This document shows positions 1 to 64,000 of a stretch of DNA of 64,000 nucleotides, one piece after another. The position numbers were made by a program, and so were the translations under genes. The DNA lies in NCBI GenBank assembly GCA_902780385.1, contig CACZFF010000015.1:4802-68801 (forward strand), in the 5' to 3' direction. Numbering within the stretch: the stretch's first letter is position 1; every line of letters starts with the position of its first letter. Under the pieces are notes generated by a model. It worked only from the letters and a program-made list of their open reading frames with translations, was not told the DNA's origin and searched no databases. This DNA comes from an uncultured Lachnospiraceae bacterium (GTDB lineage: Bacteria > Bacillota > Clostridia > Lachnospirales > Lachnospiraceae).

Positions 1-1
1 G

Positions 2-511
2 TATGGAATCCGCCATGATTTCATGCCCACTATATATGATGGAGAGACACTGGGACGGGAGCTTGCACAGAAAATCCGGATGGAGAGAAGCGGAGAAAGC
101 GGATGGTCAGAGGAGCCCAAAAGCCCTCAAACCCGCGTCCGCGTCCTGATCCCCCGCGCCGCGATCGGCAGCAGGGAGCTTGTCGAAGAACTGGAAAAAG
201 CCGGGGACATCGACATTCTGGATATTCCCACCTATACGACCGAATATGTGAACCGGGGAATCGTCGATGTCCGGGAACAGATCGAAAAAGGAGAGATCCA
301 CTATGCTGTTTTTACCAGTGCGTCCACAGTGCGCGGTTTCAGTGCAGTGATGAAAGATGCGGATCTGTCCCGGATCAAGGCAATCTGCATAGGACGCCAG
401 ACCAGGGCGGCTGCCCGGGCACAGGGTATGGAGACACGGATGGCGGAGAAGGCGACGCTGGATGCCTTGCTTGAAGCAGTCGTGCAATGTGCCGCGGAAG
501 ACAGAACATGA
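2..511 (+). CDS. hemD: uroporphyrinogen-III synthase (HemD) domain, 5' end cut by window edge
   Basis: Frame is open from the window edge through ORF 23..511. HemD-like C-terminal half (VLIPRAA...AVFTSASTVRGF...ICIGRQT). Immediately upstream of hemB. Confidence 0.65.
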   Translation, partial: YGIRHDFMPTIYDGETLGRELAQKIRMERSGESGWSEEPKSPQTRVRVLIPRAAIGSRELVEELEKAGDIDILDIPTYTTEYVNRGIVDVREQIEKGEIHYAVFTSASTVRGFSAVMKDADLSRIKAICIGRQTRAAARAQGMETRMAEKATLDALLEAVVQCAAEDRT

Positions 512-615
512 TTATCCGCAGGCAGGAATGAATAAAACGACAGAGCATAATTCATAAGTCAGTCAAGATAAAGGACAGGACGTAAACAGGCCATTATCAG
601 AAGGAGGAAAGAAAC

Positions 616-1599
616 ATGGATTTGACAATCAGGCCCAGACGGCTTCGGGGAAGTGACACTTTGAGGCGCATGGTGCGCGAGACAAGACTAGACCCCGCTT
701 CACTGATCTATCCGATGTTTGTGATGGATGGGGAAAATACCGTTGAAGAGATCTCGGCGCTGCCGGGACAGTACAGATATACGGTCGACCGCATGGAAGA
801 GGAACTGATCCGGCTTTCAGACGCCGGTGTAGATAAAGTCATGTTTTTCGGAATTCCTGCTGTCAAAGATGAGATTGGTTCTCAGGCCTATAACGCGGAA
901 GGTATTGTTCAGCGCGCCCTGCGCAAAGCCAGGAAAGACTTCCCCAACCTCTATCTGATCACCGATGTCTGCATGTGCGAATACACCTCCCACGGCCACT
1001 GCGGTATGCTGTGCGGATGTGATGTCGACAATGACAAGACCCTGGAACTGCTGTCCATGACCGCCCTCTCCCATGTCGAGGCCGGCGCGGATATGGTGGC
1101 CCCCTCCGACATGATGGACGGCCGTGTGCGCGCTATCCGCCAGACACTCGATGCAGCCGGTCACACCACGACACCGATCATGTCCTATGCAGTAAAATAT
1201 GCCTCCTCTTTCTACGGACCTTTCCGTGAGGCTGCGGGCTCCGCCCCCTCTTTCGGTGACCGCAAGAGCTACCAGATGGATTTCCACAACCGCCATGAGG
1301 CGATCCGCGAAGCCCTTCTCGATGTGGAGGAAGGCGCGGATATCATCATGGTCAAGCCCGCCATGTCTTATCTCGACATTGTCCGCGATGTCCGTGAGAA
1401 AGTAGAGGTTCCCGTGGCAGCCTACAGCGTGAGCGGAGAGTACGCCATGATCAAGGCAGCCGCCGCAAACGGCTGGATCGATGAGGAAAAAGTGATGTGC
1501 GAGGCAGCAGTATCTGTCTTCCGCGCAGGTGCCTCCGTGCTCCTCACCTACTACGCAAAAGAACTCGCCTCCTGCATCCGCAGCGGAAAGATCGGATGA
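616..1599 (+). CDS. hemB: porphobilinogen synthase (delta-aminolevulinate dehydratase)
   Basis: 327 aa. RPRRLR N-terminus, Cys-rich zinc site DVCMCEYTSHGHCG, active-site region IMVKPA, YSVSGEYAM. GGAGG RBS before ATG 616. Confidence 0.95.
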   Translation: MDLTIRPRRLRGSDTLRRMVRETRLDPASLIYPMFVMDGENTVEEISALPGQYRYTVDRMEEELIRLSDAGVDKVMFFGIPAVKDEIGSQAYNAEGIVQRALRKARKDFPNLYLITDVCMCEYTSHGHCGMLCGCDVDNDKTLELLSMTALSHVEAGADMVAPSDMMDGRVRAIRQTLDAAGHTTTPIMSYAVKYASSFYGPFREAAGSAPSFGDRKSYQMDFHNRHEAIREALLDVEEGADIIMVKPAMSYLDIVRDVREKVEVPVAAYSVSGEYAMIKAAAANGWIDEEKVMCEAAVSVFRAGASVLLTYYAKELASCIRSGKIG

Positions 1600-1705
1600 G
1601 TCACGAGGGACGGTTCTGCTTGACTCATTTTCCATGAGTCACGAGAGACGGTTCTGCTTGACTCATTTTCCATGAGTCAGAGAGAACCGTCCCTCGTGAC
1701 TCACC
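1596..1705. repeat. REP-like composite element: 38-bp direct repeat x2 plus an inverted partial copy (core GGGACGGTTC)
   Basis: TGAGTCACGAG(G/A)GACGGTTCTGCTTGACTCATTTTCCA at 1597-1634 and 1635-1672. This is followed by TGAGTCAGAGAGAACCGTCCCTCGTGACTCA, the inverted copy. The hemB stop codon TGA lies inside the first TGAGTCA. Confidence 0.8.
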
Positions 1706-1765
1706 TGTGCCCGATTGTCCCGGGAGATTCACATAACCAATAGATCGGAGGTCATTGACCCGTTT

Positions 1766-3007
1766 ATGTCAACTTTAATTTCAGCCGATAATTCCTGGAT
1801 GCTGTTTGCAATTCTGGTTGTGATTGCTGCGGTTTCCATTCGACTCGAACAGCGCTTTTTGTGGGCGGCCAAGGTGTCTGCCTGCGTGCTCTGTCTCGTC
1901 TTTGCTATGATTCTGGCAAACCTTCGCATTATCCCGACAGACGCACCCGCCTATGACTTTATATGGTCTTATCTGGTGCCCCTCGCGATCCCTTTTCTTC
2001 TGTTTCAGGCGGATTTTCGAAAAATCTGGCGGGAGAGCGGCAGGATGTTCGGCATTTATATGCTTGCCAGCTTCGGCACAGCCGCGGGCGGCGTCTTCGC
2101 CTATCTGCTATTAAAAAACAGGATCGGCGTGGCGGATGCAAAGTCTGCCCTGGCCATGTTTGTCGGCACCTATGTCGGCGGATCTGTCAATCTGGTAGCC
2201 ATGGCGGATGCCACAGGAGCCGGGAAAAACCTGGTTTCTGCCTCCATTGTCGCGGACAATCTCCTCATGGTGCTCTACTTTTTTGTTCTGGCAGCACTGC
2301 CCGCCTCCGGATGGATCCTCAAGAATTACAGGCATCCCATTATCGACCGCCGGGCTCGGATCGAGTCATCCGAAGAAGAGATGGCGGAGGTGAAAAAACA
2401 CCATCAGACTCATAAGAGCAGGGCGGCAGAGTATTGGAAGGCACGCCCGGTTTCCCTGGCAGACCTGGCAGCCGGATTCGCGGCTGCCTGTATGATCGTC
2501 GCGGTCTCCAAATTGCTCGCCTGCTTTTTTGAGGGAGCCATTGCGGGCGACAGCTTTGCAATCTCTCTTCTGCGGGGGCTTCTGGGCAATCAGTACCTGC
2601 TGATCACGACCATCACCACCGCGCTGGCAACTTTCTTCCCGGGGTTTTTCGGCAATATTTCCGGTGCTCAGGAGATAGGAACCTTTCTGATCCACATTTT
2701 CTTTGCGGTCATCGGAGCGCCGGCCTCGATCGCCCTGATCATCAGGGACGCACCGCTCCTTCTTCTGTTCGCGGCGATCATCGTCCTCATGAACCTTGTT
2801 TTTTCACTTGCCTTCGGGAAACTGTTCAGGTATTCCATTGAGGAGATCACGGTGGCCTCCAATGCCAACATCGGGGGTCCGACCACAGCGGCGGCCTTTG
2901 CCATCGCCAAGGGCTGGCACACCCTGATTTTCCCTGCGATTCTGGTCGGCACACTGGGATATGTGATCGGAAACTATTACGGGATCTTCCTTTTTACCTC
3001 ACTTTGA
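1766..3007 (+). CDS. DUF819-type polytopic membrane protein
   Basis: Highly hydrophobic, about 10-12 predicted TM segments, with a central hydrophilic loop (RRARIESSEEEMAEVKKHHQ). Start chosen at ATG 1766 after GGAGG; the ORF track starts at TTG 1715. Confidence 0.75.
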   Translation: MSTLISADNSWMLFAILVVIAAVSIRLEQRFLWAAKVSACVLCLVFAMILANLRIIPTDAPAYDFIWSYLVPLAIPFLLFQADFRKIWRESGRMFGIYMLASFGTAAGGVFAYLLLKNRIGVADAKSALAMFVGTYVGGSVNLVAMADATGAGKNLVSASIVADNLLMVLYFFVLAALPASGWILKNYRHPIIDRRARIESSEEEMAEVKKHHQTHKSRAAEYWKARPVSLADLAAGFAAACMIVAVSKLLACFFEGAIAGDSFAISLLRGLLGNQYLLITTITTALATFFPGFFGNISGAQEIGTFLIHIFFAVIGAPASIALIIRDAPLLLLFAAIIVLMNLVFSLAFGKLFRYSIEEITVASNANIGGPTTAAAFAIAKGWHTLIFPAILVGTLGYVIGNYYGIFLFTSL

Positions 3008-3106
3008 TCAGTTTTGATGTATGATGCTTTTATAAACAATGCTTTGACATACTGTTGCTGAAAAGAAATCATTGAGCCGCATGCCCGTTGCGGCAGGGAG
3101 CAGAGT

Positions 3107-3676
3107 TTGTTTACTTTGGTGATCGGCGGAAGCGCCAGCGGAAAAAGTGATTATGCGGAGCGGCATGTACTGTCGTTAAAAGGGGATGGCCCGCGGATTT
3201 ACATTGCCACCATGGAGCCTTTCGGAGAAGAGGCACAGGCTCGCATTGCCCGCCATCATGCCATGCGCAGAGACCGCGGCTTTGAGACAATTGAATGCTA
3301 TCGCAAAGCGGGAACTGTCCGCCTTCCGAAAGGCTGCAATGTGCTTCTCGAGGATCTGGGAAACCTTGCGGCAAACGAACTGTTCGGCGCGGATTTTTCA
3401 CTGACGGATAACGGCACAAACCCCTGCACGGATGATATTTGTGCACTCCTGTCGGAACGAATCACTGCAGATATTGACAGTCTTCGCTCACAATGCAGCC
3501 ATCTGACGATCGTGACAAACGAAGTGTTTTCCGGAGGAAAAGAGTATGAAGGAGAGACCCTTACATACTTACGTCTGCTCGCAGCGCTCAACAGAAAACT
3601 GGCGGCGCGGGCGGATCTGGTTGTGGAAGTGGTCTGCGGACTGCCGGATGTACTGAAAGGCCCGAAGACGCTGTAA
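3107..3676 (+). CDS. cobU: adenosylcobinamide kinase / adenosylcobinamide-phosphate guanylyltransferase
   Basis: P-loop GGSASGKS at the N-terminus. CobU/CobP-like IYIATMEPF...ARIARHHAMR and C-terminal VVCGLP..LKG. Non-ATG start. Confidence 0.85.
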   Translation: MFTLVIGGSASGKSDYAERHVLSLKGDGPRIYIATMEPFGEEAQARIARHHAMRRDRGFETIECYRKAGTVRLPKGCNVLLEDLGNLAANELFGADFSLTDNGTNPCTDDICALLSERITADIDSLRSQCSHLTIVTNEVFSGGKEYEGETLTYLRLLAALNRKLAARADLVVEVVCGLPDVLKGPKTL

Positions 3677-3756
3677 TGATAATCAAGGCTGATGTGACAG
3701 CCCCTGAACCTGCCGTGAAAGGATCACTGACAAAAAACCGTACAGGAGACAGGAAA

Positions 3757-4122
3757 ATGATTTTTGTGACAGGCCCGTTGTTTGCGGGAAAACAGGAATA
3801 TATCATGGAAGCTCTCGGCTGGGATGAGTCGGATTTTGAGACCTTTGCAGTCCGGGACGTTCAGGACCTGGCAGCGGATCTGAAGACGGACCAGCTTCCT
3901 GCTCTTGCAGACAGGCTGGCAGAGAAAAAAGTTGTGATCGCGACGGAAATCGGCGGGGGTGTCGTTCCCGTTGACCCGGCAGACAGAAGAAACCGGGAAT
4001 CGGCGGGACGCCTGGCCTGCCTTCTGGCAGAGCGCGCGGACACTGTCATACGGGTGTGCTGCGGTCTTCCCCGATTCCTGAAAGGAAGGGAAGTGTTTCA
4101 GGGTTTTGACGAAGATCCCTGA
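3757..4122 (+). CDS. short CobU-like paralog with degenerate P-loop
   Basis: MIFVTGPLFAGKQ replaces GxxxxGKS. C-terminal EIGGGVVPVDP..RNRESAGRL...VCCGLPRFLKG parallels the cobU C-terminus. AGGAGA RBS before ATG 3757. Confidence 0.6.
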   Translation: MIFVTGPLFAGKQEYIMEALGWDESDFETFAVRDVQDLAADLKTDQLPALADRLAEKKVVIATEIGGGVVPVDPADRRNRESAGRLACLLAERADTVIRVCCGLPRFLKGREVFQGFDEDP

Positions 4123-4127
4123 TGGCA

Positions 4128-4268
4128 GAGGAGAGGGATCCTGTTTATAGCTAAGACTCCTGACAGGAGAGGAGAAGTATCCTGCTTATAGCTAAGATTC
4201 CTGACGGGAGAGGAGATGTATCCGGTTTATACTTAGGACTCCTGACGGGAGAGGAGATGTTTAAGGTT
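4128..4268 (+). repeat. 41-bp tandem repeat, about 3.5 copies, each with an SD-like GGAGAGGAG
   Basis: GAGAGGAGA(A/T)GTATCC(T/G)G(C/T)TTATA(G/C)(C/T)TA(A/G)GA(T/C)TCCTGACGG is repeated. The last partial copy supplies the RBS of the kinase gene at 4270. Confidence 0.85.
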
Positions 4269-4269
4269 T

Positions 4270-5670
4270 ATGGCTAAAAAAGTATTTTCCTATGCCTTTC
4301 TGCTCGGGGCTATGGTCCTGCTGATTTCGGGGGCTATTTTTTTCGCTCTGCAGTACAGGCAGACCATGGATGATGCATATGAGACCCTGCGGGGAGAAGC
4401 GTCCTACGTAGAAAGCGGTGTAAAGATCGGCGGAGTCGAGTACCTGAAGAGCCTGGACAACATAAACCGCATCACCTGGATCGGAACGGACGGCAGTGTG
4501 CTGTACGACAGTGAATACCCGGATCTGACCGCCAATCAGGGAGACTTCAAGGAAGTGCGTCAGGCAATGGAGACCGGGAGCGGGAGCGGAATCCGCCGGT
4601 CTTCATCCGGCAGGACGCAGACAATGTACTACGGACTCTTGTGCGAAGATGGAACCGTTGTGCGGTTGTCGCGCCCGGTCAGCGCTGTACAGCATGCTTT
4701 TGCAGTTGTCAGCCTGATGATCTCCGTTACAGTCCTGGTACTGATCCTGATTTCAGCCCTGATCGCCTTCCGCATTGCCAAAACCATCGCGGAGCCCATC
4801 AACGAGATGGATCTGGATGATATTCCGCATTCCAACCCCTATCCAGAGCTGCAGCCCCTGGTGGAACGTTTGGAGGAACAGAAAGAGGAGATTGCCAGCC
4901 AGGCTGTGGAAAGAGAACAGCTGCGCAGGGAGACAATGGAACAGCAGGCACAGGAACAGGAGCGGATGCGCCGCGAATTTTCCGCCAATGTCTCCCACGA
5001 GTTAAAGACACCTCTGACGTCGATCAACGGATTTGCAGAACTTATGCGCAGCGGACTCTGTGATGAGGAAAAAATGATTGAGTTCGCGGGTGACATTTAT
5101 CGGGAGAGTCAGCGCCTCATAGCGCTTGTAAATGACATCATCCGGATATCCGAACTCGATGAGGGAGCGATCCATACTACCACAGAGAAAGTGGATATCG
5201 TGAAAGCCGCGGAAGACACGATCGACATTCTGCAGCCGGCTGCAGAAAAGCGCGGGATCTCTATTACCCTGCAGGCGCCTTCCGGGGAGGACGGCTCCCG
5301 CCTCCCTGTCCGTGTCATCGGCTCGGACTATCTGATCAGAGAAATGTTTTACAACCTGTGTGATAACGCCGTAAAATATAACCATGACGGCGGGGATGTC
5401 TTTGTGACGATTCGGGAAGATGAAGGGAATGCGGTTATTTCTTTTGCTGATACCGGCATTGGAATTCCCAAGGCAGAACAGGACCGTGTATTTGAGAGAT
5501 TTTACCGCGTCGACAAGAGCCACTCCCGCACTCTGGGAGGTACCGGACTCGGCCTTTCCATTGTTAAACATGCCGCGCAGGTCCAGAATGCCTGTGTCGA
5601 AATGGAAAGCGAGCCGGACAGAGGGACTACAATTACGGTACGTTTCCCCTTCGACAATGAAAAATTATAA
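4270..5670 (+). CDS. sensor histidine kinase (PhoR/VicK-like), no response regulator adjacent
   Basis: Two TM segments flank an extracytoplasmic domain. H-box SHELKTPLTSI, N-box YNLCDNAVKYN, G-boxes DTGIGI and GGTGLGLSIV. Confidence 0.9.
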   Translation: MAKKVFSYAFLLGAMVLLISGAIFFALQYRQTMDDAYETLRGEASYVESGVKIGGVEYLKSLDNINRITWIGTDGSVLYDSEYPDLTANQGDFKEVRQAMETGSGSGIRRSSSGRTQTMYYGLLCEDGTVVRLSRPVSAVQHAFAVVSLMISVTVLVLILISALIAFRIAKTIAEPINEMDLDDIPHSNPYPELQPLVERLEEQKEEIASQAVEREQLRRETMEQQAQEQERMRREFSANVSHELKTPLTSINGFAELMRSGLCDEEKMIEFAGDIYRESQRLIALVNDIIRISELDEGAIHTTTEKVDIVKAAEDTIDILQPAAEKRGISITLQAPSGEDGSRLPVRVIGSDYLIREMFYNLCDNAVKYNHDGGDVFVTIREDEGNAVISFADTGIGIPKAEQDRVFERFYRVDKSHSRTLGGTGLGLSIVKHAAQVQNACVEMESEPDRGTTITVRFPFDNEKL

Positions 5671-5679
5671 AAACAAGTG

Positions 5680-5707
5680 TTGACAAGAAAGAGTAGTTGT
5701 GTATAAT
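5680..5707 (+). promoter_or_regulatory. sigA-type promoter (TTGACA-16-TATAAT) with overlapping inverted repeat TTGTGTA/TACACAA
   Basis: TTGACA at 5680-5685 and TATAAT at 5702-5707. It lies about 215 nt upstream of trxA. Confidence 0.5.
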
Positions 5708-5922
5708 TAAATTGTACACAATCAAATAGCGGATAACGCTAATTCAAACATGTATCACGAAAAACATAAATCTTATAAAAAACCTGAAACACATTAAAAA
5801 GCCCGAAACATATCAAAATACAAAACTGCCTGTTTCAGACAGGCGGGTCAGACAAAGCAGAACAGAACACATAACACATAGCACATAGCATATAGCATGG
5901 CAAAAGAAAGGAAAGGTACATT

Positions 5923-6240
5923 ATGGTCCATACATTTACAGCTGATAATTTTGCAACTGAAGTTCTCAACAGCGACATCCCCGTATTCGTAGATTTCTAC
6001 GCTGACTGGTGCGGCCCCTGCAAGATGATGTCTCCCGTGATCGACAAACTTGCGGATGAGTTTGACGGCAAGATCAAGGTCGGCAAGATCAACGTTGACG
6101 ATGAGTCCGAGATCGCTGCACAGTTCGGCATCATGAGCATCCCCAACATGAAGTTCTTCAAGGGCGGCAAAGTGGTCGACGAAGTAGTCGGTGCAATCCC
6201 CAAGGCAGCCATGAAGGCAAAGTTCGAGGCCAATGTCTGA
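5923..6240 (+). CDS. trxA: thioredoxin
   Basis: 105 aa with the WCGPCK active site. Confidence 0.95.
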   Translation: MVHTFTADNFATEVLNSDIPVFVDFYADWCGPCKMMSPVIDKLADEFDGKIKVGKINVDDESEIAAQFGIMSIPNMKFFKGGKVVDEVVGAIPKAAMKAKFEANV

Positions 6241-6310
6241 TCCGCAAAGAAAGGGGCGATCAATCAGCGAAATCAGTAAATAAGTAAAACAGTAAAACAG
6301 GAGAACAGGC

Positions 6311-7234
6311 ATGCATGATTTGATCATTATCGGCGCAGGCCCTGCGGGTCTCTCCGCCGCTATCTATGCCGCACGCGCGGAGCTCGATTATGTTCTGATC
6401 GAGGAGAATTTCGTGAACGGCGGCCAGATTATCGATACTTATGAAATTGATAACTATCCCGGCCTTCCCGGAATCAGCGGCATGGATCTGGCTCAGAAGA
6501 TGGCAGATCATGCAGAGAAGCTGGGGGCGGAAGTTGTCAACGCCGCAGTGGAAGGCCTTGATCTGGCAGGCGATGTCAAGAAAGTCATGACTGACGAGGG
6601 CACCTTTGAGGCAAAGGCAGTCATCATTGCTTCCGGCGCTTCCCACAGTCATCTGGGTGTTCCCGGTGAGGAAGCTCTCGCCGGACGCGGTGTTTCCTAT
6701 TGCGCAACCTGTGACGGTGCTTTCTATCGCGGCAAGACCACAGTCGTGGTGGGCGGCGGCGATGTCGCTGTCGAGGATGCTATCTTCCTGGCCCGCGGCT
6801 GCGAGAAGGTCTATGTTGTTCACCGGCGCGACGAGCTTCGTGCTGTGAAGACCCTTCAGACCGCACTCTTTGCCCTTCCCAATGTCGAGATGGTCTGGGA
6901 TTCCAACCTCAAATCCATCAATGACGGCGGCAATGGAAAAGTGACATCCGTGACGGTCGTCAACAAATATGACCAGTCCGAGCGCGTCATCGACGCCGAC
7001 GGCGTTTTCATCGCAGTCGGTATCACCCCCCGCTCCGGCTTTGTCGGAACCGGCGTTGAGGCCAATGCGGGCGGCTATATTGTGGCAGGCGAGACCTGCG
7101 AGACCAGCATCCCCGGTGTTTTTGCCGCAGGCGATGTCCGTGCAAAGCAGCTCCGCCAGGTCGTGACCGCAGTGGCGGACGGCGCAAATGCTGTAACCAG
7201 TGTCCAGCGCTACCTGCTCGAAGCCGGTAAATAA
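6311..7234 (+). CDS. trxB: thioredoxin-disulfide reductase
   Basis: GAGPAG FAD motif, redox CATCDG, NADPH motif VVGGGD. Confidence 0.95.
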   Translation: MHDLIIIGAGPAGLSAAIYAARAELDYVLIEENFVNGGQIIDTYEIDNYPGLPGISGMDLAQKMADHAEKLGAEVVNAAVEGLDLAGDVKKVMTDEGTFEAKAVIIASGASHSHLGVPGEEALAGRGVSYCATCDGAFYRGKTTVVVGGGDVAVEDAIFLARGCEKVYVVHRRDELRAVKTLQTALFALPNVEMVWDSNLKSINDGGNGKVTSVTVVNKYDQSERVIDADGVFIAVGITPRSGFVGTGVEANAGGYIVAGETCETSIPGVFAAGDVRAKQLRQVVTAVADGANAVTSVQRYLLEAGK

Positions 7235-7249
7235 TATTTGGTGTCTCTG

Positions 7250-7292
7250 TCACCCCTGTTTATTGCATACATCTTTGAGCAGGGGTGATTTT
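7250..7292 (+). terminator. intrinsic terminator after trxB
   Basis: TCACCCCTG ... CAGGGGTGA followed by TTTT. Confidence 0.7.
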
Positions 7293-7387
7293 GCATGCAC
7301 TTTGCAGTTGAATTGTCATCACACTTTGTTTATAATCTGCTGTGGAAAGAAGGTATGCGAAACCTTTTTCCATCATTTTTAAATAAA

Positions 7388-7476
7388 AGGGGAGCTGGCA
7401 GTAAGCCGGCTGAGAGGAGACTGTAATTGTTTCGACCCGTAACCTGATGTGGATAATGCCAACGAAGGGAAATGTT
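7388..7476 (+). promoter_or_regulatory. TPP (THI-box) riboswitch aptamer
   Basis: GGGGAGC...CTGAGAGG...ACCCGTAACCTGATGTGGATAATGCCAACGAAGGGAA matches the THI-box consensus (CUGAGA, ACCUGAU, GGAUAAUGCC). It is upstream of thiW. Confidence 0.9.
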
Positions 7477-7488
7477 TTCGCCTGAAAT

Positions 7489-7522
7489 GCGGGATACCCT
7501 GACTGGTATCCCGCTTATCATT
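7489..7522 (+). terminator. riboswitch expression-platform terminator
   Basis: GCGGGATACC-CTGACT-GGTATCCCGC followed by a T-rich TTATCATT. Confidence 0.7.
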
Positions 7523-7628
7523 GTGCAGACATATATTGTCAAAGATTTTCACTTTTGCAGATGTATGCGCTTAACGATTGATCATTGTGCAGACATACGA
7601 AACTAAAAGAAGAGGAGACGTTAAGAAA

Positions 7629-8144
7629 ATGAGTAATCAGTCTGTAAATACGAAAAAACTTGCGCTCACGGCGATTTTTGCCGCCGTGGCGGTTGTCGGA
7701 TCTATGTTTTCATTCCCGGTTTTCGGGTCGAAATGCGCGCCGGTTCAGCATCTGGTAAATGTCCTGTGCGCAGTTTTTCTGGGACCCGGCTGGGGACTGG
7801 CGGCAGCCTTTATCGCCAGCGTGATCCGCAATATCACTGGTCTGGGAACGCCTCTGGCATTTCCGGGAAGTATGTGCGGCGCTCTGCTTTCGGGACTTCT
7901 CTACAAGCAGTTTAAAGTCCTTCCCGCAGCCTGGGTCGGCGAAATATTCGGTACTGCCGTGATCGGCGGAATTCTGGCCTATCCCATTGCTTCCGCAATT
8001 ATGGGAAACGCGAACGCAGCACTTTTCACATTTGTTGTGCCCTTCCTGATCAGTACTGTGGGCGGAACCATTATCGCGGCCATTATTACACTGGCGCTGC
8101 ACAGCCGCGGTGTGATCGGCCGCCTGCGCGAGGAGATAGAGTGA
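7629..8144 (+). CDS. thiW: ECF transporter S component ThiW (thiazole precursor)
   Basis: SFPVFGSKCAPVQHLVNVLCAVFLGPGWG is ThiW-like. 5-6 TM segments. AGGAGA RBS before ATG 7629. Sits under the TPP riboswitch. Confidence 0.85.
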   Translation: MSNQSVNTKKLALTAIFAAVAVVGSMFSFPVFGSKCAPVQHLVNVLCAVFLGPGWGLAAAFIASVIRNITGLGTPLAFPGSMCGALLSGLLYKQFKVLPAAWVGEIFGTAVIGGILAYPIASAIMGNANAALFTFVVPFLISTVGGTIIAAIITLALHSRGVIGRLREEIE

Positions 8145-8243
8145 AATCAGGTTTGCCAGCCTGCGCGAGGAAATCGAATAAGAATCGCGATAAAATCGGT
8201 CGGTTAAGAATAGGGAAGCACAGGGAATGGATTGGAGAGCATC

Positions 8244-9641
8244 ATGGGTTTGAAACTGGAGGACTGCATTTTATATGCGGTCACGGATACGAGCTGGCTG
8301 CGCGGGCAGACACTGGCTCAGCAGGTGGAGGCTGCTCTGCAGGGCGGCGCCACGATGGTGCAGCTCAGGGAAAAGGAACTGGAGGGCGAGGCACTTGAGC
8401 AGGAGGCGAGGGAAATCCTCGCTGTCTGCCGTAAGTATGGCGTACCCCTTCTCATCAACGACGATGTCATGCTGGCGAAGAAGATCGGCGCAGAAGGTGT
8501 GCATGTAGGCCAGAGCGATATGGCGGCGGCGGAAGCCAGGTCCATTCTGGGACCGGATGCCATCATCGGCGTCACGGCAAGAACGATCGAGCAGGCACAG
8601 GCTGCAGAAAAGGCCGGCGCGGACTATCTGGGCAGCGGCGCTGTGTTCGGGACTTCTACGAAAAAAGATGCAAAGCCCCTGGATCCCGCCTACTTTCAGC
8701 AGATCTGCGAGAGTGTTTCTATTCCTGTCGTCGCGATCGGCGGAATCACAGCGAATAACATCCGGCAGCTTGAAGGCCGGAAGATGAGCGGCTTCGCCAT
8801 CGTCAGCGGTATTTTTGCCGCGCAGGATGTAGAGGCACAGACAAAGAAGCTCTGGAAGGCAGCACAGGAACTGTGCCTGCCGGGCGGGCCCGAAAGGCTC
8901 CGCGCCCTGGTGGAAAAACGCCGTCCGGTCGTCCAGTGCATCACCAATATTGTGACAGTCAACGACTGTGCAAATGCCCTGCTGGCCATTGGCGGGTCCC
9001 CCACCATGGCACATCACCCGGAGGAAATGGCTGATTTCGCAGCTGTCAGCGATGCCCTCGTCTGCAACATGGGAGCCACAGAATCCCTGGTTGCTATGAT
9101 GGCGGCAGGCATGGCATCGAAAAACGGCCGCCCTGTGGTCATTGATCCCGTGGGATGTGCTTCTTCGGCATTCCGCCGCGGAAAATGCCTGGAACTGATC
9201 AAGGCAGTGCAGCCCTCCTGCATCCGTGGAAATGCTGCGGAGATCAAGGCGCTTGCAACCGATCATAATACAGGCAGGGGTGTGGATGACCTGGAAGCGG
9301 AGACGCCCGACGCAGCGCGCTCTGCCATGGACCTTGCGCGCAAAACAGGCGCGATCGTAGTCGCTTCCGGCGAGACCGACTATATTGCCGATGGAATCCG
9401 GCTCTATGAAGTAAAGGGCGGAACAGCTTGGATGTCCAGAGTGACCGGAACCGGCTGCATGCTCAGTTCCCTCCTCGGCGCATTCCTTGCCGTTGAGAAT
9501 TCCGCGTTGAGTGCCGCGGCCTGCTGCGCCATGATGAATACCTGCGCAGAGAAGGCACTTGCGGAAACGGCGGGCAGACAGGGCGGTACCGGCACTTTCC
9601 ACATCTGCCTCATGGATGCCCTGTCCGGCATAATCCAATAA
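8244..9641 (+). CDS. thiE/thiM: fused thiamine-phosphate synthase (ThiE, N-terminal) / hydroxyethylthiazole kinase (ThiM, C-terminal)
   Basis: N-terminal half LYAVTD...GGATMVQLREKE...VHVGQSD...AIGGI is ThiE-like. C-terminal half VVQCITNIVTVNDCANALLAIGGSPTMAH...GTGCMLSSL is ThiM-like. Single uninterrupted ORF. Confidence 0.85.
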   Translation: MGLKLEDCILYAVTDTSWLRGQTLAQQVEAALQGGATMVQLREKELEGEALEQEAREILAVCRKYGVPLLINDDVMLAKKIGAEGVHVGQSDMAAAEARSILGPDAIIGVTARTIEQAQAAEKAGADYLGSGAVFGTSTKKDAKPLDPAYFQQICESVSIPVVAIGGITANNIRQLEGRKMSGFAIVSGIFAAQDVEAQTKKLWKAAQELCLPGGPERLRALVEKRRPVVQCITNIVTVNDCANALLAIGGSPTMAHHPEEMADFAAVSDALVCNMGATESLVAMMAAGMASKNGRPVVIDPVGCASSAFRRGKCLELIKAVQPSCIRGNAAEIKALATDHNTGRGVDDLEAETPDAARSAMDLARKTGAIVVASGETDYIADGIRLYEVKGGTAWMSRVTGTGCMLSSLLGAFLAVENSALSAAACCAMMNTCAEKALAETAGRQGGTGTFHICLMDALSGIIQ

Positions 9642-9685
9642 AGAAATCCAATAAAGTCCGATAAAGTCCAATAAAGACCAGCTCT

Positions 9686-9825
9686 GAGGCGGTTTTGAGT
9701 CACATGAGACAAGCCTGAATGAGTCATAGGGGACGGTTCTGAATAACTCATTGCGTGCAATGAGTTATTCAGAACCGTCCCCGGCGACTCATTCAATAAT
9801 GTCCCCGGCGACACAAAACCGCCTT
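9686..9825. repeat. nested palindromic REP-like element (core GGGGACGGTTC)
   Basis: 54-nt perfect palindrome at 9729-9782 (GGGGACGGTTCTGAATAACTCATTGC-GTG-reverse complement). It is enclosed by AGGCGGTTTT / AAAACCGCCT. Direct repeat CCCCGGCGAC x2. Preceded by (T/A)CC(A/G)ATAAAG x4 at 9638-9682. Confidence 0.85.
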
Positions 9826-9963
9826 TAAACTTGCTGTAGATGATTTGCTGTGGATTTGGTAAAATATTACCATAATCACACACAGTCCTATCAGGGCCGC
9901 AGGAATTGTAAGCGAGTCTTGCTCCAGAGTACAGCAGAAGAGGCACCGGAAAGGAGGGCGCGG

Positions 9964-10560
9964 ATGAACAGAGTCATGATTACAATCGGCAGGCAGTTCG
10001 GCAGCGGAGGACATAAGATCGGCGAATACCTCTCCAACCGTCTGGGAATGTCCTATTATGATAATGAATTGATACTTCTTGCCGCGCAGCGCGGCGACTT
10101 AAAGGTCGAGCACATCCAGGAGATGGATGAGATGATCCAGAATCCTTTCCTGTATGAGAAGCAGGATGCGGTCGTTGAAGATACACTGGAAGAAACGGTG
10201 TTTGAGCTTCAGCAGGAGGTGATCCGGCAGCTGGCAGAGAAAGAGAGCGCTGTTTTCGTCGGACGATGCGCGGATGAGGCGCTCAGGAAGGCAGGATACA
10301 AAGTGCTCAGCATCTTTATTTCGGCGCCCCTGAAGCAGCGGATTGCCAGGACCTGCCGCGTGCAGGGAATCAGTCAGGAAGAGTGCGAAGCCCTGACCGA
10401 GCGCAAGGACAGTTCCCGCAAAGCTTATTACGAAAAGCACACAGGTCGGACATGGGGCGTTCCGGAGAACTATGATCTCTTCTACGACACCTCCAAAAAC
10501 GATATCTCCTATATAATTGTGGATATCATCAAAAAATATAAGGAGATGATCAGCGAGTGA
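9964..10560 (+). CDS. cytidylate kinase-like family protein
   Basis: ITIGRQFGSGGHKIGEYLSNRLGMSYYDNELI is an N-terminus typical of this family. Start chosen at ATG 9964. Confidence 0.75.
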   Translation: MNRVMITIGRQFGSGGHKIGEYLSNRLGMSYYDNELILLAAQRGDLKVEHIQEMDEMIQNPFLYEKQDAVVEDTLEETVFELQQEVIRQLAEKESAVFVGRCADEALRKAGYKVLSIFISAPLKQRIARTCRVQGISQEECEALTERKDSSRKAYYEKHTGRTWGVPENYDLFYDTSKNDISYIIVDIIKKYKEMISE

Positions 10561-10606
10561 GAACGGGCCCCCCGGGCTCCGGAAAATTGAAAAGTACGTG
10601 AAAGAA

Positions 10607-10655
10607 CAGGCTGCAGCATCACCAGATCATTTTGGTGATACTGCAGCCTGTTTAT
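10607..10655. terminator. bidirectional hairpin between convergent genes
   Basis: CAGGCTGCAGCATCACCA ... TGGTGATACTGCAGCCTG followed by TTTATT. Confidence 0.65.
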
Positions 10656-10765
10656 TCTTCATCGCGCAAGACTCGCGAGCGAGTCTTGAATACAGCTTTT
10701 TCAGGAGACCTTGTCTGAAAGGTCAGGTGAATATGTTTCTGCTTCCCCCCGGGAAATCTGGCGAT

Positions 10766-11866
10766 TTATGAAACAAAATGATAGGAGCCCATAATGAGTC
10801 CGGCAAAGATCATGATGAGGATCGTGATCGCACCCAGGAGAGCGTCAAAGGCCAGGACAGCGAAAAAGCGAAGCCAGGCATTCCGGATCCGGCTGATGCC
10901 CATGACGGACCAGACGTCCAGATAGTTTCCGGTGAACAGCAGCATAATGAAAGTACATATAGAATAAATAATCCGCTCGACCCAGGTCTGGAAGCCAGGC
11001 TCTATGCCTTCTGCTGTAAATCTCAGGCAGATTGAGAAGGCAAAGGTATAGATAAACACTGCCATGAGTATATTCATGGGCTTTTTGCTGCGGAAGCCCG
11101 GGATCCAAAAGTTGTTTCTGTAGGTATTGCGCTCATATTGGTCCGGATGGCTGCGGCAGGAGGCCAGCGCACTTTGCAGTTCTTTTACGGATCTGTAGCG
11201 GTCTTTGGGGTCGATGCGCGTACATTTTTTGATGACTTTTCCAAGTCTCCCGCGGTGCATTCTGTCCTTGGGCAGGACACCGGTCACCAGTTCATTGAGC
11301 AGGACGCCGGTAGAGTAGATATCGGTCTGTACACTGGAGGCACCGAAACCATATTGTTCGGGGGCAGCGTAGCCCACGGTCCCGATCTGCTGTGTATCTT
11401 CTTTTTTCATCGGATCTGCCTGCCGGGCTGCATTCATGTCAAGCAGGCGGATGCTTCCGTCGGCTGTCCGGATGATATTGGAGGGCTTGATATCCCTGTG
11501 CAGGATCGGCGGATTTGCGCTGTGCAGCTCCAGCAATATCTGGCAGAGCTCTTCGACAATGGTGACGGCAGCGTCCTCTGTAAAAATGTTTCCGTTGTCG
11601 AGTATCGTGCGCAGAGTCTGTCCGCTGATATATTCTTCTATGACGATCAGACGTCCGTCCTGCTCTACGATCTCCACAATCTCGGGTGTCCCCTTTACAT
11701 GGTGGGTGTACAGATACTCATAGACATCCGCGTTATAGGTCTCCAGTATTTTTTTGACATAGACTGTCCCGGTCGCAGTGTGCTGTACAAGTGTGATGCC
11801 ATGCTGCGGATTCAGTACTGCAATTTCCTGGTAACAGGACAGTATACACGCATCAGTTGTTGTCAT
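10766..11866 (-). CDS. Hanks-type Ser/Thr protein kinase with C-terminal multi-TM domain
   Basis: HRDIKPSNI catalytic loop, DMNAAR, GTVGYAAPEQ activation segment. The C-terminal ~100 aa are hydrophobic. Start at 11866 preceded by GGAGGG. Confidence 0.9.
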   Translation of the reverse strand: MTTTDACILSCYQEIAVLNPQHGITLVQHTATGTVYVKKILETYNADVYEYLYTHHVKGTPEIVEIVEQDGRLIVIEEYISGQTLRTILDNGNIFTEDAAVTIVEELCQILLELHSANPPILHRDIKPSNIIRTADGSIRLLDMNAARQADPMKKEDTQQIGTVGYAAPEQYGFGASSVQTDIYSTGVLLNELVTGVLPKDRMHRGRLGKVIKKCTRIDPKDRYRSVKELQSALASCRSHPDQYERNTYRNNFWIPGFRSKKPMNILMAVFIYTFAFSICLRFTAEGIEPGFQTWVERIIYSICTFIMLLFTGNYLDVWSVMGISRIRNAWLRFFAVLAFDALLGAITILIMIFAGLIMGSYHFVS

Positions 11867-12214
11867 TAAAATCCCTCCAGACAAATATACGGGTTTTGAG
11901 AGGGCAAACTCCTGAAAGCCGCGAAAGCACATATGGCTCAGCCTCTATTGCATGCCCGCTGTAGTAATTAAAGTGTATCACAAAGGATATGGTTAAAGAT
12001 ACATATATACATTCTCGACAGGAATCGACCGGGCGCATAGTTACTGTCCGCGCACTTTCGAAGGCGTGGATATGTAACGCTGCGTTCTGCTGTTCCAATG
12101 CGCTTTGCGCACAGAGCGGTATCTGTGAAAGCAATCCCGAGAAAACACCAAATAGATAAAATAATTACAAAGTACAAAAACTGTATCGTGATATAATATA
12201 CTAACTCAAAACCA

Positions 12215-12390
12215 GACGGTGTCGGACAGCAGTCACGGGACTGCGGTGTCCGGTGAAAAGGGAAACAGGTGAGAGACCTGTGCGAACTCGTCACTGTAAA
12301 TGGAAATGCGGACTGCATCGGGAGAAATTCCGGTCACTGGAAACGGGAAGGCTGCAGTCTGATGAAATCCATGAGCCAGGAGACCTGCCG
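12215..12390 (+). promoter_or_regulatory. cobalamin (B12) riboswitch
   Basis: AAGGGAAACAGGTGAGAGACCTGT, CGTCACTGTAA, GGTCACTGGAAACGGGAAGG and the B12 box GAGCCAGGAGACCTGCC. Extended -10 TGATATAAT at 12189-12197. Upstream of a BtuF-like binding protein. Confidence 0.8.
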
Positions 12391-12675
12391 GCTGTGTATT
12401 ATCCTGCACCCTCGAGATAAGGGAAGATAATAAATACCGTTCTCAGCAGCTGATCATTGTCTGATCGGTTTTCACTCTGAGGCTGAAATATGCCTGCTTT
12501 GTCTGAATGAAAAAATGCAGCTTTTTTACAGATCTGCTGCGTGCTATTTTGCTGTGGCCGGAATTATCTCTATGCGGGATGATCCGGCTTTTTTTCTGCG
12601 GTAAATATTCCTTTTCACCAGGGATTCCTGCGGCACCTGTCTGCAGATCACCATGCAGCAATAAGGAGGAACGGC

Positions 12676-13770
12676 ATGAAAAAGAAGGCAGCAGCGGCAA
12701 TCTTGTGTGTGGCAATGTCAGTGGTGATGGCAGGATGCGGTGGAGGAAACAGCGCTTCTTCCAACGCATCGGAGAGCACGACAACCGTCACCGGCTCAAA
12801 GGGTGACGAATATGTAGTCGACAAGGAAGCAAAGACAGTCGAGACGGATTCTTCCAAGAGTGACTATGAGCCCTATACGATCACCTTGAATCTGGAGCGC
12901 TCCGGAATCGGCCAGAACATGGAAGAGACTTTTACTTCCGCTCCGGAGAAGGTCATTGCGGACGGCGACCAGATGGCAGACTTTTTCTTTGACCTGGGCC
13001 TGGAGGACCATATGGCGGGCTTTACCCGCGGCGCCTGCTGGTCGACGGTCAATGAATACCCGGCGAGAGATACCGTCACGAAGATCACGGATGACGGCGT
13101 CAACCTTTCCAATGCATCCAAAGAGCAGATTCTGGCAACGGGATGTGACTTCATGATGGGGTGGGATTCCCTGTTTTCAGAAGACCATTTTTCCGTGGAT
13201 TTCTGCCTGCAGAACGGTATTATTCCCTACTTCCCTTACTGCTGCTCGGATTCCGCGACCTTTGATGATATTTATAAGGATTACGAGGTGCTGGGCAATG
13301 TTTTCGGTGTCCAGGATCTTGCAGCTGAGCGCGTCCAGACTATGAAGGACACACTGGCATCTGTCGAAGAGACACTGGGCGAAGAGGTCTACGCAGATCC
13401 GATCAGGGTATTTGTCTATGATTCCGGCGAGGAAGCTCCCTTTACGGCCTGCCAGGGTGTGCCCGGAGATATGATCAAAAAGGCCGGCGGGATCTCCATT
13501 TTTGACGATATCGACAAGGGCTGGGCGACACCTTCCTGGGAGGAAGTCGTGGAGAGAGATCCCGATGTCATCCTGATCCTTGATTATGACTACGACACCG
13601 AAGAGAAGACCGAATTCCTGAAGACCAATGATTTCACAAAAAACCTTCGCGCAGTCAAAGAGGGAAGGATCTATTCCGCGTGCTGCTCTGATATGCAGGG
13701 ATCTGCGGGTTCCGCAAAGGCTGTCGAGATTATGGCCAGGCAGTTCTACCCTGAGAAATTCGAAAAATAA
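12676..13770 (+). CDS. ABC transporter substrate-binding lipoprotein (cobalamin/siderophore PBP family)
   Basis: Lipobox VMAGCGG. Periplasmic-binding-protein-like body (PDVILILDYD). First gene downstream of the B12 riboswitch. Confidence 0.8.
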   Translation: MKKKAAAAILCVAMSVVMAGCGGGNSASSNASESTTTVTGSKGDEYVVDKEAKTVETDSSKSDYEPYTITLNLERSGIGQNMEETFTSAPEKVIADGDQMADFFFDLGLEDHMAGFTRGACWSTVNEYPARDTVTKITDDGVNLSNASKEQILATGCDFMMGWDSLFSEDHFSVDFCLQNGIIPYFPYCCSDSATFDDIYKDYEVLGNVFGVQDLAAERVQTMKDTLASVEETLGEEVYADPIRVFVYDSGEEAPFTACQGVPGDMIKKAGGISIFDDIDKGWATPSWEEVVERDPDVILILDYDYDTEEKTEFLKTNDFTKNLRAVKEGRIYSACCSDMQGSAGSAKAVEIMARQFYPEKFEK

Positions 13771-13934
13771 ACTGACAGAAGGTTATTCAGCCTATATTCC
13801 CCGGGAGTACTCCACACGGAAGTCTGATGGAACTCCCGGGGAGTCTGTTGATTGATGCTGATCTGTATAGATATCTGCATAGGATTTTCCGAACAGACAT
13901 TTTCTGCAAGGCTCTTGTTAAGGAGATTCAATCC

Positions 13935-15011
13935 ATGCCAAGAATTAAGGATGCTTTATTTCCTCTTCGAAAAAGGTCCCGGTATCTGCTCTTTTGTGCG
14001 GTCATGCTGGCTGTTCTTTTTGTGCTGCTGATACTTGCAGCAGGTCTGGGAAGTGTCTCGCTTCCTTTTGAGACGATCCGGTCGATCATTGTCAATACGG
14101 TAATGAAAAAAGAAGTTTATCCGGTGACCTGGGAGGAGAGCGCCGAGACGATCCTGCTGGGAATCCGTATTCCCAGAATTCTCACAGCCTTCATCGTGGG
14201 CGCGGGACTGACACTATGCGGAATCCTGATGCAGGCTCTGACCAAGAATCCTTTGGCGGATCCCTATGTGCTGGGCATTTCCCACGGCGCATCCGCAGGC
14301 GCAGTGTCTGTCATCATGTACGGCTATCTGAAGTTCCTGGGCGGTTACGGGACAATGGTGGGCGCTTTCTGCGGAGCGGTCATTTCCATTGCGCTGGCAC
14401 TTAAGATTGCCGCCATCCGCAACAAGGTTACTGCGACACAGCTGGTCCTGGCAGGAATCGCGGTTTCCGCTCTCTTCGGCGCCATCACCAATTTCATGAT
14501 CTACCACACCAAAACAGGTTCGGATAAGGTAAAAACCGCGACCTACTGGATGATGGGGTCGCTCAGCGGTGCCTCCTGGGAAAAGCTGAAGTACGCGACG
14601 ATCGCTTTCGTGATCTGTCTGATATTCATTCTTTTTCTCTCGAAGGGGCTGGATGTCCTGCTTCTGGGGGATGACGTGGCGGTCACTGTCGGTGTCAATA
14701 CAGAGCGGCTGAAAATGGGAATCATCATTCTGGCAACTCTTCTGACAGGCGTCATCGTTTCCATCAGCGGAACCATCGGCTTTGTCGGCCTGACGATCCC
14801 TCACATCACCAGATCAATTGTGGGGACAAAGCACAAACGGCTGATCCCTGCCTCTGTTCTGGTGGGCGGCACATTTCTTGTCGCAGCCGATATCATATCC
14901 CGTGTGGCTGTAGCCCCGGAGGAACTGCCGATCGGCGTTGTATCCGCCTTTTTCGGAGCACCGTTTTTCCTGTATCTGATCAGGAAATCCCACGGAACAT
15001 TTGGGGGGTGA
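13935..15011 (+). CDS. FecCD/BtuC-family ABC permease
   Basis: RIPRILTAFIVGAGLTLCG, LADPYVLGIS, GFVGLTIPHI, LPIGVVSAFFGAPFFLYL. AAGGAG RBS before ATG 13935. Confidence 0.9.
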   Translation: MPRIKDALFPLRKRSRYLLFCAVMLAVLFVLLILAAGLGSVSLPFETIRSIIVNTVMKKEVYPVTWEESAETILLGIRIPRILTAFIVGAGLTLCGILMQALTKNPLADPYVLGISHGASAGAVSVIMYGYLKFLGGYGTMVGAFCGAVISIALALKIAAIRNKVTATQLVLAGIAVSALFGAITNFMIYHTKTGSDKVKTATYWMMGSLSGASWEKLKYATIAFVICLIFILFLSKGLDVLLLGDDVAVTVGVNTERLKMGIIILATLLTGVIVSISGTIGFVGLTIPHITRSIVGTKHKRLIPASVLVGGTFLVAADIISRVAVAPEELPIGVVSAFFGAPFFLYLIRKSHGTFGG

Positions 15012-15784
15012 AAAGGATGAAGCTGGAAGTAAAAGACATCACGTACTCAATAGACGGAAAGCTCATCGTGGACGGCGTCAGCCTGGGCATCAGGGAGGGT
15101 GATTTCGTCGGCCTGGTCGGCCCCAACGGCTGTGGCAAATCCACCCTGCTTAAAAATATCTACAAGGTTTACAAGCCCGACGCCGGAGCGGTGTTTATCG
15201 ACGGAAAAAGCACGGCGGACATGAGCAGCAGGGAGACTGCAAGAGAGATGTCTGTCATGCAGCAGGAAAACAACGTTGAATTCGACATGACTGTCTATGA
15301 CATGGTCATGCTGGGCCGCTATGCGCACCAGAAAATGTTCGGGACCGACATGGTGAGTGAAAGAGAGAAGGTCTTGGCCGGAATCCGGGAGGTGGGCATG
15401 GAGGGCTTCGAAGAGCGCAGCTTCCTCTCACTTTCAGGCGGTGAAAAACAGAGGACGCTGGTCGCCCGTGCGCTTGTCCAGCAGGCAAAACTCATTATTC
15501 TGGACGAGCCCACCAATCATCTGGATATCGGATATCAGTACCAGATCATGAATATCCTCAAAAGGCAGAACCTCACTGTTTTTTCCTCTATCCACGACCT
15601 GAATGTTGCGGCCTGCTACTGCGACCGGATTCTTTTGATGAAAAAAGGCAGGATCGTCGACGCAGGAACTCCGGAGGAAGTCTTTGTCCCTGACAAGATC
15701 CGGAATCTTTTTGGAATTGATTCCTCCATCACGATCAACAAAGCAACCGGCAGACCCAATATCATGTTCATTCCGCAGGTGTAA
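15008..15784 (+). CDS. ABC transporter ATP-binding protein (BtuD/FepC-like)
   Basis: Walker A GPNGCGKST, signature LSGGEKQR, Walker B LIILDEPT. The start overlaps the permease stop; alternative ATG at 15017. Confidence 0.9.
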   Translation: MKRMKLEVKDITYSIDGKLIVDGVSLGIREGDFVGLVGPNGCGKSTLLKNIYKVYKPDAGAVFIDGKSTADMSSRETAREMSVMQQENNVEFDMTVYDMVMLGRYAHQKMFGTDMVSEREKVLAGIREVGMEGFEERSFLSLSGGEKQRTLVARALVQQAKLIILDEPTNHLDIGYQYQIMNILKRQNLTVFSSIHDLNVAACYCDRILLMKKGRIVDAGTPEEVFVPDKIRNLFGIDSSITINKATGRPNIMFIPQV

Positions 15785-15879
15785 ACACACAAAAATACGT
15801 TTATTATCGCCTTTTCTGCAATGGAAAAGTGTATAATCAGGGAGAAGGCCTGATTTCGCCTGCAGCAAGGAGAGCAGAT

Positions 15880-16344
15880 ATGGAAAAAACGACCAACACC
15901 CTGACCAATATTTTGAAAAAAACGAAACCTGATTCAATCGGTGAATACGTCAAGGCAAATGCGGAGGACGTTTTCACACAGGAGAATCCCTTTTCGACCT
16001 ATATGCGGGAATGTGTCAGAGAAAAAGGCCTGCGCTTTCAGGAAATATTTCTCCGTGCCGATCTGTCGGAAGGATACGGCTACAAGCTGATTTCCGGTGA
16101 GAAACACACCCGCCAGCGGGACACGATCCTCAAGCTCTGCCTGGGTGCCGGCTTCTCTCTGCAGGAGACGCAGCGGGCCCTGAAAATTTACGGGATGTCG
16201 CCTCTCTATGCGCGCTTTCCCCGGGATGCGGTTTTTATTTCCGCCATCAGTGCCAAAATTTATGAAATTTCCGAGATCAACAGTCTCCTTGCCCGGAACG
16301 GACAGCCTCTCCTGCGCGGTTCCGAAGAAATGCAGAATGACTGA
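15880..16344 (+). CDS. putative XRE-like helix-turn-helix regulator
   Basis: LSEGYGYKLISGEKHTRQRDTILKLCLGAGFSLQETQRAL resembles an HTH. AAGGAG RBS before ATG 15880. Function not established. Confidence 0.5.
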   Translation: MEKTTNTLTNILKKTKPDSIGEYVKANAEDVFTQENPFSTYMRECVREKGLRFQEIFLRADLSEGYGYKLISGEKHTRQRDTILKLCLGAGFSLQETQRALKIYGMSPLYARFPRDAVFISAISAKIYEISEINSLLARNGQPLLRGSEEMQND

Positions 16345-16487
16345 AGCGGAGAGTACGATCTGCCCCCTTCAGAAGGTCTATACAGCAGTGATGTGTGAGC
16401 AGGTTCAACAGGATAGAAAAACTTGCAGGCAGAGATATTTACACTGCATATAGACAAAATTAAAAAAGAATATACTCGCTAAAAAGA

Positions 16488-16519
16488 GGTCAGGTACATT
16501 GGTACCTGGCCGCTTTTTT
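16488..16519 (+). terminator. intrinsic terminator
   Basis: GGTCAGGTAC-ATTG-GTACCTGGCC followed by GCTTTTTT. Confidence 0.7.
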
Positions 16520-16629
16520 GCTGGCTTTTCAGTTTTGCTTGACAGTATTATCTTTTTGGAAAGAAGCATGCTATACTTGACCTGGCGCTGTCAGTTGTTA
16601 ATGTACGGAAGAATAGACGAGAGGTTGGG

Positions 16630-19584
16630 ATGGATACTATTCAGGAGACGGATGAAAAGGTTACGCTGCGACAGGATGAAACTGTGAGGCTGACTCTGGA
16701 GGGCGTGAGCGCAGGCAGTGGCAGCAGCCTCTATGCCTTGCCGGCAGGGACGGTTCTGGATGGGAGGTACGAAATCCTGCGGGTGATCGGGCAGGGCGGC
16801 TTCGGCATTACCTATGAGGCAGTCCACATCCATAAGGGGAACCATGTGGCCGTTAAGGAGTATTTCTGCAGGGATCTTTGCGGAAGAGATACCACACAGA
16901 TTGAAAAGACCGGATGTAATGTCTATGTTCTGGACGACACCATGCAGCAACAGTTTCGCTCAGATCTGGATCGTTTTCTGAAGGAAGCGAGGACGCTCCA
17001 TGATTTTGCATCGGATCAATCTATCGTTACGGTTCTGGATTACTTTGAGGCAAATGCGACAGCCTATATCGTGATGGAATATCTGGACGGCATGACGCTG
17101 CGCGAACTGATTCCAAAAGAAGGATGCTGGACAATGGAAAAGATCGTCCGGTGCTTCAGCCCTGTCATGGAGTCCATGGAGCGTGTGCACGATGCAGGCG
17201 TCATTCACCGGGACATCAGCCCTGACAACTTGATGTTCATGCCGGACGGCACGCTAAAGCTTCTGGATTTCGGTGCTGCCAGAAAATTCAGCAATATGCA
17301 GACGACCCACTCCGTGATTTTCAAACCCTATTTTTCCGCTCCGGAGCAGCGCGATGAGAAGGGGGTTCTGGGAAGCTGGACGGACGTCTACGGGATGTGC
17401 AGCACGATGTATTTCTGTCTCATGGGAAAAGAACCTTCGGATGTGCTCTCCAGACTTCTGCATGACGATATGGTACGCCCGTCTTCGAAGGGCGCCGACG
17501 TCCTGCCTCAGGCAGAACGGATCCTGATGAAGGGTCTGGCGCTCGACAGGCATGTGCGTGTGCAGAATATGGGAACACTGCGGACAGAACTGGAGAAGGT
17601 CTATCCCCCCATTACGGAAGATGAAAAAGAACGCAAAAGAGTGCGCAGGAAAAGGATACAGCAAATTGCAACTGCGGCTGCAGCTGCGGTCGTGCTGTGC
17701 GCAGCAGTCATCGGTTTTATTTTCCGCACCAGGATCAGGTTTCATTTTATAGAGACGCGGGAAACCGTCCTGAACGGAGATGACATGACCCCTGAAGAAT
17801 TTGCCCACAACAGTGAGAGGGTCAGGGAGCGCGTGGCTGCTCTGGCAGGAAAAGAAGGATATCTGTGGGAGAAAGAAGGGCAGCGGATCCGCTTTATCGT
17901 ACCGGAAAAAGTGTATGAGGGACAGGATCCCGAAGAGTTTGTCTGGGCAGGGATCAGCCGCCGGATGGTTCCGCGCATGAATATCAGAGATCCGGAGACA
18001 CAGCCAGGGGCGATTACCTTAGGTCAGGACAACCCACTGGAAATACTGCATCAGGAAGAGGATATTAAGGAACTCAAGGAGGTAGAAGGGGGACAACAGC
18101 TGTATTTTTCCGAAGAGGGAAAGAAGCGTTTTGCCTCTATTCTGGATGTTCCGGATCTGTCTGTTGAAATTGTTTGGGATATGTACGATGAAGAGACCGG
18201 AAAGGGATTTGAAAGGTTCTCTTACGATGTAGGGTTTACCCTTGGAGATGGAGAGAGCATCCTGCTCCCGGACAAAGTGGAAAGCGATCACAGGTTTTCT
18301 TTTCCTCTTATGGTTGATCTGTATACGAAAAGTCCGCTGTCAGCCCCATTTAAAGCGCAGTCCGGCTGGACGACAAGATGGGAGGATCCTTCCAGCACAA
18401 TGCTGCCCGGTGAATATCAGTGCAACGTGAAGGAAGTTCCTGCACCATCCGTTTCAGTGCGCTATAGTCAAAACCCCTGGGACGAACCTGAAGAAGAGAC
18501 AGGATATGACGCTTCGATTCTGAGTTTCCAGGCAATCCTGAAAAACAGGCTGGACAGTATGGGCCTGCCATATGCCGTCGGTGTAAATGACTACAACCGG
18601 TTTGAATATGTAGTCCGGCTGCCGCTGGAGAGTATCTTTTTCGAAGAACTGGCTCATTTAGGGGAGAGGCTGAACCTCTATCTGGGAAGTGACCGTAAGA
18701 GGAAGGAGCTTCTTTCTTCAAGTTCGGGGAAATTTGAAATTCGAAAAGGGAAAGAAGAAAACACTTTTGAAATCGTGTTGATGACGGCAGACCGTGAAAA
18801 AAAGTATTTAACGGAGACACTCCAGACAATGCAGGAACAGGGAAAGAAGGATGTGTATCTGTACTTTGATCGCATTGAAGTCGCAGCGGGTGATCTGGAG
18901 GCTGCGCAGAAGACGTTAGCGGAATCCGGAGAGATCAGGTTTACCCGCTGGCTGTTTCCCCGGCACTCCGAAATGACTTCCGACACGGAGCATTTTGCAG
19001 GATTATTATCTGCTTTTGCAAAGCAGGATCCACAGGACAACTTCTATATGGGGGAAATGGAAATATGCGGTGAGGACGGGGAGACTCTGTATTTTGATGA
19101 GCGGCAGCCGGAAAAGGTATATTTCGGAAGAGTAGAGGAACTTGTCAAAAAGTGGGAGGATGAGAATGAGGTCCGGGAGAGAACGGACATGAGCATTTAC
19201 GGAGAAGAGAGATCCCTGGGTATTTCCTATTTCGAATGCCCGGTAGAAGATCCTGCAAAGAGCCTTCTCCCTTTTATAGAATTATATGAAAGAGAAGATC
19301 TGGGTGCAGGCGGAATAGACGTTATATCTGTCTATTTGTATGACACAGAAAGGGGAGGGGAGGATTCAATCCATATCTCATTTAGTCTCCATTCAGATTT
19401 TGAGACAAATAAAATGCGGATCAACAATATTAATTCGTACAGCATAGGTATCAATTCAGACATTCTTACAAAGTGGGCGGATCTGCCGGACATCTATAAC
19501 AGCTATATGGAAAACACGCCTTTTTGGAAAGAAAAGATTGCCGAAGACAGAGAGAAACCTATTTTCACCTTGTATCAATATTGA
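16630..19584 (+). CDS. Hanks-type Ser/Thr kinase, single TM, ~620-aa extracytoplasmic domain of unknown type
   Basis: GQGGFGITY, VAVKE, HRDISPDNLMF, DFGAAR, SAPEQ. TM segment IATAAAAAVVLCAAVIGFIF. No PASTA-like repeats recognised in the C-terminal part. Confidence 0.9.
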   Translation: MDTIQETDEKVTLRQDETVRLTLEGVSAGSGSSLYALPAGTVLDGRYEILRVIGQGGFGITYEAVHIHKGNHVAVKEYFCRDLCGRDTTQIEKTGCNVYVLDDTMQQQFRSDLDRFLKEARTLHDFASDQSIVTVLDYFEANATAYIVMEYLDGMTLRELIPKEGCWTMEKIVRCFSPVMESMERVHDAGVIHRDISPDNLMFMPDGTLKLLDFGAARKFSNMQTTHSVIFKPYFSAPEQRDEKGVLGSWTDVYGMCSTMYFCLMGKEPSDVLSRLLHDDMVRPSSKGADVLPQAERILMKGLALDRHVRVQNMGTLRTELEKVYPPITEDEKERKRVRRKRIQQIATAAAAAVVLCAAVIGFIFRTRIRFHFIETRETVLNGDDMTPEEFAHNSERVRERVAALAGKEGYLWEKEGQRIRFIVPEKVYEGQDPEEFVWAGISRRMVPRMNIRDPETQPGAITLGQDNPLEILHQEEDIKELKEVEGGQQLYFSEEGKKRFASILDVPDLSVEIVWDMYDEETGKGFERFSYDVGFTLGDGESILLPDKVESDHRFSFPLMVDLYTKSPLSAPFKAQSGWTTRWEDPSSTMLPGEYQCNVKEVPAPSVSVRYSQNPWDEPEEETGYDASILSFQAILKNRLDSMGLPYAVGVNDYNRFEYVVRLPLESIFFEELAHLGERLNLYLGSDRKRKELLSSSSGKFEIRKGKEENTFEIVLMTADREKKYLTETLQTMQEQGKKDVYLYFDRIEVAAGDLEAAQKTLAESGEIRFTRWLFPRHSEMTSDTEHFAGLLSAFAKQDPQDNFYMGEMEICGEDGETLYFDERQPEKVYFGRVEELVKKWEDENEVRERTDMSIYGEERSLGISYFECPVEDPAKSLLPFIELYEREDLGAGGIDVISVYLYDTERGGEDSIHISFSLHSDFETNKMRINNINSYSIGINSDILTKWADLPDIYNSYMENTPFWKEKIAEDREKPIFTLYQY

Positions 19585-19602
19585 TTCACGAGTATTGAAA
19601 AA

Positions 19603-19660
19603 AACAAGGCAAAAGAGAAGCGGGGGACAGCTCTCTCCATTTGCCTTGTTTTCTTCTTTT
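19603..19660 (+). terminator. intrinsic terminator after the kinase gene
   Basis: AACAAGGCAAA ... TTTGCCTTGTT followed by TTCTTCTTTT. Confidence 0.6.
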
Positions 19661-19732
19661 CTGCCTCGTTTTCTTCTTCAGGACTACCTGTCCTCTCTTT
19701 GTATCCGGGGAAGAGCCGCCGGGGAAATCTTC

Positions 19733-20611
19733 TCAGATCCCGAGCTCAAATTTCAGCTGGGGTTTCAGGGGCGCATAGCCGCGCATCTCGAAGTCATCGA
19801 TGGTGATTTCCTCGAAGACGCAGCCTTTTTCCTTGTGCAGAAGAAGGACGGGCTGCCTGTTGTCGGCCGAATCGTCTTTAGGAGGATCATTTTCCTGTGC
19901 TTCGAGATCTTTGGCACGCCGCAGCATCTCATGAGCGTTATCGATGTGACGGTCATAAATCTGCTCGTTGGCGACAAAGTGGGTGAAAACACCGGGTTCC
20001 AGGCTGGTCACACAGGCGATCATCATCATAAGTGCCGCATACTGGATCTCATTGATCCCGCCGGCACCCGAGGCTGTCAGCATATCACCGCTGCGCTGGA
20101 TCATGCTCATATCCAGATATTTGCCGCGCACATTCCACATGGTTAGGAAAGCACAGGGAGCAAGACCGGGTGTTTCGTGAAGGTCTGCCTCCTGCCAGAG
20201 AGAGACAACCTTGCGCCTGCCGTAGGGGTCTTTTTTGATATCCTCAATCAGATTGTGGATCAGGTCATAGCGCTTGACCGTCGCCCCGTAGCGCTGTCCG
20301 ATCGTCCCGTCGCCGATATCCCACGGATCCCACCAGGTCACACCGTATTCCTTCATTTCCGACAGCACATTGGTGGGGTGTTGATAAATAGTAAAAATCT
20401 CCCGGATACCTGTCTTCCAGGCCTGGTGCCGCAGCGTGCAGATTGGAAACTCTCCTTTTGACAGGTCATATTTCCGCATCACATGATTCACGCTGATCGT
20501 GTGGGCAGGAGTTCCGTCCTCATATCGGGGCCTCGGATTCTCATCTAAATAGCCGTTGTCCAGAATGTTCTTTATATCATTTACAAGATACTTGTCTGCT
20601 TTTGTCATCAT
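19733..20611 (-). CDS. thyA: thymidylate synthase
   Basis: 292 aa. FPICTLRHQAWKTGIREI, WDIGDGTIGQRYG, APCAFLTMWNV (catalytic Cys), DMSMIQRSGDM. Confidence 0.9.
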   Translation of the reverse strand: MMTKADKYLVNDIKNILDNGYLDENPRPRYEDGTPAHTISVNHVMRKYDLSKGEFPICTLRHQAWKTGIREIFTIYQHPTNVLSEMKEYGVTWWDPWDIGDGTIGQRYGATVKRYDLIHNLIEDIKKDPYGRRKVVSLWQEADLHETPGLAPCAFLTMWNVRGKYLDMSMIQRSGDMLTASGAGGINEIQYAALMMMIACVTSLEPGVFTHFVANEQIYDRHIDNAHEMLRRAKDLEAQENDPPKDDSADNRQPVLLLHKEKGCVFEEITIDDFEMRGYAPLKPQLKFELGI

Positions 20612-20667
20612 AAATGTAATTGCCTCCCGTTGTCGGAAACAGTTCCTGTCTGAAAGATACTACTGAT

Positions 20668-20961
20668 TTATATTTTTTTGAATTGAATACAATATCCAAT
20701 CCCTGTCAGATATTTAATTAATGAATTGATTGTTGTCCCAGCCCCTTTTTCAATACGACTGACTGCCTGTTGGGATAGTCCTGCAGCATTAGCAACATCG
20801 GTCTGGGTCATGTTCTCAGCTTTTCGTATTTGAATAAGTTGTTCCTGTAACGCAATCCGTTTTTGAAACGCTTCGTATGCTTTTCTTGCTTCTTCGTTAT
20901 CATTCACCAGTTCATTTAATTCTTCCAGTTCTTTATTCAAATCTGCCTTTATTAATGCCAT
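20668..20961 (-). CDS. XRE-family HTH antitoxin (HigA-like)
   Basis: MTQTDVANAAGLSQQAVSRIEKG is an HTH. 97 aa. Starts 14 nt after the toxin stop. Confidence 0.8.
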   Translation of the reverse strand: MALIKADLNKELEELNELVNDNEEARKAYEAFQKRIALQEQLIQIRKAENMTQTDVANAAGLSQQAVSRIEKGAGTTINSLIKYLTGIGYCIQFKKI

Positions 20962-20974
20962 GTCATGCCTCCCG

Positions 20975-21301
20975 TCATAAAAGTCCTTCGGCTTTTGCGC
21001 GTTTTTTGGCTTTTTCCAGTTCCTGCTTCTCTGCCTTTCCTTTTTGTTTTTTACATATATTCAGGAAAAAAACTGACTCCTGATTCTGGATTACATACAT
21101 TACTCTTTCTTGAGAAATCTTTATTTCCCACAATTTTTTATATAGCTGGCGGGTCACAAGCAGTGAAAATGCATCCACACCTTTTTCCCGAATTAACTGA
21201 CGAACAGCAAGAATCTCTGCCTTAGATGGAGCAGAAAGAGCTTCGACATATTCCATAATCAGGTTTTTGCCACCTGAAGTGGTATAGTCATATATATTCA
21301 T
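20975..21301 (-). CDS. type II toxin, RelE/ParE superfamily (Gp49/HigB-like)
   Basis: About 108 aa with KKLWEIKISQERVMYV. The toxin lies upstream of the XRE antitoxin. GGAGGTG RBS before ATG 21301. Confidence 0.7.
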   Translation of the reverse strand: MNIYDYTTSGGKNLIMEYVEALSAPSKAEILAVRQLIREKGVDAFSLLVTRQLYKKLWEIKISQERVMYVIQNQESVFFLNICKKQKGKAEKQELEKAKKRAKAEGLL

Positions 21302-21391
21302 CACACCTCCATGATACATCGATTTTGATGTATTATCAACTTCAATTCATTCTATGATGTAAAGGTCTAAAGGTATCCAATGGCTCTGAGT

Positions 21392-21546
21392 CTCGTCAAG
21401 TTGCACAAACAGCCGAAGGTTCTTGTGCAGCTCCGAAGGAGATGCTGCGTGCCAGGTACTTGGCCGCTGTTTTTTAACGGCCTTAGTACCGCTGACAGCG
21501 AGGGTAGAGCGAAAGCGTGCCCAAGGCGCTTGTGCAACTTGACGAG
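21392..21546 (+). ncRNA. candidate structured RNA (unknown class) closed by a 17-bp helix
   Basis: CTCGTCAAGTTGCACAA (21392-21408) pairs perfectly with TTGTGCAACTTGACGAG (21530-21546). Inside are CTCC-GAA-GGAG, nested GGTAC/GTACC around GGCCG/CGGCC, CGCT-GAC-AGCG and GC-GAAA-GC. G-U pairs are only compatible with the + strand. Confidence 0.45.
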
Positions 21547-21846
21547 CGGTGTTCCCTTAACCATCTTTTGACCTCGACATCGTTCTATTACATTTCTTTA
21601 TATAACTATTATGAAATAATTCGATTATACGGTTATATGCGTATATAATAACCTCTTGATGACAAAAGTCAAGAAACGTATTCGATAATGTTCCAGGTCA
21701 ATTCACAGATTTTTCACTTAAGACTTGCTTCTTCTAAGGTTCATTTGAAGTAGGCCGGATAGACTGTAACTGCGGACAGGAACTCCAGTACAGTAGGAAG
21801 AAAGGCTTCAGAAATAAAGGCAAGTTAGAAAAGAGGTGAGACAGTC

Positions 21847-23010
21847 ATGAAAAAGCATACCTGGACGATCGTGTTTACCTGCTTTCTGTTGGCATTTACA
21901 GTTTTTCTGGGCATGGACACGTTCGTCCTTTCCAGTGTCTATCAGACAGATGTCACCGGGATGAATACGGAAATGTTCCCCCAGGCAGAGGTCAGCGTCA
22001 ACAGGGCCGGAGAAGACTCGGAGGAGAAGGATCAGACGGCTGGGGAAGAACAGAAGAATCAGACGGCTGGGGAAGAACAGAAGAATCAGACGGCTGCAGA
22101 AGACGGAGACGGCGAAGAAGATGACGATTCCGAAGGAAGCAGTTCCGATTCCGTTTCCGGCGCAAGCCCCCAAAGGAAAAATCCCGGCAGTTCATCGAAG
22201 CACAGGCCGGGCAGTTCTTCGAAGAGCAGAAGCTCATTTGACGAGGAAGAAGCTGCAGAAGAGGCGGCGGAGGTGACGACGGACAATGCGGGAAACTCTG
22301 AAACCTACGAGGATGAGAACGTAAAAATCACCTATACGCAGTACACGACAAACGGGACGACGATTCACGTCGCGGATGTCCGGCTGAGTTCCGCAGAGTA
22401 TCTGAAGACAGCTTTTGCCAACGACACCTATGGCAAAAACGTGACAGAAGCAACCTCGTCGATTGCGGAGGCACACGACGCAATCCTGGCCATCAACGGG
22501 GACTATTACGGTGTTCAGGAAAAGGGGTATGTCATCCGGAACGGGATTGTTTACAGGGACAAAGCCGGAGACAGCCAAGTATTGTGCATCTATGCTGACG
22601 GAAGTATGAAAATCATTGATCCCTCCACTGTGACAGCGCAGGAGCTGGTGGACCAGGGTGTCTGGCAGGCCTTTTCCTTCGGACCGGGACTTGTTGAGGA
22701 CGGAGAGATTTCTGTTTCCCTTGATTCAGAGGTCGGCAGGGCAAAGGCCAGTAATCCCCGCACTGCAATCGGTGTCATCGATGACCTGCACTATGTCTTT
22801 GTGGTTTCTGACGGACGGAGCAGTGACAGCGAGGGCCTTTCTCTATATGAACTGGCAAGCTTCATGGATCAGCTCGGCGTGCAGACAGCCTATAACCTGG
22901 ATGGAGGCGGCTCCTCGACAATGGTTTTCCGGAATCAGATCATCAATAACCCGACCGGCGGCTTCGGTGATCGCGAAAGAGAGGTGAGTGATATTGTATA
23001 CATTGGATAA
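21847..23010 (+). CDS. phosphodiester glycosidase (DUF2233/NAGPA-like) family protein, membrane anchored
   Basis: N-terminal TM segment. TAGEEQKNQ x3 repeat and an acidic/Ser-rich linker. AINGDYYG, PRTAIG, DGR, YNLDGGGSSTM. Confidence 0.8.
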   Translation: MKKHTWTIVFTCFLLAFTVFLGMDTFVLSSVYQTDVTGMNTEMFPQAEVSVNRAGEDSEEKDQTAGEEQKNQTAGEEQKNQTAAEDGDGEEDDDSEGSSSDSVSGASPQRKNPGSSSKHRPGSSSKSRSSFDEEEAAEEAAEVTTDNAGNSETYEDENVKITYTQYTTNGTTIHVADVRLSSAEYLKTAFANDTYGKNVTEATSSIAEAHDAILAINGDYYGVQEKGYVIRNGIVYRDKAGDSQVLCIYADGSMKIIDPSTVTAQELVDQGVWQAFSFGPGLVEDGEISVSLDSEVGRAKASNPRTAIGVIDDLHYVFVVSDGRSSDSEGLSLYELASFMDQLGVQTAYNLDGGGSSTMVFRNQIINNPTGGFGDREREVSDIVYIG

Positions 23011-23554
23011 AAATGAGATAATACACTATGCTGATGAAATGCTGCATGATGCTTTTCTTTTTCTTGCGGCCGGGATTGCCTGCGCGGCGTTCGGTCTGAT
23101 CTACGAGATTTTCAGCCATGAGGTCTATTCATTTTACATGATCTACGCTTTTCTGATCCTTCTCGTACCGGGAACGCTTCTGAACCTGGTGATCGTATGG
23201 CGTGCGGTCAGGAAGGAAAGGTATCTGCGCATTAAAGAGGCAGCAGCACGGGAAGCAGCACGGGAAAGTGCTGAATTGCATTACGCAATAAGCAATGGGA
23301 CAGAAACACAGGTCAGCACAGGAGTCTTTTTCCCGGGACGTTTTACCAGGCATGCATGGAATTCAGGGCTTGCAGCCCTGACGGTTGGCTCAATTTTCAA
23401 GGGCGTACTGGATATTTACGGGACCACAAATAAACTGATTGCAGTCTATCCGGCTGCGGCGGCTGTGCTGATCAGCGCAGCAGTTATTTCCTGTTCAATG
23501 TCCTATGCTGCAATCAGGAAAATGCGCAGAGAGACGGAGACATCGTCAATATAA
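22988..23554 (+). CDS. hypothetical membrane protein
   Basis: 4-5 hydrophobic segments. GTG start after GAGGTGA overlaps the upstream stop. No recognisable family. Confidence 0.5.
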   Translation: MILYTLDKNEIIHYADEMLHDAFLFLAAGIACAAFGLIYEIFSHEVYSFYMIYAFLILLVPGTLLNLVIVWRAVRKERYLRIKEAAAREAARESAELHYAISNGTETQVSTGVFFPGRFTRHAWNSGLAALTVGSIFKGVLDIYGTTNKLIAVYPAAAAVLISAAVISCSMSYAAIRKMRRETETSSI

Positions 23555-23635
23555 CATCGTCAATGTTATTGTACCTCTGAAAACGTGCATGCTAAAACAA
23601 CGTATCAGTGCATTAGATCATTAGCAGGAGAAATC

Positions 23636-23678
23636 GTTACATGTACACGCCCTCGATAGGGCGTGTACTGTAACGCGA
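23636..23678. repeat. palindromic element CGTTACA(T)GTACACGCCC-loop-GGGCGTGTACTGTAACG
   Basis: Near-perfect 17-bp arms. A second copy lies at 30448-30488. Confidence 0.8.
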
Positions 23679-23695
23679 AATCCAGGGAGAAGCCG

Positions 23696-24259
23696 ATGGC
23701 AGAAATGATTGAGCAGACAGATTTTCAGATTTTAGACTGGATACAGGCAAACCTGCGGAACCCGTGGCTGGATTGGATCATGCCGAAAATTTCTTTTCTG
23801 TGTAATGGGGGCTGGTTCTGGATTGCCCTTGCGGTCCTGTGTCTGATCTGGAAAAAGCACCGGCGGTGCGGGATGAATATAGCAATGGGACTCATCCTCT
23901 GCGGACTGTTCGGAAATATTCTTCTGAAACATTTGGCTGCACGATCGCGACCATGTTGGATTAATACTAATATAGATATGCTGATCGCGATACCGAGAGA
24001 CTATTCATTTCCCTCAGGACACTCGATGGCAAGCTTTGCTTCAGCAGTTGTCCTGCTGCAATATGACAAGCGCATCGGCATACCCGCAATCATCCTCGCG
24101 TCACTGATCGCTTTCTCACGCCTCTACCTGTACGTGCACTTTCCATCGGACGTGATCGTCGGCACCCTGCTGGGAATCCTGTTCGGAATCCTCGCACCCC
24201 GGATTACAGAATATATATACAATGCATACAGTGATTACAGGAAACGGCACACCGGCTGA
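23696..24259 (+). CDS. PAP2-family phosphatase (undecaprenyl-diphosphatase-like)
   Basis: PAP2 motifs KHLAARSRP, FPSGHS, SRLYLYVHFPSDV. Multi-TM protein. Confidence 0.85.
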   Translation: MAEMIEQTDFQILDWIQANLRNPWLDWIMPKISFLCNGGWFWIALAVLCLIWKKHRRCGMNIAMGLILCGLFGNILLKHLAARSRPCWINTNIDMLIAIPRDYSFPSGHSMASFASAVVLLQYDKRIGIPAIILASLIAFSRLYLYVHFPSDVIVGTLLGILFGILAPRITEYIYNAYSDYRKRHTG

Positions 24260-24398
24260 GGAAAATTGAGTCAAGATCAGTCACGATGAGTCACGGGAAT
24301 GGGTTCTGGTTCAGCCGGGCCACTGGAGACTAACAAGCATTCAGAGAGATAACGCTGAAAGAATATAGGCCGGAAGATTACAGGCTGGAAGATTCTGC

Positions 24399-24438
24399 GC
24401 TGACATGAAAGGCACGCCTTTCATGTCAGCATTTTTTT
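24399..24438 (+). terminator. intrinsic terminator
   Basis: GCTGACATGAAAGG-CACG-CCTTTCATGTCAGC followed by ATTTTTTT. Confidence 0.85.
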
Positions 24439-24450
24439 GCGCTTTTCCTC

Positions 24451-24510
24451 TTGACAGGGAAGTTATACAGGAGTATTCTTTAAACAAACATATGAATAAA
24501 TGCTCATATG
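24451..24510 (+). promoter_or_regulatory. promoter (TTGACA-17-TATTCT) plus ArsR/SmtB-type operator palindrome
   Basis: TTGACA at 24451-24456 and TATTCT at 24474-24479. Inverted repeat CATATGA-N8-TCATATG at 24489-24510, just upstream of the ArsR-family gene. Confidence 0.55.
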
Positions 24511-24558
24511 ATAAAACAAAAAAGAAAAGCACGGAATTGTCGTTATAGAGGGCTCAGA

Positions 24559-24936
24559 ATGGAAAAAGAAAGCAGAAAAATAATGCACGGCGTCGAATGC
24601 TGTGATATAGAAGAAGTTCATGCGGACAAGGTGCAGATGGTGAGTGAACAGATGCCTCCGGAGGACAGGCTGTATGACCTGGCGGAGCTGTTCAAGGCCT
24701 TCGGCGATACGACACGCATCCGGATCTTGTTTGCCCTGTTTGAGGCGGAGATCTGTGTCTGCGATCTTGCGGCATCTCTGGGCATGACTCAATCCGCGAT
24801 TTCGCACCAGCTGCGGCTTCTGAAGCAGGCGCGGCTTGTGAGCGGGCGCCGGGAGGGTAAGCAGATTGTCTACTTCCTTGCCGATGATCATGTGCGCACG
24901 ATCATTCAGCAGGGCATGGACCACATTATGGAATAA
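24559..24936 (+). CDS. ArsR/SmtB-family metalloregulator (CadC-like)
   Basis: ELFKAFGDTTRIRILFALFEAEICVCDLA...QSAISHQLRLLK. N-terminal Cys pair (VECCD). The exact start is uncertain. Confidence 0.85.
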   Translation: MEKESRKIMHGVECCDIEEVHADKVQMVSEQMPPEDRLYDLAELFKAFGDTTRIRILFALFEAEICVCDLAASLGMTQSAISHQLRLLKQARLVSGRREGKQIVYFLADDHVRTIIQQGMDHIME

Positions 24937-25074
24937 GAAATCATGAGAAGTCATTAGAAGCCATGAGAAATCATGAGCAAGCATTAGTAATGGGAATGGA
25001 AATCACGATAAACAATAAGCAGTAATAAGCACCATCTACCAGTCTCAATCAAAAATCTCAGGAGGGGAATCATC

Positions 25075-25293
25075 ATGAAGAAGACTTACAAAATTGACGT
25101 TGACTGCGCAAATTGTGCCAACAAGATGGAAGAAGCGACAAAGAAGACACCCGGCGTCAAGGATGCGGTCGTCAACTTCATGGCACTCAAGATGAAAGTG
25201 GAGTTTGAAGAGGGCGCGGATGTCGACAGTGTCATGCAGAAAGTCATTGAAAACTGCAAGATCGTAGAGGACGACTGCCAGATTTTCCTGTAA
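25075..25293 (+). CDS. heavy-metal-associated (HMA) domain protein
   Basis: 72 aa with the DCANCANKME metal-binding motif. Confidence 0.8.
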   Translation: MKKTYKIDVDCANCANKMEEATKKTPGVKDAVVNFMALKMKVEFEEGADVDSVMQKVIENCKIVEDDCQIFL

Positions 25294-25329
25294 AGGCATA
25301 AATCCCGCTGTCGCTCAGGAGGCGGCATT

Positions 25330-27474
25330 ATGATGAAATCTATGACAAAAAAACAAAAAGAACTCCTGCTCAGGATCATCGCGGCGGCTGTGCTGATGGC
25401 AGTACTGGCCATCCTTCCGCTGAAAAAATATCCTCTGCTGCGTTTTGCCTTGTTTCTTATTCCTTATTTCACAGTCGGTCATGACATTCTTCGAAAGGCG
25501 CTCAAGGGAATCCGGAATAAGCAGGTATTTGATGAAAACTTCCTCATGGCGGCTGCAACCGTGGGCGCCATGGCACTCGGCGAGTATACCGAAGGCGTCG
25601 CGGTCATGCTTTTTTATCAGATCGGCGAGCTCTTCCAGAGCTATGCGGTCGGAAAGAGCAGGAAGAATATCAGTGAGCTGATGGATATACGGCCGGATTA
25701 CGCCAATCTGGAGACAGAGGACGGTGTGGAAGAGGCTGACCCCGACGATGTTGAGATCGGCAGTATCATTTTGATCAAACCCGGCGAGCGGGTGCCAATC
25801 GACGGTGTGATCGTGGAGGGAACGTCCTCTCTGGACACGGCTGCACTTACGGGCGAATCTCTTCCCCGGGACGTCGCAGCAGGCCAGGAGATCCTCAGCG
25901 GATCGATCAATCTGTCCGGTCTTCTGCGCGTGCAGACCACAAAAGAGTTCGAGGAATCCACCGCCTCCCGAATTCTGGATCTGGTCGAAAACGCGGGTAC
26001 ACGCAAGGCCAGGTCAGAACAGTTTATTTCAAAATTTGCCCGCTGGTACACGCCGGCGGTCTGCTACAGCGCTCTCGCACTGGCCATTCTGGGACCTCTG
26101 GTCAACATGCTGATCTTCCGTGTCCCGGGGAACCGGGCTCTCTGGTCCGACTGGATCTACAGAGCACTGACATTCCTGGTCATCAGCTGTCCCTGCGCGA
26201 TCGTTGTCAGCATTCCGCTCACATTTTTCGGCGGAATCGGAGGAGCCGGCAGTAAGGGCATCCTGATCAAGGGCTCCAACTTCATGGAGACCCTGGCCAA
26301 TGTACGGACCGTGGTCTTTGACAAGACCGGTACACTCACGAAAGGTAATTTCGTGGTCACCAGAATCTGCCCGGCAATGTACGGCGGAGTTGCTGCAGAA
26401 ACTCTTTATACTTCGCGTGAAAACACTGGGAATAAGGAAGCTGCAGCGGCTGAGTCCGGCAAAGCTTCTGAAGCAGGCGACAGGCTTCTGGAATATGCGG
26501 CCCTTGCAGAGCGCTATTCCTCGCACCCGATCAGCCGCAGCCTTAAAGAGGCCTGGCAAAAAAGTCTGGAAAAACGCGGACAGGGAATTGCAGATGACCA
26601 GAGTAGTGATTTATCTGCTGCCCGTGTCGGTGACACGGAGGAAATCAGCGGAAAGGGGCTCATCACGGAAGTGGACGGTCTTCGCATCGGCGTCGGAAAT
26701 CTGCAGCTGATGAGGGATCTGGGAGTCACGATCACAGAGGAAAATGATCACTCCGATGTGGAAATCGGTACCATCGTGCATGTCTGCGCCGGAAGCGAAT
26801 ACCTGGGTCACATCGTAATTGCGGATGAGATCAAGCCAAATGCAGCAGAAGCCATCAGTGACCTTCGAAAGACCGGTGTCACCAGGACTGTCATGCTCAC
26901 CGGTGATGCAGAGGCCATTGCATCCCGTGTTGCGCAAAAGCTCGGCCTCGACGAATATCACGCAGGCCTTCTGCCGGCGGACAAGGTCACCCGGCTGGAG
27001 CAGCTTCTCGATGAGATGGGCGGCGGGAGTTCCCGGGAAGTTGTGAACGATGGAAGCATTGATGGTAACGGAAGCAATGCTGACAGCGGCAAAGATAATA
27101 CAGGCAGTTCCGCTAAAAACGGAAATAAGGGTAAAAAAGGAACTCTTGCCTTTGTCGGTGACGGCATCAACGATGCCCCTGTTCTTTCCCGTGCGGATAT
27201 CGGAATCGCAATGGGTGCCCTTGGCTCCGATGCAGCAATCGAGGCGGCGGACGTGGTTCTCATGGACGATGACCCGATGAAGATTTCCCGCGCGATCCGC
27301 CTTGCCCGCAAGTGCATCCGGATCGTCAATGAAAATATCTGGTTTGCCATCGGCGTCAAGCTGGCCTGCCTCCTCCTCGGAGCGCTGGGTATTGCCAATA
27401 TGTGGCTGGCTATTTTCGCTGATGTAGGAGTCATGGTCCTCTGCGTCCTCAACGCCATCCGTGCCCTGGTCTGA
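25330..27474 (+). CDS. heavy-metal translocating P1B-type ATPase (Cd/Zn/Co-type)
   Basis: TGES, CPC motif SCPCAIV, DKTGTLT, HP (SSHPIS), GDGINDAP. Two low-complexity insertions, at about 26390-26480 and 27030-27140. Confidence 0.9.
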   Translation: MMKSMTKKQKELLLRIIAAAVLMAVLAILPLKKYPLLRFALFLIPYFTVGHDILRKALKGIRNKQVFDENFLMAAATVGAMALGEYTEGVAVMLFYQIGELFQSYAVGKSRKNISELMDIRPDYANLETEDGVEEADPDDVEIGSIILIKPGERVPIDGVIVEGTSSLDTAALTGESLPRDVAAGQEILSGSINLSGLLRVQTTKEFEESTASRILDLVENAGTRKARSEQFISKFARWYTPAVCYSALALAILGPLVNMLIFRVPGNRALWSDWIYRALTFLVISCPCAIVVSIPLTFFGGIGGAGSKGILIKGSNFMETLANVRTVVFDKTGTLTKGNFVVTRICPAMYGGVAAETLYTSRENTGNKEAAAAESGKASEAGDRLLEYAALAERYSSHPISRSLKEAWQKSLEKRGQGIADDQSSDLSAARVGDTEEISGKGLITEVDGLRIGVGNLQLMRDLGVTITEENDHSDVEIGTIVHVCAGSEYLGHIVIADEIKPNAAEAISDLRKTGVTRTVMLTGDAEAIASRVAQKLGLDEYHAGLLPADKVTRLEQLLDEMGGGSSREVVNDGSIDGNGSNADSGKDNTGSSAKNGNKGKKGTLAFVGDGINDAPVLSRADIGIAMGALGSDAAIEAADVVLMDDDPMKISRAIRLARKCIRIVNENIWFAIGVKLACLLLGALGIANMWLAIFADVGVMVLCVLNAIRALV

Positions 27475-27482
27475 TTTTATAC

Positions 27483-27592
27483 AAAATACCATCAAAATGC
27501 TTCTCTTACTTGATCATCCGGACTATCATGATTATCTGGTTCAGAATCTTGATAAGAATCTTGATTAGAAAGCATTTTGATGGTATTTTTTT
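27483..27592 (+). terminator. long-range 20-bp inverted repeat with T-run after the ATPase gene
   Basis: AAAATACCATCAAAATGCTT ... AAGCATTTTGATGGTATTTT followed by TTTT. The loop is about 66 nt and contains GAATCTTGAT(A/T)A x2. Confidence 0.55.
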
Positions 27593-27709
27593 CGTTGACG
27601 AAACAATTTGTCATAAACGAGAAGAGCAGGGGATAGTTTTATAAATAAAGGTAATTAACGGACTTTACAACAGGATTCGATTCACTGAAATTTGGAGGAT
27701 GTTTACACC

Positions 27710-28654
27710 ATGATGCTTCAGGATATTTACCCGCACTCGCTGCACAATCAGTATACAGAGAAATCCGATCCGCTTCCCGAGAGCCCGGTCTTTGTTTTCC
27801 GCAAGGCAGACCTTCTGGTCGTGGAGAGCAAAGAGGATGCTGTGCTCGAGGATATAGATCAGAGCGGTGAGCACGGCAAGATCAGCATGCCCGGCAAAGG
27901 CGTGAATGAAAAAGGCTTTTATAAAGAAAGGGGACGTTATCTGCGCCTTCCGAAAGTTGAAGAGCTCGGCACACAGAGGGAGTACACATTCCTCTTCACC
28001 ATGGATGGAAGCGCCTTTTTCCTGCTGCGCGATGACCTGGCCGACGAAGAGATTCCGCAGGGATATGTGTTTAAAAATATCCGCACTATGCGGTCCGAGG
28101 CTTACGGTCCCCAGCACCGTCTTTTTGCAGCGATCACAGCCTACCAGCTTTCCAACTGGTACCGCGATAACCGCTTCTGCGGAACCTGCGGCAGCCGGAC
28201 GATCCATTCCGAGACAGAGCGCGCCGTGAAATGCCCTTCCTGCGGAAGGACTATTTATCCCCGCATCATCCCTGCCGTCATCGTAGGTGTCATCAACGAT
28301 GACAAGATCCTTCTGACCAAATATGCCGGCCGCGATGTTCCCTTCTATGCCCTCATCGCCGGATTTACCGAGATCGGCGAGACCTTCGAGGAGACTGTTC
28401 AGCGCGAAGTTATGGAAGAAGCCGGCATCCGCGTCAAGAACATCCGCTATTATAAGTCTCAGCCATGGGGAATCGTCGATGACCTCCTGGCAGGTTTCTA
28501 CTGCGATGTTGACGGCGATCCGACCATCCATATGGACAAGAATGAGCTCAAAGAAGCCGGCTGGCACACCAGGGATGAGATCGTCCTTCAGCCCACTGAC
28601 CACAGCCTCACCAATGAGATGATGACCAGATTCAAAAAAGGACTCCCCTGCTGA
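27710..28654 (+). CDS. nudC: NAD+ diphosphatase (NudC, Nudix)
   Basis: Zinc ribbon CGTCGSRT...CPSCG. Nudix box GFTEIGETFEETVQREVMEEAGI. GGAGGA RBS before ATG 27710. Confidence 0.85.
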   Translation: MMLQDIYPHSLHNQYTEKSDPLPESPVFVFRKADLLVVESKEDAVLEDIDQSGEHGKISMPGKGVNEKGFYKERGRYLRLPKVEELGTQREYTFLFTMDGSAFFLLRDDLADEEIPQGYVFKNIRTMRSEAYGPQHRLFAAITAYQLSNWYRDNRFCGTCGSRTIHSETERAVKCPSCGRTIYPRIIPAVIVGVINDDKILLTKYAGRDVPFYALIAGFTEIGETFEETVQREVMEEAGIRVKNIRYYKSQPWGIVDDLLAGFYCDVDGDPTIHMDKNELKEAGWHTRDEIVLQPTDHSLTNEMMTRFKKGLPC

Positions 28655-28710
28655 TGAATAAACCCGGGGCAGCCGGAAATACTCCGCATGTCCGGGAGGG
28701 TATTTGTAAA

Positions 28711-28780
28711 GTGTTGACATTGGAACCGTCTCCTTGACAACCGTGAAGTGTTGTCATAGGAACCGTCCCCCTGACAACCC
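28711..28780. repeat. REP-like direct repeat x2 containing GGAACCGTC(T/C)CC (same core as 1596 and 9729)
   Basis: GTGTTG(A/T)CAT(T/A)GGAACCGTC(T/C)CC(T/C)TGACAACC is repeated with a 37-bp period. Confidence 0.75.
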
Positions 28781-28793
28781 CTGACAAATAAAA

Positions 28794-28829
28794 AGACCGC
28801 CTGCCGGAGTGCTTTCCGGCAGGCGGTCT
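28794..28829. terminator. bidirectional terminator between convergent nudC and the DUF3048 gene
   Basis: AGACCGCCTGCCGGA ... TCCGGCAGGCGGTCT, with an A-run 5' and TTGTGTTT 3'. Confidence 0.8.
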
Positions 28830-28859
28830 TGTGTTTACTGATGATTCCCGGCAGGATGA

Positions 28860-30134
28860 TTAGTAGTAGACAGGGGTGAGCGGATCGCCCTGGGTTGTGT
28901 AGGTGACTCCGTCAAAGGCGAAGGTGTCGATGTCATCGCGAATGATGAATACCATGGTCTTGCCGGTGTTCAGGTGAATACGGGAACCGTCCTTAACATA
29001 GTAGCTGGTGTGCTTGTGCACGCCCTGGCGCCACCATTTGCAGGGGACGCAGCGGCCATTGGTGAGGACGTAGGCGGTGCGGCCGTGGGAGATGGTGTTG
29101 AGGTTGACGTAGCCGTGGTTGCCGACATATTTGAAATGGGCTTCCTGGATAATGACATTGTCAAACGCCATCTGCTCGCCGGTAATGCCATCACACTGGG
29201 GCTCGCCGTAGAGGTATTTGTAATACTTGTGGTCTTCTTCATTGTAGACCAGGCTTGATCGGGTGACAGGGAAGGCTCCGCTCATGTCGATGGTCGAAAC
29301 GGGAATGGAGTTCTCGTACTGCTCCAGCGTCTGGCGGTCATCCGGGTCATTGAAATAGAACTGTTTGTCCACATAATACTTGGGACGGATTTCGAGAGAA
29401 TAACCTGCTGCCGCACAGGCATTTTTGACGCTTTCGGCATCTGTGAATGCGGTGTGTTCCAATGCCTTGCCGTTGTCGATGCGGTAATATGCACCGTAAT
29501 CGCCGCCCAGGACACCGCCGACACCGTTCAGATTATCGAGGTCTTCGCGGCTGGTGACATCGATCAGCCAGTCGATCGGGCCGCCGAAGTGGAGCATGAT
29601 GGCATCGTAGCGCATGGCCTCCAGCACGAAATAGGAACGTGTGCTGCGGATATTGCCGATCAGACTCAGATCATGCCAGTCCTGAATGATACCCATCTGA
29701 CGGCTCATATCGCCTTCTTCGATCATCTCATAGAAGACGTCTACTTTGTTGAGGCCATACTGAGGCTGCGCTTCATAGTTGATGGGATACATGACAGCGA
29801 TCGGACGCTGTTTTTCAATCTTGGAGCTGACCTTTTCATTGGTTATGCTGCTGCGGGTGGATTTTTTCTTCTTCTTTTTTTTCTCGGTTTCCGCAGGTTC
29901 AGCGGCTGTGGAAGGTGTCGATTCCTCTTCAGCGGTTTTTTTGCTGACGGCGGCTTCTTCTGCCTTCGCTGTGTCTTTGGCTTTCTCTTCAGAAGCGGCT
30001 TTTGCCTGTTCATCCGACTTTTTTTCACTGACTTCGGAAGGGTCCGCAGTCACAGTCGTATAGCCGCCGCAGCCGGATAGGGCCAGACACAATGCGGCAG
30101 ACATCGCCAGAATAATGGTTTTTGTTTTTTTCAT
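28860..30134 (-). CDS. DUF3048-family lipoprotein
   Basis: Lipobox LALSGCGG. Lys/Glu/Ala-rich linker. RPIAVMYPINYEAQPQYGLNKVDVFYEMIEEG is DUF3048-like. Start at ATG 30134. Confidence 0.8.
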   Translation of the reverse strand: MKKTKTIILAMSAALCLALSGCGGYTTVTADPSEVSEKKSDEQAKAASEEKAKDTAKAEEAAVSKKTAEEESTPSTAAEPAETEKKKKKKKSTRSSITNEKVSSKIEKQRPIAVMYPINYEAQPQYGLNKVDVFYEMIEEGDMSRQMGIIQDWHDLSLIGNIRSTRSYFVLEAMRYDAIMLHFGGPIDWLIDVTSREDLDNLNGVGGVLGGDYGAYYRIDNGKALEHTAFTDAESVKNACAAAGYSLEIRPKYYVDKQFYFNDPDDRQTLEQYENSIPVSTIDMSGAFPVTRSSLVYNEEDHKYYKYLYGEPQCDGITGEQMAFDNVIIQEAHFKYVGNHGYVNLNTISHGRTAYVLTNGRCVPCKWWRQGVHKHTSYYVKDGSRIHLNTGKTMVFIIRDDIDTFAFDGVTYTTQGDPLTPVYY

Positions 30135-30447
30135 GTGATTGTTCCTCTTTTTGGAGTCGCTGTTTTTTGAGTGTTTTCCGAAGTCAAAGTGCGTTATTAT
30201 CAGAATTGGAAGAATAGAGAATTCTGTTACGGGGCACACGCTGAACAGGTATGTACGGTGACGGATCTCAGGAATACACCGGCTGAGACCTTCGGCACAG
30301 GGCTTATGCCGGAATGAAAGGCCTGCTGCGAAAACGGAGATTCTGTTCGGAGATCCTGATTTGGAAAAAAACTACTTTTATTATAACCGAATGAGGGATA
30401 AATGGCAATGTGCGCAAATAATTCGGCCGGTTCGCAGTCAACCAGTA

Positions 30448-30571
30448 TTTACAGTACACGCCCTCTCGAAGGGCGTGTACATGTAACGTTGCGCGCGGCG
30501 ATTCCAATACGCATATGCGCCGCCGCGCGCCGTACAACTCGGGTTTTGCGCGAAAAACACGCGCAAAACTC
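30448..30571. repeat. cluster of three GC-rich palindromes, the first being the second copy of the GTACACGCCC element
   Basis: 30448-30488 is TTTACAGTACACGCCC-TCTCGAA-GGGCGTGTACATGTAACG. GCGCGCGGCG (30491-30500) pairs with CGCCGCGCGC (30521-30530). 30543-30569 is GTTTTGCGCG-AAAAACA-CGCGCAAAAC. Confidence 0.8.
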
Positions 30572-30747
30572 CTCGAATTTCAGGTAGGTCTGTAACAACC
30601 AGTAACCGTTCTCTATGTATTTCGTCTTCTATTGATAGGAAGGAACCTGAGGAAACAAACGACAGCTCTCAGAGCAATCGACTTTTACTCTTTTGGTGGA
30701 AGCAGTCACGCTGCCATGGAAATTCACAATGCGGAAGGGAGAAAAAG

Positions 30748-32112
30748 ATGAAAAAAACCGACAGCGGAAGGATCAGAATGATGAAAAAAGCAGCTGCCTG
30801 TGCCCTGGCGATTGTTTTTCTGCTCAGTGCCTGCGGTATGGCAAAGAGTCAGAATTCAGCATCTGAAAGTGCCTACAGCACTAATGAGACGGGCAGCAGT
30901 TATAACTCTTATAAAGAAGAAAGCTATGATTATGATGTCGAAGCGGAAGAGAGCATGGATTTTGCGGAGGATGACGCAATGCCGGCCGCTGCAGCCGGGG
31001 GCTCGGACGCAGGAGGGGACACCAAAGCGGACGAGGGCGGCGAGCAGGCTGACCTGGCGTCCGAAAACCGCAAGATTGTCTACAGCGGAAATATCTCCCT
31101 GCAGACGCTTGAGTATGACAGCTCTTCAAAGAGCATTCATGACAAGATCAACAAGTACGGCGGCTTTATTGAAAGCGAGAATACCAGCAACGATGATCCC
31201 TATTGGTATTACAGGGAGAGGTCCGGATCGTCCGCAAGGCGCACCCGCAGGAATCTCAGTATCACAGCCCGCATCCCGGCAGAGAAGTTCGATGCCTTTA
31301 TGGAGGATCTGAAAAATGACGGCCAGGTGATCAATACATCTGTCAATGCCGAGAATATCAGTGTTTCTTATGCCAACCATGATGCATCCCGCAAGGCACT
31401 TGAGATCGAGCAGGAGCGTCTGCTCAAAATGATGGATAAGGCGGAGTCGATCGAGGAGATGATCGCTGTCGAGGAACGCCTGACCGAAGTGGAACGCGAG
31501 CTCGGAAATGAGAGGACGAAACTTTCCGCCATGGACCGGGACGTCAATTTCTCTACGATCTATATCAATCTGGAGGAAGTATTTGAGTATTCTGAGACCG
31601 TGGTGGAAACCACCTACGGAGAGCGTCTGAAACGCGCTTTCGACAATGCGATTGACGGATTTGTGGTCTTCTGGGAAGATCTGATTCTGTTCATTGTCGG
31701 CTCTTTCCCCTTCCTGATCATGCTTGTGATCATTATTGTTGTGATCGTGAAGCTGGCCCGCCGCGCACAGAGGCGCAGAAAAGAGAGACTTGCCGCATGG
31801 GAGGAATCCCGCAGGGCAGCAGCGAACGGAAGTGTCGGCGGCAATGGTTATCCCTCCGCCCCGGGCGCAGTAACTCCCTGGGATAAACCGAAGAGAAACG
31901 GGCGGGGTAAAGGACTGTTCGGACGGGGCAAAAACACAGACCATGGCACAGCGGTCCAGCCTGCCGCACCTGCCCGGCCTGCAGATCAGTTTGATCAGTT
32001 TGCAGATCAGTCTGCAGCTTCTTCAGCATCCGCAGCTTCTGACCAGCCGGCAGACCGGCCGGCAGCGAATCCTTCACGTACGCCTGCTGACAGAGAAAAA
32101 CCGGAATCCTGA
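30748..32112 (+). CDS. DUF4349-family lipoprotein with C-terminal TM and Pro/Ala-rich tail
   Basis: Lipobox LLSACG. IVYSGNISLQT...coiled-coil...TM FIVGSFPFLIMLVIIIVVIV, typical of the DUF4349 layout. Confidence 0.75.
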   Translation: MKKTDSGRIRMMKKAAACALAIVFLLSACGMAKSQNSASESAYSTNETGSSYNSYKEESYDYDVEAEESMDFAEDDAMPAAAAGGSDAGGDTKADEGGEQADLASENRKIVYSGNISLQTLEYDSSSKSIHDKINKYGGFIESENTSNDDPYWYYRERSGSSARRTRRNLSITARIPAEKFDAFMEDLKNDGQVINTSVNAENISVSYANHDASRKALEIEQERLLKMMDKAESIEEMIAVEERLTEVERELGNERTKLSAMDRDVNFSTIYINLEEVFEYSETVVETTYGERLKRAFDNAIDGFVVFWEDLILFIVGSFPFLIMLVIIIVVIVKLARRAQRRRKERLAAWEESRRAAANGSVGGNGYPSAPGAVTPWDKPKRNGRGKGLFGRGKNTDHGTAVQPAAPARPADQFDQFADQSAASSASAASDQPADRPAANPSRTPADREKPES

Positions 32113-32189
32113 CCTGATTTTCAGACTGCCATGAATACAGAGACGTATACGGGCATCAGATCATGCCCTGTAACCTGAAATTTTCCCCG

Positions 32190-32238
32190 GGCGGTTATTG
32201 TCAATCCCTTTTGAGGACTTGACAGTAACCGCTTTTTT
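32190..32238 (+). terminator. intrinsic terminator
   Basis: GGCGGTTATTGTCAA ... TTGACAGTAACCGC followed by TTTTTT. Confidence 0.8.
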
Positions 32239-32389
32239 GCTGCAACCGCATTTCAGGCGGGCCTTTACAAGGCTTGTATGCTGTTCAGGGAATTTTATAA
32301 AAAATCAACACTCATCACAGTGCAACATATGGTATAATCCTCTTACACTTCAAGACTTCAAGATGACGAGAGTAGAGAGGAGGCCGGAT

Positions 32390-32677
32390 ATGATTAAGAT
32401 TGTTTCCAAAAATCTGATCAGGGAAGATAAGGTAGAGGAATTCAAGAGCCTTATGAAGGAACTGGTGGAGAAGTCCTCCGCCGAGGAAGGGTGTATTCAT
32501 TATTCCCTGAACGTGAGCAGAGAGAATCCCAGGATGTTCGCCTTTATCGAATTCTGGCGTGACCAGGATGCAATTGATAAACATAATGCGACAGAGCATT
32601 TCCAGAGGCTGGTGCCCATGATGCGCGGCATGAGAGAGGATTCTGCTCTGGATATTTTCACAGAATTGGAATTCTGA
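32390..32677 (+). CDS. antibiotic-biosynthesis-monooxygenase (ABM) domain protein
   Basis: 95 aa. CIHYSL...FAFIEFWRDQDAIDKHNATEHF. GGAGG RBS before ATG 32390. Confidence 0.8.
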   Translation: MIKIVSKNLIREDKVEEFKSLMKELVEKSSAEEGCIHYSLNVSRENPRMFAFIEFWRDQDAIDKHNATEHFQRLVPMMRGMREDSALDIFTELEF

Positions 32678-32877
32678 TCCTGCTGAGGGGGTGACCGGGC
32701 GACCGGACGCGGGGTGCAGCCCGTAGTATGACGAAAGGACACTTCAAAGCTGTCTGTTTATCTGCAGACAGCGGAATCCATCGAAGGAACTGAGGATCCG
32801 AAGGAGTTGAAGGTCCGACTGAACTGCAGAGATGGAAGGCAGAGTTCACCCGTATAGTTCAGCAGAAAGAGATTTAT

Positions 32878-33567
32878 ATGAATAATATAAAGAATCCTGA
32901 TCAGGATGCGCAGAGCAGGGCAGAAGAACGGCGGCAGGCAGAGCGCCGTAAACGCCGTGCCAGGATGCGCGAAGAGCGGGCAAGGGCAATCCGGCGGCAG
33001 AGGATCCTGGCGGTTTTCGCGGCATTTGCCGTGATCCTCCTTATTGCCGGCGGAACACTCCTGAAGCAGAAAGCATGGGCACAGAGTTCCCTTTCCGAAA
33101 AAGTGCTTGATTACAGAGATACAGTCAAAAAATACGCCAAGAAGGAGAAGATCGAAAAATATACCGATGTTCTTCTGGCGATCATGATGGCGGAGAGCAA
33201 GGGTGAGGGCAGCGATGTCATGCAGTCCAGCGAATCCAAGGGACTGGAAAGGAATTCCCTCGAGCCCGAGGAATCGATCGAGCAGGCCTGTATCTATTTT
33301 GCCGCACTCATTGAGATAGCGAAAAATCTGGATATCAAGGATGACAAAGCCCTGATCCAGTCCTACAATTTCGGGCCGGGCTACCTGAATTACATCGCCA
33401 AGCACGGCAAGAAACACAAGGAATCCCTGGCGATCGAGTATGCAAAGGAACATTCCGGCGGTGAGAAGGTTCGATATATGCATATCTACGCCATCAAAAA
33501 GAACGGCGGCTGGATCTACAAGTTCGGAAACATGTTTTATGAGGCGATCGTAGAGGAATATATGTGA
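32878..33567 (+). CDS. lysozyme-like (CwlT N-terminal-type) family protein, membrane anchored
   Basis: Arg-rich N-terminus plus a TM segment. LLAIMMAESKGEGSDVMQSSES (catalytic Glu context), YNFGPGYLNY. Confidence 0.75.
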   Translation: MNNIKNPDQDAQSRAEERRQAERRKRRARMREERARAIRRQRILAVFAAFAVILLIAGGTLLKQKAWAQSSLSEKVLDYRDTVKKYAKKEKIEKYTDVLLAIMMAESKGEGSDVMQSSESKGLERNSLEPEESIEQACIYFAALIEIAKNLDIKDDKALIQSYNFGPGYLNYIAKHGKKHKESLAIEYAKEHSGGEKVRYMHIYAIKKNGGWIYKFGNMFYEAIVEEYM

Positions 33568-33622
33568 TCTGATATGAAAAACCTCTGAGTGCAAGCCTTG
33601 CCGGGACAAGACGTACAAAATG

Positions 33623-33672
33623 CGCGATATGTGTAAATGCGGAATATCCGCATCTGCATATATCGCGTTTTT
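33623..33672 (+). terminator. intrinsic terminator
   Basis: CGCGATAT ... ATATCGCG encloses ATGCGGA-ATA-TCCGCAT and is followed by TTTTT. Confidence 0.7.
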
Positions 33673-33865
33673 ATTGTGTGTTCTTTGAAACACTCATTGT
33701 TTAGAAGGGTTTTTTTCAGTATAATTGTATATAGATTAACAGAGAATTAACCGGAATATTATCGTTTTTTACAAGTATTCCTACGTATTCTGCGAGCCTT
33801 TTTGTGGAATCCGGACAGAAACTTGATGGACCGCAAACAATCAAATATCTAAAGGAGAGAAAAGC

Positions 33866-35209
33866 ATGAGTTATCAGGATCAGTACAGACAGAAGCTCGT
33901 GAGTGCAGCTGCTGCAGCTGCAGTCGTCAAATCCGGTGACTGGGTTGACTATGCGTGGACAGCTACGACACCCAGAGCAGTGGACAAGGAGCTGGCAAAG
34001 CGCCTTCCGGATCTCTATGATGTCAACTTCTACGGCGGAATTCTGCTGCGTGAGCCCGAGATCTTCAAGATCGAGGATCCGGCAGCACATATGACTTGGA
34101 ACAGCTGGCATATGGCCGGTTTCGAGCGCAAGGCGATTGCAAAGGGGTTCAGCTTCTATTGCCATCTGAAGTATTCCGAGCTTCCCCGCTACTATTTTGA
34201 GAATGTGAAGTCTGTCGATGTGGCGATCATGCAGGTCGGTCCCATGGATGACAAGGGTTACTTCAACCTGGGCCCCAGCGCCAGCCATGCTTACGCTGCC
34301 ATTGGGGTGGCAAAGAAGGTTATTGTCGAAGTCAACGAGAGTATGCCCATCTGTCTCGGTGACCGCAGCGCTTATATCCATATTGACGACGTCGATATGA
34401 TCGTTGAGACAGATAATGAGCCTATCTATGAATTACCGCCTGCACCCCCCGCCACAGAGATCGATCAGGCTGTTGCCAAACTTGTTGTTGAACGCATCCC
34501 GGATGGCGCATGCCTCCAGCTCGGCATCGGCGGTATGCCCAATGCCATCGGCAAGATGATCGCGGAGTCCGACCTCAAGGATCTGGGCATCCACACAGAG
34601 ATGTATGTCGATGCATTTGTCGACATGGCAGAGGCCGGCAGGATCACCGGTGCCAAAAAGAACTTCGACCGCGGTCTGCAGACCTTCGCATTCGCCGCAG
34701 GCACAAAGAAGATGTACGACTATCTCGACAATAACCCCGAGATCAAGTCCGCTTCCGTCGACTATGTCAACCACTATGACAGAGTCGCCAGGCTCGATAA
34801 TTTTATTTCCATCAACAATGCAATCGATATCGACCTTTACGGGCAGGTCAATGCGGAGAGCGCAGGCACAAGACAGATTTCCGGTGCCGGCGGTCAGCTT
34901 GACTTTGTCCTCGGCGCTTACGGCTCCAGGGGCGGCAAGACCTTCATCTGCATGTCCTCCACCTTCAAGAACAAGGACGGCAGCATTGCAAGCCGCATCC
35001 GTCCTACTCTTGCACCCGGCAGCATCGTGACCGACGCACGTCCCAACACCATGTATGTCGTGACCGAGTACGGCGCAGTCAACCTCAAGGGCCTCAGTTC
35101 CTGGCAGACCGCCGAGGCTCTGATCAGCATTGCACATCCTGATTTCCGCGACCAGCTGATCGCCGAGGCAGAGAAGATGCACATCTGGAAACGCAGCAAT
35201 AAGCGCTGA
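33866..35209 (+). CDS. acetyl-CoA hydrolase/transferase family protein (butyryl-CoA:acetate CoA-transferase-like)
   Basis: 447 aa. GDWVDY..., [38 protein letters not shown]. Confidence 0.85.
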
Positions 35210-35319
35210 TCGCGGATGGCTGACTGACAGATTCCTTGAGAGTAAGATCTTAATGACAAATCCGTCACCTGATTAATCTGATACGTTTTATCCGATATCT
35301 AGTCAATATCTAATATAAA

Positions 35320-35354
35320 AACCTCTCTCTTCTGATGAAGGGAGAGGTTTTTTG
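35320..35354 (+). terminator. intrinsic terminator
   Basis: AACCTCTCTC ... GGGAGAGGTT followed by TTTT. Confidence 0.8.
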
Positions 35355-35366
35355 AGCAAAAGTTAT

Positions 35367-35408
35367 TGTACAAATAGGGTATGTACAAAAACGAAAAGAA
35401 TGTACAAA
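35367..35408 (+). repeat. TGTACAAA direct repeat x3 upstream of the recombinase gene
   Basis: Copies at 35367, 35382 and 35401. Related TTTACAAA at 35461 and TGTACACAA at 35613. Confidence 0.6.
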
Positions 35409-35867
35409 AATCAAATTGCTTTGTTCACTTCTTGTTTTCTGTGCCGGGAAGCCTGGCTTCTTTACAAATCTGACAGAAATACCTTTTATTTTCTTAGCCC
35501 TTGTCTTTTTATGCGGGTCAGACATGATCTTGATGTGCGATATTTAGAGCGGAATAACAATGTAAAAGAGTATGGAAAAAAATTTATGCACAATTGTATA
35601 ATGCAATATGTCTGTACACAATAGTAAGAAATTTTAAACGGGAGGTGATTGATTAAACATTGTTCGAAAGCCATAGCTTCCATATAATATACGCAAAGAA
35701 TATATAACATTTAAGGTATGAGATAGCACTGCAACATCACAGGCTTTAACATTATTATCTCTGCAATGCGAGAAAAATAATACTGACGGAATTACTGCCA
35801 TGACAATACCTTATCCATTCGAGAAGCGTATATTTATACTGCCTTCAGGTTATTTATGGAGGGCATC

Positions 35868-36719
35868 ATGGAACACTGTATCGATGGAAGGACTATCGCG
35901 TTATTTACGGAAAAACTGACGGAACTTGAGAGAAGTTCCTTGACCGTGGAGAAATACGTTCGGGACGTCACGACATTCTGGAGATGGCTTGGATCAGACG
36001 GGCGCTTTGACAAAAGCAATGTGATCCGTTTCAAGCAGATGCTCCGGGAAAAATACAGGCTGAGCAGTGCAAATTCCATGCTCTCGGCACTAAATAAATT
36101 CTTTCAACTGATGGGGTGGGAGGACTGCCGGATCAGGACCTTCAAAACACAGCGCGCTTCTTTCAGAAATGAGGAGCGAGAGCTCTCCATAGAGGAATAT
36201 CGGAGACTTCTGAAAGCTGCGAAGGAAAAGGGAGATCTGCAGATCCTCAGTATCATGGAGACCATCGCTTCAACAGGAATTCGCATCAGTGAGCTTCAGT
36301 TTATTACAGTTGCTTCGGTAAGTACCAGGCGTGCACTTGTATCCCTCAAGGGAAAGACACGGCAGGTGCTGATTCCTGCGGAGTTGTGCAAAAAACTCCG
36401 CCGTTACTGCAGGGAACGGAAAATCACTTCAGGCAGCATCTTTGTTACCAGAACCGGGCGGCCTATTGACCGCAGCAACATACTTCACCGTATGAAAGCG
36501 CTTAGTGAAGATGCCAAAGTGAACCGGGAGAAGATATTCCCCCATAATTTAAGACATTTCTTCGCTGTCAATTATTACAAGACGGAAAAGGACATTGTCC
36601 GTCTCGCTGACTTACTCGGACATGCCAACATTAATACAACACGGATTTACACACTGATCAGCTGTGAGAGTCAGTTGGATATATTAGACAAAGTTGAAAA
36701 AAGCCTGCATGCAGTATAG
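35868..36719 (+). CDS. tyrosine site-specific recombinase (XerC/D-integrase family, small)
   Basis: N-terminal SAM-like core-binding region (SLTVEKYVRDV..F..WL). Catalytic region ASTGIRISEL, HNLRHFFA, LLGHANINTTRIYT. GGAGGG RBS before ATG 35868. Confidence 0.9.
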   Translation: MEHCIDGRTIALFTEKLTELERSSLTVEKYVRDVTTFWRWLGSDGRFDKSNVIRFKQMLREKYRLSSANSMLSALNKFFQLMGWEDCRIRTFKTQRASFRNEERELSIEEYRRLLKAAKEKGDLQILSIMETIASTGIRISELQFITVASVSTRRALVSLKGKTRQVLIPAELCKKLRRYCRERKITSGSIFVTRTGRPIDRSNILHRMKALSEDAKVNREKIFPHNLRHFFAVNYYKTEKDIVRLADLLGHANINTTRIYTLISCESQLDILDKVEKSLHAV

Positions 36720-36764
36720 CTGACCGTTAATTACATACACGGCCGGATTTTGAACAATAAAAAA

Positions 36765-36790
36765 TACCCCATAATTACTATTATGCGGTA
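36765..36790. repeat. recombinase core-type site L: TACCCCATA-ATTACTAT-TATGCGGTA
   Basis: 9-bp inverted arms flank an 8-bp spacer. 46 bp downstream of the recombinase stop codon. Confidence 0.7.
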
Positions 36791-37546
36791 GATGAAAACT
36801 CTTGCAGTGCATGCCCTCTTCTGCCGTCTCCGGCAGATCCGCTTCTTCGGAACATTTTACAGCTCAAGATTATTGAAATTTAAAATAGATATAGAAATTG
36901 GAATAGAGATATAGACACAAGGATATCAAAATATGCACAAAAGCGCAATCTAAATCCAATTTTCGTATCATGAGCCAATTATAAAGCCCTTTGTGTCACA
37001 ATAACCGTCAAAAGGTAAATCTATAACAGTAAAACTCTGACTTTTTTGCAGTTCGGACAGGACTGCCGCTCTTTGTGTGCCTGTTCCGGCAGCCAGACAT
37101 ACGGCCTGGCCGGGGCTCAGGTCTTGTGATCACTAAATCGATTACTAAATTATAGAAGAAACGTCTGCCCGAAAGGGCTTTTTTTTATGCCCGAAAACCA
37201 TTATCTCGTTTCTGTTCGCATAAGCTTTACCGCATAACCCTTGCCCCGGAACTCTGCCGGGATCTTTCACATCTCTTGATTACCGCATAATTATCTCCCG
37301 CCGGGATTTGTTCTGATCTTTTTTCAAAATACCTATTTCTTAAATATTTTTGCATACAACAAATAGTCCCCGCCGCCATACCCTTTCAAAAAGTACTGTC
37401 GGCTGCCGGGACTGTATTTGATTCTAATGAACATGATCAGTGAAGCCTTTCTTCCTTATATATGTAGGGCTCACCTTTACGAATGAATGCTGTCTTTGAA
37501 CGATTTGCTGTCATAACAGTTGCTGCATCAAAGGGGCAGCCCATTC
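36791..37546. promoter_or_regulatory. candidate invertible DNA segment (756 bp, ORF-free)
   Basis: Bounded by sites L and R in inverted orientation. No ORF of 60 aa or more in any frame. Contains extra half-sites TACCGCATAA (37228, 37281) and a GCCC-GAAA-GGGC-T8 terminator-like hairpin (37167-37186, + strand). Confidence 0.6.
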
Positions 37547-37572
37547 TACTGCATAATAGTAATTTTGCGGTA
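37547..37572. repeat. recombinase core-type site R: TACTGCATA-ATAGTAAT-TTTGCGGTA
   Basis: The spacer is the exact reverse complement of the site L spacer. 23/26 identity to site L after reverse complementing. Confidence 0.7.
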
Positions 37573-37699
37573 AACAGCAGAGCGGCAGAAAACCCTTCAG
37601 GATTTTCGGACTGCCTGGTGAGTTATAGAACTGTCCATGTGAGTATTCTGTTTGACTACGGAATTAACCACAAGTGTGAGAAAAGAGGAAGTGGCTAAA

Positions 37700-40600
37700 T
37701 TGAAACATTCAGATTATCTCAAAAAGAAAAAAACCAGAGAGACCAGAAAGAAGATTATTTCCGTGATTTCGGCAATAGTCGTTTTCATCACGACTTATGC
37801 CCTGGTGCTTCCTGCTATCACACTGGATGTTTCCAGAGCCAGCCGGGAGCCGGGCATCGCATTTGAGCAGATGCAGTTCAAGGCGACTGCTTCTGCCGCC
37901 TCTGTGACCGCGGCGGACAGCACTGTGGAAGAGGTGCAGGTGGAAGAACCTGCCGCCGAGGAAGCTGCAGAGGAAGAGGCTATAAAGGAAGAAGCTGCTG
38001 AGATCCCCGAAGAAGAGACCTCGGCTGTTTCTGATGAGAATGAGAAAGAAGAAGCGGAGCAGGTTGTAGAAGAAGCTCCGGCCGAGTCTGCACGGGAAGA
38101 AGCTCCCGCCGCAGAGGCTGAAGAGGTTCAGGAAGAGGAAGATAAGAGCGCAGAAGAAAAGGCTGATGCAGAGCCTTCGTCTGAGCCTGCCCAGGAGGAA
38201 GCTCAGACTGCCGAGACACAGAAGTCTGCAGACCAGGCTGCTGTTGACCAGTCCGGTAAATCCGGCACCCAGGCGACAGAGGCAGCTGCAGCTGCCTCAA
38301 CAGAAGAAACAGCTGCGGAGTTCCAGATTCCCACACTTGATCCCATTGACTTCGATGAGATCCTCACAGGCAAGACAGACTTCTATTTTTACCATGTAGA
38401 AAAAACAAAAGAGGATGAGAACATCACTTCCGATTCAGTTGATGACTGGAAGAAGGTTGGTTCTGATACTGTCCTTGCTCCGGAAGATTTCGTTCGCGTC
38501 TATCTTTCCTATGAGATCCCTGCAGGCTCTCTCAACGAGACCAATGCGGAAGCACGCTACAGGCTGCCCGCAGGCCTGGAACTGAGTGACAAGCAGATCA
38601 AGGATATCAATAAATATGAGAACGGCATCGCCGCCTCCAAATCCGGCAGCGAGCACGACAAATATCTCGGCGCGGAAGCTATTGAAGGCAGCCGCACCCC
38701 CAACGAGAAAGCAGGCGACGAATATATCTCCGCGACTGTTAAGGCAGAGAAGGTCTACAAGGATGGCGAATATGTTGGCCAGGATCTGATCTTCACCTTC
38801 ATTCCCTACACCGTCGAGAAGAACCAGATCTCCTATGACGAGGCGGGTAAACTGACCTCGGAAGGAAGGAATGTCAAAGGGTTCTTCACTTTTGATCTGA
38901 CAACTGCACAGATTGATTTCGAGAAGACTGAAAAGGAGACCGTTGAGAAAGAAGACGGCACAAAAGAAGAAATCCAGTACAGCAGAGCGGAAGTTGTATT
39001 CGTAAAAGAAAACAATAAGAAGAATATTGACGAGATCAGCCGCATTCTCACTATGGCTGGTCCTTCTGAGAAGGAAGAGCCTCAGGTACAGGAGCCGAAG
39101 ACTCTGATTAGTAAGGGTGAGGGCAATGACTATACTGTCACTGTGTCCTATACCGATGACGCACAGATCCCGGATAACGCAGAACTTGCAGTCCGTGAGA
39201 TTGAAAAAGATACCGACGAATACGCATCCTACCTCGAGCAGGCAAAGGGTGCTGTTGACGAGAACAAATCTGTCAACGAGGCGAGATTCTTTGACATTAC
39301 TATCGTGGCTGACGGCGAGAAGATCGAACCTCAGGCTCCGGTAAACGTACAGATCACCTTTACAGGCATCGAGCAGACCAATACAGATGATACACAGCTT
39401 CTCCACTATAAAGACGATAAAGAGGTTGAGGTCATGGATCAGGCTGAGTTCAGTAAGTCTGAAGAGCCTGAGAACGAGACAAAGGCGGTTGACACCGTCC
39501 AGTTCGAGACGGACGGATTCTCTGTGTACGGTATTGTGGGAACGGAGACGATTGAGACTACCGTACTGACTGCAGATGGCGAGACGTATAAAATCACTGT
39601 CAACTACACAAAGGAAGCAGAAATCCCGAGCGGTTCAGAATTAGTTGTTCGCGAGATTCTCCGCGGCACTCCGGAATATGATGATTACAGAGCGCAGACG
39701 CAGGATGCTTTGGGTACAAGCGATGTTCCGATTGCAGAAATGGAGAACAGTGATGAGACTGCAGTAGAAGAAACTGCTTTCGATGAAACAATTGCGGACA
39801 CAACGAATCCTGTTACATATCAGGTTGTAGGAAATGCCCAGTCTGAACTGACCTTTATCCGTCTGTTCGATATCAGCATCATGAATGGTGAAGAAGAGGT
39901 TGAGCCGAAGGTTCCGGTAGAGGTTGTGATCACCTATGTGGAGCCGGTGAAGATAAATGATGGAAGCAAGCTGGATATTGTTCACTTTGCTGAAGATGGA
40001 GTTGAAGTTTTTGATGAAGTTATTGTAAGTGAAGATGGAACAGAGATCAAATATGAGGCTGAAAGTTTCTCTGTTTATGGAACAGCTCAGAGTGCTGTTG
40101 GGGCAGGAGATTACATTATCTATAGGGATGGGAGTCAAAATGATTATGCACTGAATTATAACAATGGAACTCTCGGAAGACAGTCTGTAAGTATTTCCGG
40201 GGGACAAGTGTATTCTGCGCAAGATAATGTGGTCTGGACCTTTACAGCGGTGACCGGTGGCTATAGGTTAAGTTATCAGGTTGGAAATACAACATATTAT
40301 CTTCGCAATAACAATGGGACTCTTACTACAACGACTAATGTAAATCAGGCTTCTACGTGGACTTATAACAACAGAAGGCTTACTAGCGGGAATCGTTCGT
40401 TAAGATATGATAGTGGGTCATTTTCATTAAACAGCAGTGGAAGCGATATTTATCTTGCAAAAATAGCAGCTCCGGCGACCATTACCATTCACTATGTGGA
40501 TGAATCTGGTACAGAAATACTTGAGTCTCAAATACTTCCAGACAGCACATCAAGTGGCGTAACTGCAATACGTGACATCGTTGCAACTAAGGCAGGTTAT

Positions 40601-43600
40601 ACATACCACAACACATACCTTACCAGTACTTCTGGGACACAGATCGTTCCTGAACTGCGTGGTGCAGGTGGCGGACAATGGGAATATCAGGTCTACGGAC
40701 AGCAGGCATATACACAGTTCAGCGGGGATACTGACATCTATGTAGTATATGGCGATGCATATGGCGGTGGTTCCGGAGGATCCGGAGGAGGTGGTGGAGA
40801 TGATGATCTTCATATTGATACCCCCACTGCAGGAAAAGTTGTTAGAGGCAATACAGACGGAACATTTACATTATCACTTTCTATCACAGGTGAAGGCGAT
40901 CAGGGAGACAGCAGTAAAGGTGCAAATGTTATCGTTATACTGGATACGTCTAACAGTATGGATGGAAATGTCAGTACAGGTGGTACACGTTTCAGCAATG
41001 CAGTAAGTGCAGCGCAAAATGTATCATCAAACTTGCTTGGAATGAACACGGAAGAGAATCCCGAGCTTGTTGAGATGTGCTTAGTTGAATTCAATAAAGA
41101 TGTAGTAACAAGTGGATGGTATACAGAAGCAGGAACTGCAAGTGCGCAGGGGACATATCCCACAGGTACATTTAACAGAAAAATTGCAGATGCATCCAGA
41201 AATTCCGGTACAAACTGGGAGGGTGCTCTTCAGGCGGCAATTACAGCTGCTAATGGCCATAACGATGGAGATGATACATATATCATTTTCCTGACTGACG
41301 GTAATCCAAGCACAAATGCTACAAAAACTTCCCGTTATGATAACGAGGCTAATACAAACACTAGCAGTCCATACTATTATAGACTTTCCGATAACTATAT
41401 GTGTGCAACAGACGAAGCACGTCAGATCGTACAAAATGGATGGAATTTCTACTCTGTTGGCATGTATGGAAACGTTGATGTTCTGAGGTATCTGACAAAC
41501 TTTGCATACTATGGACGTAGCGTCAACCAGACAGAGAATAAAGATACGCAGGGAACATATTATTATCCAGCATCTGAAACCAGCACTTTGATTGCTGCCT
41601 TAAATGATATTGCAGATGTAATTTCTAACAGCTTGGCGCTTGCAGGTGTTGATTTTAAAGATGGTATCGGTCAGGATGTTACGCATCATTCACTTAGTAC
41701 AAATGTCAGTGGTTCATTGGGAGGCGTAACATACACCAAGTCGGGAGGTACGACAGGCAGTTATAGTGTAACAGTAGATAAAGACGGTAATGCAACATTT
41801 ACTGTTGGAACGACATCTGTTCCAGGAACCATAACGACAAAAAGTTATAAAAAAATCGTTGATGTTGAAGGCGGTGATCCGACAGAGCAGGACGCAAGTG
41901 CTGAGGTTTATACGGCGACAGTAAATGGCACAACTTATTATATGCCGATTGCGACATTGTCAAATGCTGAGACAGATGAGGGTGATTTTGAGTGGGATCT
42001 TTCTCCACTCGGGACACTTGAGAAAAATGCGACCTATACTGTCAGCTTCAAAGTATGGCCGGATCAGGATGCTTATGACTACGTAACCAATCTGAATAAC
42101 GGAATCAGCGGATATTCATGGGATTATGAAAATGAAGTAGAAGTGAAGAATCCAAGTGGCTCTACTGCTTACTATACTGACGGAGTGTCACAGTATCCGA
42201 ATATTGTACGTTATCCGAATGATACATTTGCTGCAATGTCAAATACCTATCAGACGGTAGATTACTACATTGCAAATACAGAAACGAGCGGTGATGAAAC
42301 ATCAACGACTTATGAGAAAGGCGAACCGATTGCCCTTGATATTCCGGATCCGATGAATCTGGTTAGCTCCAGTTTCAGCGTGAGAAAGTCATGGTCTGAC
42401 AGCCTAGATACATCACAGTTAGATAAGCTGATTGCAGATGCGGAAGCAGAAGGAAAAGTATATGGCGTTACTTTAAATCTTCTGGAAGATGGCGAGTTCT
42501 ATAAGGCATATATATTTACTCCGGTAAAGAACACAGAGACTGGAAAATATGAATGGCCTGCACAGACAATCAATATTGCCCCGGCATTACTTACAACAAC
42601 GTATCCGGGAGGCGGAACATATAATACCGTAACAATTGACGGCGACACTTATTATGTTCTCAATAATGGACATCAGTACATTCTGGAGGAAACCAATACA
42701 GATTCTCACTTCGAGTTCAATACAATCTTGTACCATCCAGCACTGGTGAACGGCGTATTGAAGAACGTAGAGTTCGACGTTGATGAACACGGCAATATTG
42801 TAAATGGCTCCACAGGTACAGTTGTCGGGACTGTTCCACTTGTCGAGTTTGAAGGTGAGAATACCCTTCGAGGCGGCATTAACATCTATAAAAAAGTGGT
42901 TGAGGAAGACGATACTGAAGTCGAAGACAATACAGATGTATTTGATGCTGAAGTTACTTTGACAGTTCCGATGAAAGATGGACAGCCTGATTTCTCTCAT
43001 GTTGAAAACTATTACGATACAGATAACGTTACAGTGCTTATCCCAAGCGTAGCTTGGTATAGGTACTATGACGAAAATAATAATGTAGTTTACGATGATG
43101 CGTTGATCGATGCAGGTATTCTTGAGGATTCCGGACAGACTTCAGAGTATGGAAGAATTGGTCAAGGTGAAAACTACGATGGAAGTGGATGGTTCTATCT
43201 TGACTTTAACGACACAACCGGAACGGTAACCGGAACTGTTAAAATTACACCACAGTATACTTTGCGTTTCACAAATATGGCTGCCGGGACTACCTACGAT
43301 CTTACTGAAACAGATACACAGGGTATGCAGCCCACTTATGAGTTCTGGCATGACAATGCTGAGTCGAATGAGAAAATTGTTATTGGTAATGCTGGAAACA
43401 ATATTCGTGTGACCAACAAAATCGTTAACCGTAAGGTGATCGTCTATAAGACAGATGACAATGCCACATCACCAAAGGCACTTGCAGATGCAGTGTTTAC
43501 GATTAATGGCGAGACCTTAACATCAGGTCAGGATGGTTACACCGAAGTAATTGAACTTCCGACAAGTAATACTCCATATGACTTGATAGAGACTGAAGCT

Positions 43601-43873
43601 CCGGCAGGTTACAACAAACTGACTGAAGCGGTAAAAGTAACAGTTTCATCCAGTGGTGTTACTTATCAGCAAGGCATGGGACAGCCGCAGACAGCAGAAA
43701 AAGATGCTGATGGGAATTATGTAGTTCATGTTACGAATAACTCTGGCTATGAACTCCCGAATACCGGCGGCTCTGGTACATTACCTTATACATTAGGCGG
43801 TATCGCCCTTATCATGGCATCCGCTTTGATGTACGGCTTCAGGATGAGGCGTAGAGAAAGGAGGTTAAACTAA
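37700..43873 (+). CDS. giant LPXTG-anchored multidomain adhesin (pilus-tip-like; vWA/MIDAS, MucBP-like, lectin-like, Cna-B/SpaA-type domains)
   Basis: N-terminal Lys-rich region plus TM signal. Glu/Ala-rich acidic region. MIDAS DTSNSM...GTNWEGAL...FLTDGNPS (about 40.9-41.3 kb). ITIHYVDESGTEI is MucBP-like. E-box YDLIETEAPAGY. LPNTG at 43754-43768, then TM and RMRRRERR. TTG 37700 is preferred over the track start 37652. Confidence 0.9.
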   Translation: MKHSDYLKKKKTRETRKKIISVISAIVVFITTYALVLPAITLDVSRASREPGIAFEQMQFKATASAASVTAADSTVEEVQVEEPAAEEAAEEEAIKEEAAEIPEEETSAVSDENEKEEAEQVVEEAPAESAREEAPAAEAEEVQEEEDKSAEEKADAEPSSEPAQEEAQTAETQKSADQAAVDQSGKSGTQATEAAAAASTEETAAEFQIPTLDPIDFDEILTGKTDFYFYHVEKTKEDENITSDSVDDWKKVGSDTVLAPEDFVRVYLSYEIPAGSLNETNAEARYRLPAGLELSDKQIKDINKYENGIAASKSGSEHDKYLGAEAIEGSRTPNEKAGDEYISATVKAEKVYKDGEYVGQDLIFTFIPYTVEKNQISYDEAGKLTSEGRNVKGFFTFDLTTAQIDFEKTEKETVEKEDGTKEEIQYSRAEVVFVKENNKKNIDEISRILTMAGPSEKEEPQVQEPKTLISKGEGNDYTVTVSYTDDAQIPDNAELAVREIEKDTDEYASYLEQAKGAVDENKSVNEARFFDITIVADGEKIEPQAPVNVQITFTGIEQTNTDDTQLLHYKDDKEVEVMDQAEFSKSEEPENETKAVDTVQFETDGFSVYGIVGTETIETTVLTADGETYKITVNYTKEAEIPSGSELVVREILRGTPEYDDYRAQTQDALGTSDVPIAEMENSDETAVEETAFDETIADTTNPVTYQVVGNAQSELTFIRLFDISIMNGEEEVEPKVPVEVVITYVEPVKINDGSKLDIVHFAEDGVEVFDEVIVSEDGTEIKYEAESFSVYGTAQSAVGAGDYIIYRDGSQNDYALNYNNGTLGRQSVSISGGQVYSAQDNVVWTFTAVTGGYRLSYQVGNTTYYLRNNNGTLTTTTNVNQASTWTYNNRRLTSGNRSLRYDSGSFSLNSSGSDIYLAKIAAPATITIHYVDESGTEILESQILPDSTSSGVTAIRDIVATKAGYTYHNTYLTSTSGTQIVPELRGAGGGQWEYQVYGQQAYTQFSGDTDIYVVYGDAYGGGSGGSGGGGGDDDLHIDTPTAGKVVRGNTDGTFTLSLSITGEGDQGDSSKGANVIVILDTSNSMDGNVSTGGTRFSNAVSAAQNVSSNLLGMNTEENPELVEMCLVEFNKDVVTSGWYTEAGTASAQGTYPTGTFNRKIADASRNSGTNWEGALQAAITAANGHNDGDDTYIIFLTDGNPSTNATKTSRYDNEANTNTSSPYYYRLSDNYMCATDEARQIVQNGWNFYSVGMYGNVDVLRYLTNFAYYGRSVNQTENKDTQGTYYYPASETSTLIAALNDIADVISNSLALAGVDFKDGIGQDVTHHSLSTNVSGSLGGVTYTKSGGTTGSYSVTVDKDGNATFTVGTTSVPGTITTKSYKKIVDVEGGDPTEQDASAEVYTATVNGTTYYMPIATLSNAETDEGDFEWDLSPLGTLEKNATYTVSFKVWPDQDAYDYVTNLNNGISGYSWDYENEVEVKNPSGSTAYYTDGVSQYPNIVRYPNDTFAAMSNTYQTVDYYIANTETSGDETSTTYEKGEPIALDIPDPMNLVSSSFSVRKSWSDSLDTSQLDKLIADAEAEGKVYGVTLNLLEDGEFYKAYIFTPVKNTETGKYEWPAQTINIAPALLTTTYPGGGTYNTVTIDGDTYYVLNNGHQYILEETNTDSHFEFNTILYHPALVNGVLKNVEFDVDEHGNIVNGSTGTVVGTVPLVEFEGENTLRGGINIYKKVVEEDDTEVEDNTDVFDAEVTLTVPMKDGQPDFSHVENYYDTDNVTVLIPSVAWYRYYDENNNVVYDDALIDAGILEDSGQTSEYGRIGQGENYDGSGWFYLDFNDTTGTVTGTVKITPQYTLRFTNMAAGTTYDLTETDTQGMQPTYEFWHDNAESNEKIVIGNAGNNIRVTNKIVNRKVIVYKTDDNATSPKALADAVFTINGETLTSGQDGYTEVIELPTSNTPYDLIETEAPAGYNKLTEAVKVTVSSSGVTYQQGMGQPQTAEKDADGNYVVHVTNNSGYELPNTGGSGTLPYTLGGIALIMASALMYGFRMRRRERRLN

Positions 43874-44084
43874 CAGCCTCTGATCTCGACGAATAAACTG
43901 ACGCCGAAATCTGAAACCGTGATATTACAACTTAATAAAAGGCTGCCTCGACGGAAACTGTCGAGGTGCCGGAGAGGCAGTCCAATAAAACCAGCTGTGG
44001 TTTGAAACAGCAAAGCCCTTCACGGGCTGGAAACCTTTTAGAAAGTCCTTGAAGGGACGAACGAACAAGAAAGGATGAACAATC

Positions 44085-45605
44085 ATGAAGAAAATGAAAA
44101 AGATCTTCGCTCTGCTGATTGCCATGGTCGTATTCGCTGCAAGCATTACAATCACTCACGATGAAGACACCTATGATGCCAATACAGATTCCGCTGCCCG
44201 TGTTTACCAGGCATATAAGATTTTCGATGCTGTTTATGATGATCTCGCAGGTGAGAATACCCAGGATGATAAAGATGCTTTCTCATATGATCCTGATGAT
44301 GCAGCAGTTGCTTACACCATGGCAACAGACAGCCCCTGGGTGGATGTCATGACTGATGATGAGCAGACATGGTTTGATGTAAAGCTGTCTGCTGATGGAA
44401 GTGTCTATGTTGTAACTGCAAAGGATAGTTATGCAACTTCTGCTGATGCTAAAGATTTTGCTGAGTATCTGCAGGAGAACATGCCGGATGACGCAGCTTC
44501 CACTGAGGTTACAGTAGACGGTGCTGCAGCTGAAGTTGATCCCGGTTATTACCTGATTGTTGCTAAAGATACAAAAGATGGTGTTACAAGACTTGCGCTT
44601 GTTACCACAGATGTGGAGATGGTAGAAAAGAACACCTACATCACTGTTGGTAAGACAACTGCCAGAACCAGCTATAGTGTTGGTGATCTGATTGAGTACA
44701 CAGTTACTGTTAATATTCCTGATGATACAGCTCTGACTCAGACCGATGATAATGGTGACTATGTTGCAGGACACGGCCCGATCATCCTTCACGATATTCT
44801 TGACAGCCGCCTGACTTTCCAGGGAGAGATGAAGACTGCCTCCATTGGTGATGATGAGTATGAACTTGTTTGGACCGAGGATACTGCCGCAGCTAACCAC
44901 ACAACTAATCAGGATGATGGCTGCACCTTTGAGCTTATTATCCCTGTTACTGAGGATCTTCTTGACGAAACTGTAACCTTCACTTATGAAGCAGAGGTCA
45001 ACAGCACTGCAGCGACTGACACTGGTCTTGTGAACGAACTTGGTGGCGAGATCAATGGTTATAAGACTGTTCCCGAAAAGCCGGAAGTTTATACATTTGA
45101 CTTCGATTTTATCAAATTATTTGATGATGAAGAAGATGAAGAGCTGACAGCAACATTTGAGCTTCGTACAGATGCTGATGATGAGACTACTGCCATTTCC
45201 TTTATCACGGATGCTAATGGAAATTATATCAAGGCGGACAGTGACGATGCAAATGCGAATACAACCATTACCATGACAAATGGTAACCAGCTCAATTTCC
45301 TTGGATTTGAAGCAGGGACATATTACCTGGTCGAGCTTACAACAAGTACTGGTTATAACCTGCTGGATGGCCCGGTTACTGTTAATATCGAAGATACTTC
45401 TACAGATACTGTAATCAGTCATGAAGTGACTTACATTGTTAATGGTGAGGAAGCAGAGGGTGTTGTAACTGTAGAGAACCATAGTGGTACAGTTCTTCCT
45501 TCCACCGGTGGCATCGGTACCACAATTTTCTACATCATTGGTGCAATCCTTGTAGTTGGTGCTGGCGTTGTTCTGGTAACCCGCCGTCGTATGAACGCTA
45601 ACTAA
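44085..45605 (+). CDS. LPXTG-anchored isopeptide-type pilin/surface protein
   Basis: Signal peptide. E-box-like YYLVELTTSTGY. LPSTG at 45495-45509, then TM and TRRRMNAN. Confidence 0.85.
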   Translation: MKKMKKIFALLIAMVVFAASITITHDEDTYDANTDSAARVYQAYKIFDAVYDDLAGENTQDDKDAFSYDPDDAAVAYTMATDSPWVDVMTDDEQTWFDVKLSADGSVYVVTAKDSYATSADAKDFAEYLQENMPDDAASTEVTVDGAAAEVDPGYYLIVAKDTKDGVTRLALVTTDVEMVEKNTYITVGKTTARTSYSVGDLIEYTVTVNIPDDTALTQTDDNGDYVAGHGPIILHDILDSRLTFQGEMKTASIGDDEYELVWTEDTAAANHTTNQDDGCTFELIIPVTEDLLDETVTFTYEAEVNSTAATDTGLVNELGGEINGYKTVPEKPEVYTFDFDFIKLFDDEEDEELTATFELRTDADDETTAISFITDANGNYIKADSDDANANTTITMTNGNQLNFLGFEAGTYYLVELTTSTGYNLLDGPVTVNIEDTSTDTVISHEVTYIVNGEEAEGVVTVENHSGTVLPSTGGIGTTIFYIIGAILVVGAGVVLVTRRRMNAN

Positions 45606-45690
45606 GTAGAAGTAACCTACTAAAAAACAGTGGTATGAAATAGGTCAATCACCTGATCAAACCAAAACAAATTAAAAAATGAACCCCATC

Positions 45691-45724
45691 AAAAAAGGGA
45701 GCGGAGGCCACGGCCTCTGCTCCC
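45691..45724 (-). terminator. terminator hairpin (U-run only on the minus strand; probably also stops the + strand pilin transcript)
   Basis: GGGAGCGGAGGCC / GGCCTCTGCTCCC, preceded on the + strand by AAAAAA. Confidence 0.6.
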
Positions 45725-45857
45725 CGGGGAAATCATTTACCTACACAATCATATAGCATAAACCGGAATCAAAACGACAGGTTTAACATTCAATCCAAGT
45801 TTGGTTCCTACAACAGCAACTTGACAACTTTTATTTTTGAGGATCTCGATTCGGGAA

Positions 45858-46544
45858 TTAAGGAAAGAGCTGTTTCTTTCTGATCCACTTCAGATAATTC
45901 TTTTTGAAGTCACGAATCGAGTTGAAGAATTCAAGTTCGGATTTGCTAAAGGCTCTTTGTTCAGCTTTAATTGCCAATAGTTCTAATGTGCAGATCATAT
46001 CAGCGATTTGGAACAGGCGATAATCAACTGGAAGCACCTTTCTGTATTCCACAGACAAAAAGTGAGAACTGAACACAGATGTAATGATCTTTGTTAACTG
46101 AGTCTGACCGTTATCGTAATAGATGATGATTTTATCAAAACTGTCAAAATAACATTTGCTCCGGTCGAGTATTTCGCCGAACTTCCTGGAGATACGAGCT
46201 GTAAGAGTGATTTCATCCGGGCAATCATGCTTTTCAATTTGGATGCAATCATAATAGAGTGGCATCTTACGAGCGAAGTTGAACAGAGCTGAGAAAAGGC
46301 GTTTGCGTACTTCGGGTCGTTCATTCGCATAATCTGCTTCACGACGAACCAGAGGACCTGTGTGCAGAGCATGTTTGCCATAACCATGATAGTCAAGATG
46401 CGTCTCAAAAGAAGATAGATTCTGAGAGATATCATTCGATTGGTCGTGGTAAACGAGTGCAACGAGATAATATGGAGCATGTGGCTCATATGTTCCAAAG
46501 TCACCGGATTCATCAATAAAAATACTGAGAGTCTTGGTAGACAT
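45858..46544 (-). CDS. DUF3800 domain protein
   Basis: N-terminal LSIFIDESGDFG, the hallmark of DUF3800. 228 aa. AAGGAG RBS. Confidence 0.85.
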   Translation of the reverse strand: MSTKTLSIFIDESGDFGTYEPHAPYYLVALVYHDQSNDISQNLSSFETHLDYHGYGKHALHTGPLVRREADYANERPEVRKRLFSALFNFARKMPLYYDCIQIEKHDCPDEITLTARISRKFGEILDRSKCYFDSFDKIIIYYDNGQTQLTKIITSVFSSHFLSVEYRKVLPVDYRLFQIADMICTLELLAIKAEQRAFSKSELEFFNSIRDFKKNYLKWIRKKQLFP

Positions 46545-46646
46545 TCTTCAATCTCCTTAAAAAATAAAAGTGGCGGGGAAATTCCCCGCCGATCGGTGGG
46601 ACCAGGGTCTTACGACCAGCCCCATAAGGTGTCTAGCACCATTTGT
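46545..46646 (-). ncRNA. structured 5' leader of the DUF3800 gene with an intrinsic terminator (candidate DUF3800-associated RNA motif / attenuator)
   Basis: Read on the minus strand: GGTG-CTAGA-CACC; then GGGGCTGGTC-GTAA-GACC-CT-GGTCCC; then GGCGGGGAA-T-TTCCCCGCC + ACTTTTATTTTTT; then AAGGAG and ATG. Confidence 0.55.
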
Positions 46647-46652
46647 ACTAAT

Positions 46653-46681
46653 ATTATAACTATTGGACAGACTCTTGTCAA
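46653..46681 (-). promoter_or_regulatory. consensus sigA promoter TTGACA-17-TATAAT driving the DUF3800 leader
   Basis: On the minus strand, TTGACA is at 46681-46676 and TATAAT at 46658-46653. Confidence 0.75.
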
Positions 46682-46807
46682 GGTGTAAAGTAATATTACT
46701 TGACGCGCACTTTTGAGTTTTGTTCCGACAACTGGAAAAGCTAATAATCATGATGCGAGCGGTCATGAAGTTGGTACAAATCAAGTTGGTTATGATTTCG
46801 TAATTGA

Positions 46808-47203
46808 CATCAACAGTCTTGCTCTTGCAGTATGTCCCCTCTGATCCGGTATAAAAAAGATTATGTGACAATTATTCCCCTTGAAGCTCCTCCTGTTTCG
46901 GGGGATATTGTTCTATTTGCAGATTTTACCAGGGACAGGTATGTAATGCACCGTGTCTGGAAGGTCAGGAAAGGGGAAGCGCTGACCTGGGGAGACAACT
47001 GTGACCGTACGGACGGATGGATCCCTCTGGATAAAATCTGGGGTAAGGCCTTGCAGGTTGAAAGGGGCAGGAAGACGATTCAAATGAATGCTCGAAAAGG
47101 ACTTCTCTGGGCGTCTTTCTGGCATAAGGCGGGCAGGGTTTACCGCTTTGTGTTCCGCATTAAAAAAGCTGTTCTCAGGCGTATGAAGCAAATAGTCTTT
47201 TGA
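46808..47203 (+). pseudogene. 5'-truncated S24/S26 (signal-peptidase/LexA-like) peptidase fragment
   Basis: The frame opens only 8 codons before the ATG (stop-HQQSCSCS-MSPLIRY). The SM(S)P nucleophile motif therefore sits at the extreme N-terminus with no preceding segment. Downstream GDIVLF...YVMHRV...WGDNC is family-like. Confidence 0.5.
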
Positions 47204-47735
47204 AATGGGTACCGGGTTCCGGCAAGAGTGTTTATGAGCGGAACAGCGAACAGATGGTAGATGGATGAATTTCTGTATCATGAATCATGGAGGGGTGTTG
47301 CATTACTATAAAATTGCCGAAGTGGTTTTGAAGTCCGTATACTCTTTGCCGTCTTTTTCTGCTTTCGCTTGTGAGTGCGGGACGGCAGATGTGGAATTGG
47401 GCATGACGCAGGAATTGCCGCTGCCGGGCACCGATCAGGAAGCCTGGAGGAGTGTCCATCAACAGGCGGTTGACTGGGCAGAAGGGTCTGCCTGCCTCGG
47501 CCGTCTGACCGCCGGGGGAGCACCTGAAATAAACGTTAATCTGCCAACCGAAAGAGCCTCGGCGCGAGGCCGGGGCTCCCGGGTATTTGATAATTATTCC
47601 GATCATTTGATCAGATTGTCTTTCGACATCAATCCGGGAAATGATCATTTGAACAGTTTTCTCATCCTCCGGGACGCTATATACCTGACAATGCTGAACA
47701 TTGATACTGCTGGATTATAAGACGGAAGGAAAACA

Positions 47736-48644
47736 ATGAGTAAAAAGATGGACCTTACAGGGATGCGGTTTGGAAAGCTGACGGCTCTCGAACCTACAAA
47801 TGAGAGAAAAAACGGCTACACTGTTTGGCTTTGCAGGTGTGACTGCGGTAATACTGTGCATGCGGCGTCGCGCTTTCTTAAAAATGGCTGGATGACTTCC
47901 TGTGGGTGCGTGGAAAAAAAGCCGCGATATGAAGACCTGACCGGAAAACGTTTTGGAAAACTTCAGGTCCTTTCGATAGCACCGGATCGGGATATCCACG
48001 GCCGTATACAGTGGAACTGTGTCTGCGACTGCGGGAACAGAATCGTTGCGCCTGCCGGCCAGCTGGTGAATGGTTACAGGCGCAGCTGCGGATGTCTCAG
48101 CCGCCCGCCTCTCAAGGACTGGATCGGAAAACAATTCGGGGAACTGACGGTGACCGCCTATGACGGAAAACGTGACAAAAAACACTACTGGAAATGCAAG
48201 TGCAGCTGTGGGAATGAGACAAGCGTCTGTCAGTCCAGCCTCATGAGCGGACATACTACCAGCTGCGGCTGCCGCAATACGCCTTTCGCAGCCAAGCACT
48301 TCATCGAGGGGACCTGCGTGGAGAATATCCGCAGCAGGCGGATTGCCAAAAACAATACCAGCGGTGTCCGCGGCGTCTACAAATCAGAACGCAGCGGCAA
48401 GTGGTGTGCACAGATTACCTTCCAGGGAAGGACCCGTTACCTGGGCAGTTTTTTCACACTGGAGGAGGCAGCCGAGGCGCGCAAAAAAGGAGAGCAGCTA
48501 TTTGACGAGTTCCTTGCGCGTTTCGACATGGCACATCCCGAACAAAAGAACGGAAAGATTCCGCCGGAAGAGATCCGCACAGAGACCAAACACATCGTAC
48601 ACATTTTGCATTCGGATTCGGATGCAAGGAAGATTCCTGTATGA
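47736..48644 (+). CDS. AP2/ERF-domain DNA-binding protein with four Cys-rich repeats
   Basis: Four copies of G.RFGKL.V...W.C.CDCGN......L..G...SCGC. This is followed by NTSGVRGVYKSERSGKWCAQITFQGRTRYLGSFFTLEEAAEARKKGE, an AP2 fold signature. Confidence 0.8.
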   Translation: MSKKMDLTGMRFGKLTALEPTNERKNGYTVWLCRCDCGNTVHAASRFLKNGWMTSCGCVEKKPRYEDLTGKRFGKLQVLSIAPDRDIHGRIQWNCVCDCGNRIVAPAGQLVNGYRRSCGCLSRPPLKDWIGKQFGELTVTAYDGKRDKKHYWKCKCSCGNETSVCQSSLMSGHTTSCGCRNTPFAAKHFIEGTCVENIRSRRIAKNNTSGVRGVYKSERSGKWCAQITFQGRTRYLGSFFTLEEAAEARKKGEQLFDEFLARFDMAHPEQKNGKIPPEEIRTETKHIVHILHSDSDARKIPV

Positions 48645-48791
48645 ATATTGTTTACTGAACACAAACGTAGAAAAGGCAGGGCGTCAGCCCTGCCTTGCTT
48701 CATGATATTCATATGATATTCATCCGCTATTGCGGGAAAGATGTTTCCTGCAGCAGAACGGTCTTGTGAATGCGCTGCTATGACCAGCGGA

Positions 48792-48932
48792 TCAATCCAG
48801 ATCCTTGTCAACCTTCAGGACAGCGCCGGTAAGGGGATCGATGTCATATTCATATTCGATACCGTTATGGAGGAACTCCACCTCATAGACCAGGCCTCCA
48901 TCCTCACGATCAATCTTTGTTATAGTTAACAT
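48792..48932 (-). CDS. PepSY-like mini-ORF (46 aa), possibly a gene remnant
   Basis: MLTITKIDREDGGLVYEVEFLHNGIEYEYDIDPLTGAVLKVDKDLD resembles the C-terminal half of a PepSY domain. No SD; the ATG overlaps TGGTATAAT. Confidence 0.3.
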   Translation of the reverse strand: MLTITKIDREDGGLVYEVEFLHNGIEYEYDIDPLTGAVLKVDKDLD

Positions 48933-49107
48933 TATACCATTTTTTTGTCACAAAAGAGTCACACAAAACAACCGTCTCTGTCCCGTCACCTGGAAGACCG
49001 GAGGTTGTTTTTTTGGCTAGCTTTTGTGCAGGAGAGCGTTTCATGGTATAATTATCAAAATTTTGATACGTGAATAGTAAAATAAACAGATAATCGGGAG
49101 GGGCTCC

Positions 49108-50553
49108 ATGGATCTTGCAACATTGCTGGTACAGGTTGACGATGTCTTATATACCTGGCTGCTGATCTATCTGCTGGCCGGGAGCGGTATCTATTTTTCC
49201 ATCCGCACGCGCTTCGTGCAGATCAGGCGTTTCAAGGATGCCATGAACTGTATGATGGAAAAGAAAGAGGGCGACAAGGGTGTTTCCTCTTTCCAGGCGC
49301 TGATGATCGCCACTGCTTCCCGCGTAGGCACGGGCAACATGGCGGGCGTTGCTACCGCGATCATTATGGGAGGTCCCGGAGCAGCTTTCTGGATGTGGCT
49401 GATGGCGGTACTCGGTTCTGCATCTGCATTCGTAGAGAGTACGCTTGCACAGATATATAAAAAGAAAGAAGGCGATTCCTTCAAGGGAGGCCCCGCCTAC
49501 TATATCGAGCGTGCCCTCCATGCCCGCTGGCTGGGAATTATTTTTGCAATTTCCCTGATCGCAACCTTTGCCTTCGGTTTCAACGGCCTGCAGGCCTACA
49601 ATATTGTCTCTGCCTTTGAAGTCTATGTGGGAAATCTGCAAGAAAGCATCCTTCCGACAGTGATCGGTGTCATCCTTGCAGTCTGTGCGCTGGTAATCTT
49701 CTTCGCAGGCGACGTCATCGGAAAGATTTCCTCTGTCCTGGTGCCGGTCATGGCTGGCCTCTATATTCTGATCGGTGTCTTTGTCATCATTACCAACATC
49801 ACCCGGATTCCGTCTGTGCTGGCGCTCATTCTGGCAGATGCCTTCGACTTCAAGGCGGTTTTCGGAGGTTTTACCGGATCCTGCATGGTGCTGGGTATTA
49901 AGCGAGGCCTCTTTTCCAACGAGGCCGGTATGGGCTCTGCACCCAATGCCAGTGCCTCCGCGACGGTTTCACACCCTGCCAAGCAGGGTCTGGCCCAGAT
50001 CATCTCGGTCTACATTGACACCCTGTTGATCTGCTCCACGACCGTCTTCCTGATTCTCCTGACCGGAGACTGGGCTTTCAGCGGCTATTCGGGTATCCCC
50101 CTCCTTCAGCAGTGCGTTTCCAGAGTCATTGGTCCCATTGGCATCCACTTTGTCACAGTCATTGTCTGTCTCTTCGCTTTTACCTCTATCATAGGCAATT
50201 ACTTCTATGCGGAGGCAAATATCCTCTTTATCACGAAGAACAAGACTGCCATGACGATCTTCCGCATCGCCGCAGCCATCATGGTCTTCATCGGTGCCGG
50301 CAACAGCCTGGATGTCGCATGGAGCCTTGCGGATATCACCATGGGCCTGGAGGCTGTCGTCAATATCATTGCCATCGTCCTCCTCGGCCGCATAGCCTTC
50401 GCAGCCCTCGACGATTACGAGAAGCAGAAGAAAGCAGGCCTCGACCCTGTTTTCTACGAGGGCAGCATCGGGCTTAACGATACGGATGTCTGGAAAGAGT
50501 GTGGTCTTACTCCAGATACATCTCCTGCAGGACAGCCCGGTCCCCGGCTGTAA
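49108..50553 (+). CDS. alanine/glycine:cation symporter (AGCS family)
   Basis: GSGIYFSIRTRFVQIR, SSFQALMIATASRVGTGNMAGVATAI, GLFSNEAGMGSAPNA. Promoter TTGTGC-17-TATAAT with TGG at 49027-49052. Confidence 0.9.
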   Translation: MDLATLLVQVDDVLYTWLLIYLLAGSGIYFSIRTRFVQIRRFKDAMNCMMEKKEGDKGVSSFQALMIATASRVGTGNMAGVATAIIMGGPGAAFWMWLMAVLGSASAFVESTLAQIYKKKEGDSFKGGPAYYIERALHARWLGIIFAISLIATFAFGFNGLQAYNIVSAFEVYVGNLQESILPTVIGVILAVCALVIFFAGDVIGKISSVLVPVMAGLYILIGVFVIITNITRIPSVLALILADAFDFKAVFGGFTGSCMVLGIKRGLFSNEAGMGSAPNASASATVSHPAKQGLAQIISVYIDTLLICSTTVFLILLTGDWAFSGYSGIPLLQQCVSRVIGPIGIHFVTVIVCLFAFTSIIGNYFYAEANILFITKNKTAMTIFRIAAAIMVFIGAGNSLDVAWSLADITMGLEAVVNIIAIVLLGRIAFAALDDYEKQKKAGLDPVFYEGSIGLNDTDVWKECGLTPDTSPAGQPGPRL

Positions 50554-51301
50554 TGCCAAGTCCTTTTTCGAAGAAGGATGGCATATCGCCATACACTGTT
50601 TTTACTGTATTGTAGAAGGAGAACAGGAATTCCTCATCGACGCCGAAGAGATAACTGAGAGACTCATCAGCGAGCGGGCTGTCGGTGGCAGCTTTTTGCT
50701 TTATGCTGTCACATAGGTTTTTGATTTCGCTGTGCAGGCATTTTCTGGTGTACAGGTAGTCGGCAAAGATTTCGCTGCGGGGGACACCAAGTGCTTCCTC
50801 GACAAGGACCGCACCGATTCCGGCGCGGTCTTTTCCTACGGTGCAGTGCCAGAGGACCGCCCGGTTATGGGGTTCTTTCAGAATCCTGAGGAATTTTGAG
50901 TAGCCGGCAAGCTGTGTTTTGCCCGTCGCCATGGAGCTGTAGAGCTGACACATATAAGTGCGGGCCTGGGCAGGTTTGAAGAGCAGGCGGGTAATGATAC
51001 TCTCGTCGGCCTCTGTTTCACGGGTGATACCGGGCGTGAGTGAATCTACGAGGGGGATGTGATAATAAGCTGTATCAGGGATGTCCCGGTCCGGCTGCCT
51101 GGTTTTCTCGCGCGTCGTCCGAAAATCCGCGATCACGCTGAGGAGACCTGAGAGCTGATCGAGATCCTTGTCGGAAATCGCTCCCAGGTGGCCGCAGCGG
51201 ATCAGGCGCCCGCAGCGAATTGAGCGTCCGCCCTCTGCGGGCATCCCGCCCAGATCCCGGATGTTGGGGAGCTGTTCATATGATAGTAAAGTACTTGGCA
51301 T
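50507..51301 (-). CDS. protein-tyrosine phosphatase family protein
   Basis: Signature HCTVGKDRAG (CX5R). N-terminal NIRDLGG. The 3' end overlaps the 3' end of the symporter gene by 47 bp. Confidence 0.85.
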   Translation of the reverse strand: MPSTLLSYEQLPNIRDLGGMPAEGGRSIRCGRLIRCGHLGAISDKDLDQLSGLLSVIADFRTTREKTRQPDRDIPDTAYYHIPLVDSLTPGITRETEADESIITRLLFKPAQARTYMCQLYSSMATGKTQLAGYSKFLRILKEPHNRAVLWHCTVGKDRAGIGAVLVEEALGVPRSEIFADYLYTRKCLHSEIKNLCDSIKQKAATDSPLADESLSYLFGVDEEFLFSFYNTVKTVYGDMPSFFEKGLGITAGDRAVLQEMYLE

Positions 51302-51522
51302 GCCGGCAGGCTCCTTTCTAACTGAACACAGGCATTCGTGCAGTTACGATGCCCATCAGGCTTTTCCTCTATGTTTATTCATCATTGTATTGTAGCGGAC
51401 TTGTCGGGAATGTCAAATGGGCCTGTCATCTCAGAAAACATAAGTATTCGGGATGGAGCGGGCGTGAAAACTGTCGTAAAAGTCTGAAAAATCCAACAAT
51501 TTAATAAAACAAGCTGAATTTA

Positions 51523-51550
51523 TTGACAATTTGATGCTAAATGGTATAAT
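51523..51550 (+). promoter_or_regulatory. near-consensus sigA promoter TTGACA-16-TGgTATAAT
   Basis: TTGACA at 51523-51528, TG at 51542-51543, TATAAT at 51545-51550. Confidence 0.75.
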
Positions 51551-51556
51551 AGTTAC

Positions 51557-52940
51557 ATCAAACAGATAGACGTTACCCGGGTAAAAAAAATACAATTGTC
51601 GATTGAAACTGATGTCAAGTCAAGGAGCAGTTGGTTGTTGTAAACGTCTTGAAGTATTTTATTTAATTTCATAAGGTTGATCTCGATCAACCTGGCCGGT
51701 AGCAAAGGAATCTGGGTAAAGGAGGTACGGACCGAAGTACAACTAAACTTTTTCCACCAAACAAACCAGAATCTGAACTGTTGGAATTTATGAAAGGAAG
51801 GTACGGACCAATTATCTAATAAGTCTTAGCTTTATAAAGTTCGTATCGGAAATCATCTGATCACTGCAGATAGTTCGTGAAGGGGCAGAATTTGCAAGAG
51901 TAACGTGATATTTGCAACAGAAATGTAGTTTATGTATTTTTCAAAGAACGAATTTCGTTGACGGGATGTTGACCCCGCGATGATATTTGTAAAACAGCAT
52001 CAGAGAATCACAATAGGTGTTTGTGAAGAAGTGATTAGTCTTAGACAAATCCGCTGGTGTGAATTCGGAAGATGAAGAAGATAGATAATCTGCAAGATCA
52101 GGATGGTTTTCAAGAGAGTAACTGAATATAATATCAGTAGTAAGAGAACAAGAACATCCTATTGAGTGATGAAATTAGTTCCGGGTACCTTCTGCAGACG
52201 AGAAATGCAGGAGAGAAATTAACTGATACAGTATCCAGTCTCTCAAAAAAATAACTGAATACGGAGGTAAGCACCGTTGGACAAGAATTCCTGAGAAGGG
52301 ATGTTGATCGCAGGCAGGACAAGCCGGACAGCATCCCTTCTCTGTTGCTGTGCAAAGAGTGAAAAATATTGCCGATGCAATATTTTTCACTCCGGATGTT
52401 TGTGCCGGAGCACAAACATCCCCTGATGTCAACGAGAAATCGTCTTTACGAATTTCTCGTTGACGATGCCTACGCTCTGAAGTGCTCCGGCATGTTTCGG
52501 AAGAGTGAAAAAACGCCAATTTCAAAGCCCTTATACGTAAGGCTTTGAAATGCGTATTTTTCCTCGGGGCAGCTCTGGCGAGCGGCATGGTCGTAAAGGG
52601 TGCTGAAGCCGGAATCTCCTCTGAGTGTTCACCTTATTCGCCGGTTTTCAAGTTAAAACTGCGTGAACACATCTGCGGCCGAACCGGCAGAAGCAGGCGT
52701 GACTTGTAACGTGTTCACACAAGATTCGCTTTATTTACACCTTTGTTTTGTTTTCTTTAGAGCGTAAATCTGTTATATTATCGCAATATGGATGAAAACA
52801 GAAAGTCAGGTGCCGCAGAAATCCCAAAACCCCCAAAACCAAAAAACAAAAACCCAAAAACTAAAGTTCAAAAGCCCGATATGACCGGGCATTTGCGGAC
52901 ATTTGACGATCATCACACATGACCAGGAGAGAACAATTAT
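51557..52940 (+). ncRNA. about 1.38 kb ORF-poor transcribed region: candidate large noncoding RNA or giant asnB leader (class unknown)
   Basis: No credible ORF; only two overlapping antisense ORFs of odd composition. AT-rich 5' part with duplicated AGGTACGGACC. Perfect hairpins of 11-16 bp at 52293-52342, 52357-52392, 52394-52421 and 52428-52464, plus an imperfect composite hairpin at 52503-52566. Three-way competing GTGTTCAC/GTGAACAC/GTGTTCAC. CA-rich tract at 52820-52880. Confidence 0.5.
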
Positions 52941-55052
52941 ATGTGTGGAATATGCGGATTTACCGGAGATCTTGCCGGATGGAACTTGGAAAAGAATACA
53001 AGTGCAGATGCGGCGCTGCTCAGCAGGTCGTCACAGAACACAAAAGTGAAAATCACCGGACACCCGGAGAATGAGGAGGGACGCAGGCAGGTCCTGACCA
53101 ACATGATGAACCGGATCATTCACCGCGGACCTGATGGTGCGGGGCAGTATATCGACAGCGGGATTTCGATGGGATTCCGCCGTCTGTCGATCATCGACCT
53201 CAAGGGAGGTGACCAGCCTATGGCGACGGCTGACGGGAGCAGGGTCATCACCTTCAACGGCGAGATATACAACTACCGTGAGCTTCGCGAGGACCTGAAG
53301 ATCAAGGGACATACCTTCCTGACAAACTCGGACACTGAGGTGCTGCTGCATGGCTACACCGAATATGGCCCCAGGATCCTGAACCGGCTCCGCGGCATGT
53401 TCGCCTTTGTGATCTGGGACGCACGCCGCAGGGAGCTTTTCGGCGCCCGGGACATGTTCGGGATCAAGCCGTTTTACTATGCGGAAATCGAAGGTAACTT
53501 TGTCTACGGCTCCGAGATCAAGAGCATACTGGAGTATCCCGGATATGACCGCCAGGTCAATCTGCAGGCACTGGAGCAGTACATGTCCTTCCAGTATTCT
53601 GTACTGCCGGAGACTTTTTTCAGAGGTATCTACAGACTGCCGGCCGGCCATTACATGGTCTGGAAAAACGGAAAGCTCAAAATCCACAGATATTTTGACC
53701 CCATGCTGACCCCCCGTCCGGTCGGAAAAAAGAGGAGCATTGGGACAGCTGCGGCATCTGATAAAAACGATGGCAGAAACAGGGCAGATAATGCCGGACA
53801 GACCGACGAAAGGAAGAGCGCGGATCACGCGCACAAGAGGCTGGTCAACCAGATCGACCGCGCGGTGCAGGAATCCATTATGTATCATATGGTAAGCGAT
53901 GTGGAGGTTGCCTCCCTTTTGTCCAGCGGTGTGGATTCTTCCTATGTGGCGGCCAATTTCGGCGGAGCCAAGACCTTTACAGTCGGTTTCGATTACGAGA
54001 CTTACAATGAGATCCCCTACGCGGAAGCCCTCTCCAAAGAGGTCGGGATCGAGAATTACAGCAAGATCATTACGACAAAGGAATACTGGGAGGAATTCCC
54101 CAGGATCCAGTATTTTATGGATGAGCCTCTGGCGGATGCCTCTGCGGCAGCCCTCTATTTTGTCGACCGCGAGGCGTCGAAGCACGTCAAGGTCATTCTC
54201 TCAGGTGAGGGCTCTGACGAACTTTTCGGCGGCTATGTGATTTATCATGAACCGCTCTCCCTCGACGCATACCAGAAGATTCCGAAGGTCCTGCGCAGGG
54301 CGGCGGCCAGTGTGGTCTCCAGGATTCCCGGCCACCCCAAGGGCAAGGGATTTATCATGCGAGGCTCCAAGTCCGTTGAGGAACGATTTATCGGGAATGC
54401 CAATGTTTTTACCGTGAAGCAGAGGAACAAGGTGCTCCGCCATACTTCCCCTCATTCGGATCCCAAATACTTGACCGCTCCTTTTTACAAAAGAGTGAAG
54501 GATCTGACGGATACGGAAAAAATGCAGTACATCGACCTCAACTTCTGGCTGCAGGGAGATATCCTGCTCAAAGCGGACAAGATGAGCATGGCGCACGGTC
54601 TGGAGAGCCGGGTCCCCTTCCTGGACCGCGGTGTATATATGGTCGCAAAGGATCTTCCTCTGGAAGAAAAGATCAGCGATACCAATACCAAGACCGCTTT
54701 TCGTGAGGCGGCTCACCGCTATATGCCCGCGGCGGCTGCCGAGAAGAAGAAGCTCGGCTTCCCGGTGCCCATCCGTATCTGGCTGCGCCAGGATAAGTAT
54801 TATAATATTGTGAAAAAGGCTTTCTGCAGCAAAGAGGCAGAGATTTTCTTCCACACGGACGAGCTCATGAAGCTCCTCGATGCCCACCGCGCAGGAAAAG
54901 AAGATTACAGCCGTCACATCTGGAATGTCTATACCTTCCTGGTCTGGTACCGCCAGTACTTCGTGCCGGGTGCCTGCGCAGTCTCCCTGGAGGATGAACT
55001 TGCCATGGAGCACATGCATGAAGACAAAAACCACGAAGTGCTGAATGCATAG
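52941..55052 (+). CDS. asnB: asparagine synthase (glutamine-hydrolysing)
   Basis: Ntn start MCGICGF, HRGPD, PP-loop LLSSGVDSS, SGEGSDELFGGY. Extra low-complexity inserts near aa 10-50 and 255-295. Confidence 0.9.
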   Translation: MCGICGFTGDLAGWNLEKNTSADAALLSRSSQNTKVKITGHPENEEGRRQVLTNMMNRIIHRGPDGAGQYIDSGISMGFRRLSIIDLKGGDQPMATADGSRVITFNGEIYNYRELREDLKIKGHTFLTNSDTEVLLHGYTEYGPRILNRLRGMFAFVIWDARRRELFGARDMFGIKPFYYAEIEGNFVYGSEIKSILEYPGYDRQVNLQALEQYMSFQYSVLPETFFRGIYRLPAGHYMVWKNGKLKIHRYFDPMLTPRPVGKKRSIGTAAASDKNDGRNRADNAGQTDERKSADHAHKRLVNQIDRAVQESIMYHMVSDVEVASLLSSGVDSSYVAANFGGAKTFTVGFDYETYNEIPYAEALSKEVGIENYSKIITTKEYWEEFPRIQYFMDEPLADASAAALYFVDREASKHVKVILSGEGSDELFGGYVIYHEPLSLDAYQKIPKVLRRAAASVVSRIPGHPKGKGFIMRGSKSVEERFIGNANVFTVKQRNKVLRHTSPHSDPKYLTAPFYKRVKDLTDTEKMQYIDLNFWLQGDILLKADKMSMAHGLESRVPFLDRGVYMVAKDLPLEEKISDTNTKTAFREAAHRYMPAAAAEKKKLGFPVPIRIWLRQDKYYNIVKKAFCSKEAEIFFHTDELMKLLDAHRAGKEDYSRHIWNVYTFLVWYRQYFVPGACAVSLEDELAMEHMHEDKNHEVLNA

Positions 55053-55141
55053 GGTTGCCTTTTGCGGCTTTGTGTGGGAAAATTGAAGAGCATCGTGAAA
55101 GCATTTTTCTTCAGCAGCTTGCTTAGGCGGGGAGGACAGTT

Positions 55142-55270
55142 ATGGAATTTGGAGCTATCATTGGTCTTGCGGCATTCGGAGTTATGGCACTGATCGCAGT
55201 TATTGTGGGAATTATCGCAGCGGTTTCTACCGTTTCCGGTATTGATACCCGTGATAATGAAGGGGATTGA
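55142..55270 (+). CDS. small hydrophobic peptide (42 aa)
   Basis: MEFGAIIGLAAFGVMALIAVIVGIIAAVSTVSGIDTRDNEGD. GGGGAGG RBS 7 nt upstream. Below the ORF-track size cutoff. Confidence 0.4.
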   Translation: MEFGAIIGLAAFGVMALIAVIVGIIAAVSTVSGIDTRDNEGD

Positions 55271-55336
55271 TGCAGGATTGATGAAATAGAAGATAAAGAA
55301 TCCGGGTCATACAGGATTTTTATATCGTTTAATACG

Positions 55337-55375
55337 GACCGGTTTCCCCGGCAAACAGGGGAGCCGGTCTTTTTC
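55337..55375 (+). terminator. intrinsic terminator
   Basis: GACCGGTTTCCCC ... GGGGAGCCGGTC followed by TTTTT. Confidence 0.8.
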
Positions 55376-55403
55376 CTTGCTCTTTATGACGATCGGGTGT
55401 CCA

Positions 55404-55412
55404 TGGTATAAT
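55404..55412 (+). promoter_or_regulatory. extended -10 element TGGTATAAT upstream of the nuclease gene
   Basis: TG at 55404-55405 and TATAAT at 55407-55412. Confidence 0.5.
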
Positions 55413-55529
55413 AAGGGTGTAACCTTAACCACCTTTTGACCTTAACATCATAATAATGAATCGTACATCTGATGGTTTTTCCCGCACTCTGCGGGACAGC
55501 TTTTTGAGAGACGCCAAAGAGGCGGGCAT

Positions 55530-56810
55530 ATGAAAGTGTATAAAAGGATTGTGTGCCGAGTGCTGCCTGTGTTAATGGCGGTCTTTTTTGCTGCCGGCTG
55601 CAGGTCTTTATCAAATCCGGCACAGCCGGAACAGGCCGTTCCTGTAGAAACAGATACTGCAGAGACAGATTCTGTAAAACAAGAGACCGGGCAGGCAGAA
55701 GCGGGAGAAGCAGATACTGCAGATTCTGATTCTGCGAAATCGGATGCCGCACAGACAGAAGCGTCTAAAACAGAAACTGCGGAAGCGGTATTTGCAGAGG
55801 AAGGGTCTGCAGAAACGGATGATTCAAAGCTTCCTGTTCCGGGAATCCCGGATGCCTTTGACCCGGCCATGGTGCCGGAGTACAGCGGGAGCATCTGGGC
55901 GGATGTAAATGAGGATGTTCCGTTTTTTGACGAAAAGCAGATGGAGGCGGCCCGCCGGATGGCAGGGGCTTTATCTTTGCAGGACGGGCAGGGGTATTCC
56001 TACCAGGCTTATGGGGAACTGGATGCCCTGGGACGCTGTACAGGTGCCTGTGCGCTTGTGGGAACAGAGACGCTGCCGCAGGAAGGACGGGGAAATATAG
56101 GCATGATCAAGCCCACCGGCTGGCACACCGTAAAATACGACGGGATTGAGGGCAATTATCTGTATAACCGTTGTCATCTGATCGGCTTTCAGCTTACAGG
56201 GCAGGACGCAAACGAAAAAAACCTGATCACGGGGACTCGTTCCATGAATGTGGAAGGGATGCTGCCCTATGAGGATTCAGTTCTGGCCTATGTAAAGGGA
56301 ACCGGCAATCATGTGCTGTACCGTGTGACTCCTGTCTTTCGGGAAGACAATCTGCTTGCCGACGGAGTCCTGATGGAGGCAAGATCGGTAGAGGATCCCC
56401 TGGTCCAGTTCTGTGCTTTTTGCTATAACGTCCAGCCCGGCATAGAGATCGATTATGCGACAGGAGAGAGCTCGGGACCTGAATTTTCCGGGAATCACTC
56501 TTCTGAAAATGCGGCTTCAGGGCAGACCGGAAATACCGGGACCGTAATCGTCCGGAGCGGGATGGAGGGGACGGAAGCGGAAGAGAATGAGCAGGACAAG
56601 AGTGTACCGAACCGCTCAGCGGAGGGGGCGCAGGACCAGGCAGATATTGGAGAGTGGAAGTACATTATAAATGTAAGTTCCCGTAAATTTCATCGACCCG
56701 GCTGTGAATCCGTACAGAAAATGAGCCGGAAAAACAGGCAGGGATTTAATGGCTCCCGAGAGGAGCTGATCGAAATGGGGTATGTACCCTGCAAGAACTG
56801 CAATCCATAG
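55530..56810 (+). CDS. secreted DNA/RNA non-specific endonuclease (EndA/DNA-entry-nuclease-like) lipoprotein with C-terminal Ada-like Zn-binding module
   Basis: Lipobox FFAAGC. NRCHLIGFQLTGQDANEKNLITGTRSMN. C-terminal KFHRPGCESV...GYVPCKNCNP. Confidence 0.85.
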   Translation: MKVYKRIVCRVLPVLMAVFFAAGCRSLSNPAQPEQAVPVETDTAETDSVKQETGQAEAGEADTADSDSAKSDAAQTEASKTETAEAVFAEEGSAETDDSKLPVPGIPDAFDPAMVPEYSGSIWADVNEDVPFFDEKQMEAARRMAGALSLQDGQGYSYQAYGELDALGRCTGACALVGTETLPQEGRGNIGMIKPTGWHTVKYDGIEGNYLYNRCHLIGFQLTGQDANEKNLITGTRSMNVEGMLPYEDSVLAYVKGTGNHVLYRVTPVFREDNLLADGVLMEARSVEDPLVQFCAFCYNVQPGIEIDYATGESSGPEFSGNHSSENAASGQTGNTGTVIVRSGMEGTEAEENEQDKSVPNRSAEGAQDQADIGEWKYIINVSSRKFHRPGCESVQKMSRKNRQGFNGSREELIEMGYVPCKNCNP

Positions 56811-56828
56811 CAGAAAAGGAGAAAAAGA

Positions 56829-57362
56829 ATGAACGAACAGATGCTGGAAACTTTTTTAAACAGACGCAGTGTCCGCAGCTATACGGGGGAAGCTGTTCCC
56901 ATGGAAAAACTCAATCAGATCATCATGGCGGGGCTTTCTTCGGCATCCAGCAGGGCAGCGCGCCCCTGGGATCTGATCGTTGTGAGAGACAAGGATAAGC
57001 TGATCGAGATGTCCGGATGCCGCCTGAAGGGTTCTTCCCGCATGCTGGCAGGAGCGGATGTGGCTATTGTCGTGGTCGGTGATGAGGAGCGCTCCGATGT
57101 CTGGATCGAGGACTGCAGTGTGGTGATGGCCAATATGCATCTGATGGCATCTGCGCTGGGCGTAGGCAGCTGCTGGATCCAGGGCCGGGACCGCGAGGCG
57201 ATTGACGGGGAGACCACTGAGGATTTCCTGCGCCGGATTCTGCAGTTCCCCGCGGAATGCCGCCTCGAGGCGATCCTCTCTCTTGGGATGCCGGATGAAG
57301 AACTGCCGGGCAGAGCTCCGGAGAGCCTGCCTTTCAACAAGGTTCATATTAACAAGTATTGA
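56829..57362 (+). CDS. nitroreductase family protein
   Basis: RRSVRSYTGE, PWDLIVV, SCWIQG. Confidence 0.85.
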   Translation: MNEQMLETFLNRRSVRSYTGEAVPMEKLNQIIMAGLSSASSRAARPWDLIVVRDKDKLIEMSGCRLKGSSRMLAGADVAIVVVGDEERSDVWIEDCSVVMANMHLMASALGVGSCWIQGRDREAIDGETTEDFLRRILQFPAECRLEAILSLGMPDEELPGRAPESLPFNKVHINKY

Positions 57363-57516
57363 CGGCTTAATAGGTGTTGAACAGTCTTTTCAGATAACGG
57401 TCTTTTTTGATGAAAAAAACGGCAGCTGCCGGGAACATGGATGTTCTGCGGCAGCTGCCGGACCTGATACTGAGTTGTTTTGAAAAAAGGGTATTTAATT
57501 TTTTGAAAGAAAGGGA

Positions 57517-58293
57517 TTACTTCAGAGTCGCATCCAGGGCGTGCTCAAGAGCTTCCCAGTTCGCCAGAGAGTTCTTGTTTGAGGTGATACTCTTTGCGGC
57601 TTCGGCACAGCCGGCGTCTTCCAGGATCGGGCTGATCTCATCATAGGAGTCCAGGAGCAGGCTGGCATCGAAAGAGATGGTAGACCAGTTGGCCTTCAGG
57701 TTTTCCTTCTGGGAATCGGAGAGCCGGTTGACTTCTGCTTTGACAGTGTCGGCAAGGATCGCGGGATCCGCGTTGGCCGCATCGGCCTCGTTTGCCCACT
57801 GAAGGAGCAGGACGGCAGCTGTGGCGGCGCGAAGAGAACTGCCGGCAGACTGTCCCCATCCGGTACATTCCACGAGGGCTTCCGAAAGAACAGATTCTTT
57901 CAGTGCTGTGTCGGCTGTATCACGCCCGGGCAGGCCGTCTTCCATGGATTCAGCTGCAGCGGTTTCGGCTGCAGTGGAATCAGCGGCGGCGTTTTCCGCG
58001 GCTGCAGCAGATGCGTCTGCAGTTTCGGAAGCAGCAGCTGTGGCAGATGCCGCAGCATTGTCTGTTTCAGCGGAAGCAGCTGCACTTGTATCGGCTGCAG
58101 CGGAGGTCTCCGCGACAGTGGAGGCATCTGCAGGTACAGGAATCGCAGTGGTTACGGTTGTTGCCTGAGGGACATCCGAGGGGGCGGAACTGGTATGCGC
58201 TCCCCCTGAGCAGCCCGCAGCGGTTACGGCAATGGCGGCGGACAGAGCCATGGCAAAAGATCTGTGAAGAAGAGTATGATCGTGTTTAAACAA
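57517..58293 (-). CDS. hypothetical lipoprotein with Ala/Thr/Ser-rich linker
   Basis: Lipobox VTAAGCSG. Low-complexity AAA/ETS-rich region followed by a ~130-aa C-terminal domain of unknown family. Confidence 0.6.
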   Translation of the reverse strand: MFKHDHTLLHRSFAMALSAAIAVTAAGCSGGAHTSSAPSDVPQATTVTTAIPVPADASTVAETSAAADTSAAASAETDNAAASATAAASETADASAAAAENAAADSTAAETAAAESMEDGLPGRDTADTALKESVLSEALVECTGWGQSAGSSLRAATAAVLLLQWANEADAANADPAILADTVKAEVNRLSDSQKENLKANWSTISFDASLLLDSYDEISPILEDAGCAEAAKSITSNKNSLANWEALEHALDATLK

Positions 58294-58479
58294 AATAGTA
58301 TCCTTTCTACATTCAAACGAATATTCAACTGAATGGTCTGTTTCCGGTAAGCTTTTAATCTTTTACAATTTGATTGAATTCCATAATATCACAGTTTTGC
58401 CGGCTGTCTATGAGAATTCTGTGTAAAATCTATGTCGTTTTTTGTGCTGCAGTTTTACCCTGGCGGGAGAGATGATCAT

Positions 58480-59328
58480 ATGCTCAGAGGAAATTTTCAT
58501 ACACACACGATATTCTGCGACGGCAGAAATACGGCGCAGGAGATGGCGGAAAGGGCCGTGGAGATTGGTTTTACCCATCTGGGCTTTTCCGGGCATATGG
58601 ATTCGGAAATCAGGATGGAACTGAAGGAGTATAATAAGGAGATCAGCCGCCTGCAGAAGACCTTCCGCGGCAGGCTGGATATTCTGCGCGGCGCGGAACT
58701 GGATGTGCTCTTTCAGCCGCGGGATGAGGAGGAGGCCGGACTTCTGGAACAGATGGAATATCTGATCGGGTCCGTGCACTATGTGCAGGGTGCAGATGGA
58801 AATTTTTTTGCGGTGGATGACACAGCGGAGCGCCTGACAGAGGGCTGCAGAGAGCATTTCGGCGGTGATTATTATCGGCTTGCAAGGGCATATTATGACC
58901 TTGAGGCACAGGTCTGTGACAGGCTGCACTGCACTTTCATCGGTCATTTTGACCTGATCACGCGCTTCAACGATGACCTGCATTATCTGGACGAATCGGA
59001 TCCCCGCTATTACGGGCCTGCGCTGGAGGCCATGGAATATCTCATCTCAAAGGACATTCCCTTTGAGATCAACTGCGGGGCATATAACCGCGGCCGGAAG
59101 GCGGAGCTTTATCCGAACCGCTTCCTATTAAAAAACCTGCAGGAATTCGGCGGTGAGCTCCTGATCAACTCGGATGCTCATCAGAAGGAGCTTCTGGACG
59201 GCGGCTTTGACCATGCAGTGCGTACGGCCATTGACTGCGGATTTACACACACCAATTTCCTTGAACATGGGCCGGATGGAAAAATCGTATTCCGGCAGGT
59301 TCCGCTGGATGGGGAACTTTTTTCGTGA
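58480..59328 (+). CDS. histidinol-phosphatase, PHP (HisJ/HisK) family
   Basis: GNFHTHTIFCDG, GFSGH, GHFD, NSDAH metal ligands. Confidence 0.8.
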   Translation: MLRGNFHTHTIFCDGRNTAQEMAERAVEIGFTHLGFSGHMDSEIRMELKEYNKEISRLQKTFRGRLDILRGAELDVLFQPRDEEEAGLLEQMEYLIGSVHYVQGADGNFFAVDDTAERLTEGCREHFGGDYYRLARAYYDLEAQVCDRLHCTFIGHFDLITRFNDDLHYLDESDPRYYGPALEAMEYLISKDIPFEINCGAYNRGRKAELYPNRFLLKNLQEFGGELLINSDAHQKELLDGGFDHAVRTAIDCGFTHTNFLEHGPDGKIVFRQVPLDGELFS

Positions 59329-59399
59329 GGGAAAACGCAGTCTGTGAATTCTGTAAATAATGAAGGAATCTGAGAATCTGGGAGACACGCAGGAGTTTT

Positions 59400-61403
59400 A
59401 TGAGAAGAAAAGGATATTCTGCACTGCCGGTGGTCTTATGGATGACACTGGCACTGATCATCTGCGCAGTACTGTTCCGTGATGCGCAGACTACTGTTGA
59501 AGAGGAAGAGCCACCCGATCCCTGGCAGCTTGTGTCTGAGGAGACTGTTCTGAAGAGACCGGATGGTTTATCGGGAATTTTGTTTTCCGCTGAAGATGCC
59601 CTGATGACGGACGGGGGCTGGTTCGGGCTGGTCAAAAAAAAGGATACAGGTATCTTTTATGCCTATGTGCCCGCTGAGATGAACGGGCCGCTGCATGTGT
59701 TTTTTGACAGTGAGGGAAGCCTGAAGATCAAGGGAGACGATGTTTCCGGAACCTTTTCGTCCGGAGATGCCCTGCCGGTTTTTGCAGAAGGGAAAGAGTA
59801 TGCCTTCTCATATTCCTGGCCCGGCGATGAAGGCAAAGAAAAGGAGAGCGGGACCGCAGTCTTTTTATATACGGAGAATGTGCCGTCCATGTACATTGAT
59901 ACGGAGAGCGGCTCCATGGATGCGGTCGACAAAGACAAAAAGCACCGGACAGAGGAGATGGCATCTTATCGGATCTTTCAGACAGACGGGGCGCAGGATG
60001 CCAGCGGAACATGTGTGATCAAGGGAAGAGGCAACAGCACCTGGTCTCTGGCAAAGAAACCCTATAACCTGAAACTGGAGAATGAAAATTCTCTTCTGGG
60101 AATGGACAGCTGTTCCAAGCTTGCATTGATCGCGAATTTCTGGGACTCTTCCCAGACACGGCAGTATTATGCTTTCGAGATGGCTGAGAGGCTGGGACTT
60201 GCCTACACTCCGCAGACACGTCTTGTAAATGTATATCTCAACGGACGTTATCACAGTCTGTGCCTTCTCACGCAGAGGATCAATGCCAACGGCGGATCAG
60301 TACATGTCACAGACCTTGATGAAGAAAATGAAAAGATAAACAGCGGAGACGAAGATCCGGAGACGGTCGTCATGGATACCGATGAGGAGGGAAACGAGGC
60401 GATCGCCTATGCTTTCCGCAAGGAGCCCAAGGACATCACGGGCGGCTATATCATTGAGTTTGACAACCGCTACGAAAAAGAAGAGGTCTGGTTCAAGTCC
60501 GAGACGAGATACCTGGTTTTCAAATCCCCGCAGGCCCCTTCCGTGGGGGAATATAAATATATGTCCAACTATCTGCGTGAGGCGGAAAAAGCCCTTTTTG
60601 CAGGCGCCGTGCTCAATGACAAGGGAGAGGCAGCAGAGGACGAGATCGACCAAGAGGACGGTGTCAATCCCGATACAGGAAAAAACCTCTGGGAGTATTT
60701 TGACATGGATTCCTGGGCCCGCATGTATCTCGTGCAGGACTTTACCGTCCAGTCGGATGACGAATACTACAGTTTCTTTTTCTACAAAGCGGCAGGGGAT
60801 CCTCTCCTCTACTGCGGTCCGGTCTGGGATTTCGACCTGTGCCTGGGCAACATGAACTGCGGCGATTATTACAAGACTTCCGCACAGACTCTGTGGCTGC
60901 GGGACGGACGCAAGCGCTGGCTCCACAGGATGGAACAGTTTCCGGAGTTCCGGGAGCGTGTCGCGCAGATTTTCCTCGAGGAATTCGAGCCCATCATCCG
61001 GGACATCATGGAGAATGAATTCGAACAGAACGTGGACATGCTCGAAAAGGACACCAATCTCAACTACCTTCGCTGGGGCAAGGACCTGGTCTATCGGGAC
61101 CGCATTGATCTGGTCCGGACGCTGATCCGGGACCGCCTGGAGTTTATGCATGATTACTATTCCGACCCCGACAGCTACTGCAGACTGCTCTTCCATTTTT
61201 CATGGGGGGATTTTTCCTACTACGTGAAAGAGGGAGAATCCATGGGATTCATCCCGACCGCGGATTACGGGGAAAAACAGACGACCACCCTGCGTGAAGA
61301 GGACGGTCTGATCATCGGCTGGCAGGACACCGAAAACGGCGAATACCTGCAGGAATATACAGTCATCACCGGAAACCGCGAATTCGATCCTGTCTATGAA
61401 TAA
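59400..61403 (+). CDS. CotH kinase family protein, membrane anchored
   Basis: N-terminal TM segment. GRGNSTWSLAKKPYNLKL, GPVWDFDLCLGN. Confidence 0.85.
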   Translation: MRRKGYSALPVVLWMTLALIICAVLFRDAQTTVEEEEPPDPWQLVSEETVLKRPDGLSGILFSAEDALMTDGGWFGLVKKKDTGIFYAYVPAEMNGPLHVFFDSEGSLKIKGDDVSGTFSSGDALPVFAEGKEYAFSYSWPGDEGKEKESGTAVFLYTENVPSMYIDTESGSMDAVDKDKKHRTEEMASYRIFQTDGAQDASGTCVIKGRGNSTWSLAKKPYNLKLENENSLLGMDSCSKLALIANFWDSSQTRQYYAFEMAERLGLAYTPQTRLVNVYLNGRYHSLCLLTQRINANGGSVHVTDLDEENEKINSGDEDPETVVMDTDEEGNEAIAYAFRKEPKDITGGYIIEFDNRYEKEEVWFKSETRYLVFKSPQAPSVGEYKYMSNYLREAEKALFAGAVLNDKGEAAEDEIDQEDGVNPDTGKNLWEYFDMDSWARMYLVQDFTVQSDDEYYSFFFYKAAGDPLLYCGPVWDFDLCLGNMNCGDYYKTSAQTLWLRDGRKRWLHRMEQFPEFRERVAQIFLEEFEPIIRDIMENEFEQNVDMLEKDTNLNYLRWGKDLVYRDRIDLVRTLIRDRLEFMHDYYSDPDSYCRLLFHFSWGDFSYYVKEGESMGFIPTADYGEKQTTTLREEDGLIIGWQDTENGEYLQEYTVITGNREFDPVYE

Positions 61404-61603
61404 AAATAGAGTGTCAGGTGTCTGCAGACTTCTTAAGTTTTTAAAAGTGCATAAAGAGAAGCCATTATTCTATACAAATTCACATATGAGGGAAGCTATA
61501 ATATATCCTAAAGACGGATATATTTGAGTTTGTTTACAGGAATATTGAGAGTTTGCATTTTGAAGTGAATCCGAGTTTGAGACCGGAAAGGGGGAAACAG
61601 AGT

Positions 61604-62893
61604 ATGCATGACAGAAAGACACTGGCACAGGAGCTTGGTGCGGGCGCGCTTAACAGCAGAATTGAAGAGGTTTATGGCTGCACAGGGCAGGAGACAAATG
61701 ATTACGCAGAGCGTCTGGTAAGGGTGACGGAAGGTTTTGACAGTACTTTCCCTGAGAATGACACGGAAGAGCTCGGCCTGTACAGTGCACCCGGGCGTAC
61801 CGAGATCGGAGGCAACCACACTGACCATCAGTGCGGCTGTGTTCTGGCGGCAAGTGTGAATCTGGATGCTGTGGCAGCAGCTGCGCCCAACGGCAAAAAT
61901 GTGATCAGGTTCTTTTCTGAAGGATACGGAATGATCGAGGTTGACCTGGCGAGCACAGATCCTGTGGAATCCGAGAAGGAATCCACCGCATCCCTGATCC
62001 GGGGTATGGCGGCACAGGCACAGGCCCGCGGCTTTGCGGTCAGTGGATTTGACGCTTATTGCACCAGCAGCGTGCTGGGCGGCTCCGGACTTTCCTCCTC
62101 GGCAGCTTTCGAGACGCTGACAGGCGTCATCCTCAATGATTTTTATTGTGACAACACTTTTGACGCTGTGGAAATCGCCAAGATGGGCCAGAAAACCGAG
62201 AACAACTGGTTCGGAAAGCCCAGCGGCCTGATGGATCAGTCGGCATCTTCCGTCGGCGGTGTTGTAGCCATCGATTTTGCAGATGTGGAAAAGCCCGTCG
62301 TTGAGAAGATCGATCTCAATCTTGCAAAGGAGGGCTATGCGCTCTGTATCGTCGATTCCCGCTCCAGCCATGCGGATCTGACAGATGCCTATGCTTCCAT
62401 TCCTATGGAAATGAAGAGTGTTGCGGCACTTTTCGGCCAGGAATATCTTCGCGGCATCACAGTGCAGCAGCTCATGGAAAAGACCCCGCAGATCCGCGAG
62501 ACCTGCGGTGACCGCGCCTTCATGCGCGCCATGCACTTTGTGCTGGACAATGAGCGCGCACAGCAGGAGGCAGCAGCACTCCGCGCGGGTGACTTCTCCG
62601 GATTCCTGAAGCTTGTGAATGAATCCGGTCACTCCTCTTATGAGTATCTGCAGAACACAGCTGTGGAGGGAAGTGTCCGCAATCAGGCGGTCAATGTAGC
62701 CCTTGCACTGTGTGATGTGCTTCTCGGCGGCCGCGGTGCCCATCGTGTCCACGGCGGCGGTTTTGCCGGCACGGTACAGGCATTTGTGCCGCTCGACATG
62801 CTCGAGACCTTCCGCAGCGGCATCGATGCAGCCATCGGAGAGGGCAGCTGCCATGTACTTTCCATCAGACCCGTCGGAGGTGCTGTGCTGTAA
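61604..62893 (+). CDS. galK: galactokinase (GHMP family)
   Basis: APGRTEIGGNHTDHQ, GHMP motif GGSGLSSSAAF, HGGGFAGT. Confidence 0.85.
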   Translation: MHDRKTLAQELGAGALNSRIEEVYGCTGQETNDYAERLVRVTEGFDSTFPENDTEELGLYSAPGRTEIGGNHTDHQCGCVLAASVNLDAVAAAAPNGKNVIRFFSEGYGMIEVDLASTDPVESEKESTASLIRGMAAQAQARGFAVSGFDAYCTSSVLGGSGLSSSAAFETLTGVILNDFYCDNTFDAVEIAKMGQKTENNWFGKPSGLMDQSASSVGGVVAIDFADVEKPVVEKIDLNLAKEGYALCIVDSRSSHADLTDAYASIPMEMKSVAALFGQEYLRGITVQQLMEKTPQIRETCGDRAFMRAMHFVLDNERAQQEAAALRAGDFSGFLKLVNESGHSSYEYLQNTAVEGSVRNQAVNVALALCDVLLGGRGAHRVHGGGFAGTVQAFVPLDMLETFRSGIDAAIGEGSCHVLSIRPVGGAVL

Positions 62894-63010
62894 CTCTTGA
62901 GATAATGTACCGGGTAATGGTACTGAGCAAGGAAGCGGAAGGGCTGCCTGATATGCATGCAGATGCGGGTCTTTGGCCCCATGCATGAGACTTGATTCCC
63001 CGGAACTATA

Positions 63011-63127
63011 GAAAAACTGCTGTCCTTTGGCGGAAGTAAAAAAACTGCTGTCCTTTGGCGGAAGTAAAAAAACTGCTGCCCTTTGGCGGCAATAAAAAAC
63101 TGCTGCCCTTTGGCAGCAGTTTTTTTA
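63011..63127 (+). repeat. 29-bp tandem repeat x4; only the last copy completes a terminator hairpin
   Basis: AAAAACTGCTG(T/C)CCTTTGGCGG(A/C)A(G/A)TAA appears three times. The fourth copy is AAAACTGCTGCCCTTTGGCAGCAGTTTTTTT, a perfect hairpin followed by a T-run. Confidence 0.85.
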
Positions 63128-63493
63128 CCCTTCCGACCATGCCGTTCTCCGGATTGAATTCGGATCCGCATCAGAACGACTTCAGACGGATCAATAAACA
63201 GCGAGTCAAGCGGCTGCGAGTATGGTACAAGAATGGAGGTTTTGAGACAGTTGAGTCAAAACCCGGATTCATGTATAATTTTGTTTATATTTCCGGCATC
63301 CAGTTGAGTTTGGACGGGAAGCTCGCGCAGAAGCGCTTTGTATTTCGTTGATTTCATCGGAGAAAATACGTTCACTTTTTTCACCTTGGGGGTTCCAGTG
63401 TAAAAGAGTTACTGCACAGAGTTGGATTATAGATCTATATCTTAAATGCTGCAGTGCTGAAACTCCGGGAGATGTTAAAGAGAAGGGGCGAGA

Positions 63494-64000
63494 ATGGGAA
63501 AAACTGAAAGGAAAATCATAGGTTTGATCCTTGTGCCATCCCTGCTTGCACTGATTCTGCTGTCGGGCACCTGGTTCGTTTCGAGAAGTTCGCATCAAAC
63601 GCCGGAGGGGAGTGCTGATGCCGGACAGAGCGAGGCGGTGGAAAAGACCGGGGCAGAGACAGGGCAGGCCGGCGGAAAGTCCGGACAGACTGGAGCAGAG
63701 TCTGAACAGAAGACAGCGGAAAATGGTGATACCGGTGACGGGAAAAAGATACCCCCGGTCCCGGAGCAGGAACTGATGCAGCAGATCGCCTTCACTGCAG
63801 GAGGCCCGAAAGAAGCGCAGCGCTCTGTGCCTGTACAGCTGGATACTTCGATTCTCGGCGGAGAGAAAGGTGTTATGTGCTGGGCGGTTTTTCTCCCCGC
63901 GGAAATGTCCGGTCATCCGAGAATACGCTTTTCCGCGTTTAAATCGGTCTCCATGAAGGCGCTGAAGGACGGTGAATACTATCAGGGAGCCCGACTCGGT
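63494..64000 (+). CDS. hypothetical membrane-anchored protein, 3' end beyond the window
   Basis: ATG at 63494 after AGAAGGGG. TM segment IIGLILVPSLLALILLSG, then a Gly/Glu/Thr-rich linker. The frame is open to the window end. Not in the ORF track, which shows only an antisense ORF there. Confidence 0.55.
   Translation, partial: MGKTERKIIGLILVPSLLALILLSGTWFVSRSSHQTPEGSADAGQSEAVEKTGAETGQAGGKSGQTGAESEQKTAENGDTGDGKKIPPVPEQELMQQIAFTAGGPKEAQRSVPVQLDTSILGGEKGVMCWAVFLPAEMSGHPRIRFSAFKSVSMKALKDGEYYQGARLG

Follow-up and report, generated by a model that had tools for sequence, protein, structure and literature searches.

The arrangement of this locus raises a simple question. In the window, i.e. the whole 64-kb stretch of Lachnospiraceae DNA that was analysed, 756 bp of non-coding DNA bounded by two short inverted sites lie between a tyrosine recombinase gene and genes for a giant surface protein and a pilin: is this segment a DNA switch for the pilus genes and, if so, which state does the window show? 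The answer that we favour, and regard as likely, is that the locus is a site-specific inversion switch (inverton) for the pilus genes, with an Xer-like recombinase acting at dif-like sites, and that the window shows it OFF.

Layout of the locus

The features on which the argument draws are the following.

35868..36719, + strand: Xer-like tyrosine recombinase, 283 aa, presumed invertase (Pfam Phage_integrase, 6.4e-27, and Phage_int_SAM_1)
36765..36790, unstranded: core site L (IRL), arms TACCCCATA(AT) and (AT)TATGCGGTA, asymmetric centre TACT
36791..37546, unstranded: invertible segment, 756 bp, non-coding, without internal ORF of 60 aa or more; inverted in contig L117 between collinear flanks
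36920..36948, - strand: putative switch promoter, TTGCGC (36948-36943), 17 nt, TGaTATCCT (-10 hexamer 36925-36920), facing the recombinase gene
36949..37015, unstranded: highly conserved block, putative element behind the putative promoter, almost all columns invariant across lineages
37151..37190, + strand: intrinsic-terminator-like hairpin with upstream A-tract, GCCC-GAAA-GGGC (37167-37178) and T8 (37179-37186)
37228..37237, + strand: accessory half-site 1 (TTTACCGCATAA), exact 10-mer, polarity as the inner arm of R
37281..37290, + strand: accessory half-site 2 (TTACCGCATAAT), 53 bp past half-site 1
37547..37572, unstranded: core site R (IRR), arms TACTGCATA(AT) and (AT)TTTGCGGTA, centre AGTA, inverted relative to L
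37700..43873, + strand: LPXTG surface protein, 2,057 aa, pilus tip adhesin type with VWA and SpaA/Cna-B-type domains, presumed regulated gene
44085..45605, + strand: SpaH/EbpB-type LPXTG major pilin, 506 aa (Pfam Gram_pos_anchor, SpaA, GramPos_pilinBB; NCBIfam NF033902, TIGR04226)

Site L reads TACCCCATA-ATTACTAT-TATGCGGTA (36765-36790) and site R reads TACTGCATA-ATAGTAAT-TTTGCGGTA (37547-37572), exactly where and as the first-pass annotation had placed them. It had also called them inverted, with spacers that are exact reverse complements and 23/26 matching positions once R is reverse-complemented, all of which holds. Its description of each site as two 9-bp arms around an 8-bp spacer, 26 bp in all, fits the sites as given, but the repeat is really longer, with 28 nt on each side (36765-36792 / 37545-37572), 25/28 of them complementary, and 752 nt separating the arms. 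A search of the 64-kb window with the 26-mer consensus, allowing up to three mismatches, returned sites L and R and nothing else, with 0 matches expected (100 shuffles). As had been claimed, the 756-bp segment contains no complete ORF of 60 aa or more; a 50-aa ORF (37227-37379, minus strand) is found inside, and a 71-aa ORF (37483-37698) spans site R. Comparison of positions 33000-39000 with known RNA families gave only sub-threshold chance matches, to rli33 (19.6 bits, gathering score 46) and SCARNA18.

The recombinase ORF starts at ATG 35868, with GGAGGG ahead of it, and stops at 36719, 45 nt upstream of site L. On the other side the most likely start of the adhesin is TTG 37700, which follows AGAGGAAG and is 127 nt past site R; the mechanical ORF begins at 37652. 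These distances agree with the placement first proposed, as does the protein's length (2,057 aa, where about 2,060 had been estimated) and its LPXTG anchor. The latter is a match to TIGR01167, the C-terminus is of the SpaH/EbpB type, and the Pfam matches of the protein are VWA, VWA_2, SpaA and DUF7604. The major pilin gene that follows is presumably co-transcribed with that of the tip adhesin. Sortase-dependent pili and large vWA adhesins govern the attachment of gut and rumen Firmicutes to mucus, fibre and other cells. We found no sortase gene adjoining the pilin genes, a point against the proposed reading. A 302-aa ORF at 47736-48644 was considered as the missing sortase and rejected, having no Pfam, NCBIfam or PDB match; by eye it shows zinc-ribbon-like repeats and an AP2-like C-terminus, which is why we do not take it for a sortase.

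Two dif-like, 28-nt terminal inverted repeats around a non-coding 0.75-kb segment could also mark a mobile element and no regulatory switch, either as the ends of a non-autonomous one (a MITE or IS remnant) or as attachment sites used by an Xer-exploiting element. We give this explanation hardly any credence. The window holds no further copy of the sites, and the sequences just outside the repeats (AAAAAA / AACAGC) form no target-site duplication. Excision is impossible from inverted sites, all orthologues retain the segment, conserved and in synteny, and about 60 distant loci have the sites at a fixed position with respect to the recombinase stop codon.

Orientation of the segment in orthologous contigs

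The first-pass annotation had read the segment as an inverton and proposed that orthologous loci be compared for both orientations and for conservation of the core sites. Exact look-ups of the recombinase (the window protein, P0013, P0014, P0001, P0015 and P0016) retrieved 49 informative orthologous contigs, all 49 in the window's orientation; flipped alleles among them numbered 0, and the sole flip, in contig L117, came from a targeted junction search. The core sites are kept. Of the 46 orthologous contigs with both sites in the window's form, 45 match it at 26/26 positions in each site; site L is 26/26 identical in every contig with a window-oriented L, and in the sister lineage the DNA around the sites shows only 80-85% identity. 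Where the spacers do change they co-vary: the more distant orthologue L031 carries a compensatory change, from ATTACTAT to ATGACTAT in L and from ATAGTAAT to ATAGTCAT in R.

L117, a natural contig from another strain, was found by searching for the predicted flipped junctions. Its flanks are collinear with the window (90% and 98% identical), and the segment between them is inverted and 94-98% identical. The junctions, TACCCCATAATTACTAT-TATGCAGTA and TACCGCATA-ATAGTAATTTTGCGGTA, are exactly those predicted if strands are exchanged within the spacer: L has the inner arm of R in place of its own, and R that of L (TACCGCATA). In this between-strain comparison both orientations exist, with breakpoints within the repeats, and the hybrid junctions are those expected of the inverton first proposed. 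Judged from these alignments, the 756-bp segment is a real invertible DNA switch, present in the opposite orientation in a natural sample.

One might instead take the flip in L117 for a one-off evolutionary rearrangement between two short inverted repeats or an assembly artefact, with no programmed and reversible switch, and the palindromes for operators of a DNA-binding protein. A single flipped contig was found, orientation is uniform elsewhere, and each site is indeed palindromic and operator-like. Against this, the L117 breakpoints lie exactly at the site centres with reciprocal arm exchange, and a 28-nt imperfect repeat is, as is well established, a poor substrate for homologous recombination. 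The compensatory spacer change in L031 also argues against it, as do the family data given below.

The recombinase and its Clostridial family

The adjacent recombinase is presumed to be the invertase of the switch. It is encoded in cis, has a Phage_integrase domain and retains its catalytic residues: R139, K163, H226, R229, H252 and Y261 are invariant among 17 homologues, with XerD-like spacing. The top NCBIfam models are XerA, XerD and XerC, none reaching its equivalog cut-off (scores of 139, 123 and 115 against cut-offs of 220, 330 and 335, respectively), and the closest solved structures are XerD, XerA and XerH. Scores for the FimB/FimE-type invertase models are far below cut-off (NF007370, 30.0 bits against 221; NF007371, 21.4 bits against 222).

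Homologous recombinases, 45-59% identical over about 260-275 aligned residues, were found at 80 genome loci across Clostridia, 59% being the best match in the scanned genome collection; 7,997 database proteins match at E <= 1e-20. A site pair of the form xxCxxCATAAT-NNNN-ATTATGxxGxx follows the recombinase by 19-84 bp, with a median of 59 counted from the end of the protein match, and the 45 bp of the window, counted from the stop codon, falls in this range. The family core, CATAA-TNNNNA-TTATG, is that of E. coli dif, GGTGCGCATAA-TGTATA-TTATGTTAAAT, which, together with the Xer models and structures closest to the recombinase, bears out the dif-like label that the sites had first been given. 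Nevertheless, the locus does not belong to the XerC/XerD-dif system, since the equivalog cut-offs are missed widely and paired inverted sites adjoin the gene.

In 59/59 family loci the two sites have reverse-complementary centres, of which 38 kinds occur, 0 of them palindromic, and TACT / AGTA of the window fits this pattern. It suggests that the central tetranucleotide prevents cross-reaction between paralogous switches within one genome, at least five such modules being present per genome in Hungatella hathewayi. A second flipped pair occurs in the family, L062 and L069 being the same locus with opposite segment orientations. The order recombinase, inverton, pilin recurs in another genomic context (L032-35). 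The end of contig L036 leaves L032 within the segment, and a check for a flipped junction there gave no reverse-complement match in L032.

These data bear on the operator reading introduced above. Operators do not need reverse-complementary, non-palindromic centres of 38 kinds, a catalytically intact recombinase always adjoins the sites, the L062/L069 pair makes L117 more than a solitary case, and read-supported flipping is reported in what is probably the same family (PMC11892184). We consider a one-off flip or an operator pair very improbable, and return to the inversion switch.

The family segments measure about 150-420 bp (median 235 bp) and usually have a strong outward promoter, TTGACA-17-TATAAT, near one end. 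In roughly three quarters of the reference genomes this promoter points towards the recombinase, which makes OFF the majority state and the family norm. The window copy departs from the norm in being 756 bp long, i.e. three times longer, and in a best promoter match of 8-9/12; the long segment is limited to the window's subgroup (the window lineage, L031, L117 and L131).

In the hCom2 community, PhaseFinderDC linked a Clostridia inverton group, 139, to tyrosine recombinase invertase group 35 (PMC11892184). Group 139 has repeats of up to 26 bp, a segment of about 205-230 bp and a recombinase beside nearly every inverton; sequencing reads support its flipping, which varies with culture passage and with attachment to surfaces (PMC11892184). 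It shares with the family described here Clostridia hosts, 26-bp repeats and segment length, and is probably the same family as the switch in the window, a comparison made by geometry and host class alone. The element in the window differs in being three times longer, in having no strong sigma-70-type promoter and in its additional terminator and half-site array. In the papers searched, the site strings occur only as coincidental primer matches, and the DeepInverton paper mentions neither Clostridia nor pilins. On the evidence of shared sites and gene order, the switch is a member of a large, little-described Clostridial family, with unusual extra parts. The family offers a search rule for Clostridia, namely an Xer-like recombinase followed within 19-84 bp by a CATAAT-N4-ATTATG pair with reverse-complementary centres, and this rule ties the switches to dif/Xer ancestry.

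Promoter, terminator and state of the switch

The first-pass annotation had seen no convincing sigA promoter in the segment. A consensus scan agrees, with 4 promoters found against 6 expected and none convincing, but a conserved minus-strand extended -10 site at 36920-36948 had been overlooked. It is the only promoter-like site in the segment with both hexamers about 99% conserved (22 orthologous sequences), and its counterpart in L031 is TTGCGT-17-TATCAT. Because the match is weak, 8/12 plus TG (TTGCGC / TATCCT), its promoter function is something we only infer. The + strand of L117 carries the putative promoter, which there points towards the adhesin, with 129 nt between it and the segment's right end.

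The GCCC-GAAA-GGGC stem-loop and T8 at 37167-37186 had already been noted and are as described; with the flanking A-tract, the hairpin folds to -12.3 kcal/mol (z = -3.1). The consensus scan missed this terminator because its stem consists of just four G-C pairs. Every lineage, L031 included, has kept it, and in the flipped L117 it is found on the minus strand. The symmetry of A-tract and U-tract suggests that it may work bidirectionally.

In the mechanism that we propose, the recombinase would bind the two dif-like core sites, with their inverted TACCGCATAA(T)-type arms and centres TACT (L) and AGTA (R), and strand exchange in the central region would flip the intervening 756 bp. In the orientation of the window, the promoter would direct transcription to the left, into the recombinase gene from its 3' end, and the + strand hairpin with its T8 would stop read-through from that gene. 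The tip-adhesin and pilin genes would be OFF, because the promoter points left and the terminator blocks read-through. Inversion would bring the promoter to about 280 nt ahead of the adhesin start codon, from where it would drive the pilus genes (ON). From the placement of these elements, we infer that the switch is OFF in the window and that its orientation would alter adhesin transcription.

The same inverton might also be read with the window ON: the adhesin would then be driven from a + strand promoter towards the right of the segment, and the terminator would only shield that promoter from transcription coming out of the recombinase gene. The candidate TTCACA-17-AATTAT (37266-37294) would reverse the ON/OFF assignment; it matches the consensus better than any other site in the segment (9/12) and lies downstream of the terminator, and both it and a second candidate, CTTTCA-16-CATAAT, overlap half-site 2. 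Since 49/49 unselected contigs have the window's orientation, pili could be normally expressed. Nevertheless, the -35 of the candidate is poorly conserved (0.52) and the conservation of its -10 is accounted for by the half-site itself, whereas it is on the minus strand that a promoter-like element is fully conserved, and the family promoter sits near one end, facing the recombinase in most reference genomes. We consider an ON window rather unlikely, and an OFF window remains our assignment. If this is a heritable ON/OFF switch, MAGs of butyrate-producing Lachnospiraceae hide phenotypic subpopulations.

Comparison with known switches

With FimB/FimE-fimS of E. coli type 1 fimbriae the locus shares an adjacent tyrosine recombinase, an invertible segment with a putative promoter and an adhesive fibre operon as presumed target. 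As in fimS, the recombinase gene lies upstream and co-directional, so that its transcript runs into the switch, the arrangement on which 'orientational control' of fimE depends. The repeats in the window are dif-like palindromes of 26-28 bp, whereas those of fimS are 9 bp; there is one recombinase here, of a non-FimB/FimE family, and there are two there; and the pili are of the sortase-dependent Gram-positive type instead of chaperone-usher fimbriae.

A single recombinase with near-symmetric arms recalls XerA, XerH and XerS, each of which acts alone on such arms. Xer/dif systems differ in having one site, at the replication terminus, instead of two inverted sites beside the gene, and in resolving dimers where inversion takes place here; the family described here also has several paralogous modules per genome.

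RecV of C. difficile, another member of the Clostridia, is a tyrosine recombinase that inverts short segments upstream of surface or motility genes (cwpV, flgB, cmrRST). It serves several unlinked switches in trans, with differing repeats, while here each switch comes with a recombinase beside it and a centre sequence of its own. Control of cwpV is exerted after transcription initiation, via an orientation-dependent terminator (PMC2784873, PMC5903667), which is comparable to the terminator inside the segment of the window.

In Streptococcus zooepidemicus, SZO08560 encodes an LPXTG protein with an adjacent recombinase and an invertible promoter, as supported by sequencing reads and RT-qPCR (PMC2654543). 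The target, a Gram-positive LPXTG surface protein, and the adjacent recombinase gene are as in our locus. There, 10-bp repeats (GTAGACTTTA) of unrelated sequence bound a segment of about 115 bp, and one surface protein is controlled, whereas pilin genes are the presumed target here.

Accessory half-sites

The half-sites reported inside the segment are present, TACCGCATAA being exact at 37228 and 37281 and TTCGCATAA degenerate at 37215. Half-site 1 is conserved while its flanks vary, and in orthologues it belongs to an array phased at 52-53 bp. The window has 2 copies and the orthologues have 3, 4 or 6; TRF identifies 52/53-bp tandem units in L117 and L131. Neither this phased, copy-variable nature of the half-sites nor the Clostridial family membership had been noticed in the first-pass annotation.

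Speculatively, the array probably binds extra recombinase subunits, and it may, equally speculatively, have a part in shaping the synapse, or in biasing which way or how fast the segment switches. It offers a handle on the control of direction and frequency in a tyrosine invertase that has neither host-factor sites nor an arm-binding domain. We tentatively put forward a wider model, of a compound switch, which we think possible though doubtful as a whole. The array, with its 2-6 copies at 52-53 bp (about five helical turns), would be an accessory recombinase-binding scaffold whose copy number acts as a heritable rheostat of switching bias or rate; the OFF-state promoter, antisense into the recombinase gene, would provide orientation-dependent feedback; and Clostridia would harbour a large radiation of Xer-derived invertases on dif-like sites, each kept private by its central tetranucleotide.

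The best precedent for such a putative array is TnpI, which lacks a separate arm-binding domain and reuses its own binding motif. At the IRS of Tn4430, the DR1-DR2 direct-repeat motifs beside the core shape the TnpI synapse and impose directionality (PMC2847244). The TnpI reaction is a resolution and not an inversion, and its two motifs are adjacent to the core, whereas the 2-6 half-sites here are phased at 52-53 bp, with at least about 260 bp between them and the nearest core.

Core sites and neighbouring genes

Direct reading of the sequence bears out the two 26-bp core sites proposed in the first-pass annotation, L (36765-36790) and R (37547-37572), each a near-palindrome, and their 8-bp spacers, ATTACTAT in L and ATAGTAAT in R, are indeed exact reverse complements. 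The same holds for the exact half-sites (single site arms) TACCGCATAA at 37228 and 37281, for the hairpin GCCC-GAAA-GGGC followed by T8 at 37167-37186, and for the claim that no ORF contained entirely in the intervening 756-bp segment (36791-37546) reaches 60 aa. The longest inverted repeat of the region is 36765-36792/37545-37572 (28 nt, 25/28 complementary, 752 nt between the arms). The consensus 26-mer, allowing up to three mismatches, matches sites L and R alone in the 64-kb window and gave no match in 100 dinucleotide-preserving shuffles.

Genes flanking the segment
35868-36719, tyrosine recombinase, 283 aa, with Phage_integrase (6.4e-27) and SAM-like N-domain
37700-43873, LPXTG adhesin, 2,057 aa, with VWA and SpaA-type domains and an LPXTG anchor
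44085-45605, SpaH/EbpB-type LPXTG major pilin

The closest curated models to the recombinase are XerA, XerD, and XerC, every one far under its cut-off, and FimB/FimE-type invertase models reach 30 bits only; its nearest solved structures are XerD, XerA, and XerH. Residues R139, K163, H226, R229, H252, and Y261, with XerD-like spacing, are invariant in 17 homologues. We infer that this recombinase is the invertase.

A butyryl-CoA:acetate CoA-transferase gene lies upstream of the locus; the protein's 90%-identity cluster includes a member labelled 'Lachnospiraceae bacterium'. The pilin gene is followed by genes for a DUF3800 protein on the opposite strand (45858-46544), a 151-aa ORF, an AP2-like protein, and an AgcS-type amino-acid carrier. 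No sortase gene adjoins the tip-adhesin and major-pilin genes (44085-50553); the gene for a pilus-specific sortase must lie at another place. Towards its N-terminus (37928-38400) the adhesin consists of degenerate 15-nt-phased acidic Glu/Ala/Pro-rich repeats, and several Logan contigs break at 38405. Full-length gene calls range from 1,954 to 2,062 aa between strains, and the repeat region is therefore probably length-polymorphic. The names PRJEB21624 and 'STEW18/19' suggest to us that the locus-bearing samples are rumen metagenomes.

Site conservation and natural inversion

Exact-protein look-ups with the window's recombinase and variants 92-98% identical to it yielded 49 informative contigs. 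The core sites, on whose conservation in orthologous loci the first-pass annotation had made its reading depend, are identical to the window's, imperfections included, in all contigs but one, which differs by a single change. Since the DNA around the sites is only 80-85% identical to the window in a sister lineage, this amounts to strong purifying selection on both sites. In L031, a remoter orthologue whose recombinase is 84% identical, the spacer shows a compensatory change in both sites (ATGACTAT in L, ATAGTCAT in R). The more distant loci L032-L035 (recombinase 59% identical, other upstream genes) keep the order recombinase, site pair, pilin genes, with centres (the middle four bases of each site) that match one another and differ from the window's.

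Exchange inside the spacer predicts that the flipped left junction reads TACCCCATA-ATTACTAT-TATGCAGTA, after which comes, in reverse complement, what now precedes R. An exact search of the metagenome collection for CCCCATAATTACTATTATGCAGTAGAAT returned one contig, L117, whose recombinase is 97.9% identical to the window's. Its flanks are collinear with the window (34392-36792 at 90%, 37545-37720 at 98%), the intervening segment lies on the opposite strand with 94-98% identity, and the right junction is the reciprocal hybrid TACCGCATA-ATAGTAAT-TTTGCGGTA. Inversion therefore occurs in nature at the predicted sites, as seen by comparison between strains with one flipped contig. Both orientations sought in related loci are thus represented, the window's in 49/49 contigs by look-up and the flipped one in L117 by targeted search. 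Conserved and co-varying sites, an intact recombinase, and both orientations with reciprocal junctions uphold the initial reading, and the element is very probably a programmed inverton.

The contig L036 shares its locus with L032 and is identical to it up to 6384, within the invertible segment. Its last 53 nt (6384-6437) diverge, ending in ...GTGCCCATAATTACT, a half-site-like string, and are the reverse complement of nothing in L032; possible explanations are a further rearrangement or a chimera at the end of the contig.

A wider Clostridial family

A recombinase profile search of species-representative genomes, a collection from which the window's own species is absent, found 80 loci at 45-59% identity in Lachnospiraceae, Oscillospiraceae, and other Clostridia. 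The same module is present in 59 of them, with a site pair xxCxxCATAAT-NNNN-ATTATGxxGxx (scripted pattern search) starting 19-84 bp past the end of the recombinase match, and a catalytically intact Xer-like recombinase always adjoins the sites. The arms are fixed by the search pattern itself, of which the centre-to-centre relation is free: the central four bases are reverse-complementary between paired sites at 59/59 loci, with 38 distinct centres, none palindromic. Hungatella hathewayi WAL-18680 has at least five paralogous modules (L058, L071, L075, L084, L089), each with its own centre (ATAC, AACT, ATCC, AAGT, GAGT), which fits the idea that centres prevent cross-recombination between switches. 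The family sites and E. coli dif, GGTGCGCATAA-TGTATA-TTATGTTAAAT (a sequence confirmed in the literature), have the core CATAA-TNNNNA-TTATG in common; a dif-type core combined with a Xer-like protein suggests invertases derived from Xer recombinases.

The family segment is typically 152-422 bp (median 235) and usually carries a strong TTGACA-17-TATAAT promoter near one end, firing outwards, towards the recombinase in about three quarters of genomes and towards the downstream gene in one quarter. One locus, seen as L062 and L069 (97-99% identical), has its 247-bp segment in opposite orientations. Downstream genes vary, including TetR regulators, S26 signal peptidases, YpsA, capsule genes, and SLH and Listeria-Bacteroides-repeat surface proteins.

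In some family members the full core sites number three or four, all with a common centre: L055, L061, L063, and L094 have two R-type sites spaced by 33 bp, and L070, L079, and L068 have two L-type sites. Such extra sites would permit alternative inversions or deletions and hence more than two states. The 1372-bp contig L039, from a MAG labelled Blautia sp., ends in a 57-nt terminal inverted duplication with a core site, whose two copies bracket the recombinase gene; this is either a recombinase gene inside an invertible segment or an assembly-graph artefact at the repeat.

Architecture of the pilus-linked segments and proposed switch

The window (756 bp) and L031 (866 bp) have the two longest segments of the 59; those of L117 and the related L131 measure 1018 and 918 bp. 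In a conservation profile of 22 orthologous sequences, four islands stand out against variable surroundings.

Conserved islands and putative promoter
Both core sites and their immediate flanks
36920-37015, conserved block
37151-37190, hairpin and T8 with A-tract
Two half-sites
36948-36943, minus strand, putative promoter: TTGCGC at these positions, 17 nt, TGaTATCCT; hexamers ~99% conserved; weak match

This TTGCGC/TATCCT element is the only promoter-like site in the 22 sequences whose hexamers are ~99% conserved, and L031 has TTGCGT-17-TATCAT at the equivalent place. In flipped L117 it points towards the adhesin, 129 nt from the segment end. We take this extended -10 element to be the probable switch promoter. 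The 67-bp block behind it (36949-37015), almost invariant across lineages that are 15-20% different elsewhere, includes a minus-strand TATAAT (36979-36984) that lacks a usable -35, along with a TGTGACACA motif, and could be a regulator binding site.

The terminator-like hairpin (-12.3 kcal/mol, with A-tract/U-tract pairing) occupies the plus strand at every unflipped locus and the minus strand in L117. Its upstream A-rich tract pairs with the downstream T8, a bidirectional-terminator layout, and minus-strand transcription may therefore be halted here as well, albeit weakly.

In the window's orientation, the promoter would point towards the recombinase gene and the plus-strand terminator would halt read-through, leaving the pilus genes OFF; inversion would place the promoter ~280 nt ahead of the adhesin's start codon. 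The promoter and terminator readings both give OFF, which we consider the likelier state of the window, and OFF is the commoner state in the family's reference genomes. When OFF, the promoter might yield antisense RNA across the recombinase gene, which, speculatively, would parallel the orientational control of fimE.

The half-sites form a phased direct-repeat array with the polarity of R's inner arm and a spacing of 52-56 bp, with two copies in the window's lineage, three in the sister lineage, four in L031, and six in L117 and L131, where TRF finds 52- and 53-bp tandem units. The window's units have diverged, the half-site itself excepted. No such arrays were found in short family members. 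Speculatively, and modelled on the DR1-DR2 accessory motifs of TnpI (PMC2847244), the array might bind additional recombinase subunits and tune the bias or rate of switching.

The AP2-like protein downstream of the pilin gene (302 aa, 47736-48644, plus strand) bears three zinc-ribbon-like CxCxCG...SCGC repeats and, judged by eye, a C-terminal AP2-like DNA-binding domain, with no match in Pfam, NCBIfam, or PDB. At L031 (3801-4709) a copy with 83% identity immediately precedes the recombinase gene, and at L032 (9184-10128) a 314-aa weak-AP2 protein is encoded between the pilin and adhesin genes. The 302-aa protein may regulate the pilus locus, and such a role could account for the switch promoter's weak -35.

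Relation to known systems

Invertons with adjacent tyrosine recombinases are well known. In S. zooepidemicus, a recombinase-linked invertible promoter serves an LPXTG protein (PMC2654543), and reads from the hCom2 community revealed a Clostridia-dominated inverton group whose repeats measure 26 bp, whose segment spans ~205 bp, and which is linked to a tyrosine recombinase (PMC11892184). The latter is probably the family found here, as compared on geometry and host class; the kind is therefore known and the family probably already sighted. The site strings did not occur in the literature searched, nor did we find described there an explicit rule for dif-like sites with private centres, an association with the sortase-dependent pilus genes of Lachnospiraceae, or the compound architecture (long segment, terminator, variable half-site array) of the pilus-linked subgroup.

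A MAG labelled Bacteroides thetaiotaomicron (L076) contains a family recombinase (50% identity) with core site CACCCCATAATGTATATTATGAGGTA, which reflects either horizontal transfer or a binning error; the linked recombinase group is mentioned in Bacteroidia too (PMC11892184).

Follow-up and report, generated by a model that had tools for sequence, protein, structure and literature searches.

The window, that is, the whole 64,000-nucleotide stretch of DNA analysed here, contains a gap of 1639 nt between a phosphatase-like gene on the minus strand (50507-51301) and asnB on the plus strand. The original prediction singled out about 1.4 kb of this gap as a promoter-driven, hairpin-dense region, and it proposed either an unusually long regulatory leader of asnB or an independent large structured RNA. 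As a description of the DNA it was largely accurate. Its promoter, TTGACA-16-TATAAT with a TG at 51523-51550, scores 12/12 and is the top-scoring site of the region. The gap is poor in reading frames, as claimed: ORFs of 60 aa or more are absent from 51395-52134 and from 52588-52937, and the sole ORFs are two overlapping ones on the minus strand (52134-52415, 93 aa; 52175-52588, 137 aa). The 5' part is AT-rich, with a GC content of 33-39% over ~51400-52300 (37% in the RNA element described below) versus 50-60% in the genes on either side. The two copies of the duplicated block, 51707-51733 and 51783-51809, are 78% identical; the hairpin GGTTGATC-TC-GATCAACC is found at 51675-51692; and the helix-dense 3' part, with a folding z-score of -10.2, contains five long inverted repeats, of which three have arms that are 100% complementary.

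Comparison with related genomes indicates that the ~1.6-kb gap is made up of a predicted RNA gene of ~800 nt and, in the remaining ~590 nt before asnB, a variable spacer and the promoter and 5' UTR that belong to asnB itself (Table 1). The implied unity of the 1.4 kb is not borne out: other species keep only 51465-52362, and from 52354 onward the sequence differs even among strains. The divergent promoter-like site in the first row of the table marks the upstream limit of the RNA gene and lies outside it.

Table 1. Features of the gap upstream of asnB, in window coordinates.
Feature	Position	Strand	Evidence or remark
Divergent promoter-like site, TTGACA-16-TACAAT	51389-51416	-	11/12; faces the phosphatase-like gene
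Promoter of the RNA gene, TTGACA-16-TGgTATAAT	51523-51550	+	12/12, extended -10
Predicted ~800-nt non-coding RNA	51557-52353	+	Homologues, no coding signal, folding z-score -5.9
Perfect 12-nt palindrome TTACCCGGGTAA	51573-51584	+	Invariant except in L101
Variable hairpin GGTTGATC/GATCAACC	51674-51693	+	Helix 6; 3 pairs with changes on both sides
Purine-rich motif, copy 1, AAAGGAGGTACGGACC	51718-51735	+	Repeat; nearly invariant across lineages
Purine-rich motif, copy 2, AAAGGAAGGTACGGACC	51793-51811	+	Repeat; alignment
Long-range helix, 5' strand, closing the middle domain	51850-51870	+	Duplex with 52089-52110, ~20 bp
Middle domain	51871-52088	+	Hairpins 51955-51983 and 52020-52049
Long-range helix, 3' strand	52089-52110	+	Duplex; covariation
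3' domain, best-conserved part	52111-52292	+	Alignment; covariance model R1
Terminator	52293-52353	+	Stem GAGAAGGGATGTTG / CAGCATCCCTTCTC, U-rich tail TCTCTGTTGCTGTG
Strain-variable stack of perfect or near-perfect hairpins	52354-52561	+	Inverted repeats; strain comparison
asnB's own promoter region	52713-52779	+	Conserved box GTTCACACAAGATTC (52713-52727); extended -10 TGTTATATT (52771-52779)
Putative asnB 5' UTR	52786-52940	+	Low complexity; C/A-rich micro-repeats 52819-52865; ribosome-binding site
asnB, glutamine-hydrolysing asparagine synthase, 703 aa	52941-55052	+	Pfam GATase_6/7 and Asn_synthase

Homologues of the element occur in ~13 lineages of uncultured rumen Lachnospiraceae, at 61-98% identity. 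A further locus that carries the element encodes an AsnB protein with the very sequence found in the isolate "Sarcina sp. DSM 11001", and the RNA appears to be present in this cultured rumen bacterium as well. The family is narrow, comprising one genus-level clade in which AsnB is at least 73% identical. In its nearest outgroups (AsnB 60-66% identical; Eubacterium cellulosolvens LD2006 is among them), the region upstream of asnB is short and lacks the element; a search of 77 other Clostridia loci, by nhmmer and by a 3'-domain covariance model, revealed no distant homologue beside asnB; and covariance model R1 of the 3' domain matches members of the family only. The element is a single-copy feature of one fixed locus, and the 64-kb window holds no second copy either of the RNA or of the spacer hairpins.

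The element has its own promoter and its own terminator, both in conserved position and orientation, as expected of a stand-alone RNA gene, with the reservation that the terminator tail in the window is U-poor. Alignments show that both promoter hexamers are invariant in all lineages, and a promoter scanner also scores the site 12/12 in L104 and L096. Since the site comes close to a perfect promoter of the sigma-70 type and has an extended -10, expression would be expected to be strong and is probably constitutive. The RNA would start ~7 nt past the -10 element and, we infer, end inside the U-rich tail.

The original prediction saw no intrinsic terminator within the region, and on this point it must be corrected. 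The hairpin at 52293-52342 has a sequence-invariant stem of 14-16 bp that is kept in every relative together with a tail, and in relatives the same stem is followed by a clear run of T residues, for example TCTCTTTTTTTTTG in L106 and TTGTATTTCTTTTTTTTTT in L096. Because the tail of the relatives is a plain T-run, we take the hairpin to be an intrinsic terminator; a consensus terminator scanner overlooks it for the sole reason that its loop exceeds 8 nt. In the window itself the tail is weak as well as U-poor, and read-through is therefore plausible, which counts against reading the RNA as stand-alone. Both terminator arms are 100% invariant, which is not usual where a hairpin serves for termination only, and which hints that the arms may pair in other ways.

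Beyond the terminator, conservation is lost. The spacer between the terminator and asnB is unalignable among lineages and ranges from 150 to 590 nt (1355 nt in L012). In the window it contains the hairpin stack (52357-52392, 52394-52421, 52428-52464, 52509-52561), which has no conservation beyond the species; in sister strains, parts of the stack are missing or have other sequence in their place. In L011 and L099 the spacer carries an extra canonical terminator, GCCGGAGGATCCGGC-T7, ahead of the asnB promoter; in L012, L094 and L095, which are three independent contigs, it contains a whole phosphatase-like gene on the opposite strand. The asnB promoter has an equivalent in L096 (TTGCAA-16-TATCAT with TG), and AAATCTGCTATATTA is present in L110; the 5' UTR that follows is not conserved between lineages. 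The fast-evolving hairpins of the spacer probably insulate the strong RNA promoter from asnB.

In order to gauge selection on the element, we compare its conservation with that of four-fold degenerate sites in asnB for the same genome pairs. The identity of the element to the window is 91, 82, 70, 70 and 70%, versus 63, 52, 54, 51 and 41% at the asnB four-fold sites; that is, nucleotide conservation lies above the neutral rate (70-91% against 41-63%). Some blocks, 20-31 nt in length, do not vary in any of the lineages.

Within the RNA, invariant stretches are interleaved with variable ones. Near the 5' end, the palindrome TTACCCGGGTAA could be an operator, a site of RNA-RNA dimerisation, or one strand of a helix with 51710-51719. 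The variable hairpin at 51674-51693 changes in sequence and length from lineage to lineage while its pairing is maintained. The second copy of the purine-rich motif includes GGTACGGAC, whose predicted pairing partner is GTTCGTATC at 51839-51847; L115 has GGTACGAGC at this place, and full pairing with GTTCGTATC remains. The middle domain includes a hairpin with a conserved loop, AGUGAUUAG (52020-52049), and 2-4 pairs in each of its helices 18-21 have changed on both sides. About 170 nt of this domain are replaced by ~26 nt in the L104-L106 lineage. The 3' domain includes the block GTGATGAAA, a hairpin at 52189-52213 with the invariant loop GACGAGAAA, a pair (52149/52178) that has changed from C-G to U-A in 4 sequences, a third GGAGGTA..ACC motif (52263-52275) and a five-codon mini-ORF, TTG GAC AAG AAT TCC TGA (52277-52294). 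A CsrA-type sponge or a k-turn (GUGAUGA...CUGA) would be a conceivable reading of the conserved motifs, which we do not adopt.

Compensatory changes support the view that these sequences are conserved as a folded RNA. RNAalifold predicts 155 pairs from 9 sequences, with 96% of the cells paired and with 23 pairs changed on both sides, compared with 11.8 +/- 2.0 in shuffled alignments (0/500) and 1-11 in slid controls, statistics that lean partly on a structure taken from the same alignment. When this structure is projected onto 14 sequences, of which 6 (about 5 new lineages) lie outside those that defined it, 93.8% of the cells are paired and 25 pairs have changed on both sides, compared with 15.2 +/- 2.3 (0/500) and 6-13 in the slid controls. 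About 18 of the predicted pairs are conserved G-U pairs, which are compatible with the plus strand only. The long-range helix that closes the middle domain forms an RNA duplex in all 15 of the 15 sequences tested (-17 to -31 kcal/mol), with many both-side changes, and it does so from different sequences, including the short L104 form and L115.

Covariation thus supports the long-range helix and 4-5 hairpins well, and it reaches less far over the 5' domain and the invariant helices of the 3' domain. Because the family is confined to one genus-level clade, many helices are invariant and so are beyond such a test. Three further pairings were tried and discarded. The helix between CGGTAGC (about 51697) and GTTGCTG in the tail past the terminator seemed compensated among four sequences, fails in L096 and L104, and is dropped by RNAalifold when more sequences are added. 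In the 5' helix 51573-82/51710-19 no pair has changed on both sides, and L101 breaks it with two mismatches that are not compensated, leaving the fold of the 5' domain unsupported, and an alternative GACGTT/AACGTC helix likewise lacks compensatory support and has uncompensated mismatches in one lineage. The low GC content of the element (37%, against 50-60% in the flanking genes) is atypical for a structured RNA and counts against the stand-alone reading.

The element does not match any known RNA family that we searched. A cmscan of 51250-53000 with all 4227 models of Rfam 15 gave nothing at the gathering score, nor at E<=10 beyond chance microRNA and snoRNA matches far below threshold; seven relatives at the gathering score, and the short L104 form at E<=10, gave no match either. 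The models that fail to match include those of ROOL, GOLLD, OLE, raiA, HEARO and T-box. A tRNA/tmRNA scan found nothing. Full-text searches yielded at most papers on large non-coding RNAs that are already known, and term look-ups in discovery papers returned no passage describing this RNA.

To our knowledge, very few bacterial non-coding RNAs of more than ~500 nt with conserved structure exist, and those found so far are ribosomal RNAs, ribozymes or puzzles that await a solution, like OLE, ROOL and GOLLD, for which RNA-only assemblies of an unexpected kind have recently been shown. With these last three the element shares its size (a stand-alone RNA of >500 nt), a lineage within the Bacillota/Clostridia, its own promoter and terminator, and invariant blocks interleaved with variable, length-polymorphic hairpins; like ROOL, it occurs in rumen metagenomes. 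Unlike them, it lacks any sequence or structure match to their Rfam models, is far narrower in distribution (one genus-level clade), is AT-rich and purine-rich, and has few covariation-supported helices so far. Its locus is fixed beside asnB, whereas ROOL and GOLLD tend to occur near prophages or in tRNA-rich surroundings and OLE is found together with the oap genes. Cryo-EM has shown ROOL, GOLLD and OLE to form homo-oligomers (PMC12286853). The element also resembles the smtA motif and other high-ranking candidates from screens of GC-rich intergenic regions, which are long, conserved intergenic RNA candidates that were considered to exceed riboswitch length and were assigned no function (PMC11109978); its sequence is unrelated to theirs. 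Such screens would miss the element because it is AT-rich relative to its genome.

Among the checks proposed in the original prediction were conservation in related genomes and linkage to asnB. The element is conserved, with compensatory base-pair changes, across ~13 lineages, and it lies co-oriented with and directly 5' of asnB in 13 of 14 lineages. The adjacency holds even where the upstream neighbour has changed, to an AraC gene in L110 and to a transposase in L112 (the contigs of L113 and L114 end too near asnB on the upstream side to be informative). The constant position suggests that the element may be connected, in function or in regulation, with asparagine or nitrogen metabolism. A steady, co-oriented adjacency would also be expected of a cis-acting element, and to that extent it argues against a stand-alone RNA.

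It is important, therefore, to weigh the possibility that the 800 nt act in cis on asnB, as a leader or attenuator in which the conserved hairpin stops transcription unless a signal (low charged tRNA-Asn, a metabolite or a protein) allows read-through. In one version, a ribosome initiating at the UUG of the mini-ORF, 9 nt past a GGAGG, would stall at its Asn codon and mask the 5' arm of the terminator; the stop codon extends by two bases into the terminator stem. In an alternative version, the invariant ACAUCC (52153-52158) would pair with GGGAUGU (52298-52304) as an antiterminator. The position directly 5' of asnB despite varying upstream neighbours, the weak terminator tail in the window lineage, and the invariance of the terminator arms and of the 30 nt before them, consistent with competing structures, all speak for such a scheme, as do the invariant ACAUCC block and the mini-ORF, which abuts the terminator with its Asn codon intact in 14 of 14 aligned sequences.

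Several observations count against this scheme. The conserved asnB promoter sits past the terminator, behind a spacer that is variable and unalignable, that holds a second canonical terminator in L011 and L099, and that is interrupted by an opposite-strand gene in the L012 lineage; strong T-run terminators are found in most relatives. Leaders and riboswitches are typically several-fold shorter than 800 nt. The mini-ORF has a single Asn codon and no synonymous variation, with no enrichment for Asn codons, and chance could plausibly produce it in an RNA that is purine-rich and has three GGAGG motifs; the antiterminator pairing, itself invariant, is just 7-8 bp and beyond the reach of covariation.

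Like T-box and other attenuation leaders, the element lies 5' of and co-oriented with an amino-acid biosynthesis gene, and a complementary upstream segment could compete for its invariant terminator arms. In a T-box-type layout the terminator lies directly 5' of the regulated gene on one transcript; here asnB follows at a distance of 150-590 nt (1355 nt in L012), and this interval includes a conserved promoter, to which some lineages add a second terminator or a gene. The element is ~3-4 times longer than a T-box leader, the T-box model gives no match at E<=10, and no riboswitch model matches. The UUGGA near the terminator would, we assume, fit a tRNA with U73, and not tRNA-Asn. Like the trpL and hisL leader-peptide attenuators, the element offers an SD-like GGAGG followed after 9 nt by a short ORF with an Asn codon that ends at the foot of the terminator; unlike them, it has one regulatory codon among five, a UUG start, no synonymous variation, and ~720 nt of conserved RNA before the mini-ORF, which attenuators of that type do not need. 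We consider a cis-acting leader unlikely, although it is the strongest of the rival readings.

Considerably less probable is that selection acts on the DNA, as a cluster of protein-binding sites (operators such as TTACCCGGGTAA, or nucleoid- or replication-related sites), with no functional RNA. The several perfect palindromes (TTACCCGGGTAA, GGTACC, GAATTC, CTGCAG) and the low GC content would fit, and the many invariant blocks are uninformative about pairing. Yet a conserved promoter and terminator flank the element in one orientation, its helices are kept by compensatory changes, its conserved G-U pairs would turn into A-C mismatches in an RNA from the opposite strand, and 800 nt of contiguous constraint far exceed what a cluster of operators needs.

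Finally, the element shows no sign of coding for protein. Among its indels, 123 of 148 are not multiples of 3; the fractions of variable sites by phase (0.50, 0.49 and 0.54) show no codon periodicity; no ORF is common to the relatives and no frame is conserved; a Pfam search of stop-to-stop fragments gave no match; and a candidate 18-codon ORF has zero synonymous variation, while the asnB four-fold sites are only ~50% identical. A frameshifted or pseudogenised protein gene, which the original prediction had named as the finding that would overturn it, was thus looked for and not found. A decayed gene, a small-protein gene or the remnant of a mobile element (group II intron, IS end or prophage DNA) might be suspected from minus-strand stretches of 74-90 codons free of stops, from a GC content unlike the surroundings, from the shifting place of the neighbouring phosphatase gene and from the transposase upstream in L112, but we dismiss it as scarcely credible given the coding results, the lack of any match to intron or mobile-element RNAs in Rfam, of similarity to plasmid and phage collections (blastn, 'distant' mode) and of matches in viral contigs to three conserved 20-22-mers, the single copy at a fixed locus, and a purifying selection that exceeds that at synonymous sites of asnB.

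The most likely interpretation is that ~51557-52353 on the plus strand is a gene in its own right and encodes a large structured non-coding RNA of ~0.8 kb, which would act in trans and belong to a family not described before. To this reading we assign a probability of roughly 0.6. Of the two possibilities originally proposed, the independent RNA is thus favoured for the first ~800 nt, given the separate promoters and the terminator, the conservation and the compensatory pairs; neither the size of 1.4 kb nor membership in OLE, ROOL or GOLLD is upheld. Such an RNA would fold in three parts, namely a 5' domain, a middle domain closed by the ~20-bp long-range helix and dispensable in one lineage, and a highly conserved 3' domain, and would end at its own intrinsic terminator. 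Once folded, it would act in trans, either as a protein-binding scaffold in an RNP or as an RNA-only assembly, with the invariant loops and the repeated GGAGGUA..ACC motifs as possible contact sites, and would not serve as a leader of asnB. More tentatively, and at slightly short of an even chance, it may be the first representative of a new class of structured RNAs in bacteria that are large (0.67-0.91 kb) and have a biochemical role of their own, as a protein-binding scaffold or a self-assembling particle, tied to asparagine or nitrogen metabolism.

For these rumen Lachnospiraceae, the "1.6-kb gap" 5' of asnB should be annotated as an RNA gene, a variable spacer and an asnB promoter. The element is of a type that GC-based intergenic screens overlook, and a new family would add a test case of ~800 nt with clear gene boundaries and a natural deletion variant that marks a dispensable domain. 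If Sarcina sp. DSM 11001 is indeed a cultured host, as it appears to be, then deletion, purification and imaging of the RNA would become possible, and the strict linkage to asnB provides a concrete first hypothesis for its function.

The tyrosine-phosphatase-like gene on the minus strand and asnB on the plus strand are separated by 1639 nt. The original prediction treated most of this gap as a single 1.4-kb leader or large RNA, and its sequence observations, with the exception of one about termination, are real. The near-consensus promoter, TTGACA-16-TATAAT with an upstream TG at 51523-51550, scores 12/12 with a promoter scanner. As had been claimed, two overlapping minus-strand ORFs are the only ones of at least 60 aa; GC content over ~51400-52300 is 33-39%, compared with 50-60% in the flanking genes; the duplicated block is present as motif copies at 51707-51733 and 51783-51809; the short hairpin is found at 51675-51692; and the helix-packed 3' part has five long inverted repeats, of which three pair without a mismatch. 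ARAGORN found nothing in the gap, and the proposed Rfam comparison (Rfam 15) gave no family match there, whether the cut-off was the gathering score or E≤10. Elsewhere in the window three known RNAs are recognized, and they are listed with the other features below.

Features of the window, with position, strand and supporting detail
Feature	Position	Strand	Detail
TPP riboswitch	7378-7487	+	54.3 bits (Rfam gathering score), exactly at threshold
Cobalamin riboswitch	12200-12406	+	87.6 bits (Rfam gathering score)
DUF3800-XI RNA	46575-46623	-	61.7 bits (Rfam gathering score)
Tyrosine-phosphatase-like gene	50507-51301	-	Pfam Y_phosphatase3
Supported hairpin	51674-51693
Supported hairpin	51955-51983
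Supported hairpin	52020-52049		conserved loop AGUGAUUAG
Conserved box	52713-52727		GTTCACACAAGATTC, upstream of asnB's extended -10
asnB extended -10	52771-52779
asnB	52941-55052	+

The exception concerns the claim that no terminator lies inside the stretch. The 3' end of the element is a hairpin, GAGAAGGGATGTTG...CA(G/A)CATCCCTTCTC (52293-52342), whose arms are identical across all lineages. Its tail in the window, TCTCTGTTGCTGTG, is U-rich and interrupted, whereas relatives carry an ordinary T-run: TCTCTTTTTTTTGTGTCTTTTTT in L104, TTGTATTTCTTTTTTTTTT in L096 and L112, GTTGCTGTTTTTTT in L107 and GATGTGTTTTTT in L109 (L-numbers denote recovered asnB loci of relatives). Therefore, the hairpin is an intrinsic terminator, which the terminator scanner misses because its loop exceeds 8 nt. 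At the other end, the promoter hexamers, TG and spacing are invariant in every lineage aligned, and the scanner also returns 12/12 in L104 and L096. These signals fix the boundaries of the element; the predicted RNA would span ~51557-52353, or ~800 nt, and its predicted length across the family ranges from ~670 nt (L104) to ~915 nt (L111). Near the start of the predicted RNA, at 51573-51584 (~+17 to +28), there is a perfect 12-nt palindrome, TTACCCGGGTAA, unchanged in all lineages but L101; a dimeric regulator might bind it as an operator, or it might allow two RNA molecules to dimerise.

We put at roughly 60% the probability that this element is a gene in its own right, encoding a large structured non-coding RNA of a new family. 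Such an RNA would be transcribed strongly from its own predicted promoter, its synthesis would end at its own intrinsic terminator, and, once folded, it would act in trans in some biochemical role, with the invariant loops (GACGAGAAA, AGUGAUUAG) and three GGAGGUA..ACC motifs as likely contacts for proteins or for RNA-RNA interactions. The original interpretation was half right: the object of interest would be an ~800-nt RNA gene rather than a 1.4-kb leader. Contigs encoding an identical AsnB, which represent sister strains and come from rumen metagenomes, nearly match the window over the first ~830 nt past the promoter. By blastn against the asnB loci of GTDB representative genomes, only 51465-52362 is conserved across species, with identities of 93%, 76-83% and 71-77% in three uncultured Lachnospiraceae MAGs. 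Further copies were collected by scanning metagenomes with an invariant 21-base pattern, by looking up contigs that carry AsnB homologues, and by an nhmmer screen of the recovered loci, giving 16 full-length copies from ~13 lineages at 61-98% identity. Selection on the element is clear: in five genome pairs with 63, 52, 54, 51 and 41% identity at asnB four-fold degenerate sites, identity over the element is 91, 82, 70, 70 and 70%, respectively, and blocks of 20-31 nt are invariant throughout.

RNAalifold predicts 155 pairs from nine sequences, with 96% of cells paired. Both sides have changed in 23 of these pairs, compared with 11.8 ± 2.0 in column shuffles (none of 500 reaches 23) and with 1-11 in controls that slide the partners by 1-3 columns. 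Applied without modification to 14 sequences, of which six, from about five new lineages, had played no part in its derivation, this structure leaves 93.8% of cells paired, and 25 pairs have changed on both sides versus 15.2 ± 2.3 (0/500), or 6-13 in the slid controls. Since the tests involve some circularity and few lineages, we grade the covariation support for an RNA structure as moderate overall. Individual helices are convincing, among them a long-range helix (51850-51870/52089-52110) that forms, at -17 to -31 kcal/mol, in every one of the 15 sequences examined, even though its strands clearly differ between them: CUGAUC/GAUCAG in the window, CCGGUA/UGACCGG in L013 and CCGAUAUUGUG/CUACAAAUAUCGG in L104. 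Pair 52149/52178 changes from C-G to U-A in four sequences, and the window's element folded alone has z = -5.9. Part of the fold is established; for each of two candidate 5' helices, one lineage shows mismatches that are not compensated. The long-range helix closes a middle domain (51871-52088) that has shrunk from ~220 nt to ~55 nt in the L104-L106 lineage, a natural deletion that marks this domain as a dispensable module.

Downstream of the terminator, a spacer of 150-590 nt leads to asnB; among lineages it can be aligned only in a region 50-170 nt before the asnB start. This region holds a box, GTTCACA(C/A)AAGATTC, followed by AAATCTG-N-TAT-A-N-T, an extended -10 promoter. TTGCAA stands at -35 in L013, L096 and L109, and in L096 the scanner scored TTGCAA-16-TATCAT with TG. 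Thus asnB has a separate conserved promoter, and the box is a candidate regulator site. Between the RNA and this promoter, L011 and L099 have an additional terminator, of canonical form (GCCGGAGGATCCGGC followed by seven T); in the L012 lineage three independent contigs place a complete opposite-strand phosphatase-like gene, only 49% identical, between the RNA and asnB; and the window's own spacer is a hairpin stack (folding z-score -10.2) that does not recur elsewhere in the 64 kb. We therefore consider the RNA and asnB to be separate genes. The stack (52357-52561), made up of perfect hairpins, varies between strains even though its flanks are ~99% identical: 52357-52510 is rebuilt in sister strains, with two hairpins changed in both arms, and L003-L006 and L008 lack a third hairpin plus ~70 nt. 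The 12-mer AAGAGTGAAAAA forms a direct repeat (52355-52366 and 52501-52512) bordering the variable block. This variation suggests rapid palindrome turnover, for example by template switching, or cassette-like exchange, and the hairpins may serve as fast-evolving insulators or back-up terminators. The asnB 5' UTR contains C/A-rich micro-repeats at 52819-52865 (CCCAAAACC and similar), replaced in L011 and L099 by ~24-nt tandem repeats.

The main rival is that the element is a cis-acting attenuator of asnB, which we regard as rather improbable. Its invariable linkage and orientation relative to asnB argue for attenuation; its size, the separate asnB promoter, and a spacer that is variable, holds a second terminator in L011/L099 and is occupied by a gene in L012 all argue against it. 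Both terminator arms are unusually invariant, the invariant ACAUCC (52153-52158) could pair with the 5' arm, and the tail is weak in the window lineage, although most relatives' terminators are strong. A GGAGG (region from 52263) and a 9-nt spacer precede a conserved five-codon mini-ORF, UUG-GAC-AAG-AAU-UCC-UGA (52277-52294), which includes an Asn codon, has a stop codon overlapping the terminator stem, and is intact in 14/14 aligned sequences (L111 reads AAT GCC); it may have arisen by chance or may work like a leader peptide beside an asparagine synthase gene. Against attenuation, again, no known leader signature was found.

A coding element is unlikely, since its copies share no ORF (seemingly shared ones only track nucleotide conservation, with shifting frames), of 148 pairwise indels 123 have lengths not divisible by three, all three phases contain similar fractions of variable sites (0.50, 0.49, 0.54), and stop-to-stop fragments have no Pfam match. 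The sole mini-ORF found in all nine sequences compared, of 18 codons from 52166, shows zero synonymous changes over 40 nt, and its constraint is therefore on nucleotides rather than protein; the element is non-coding. Readings of the element as a DNA-level signal or a mobile element are also unlikely; ~18 conserved G-U pairs are compatible with the plus strand only, and plasmid, phage and viral-contig collections yielded nothing similar.

Linkage to asnB, raised in the original prediction, holds for every recovered copy, each upstream and on the same strand; immediate adjacency fails in the L012 lineage. The element's upstream neighbour differs, being a Na+/alanine symporter, the phosphatase-like gene, an AraC-type regulator (L110) or a DDE transposase (L112), the last two at loci lacking the phosphatase-like gene, whose position is itself unstable (before the element, after it, or absent; L012, L093, L104, L110, L112). 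The closest outgroups (AsnB 60-66% identical, including Eubacterium cellulosolvens LD2006) have neither element nor synteny, and searches with nhmmer and with a covariance model built on the 3' domain (52111-52292) turned up no copy, either around asnB at 77 further Clostridia loci or in the rest of the window. Because these outgroups and loci, like the plasmid, phage and viral collections, lack copies, the family is narrow. It covers roughly one genus of rumen Lachnospiraceae, with one copy at each locus and tight linkage to asnB. The AsnB of L104-L106 is identical to a protein listed by NCBI for the isolate "Sarcina sp. DSM 11001". Among close relatives AsnB varies from 634 to 718 aa; the differences stem from insertions that vary, following the N-terminal MCGICGFTG, and from a low-complexity stretch around residues 270-310.

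In kind, the element resembles ROOL, GOLLD and OLE, the orphan large bacterial RNAs; it belongs to none of them, because matches to their defining models were tested and failed. It likewise matches no T-box or riboswitch model in Rfam, and its layout is unlike a leader. The discovery papers looked up by term mention neither asnB, asparagine nor Lachnospiraceae, and thus describe no RNA upstream of asnB; full-text searches of the openly available literature gave, as relevant results, only papers on the known large ncRNAs. The element is a new family of a known but rare kind.

Just past asnB lies a 42-aa hydrophobic ORF (MEFGAIIGLAAFGVMALIAVIVGIIAAVSTVSGIDTRDNEGD, 55142-55270, +). It occurs at 64-95% amino acid identity in every RNA-bearing lineage compared whose contig reaches past asnB, and gene calls place an ORF of 42 aa at this position in most later loci; it was not detected beside asnB in the outgroups L014-L016. 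This small membrane peptide may belong, together with the RNA and asnB, to a single module specific to the clade. Narrow distribution lowers the interest of the element, and its value lies in the size of the RNA, the clear limits of the gene, the natural variant with a deleted domain and a host that is apparently in culture.
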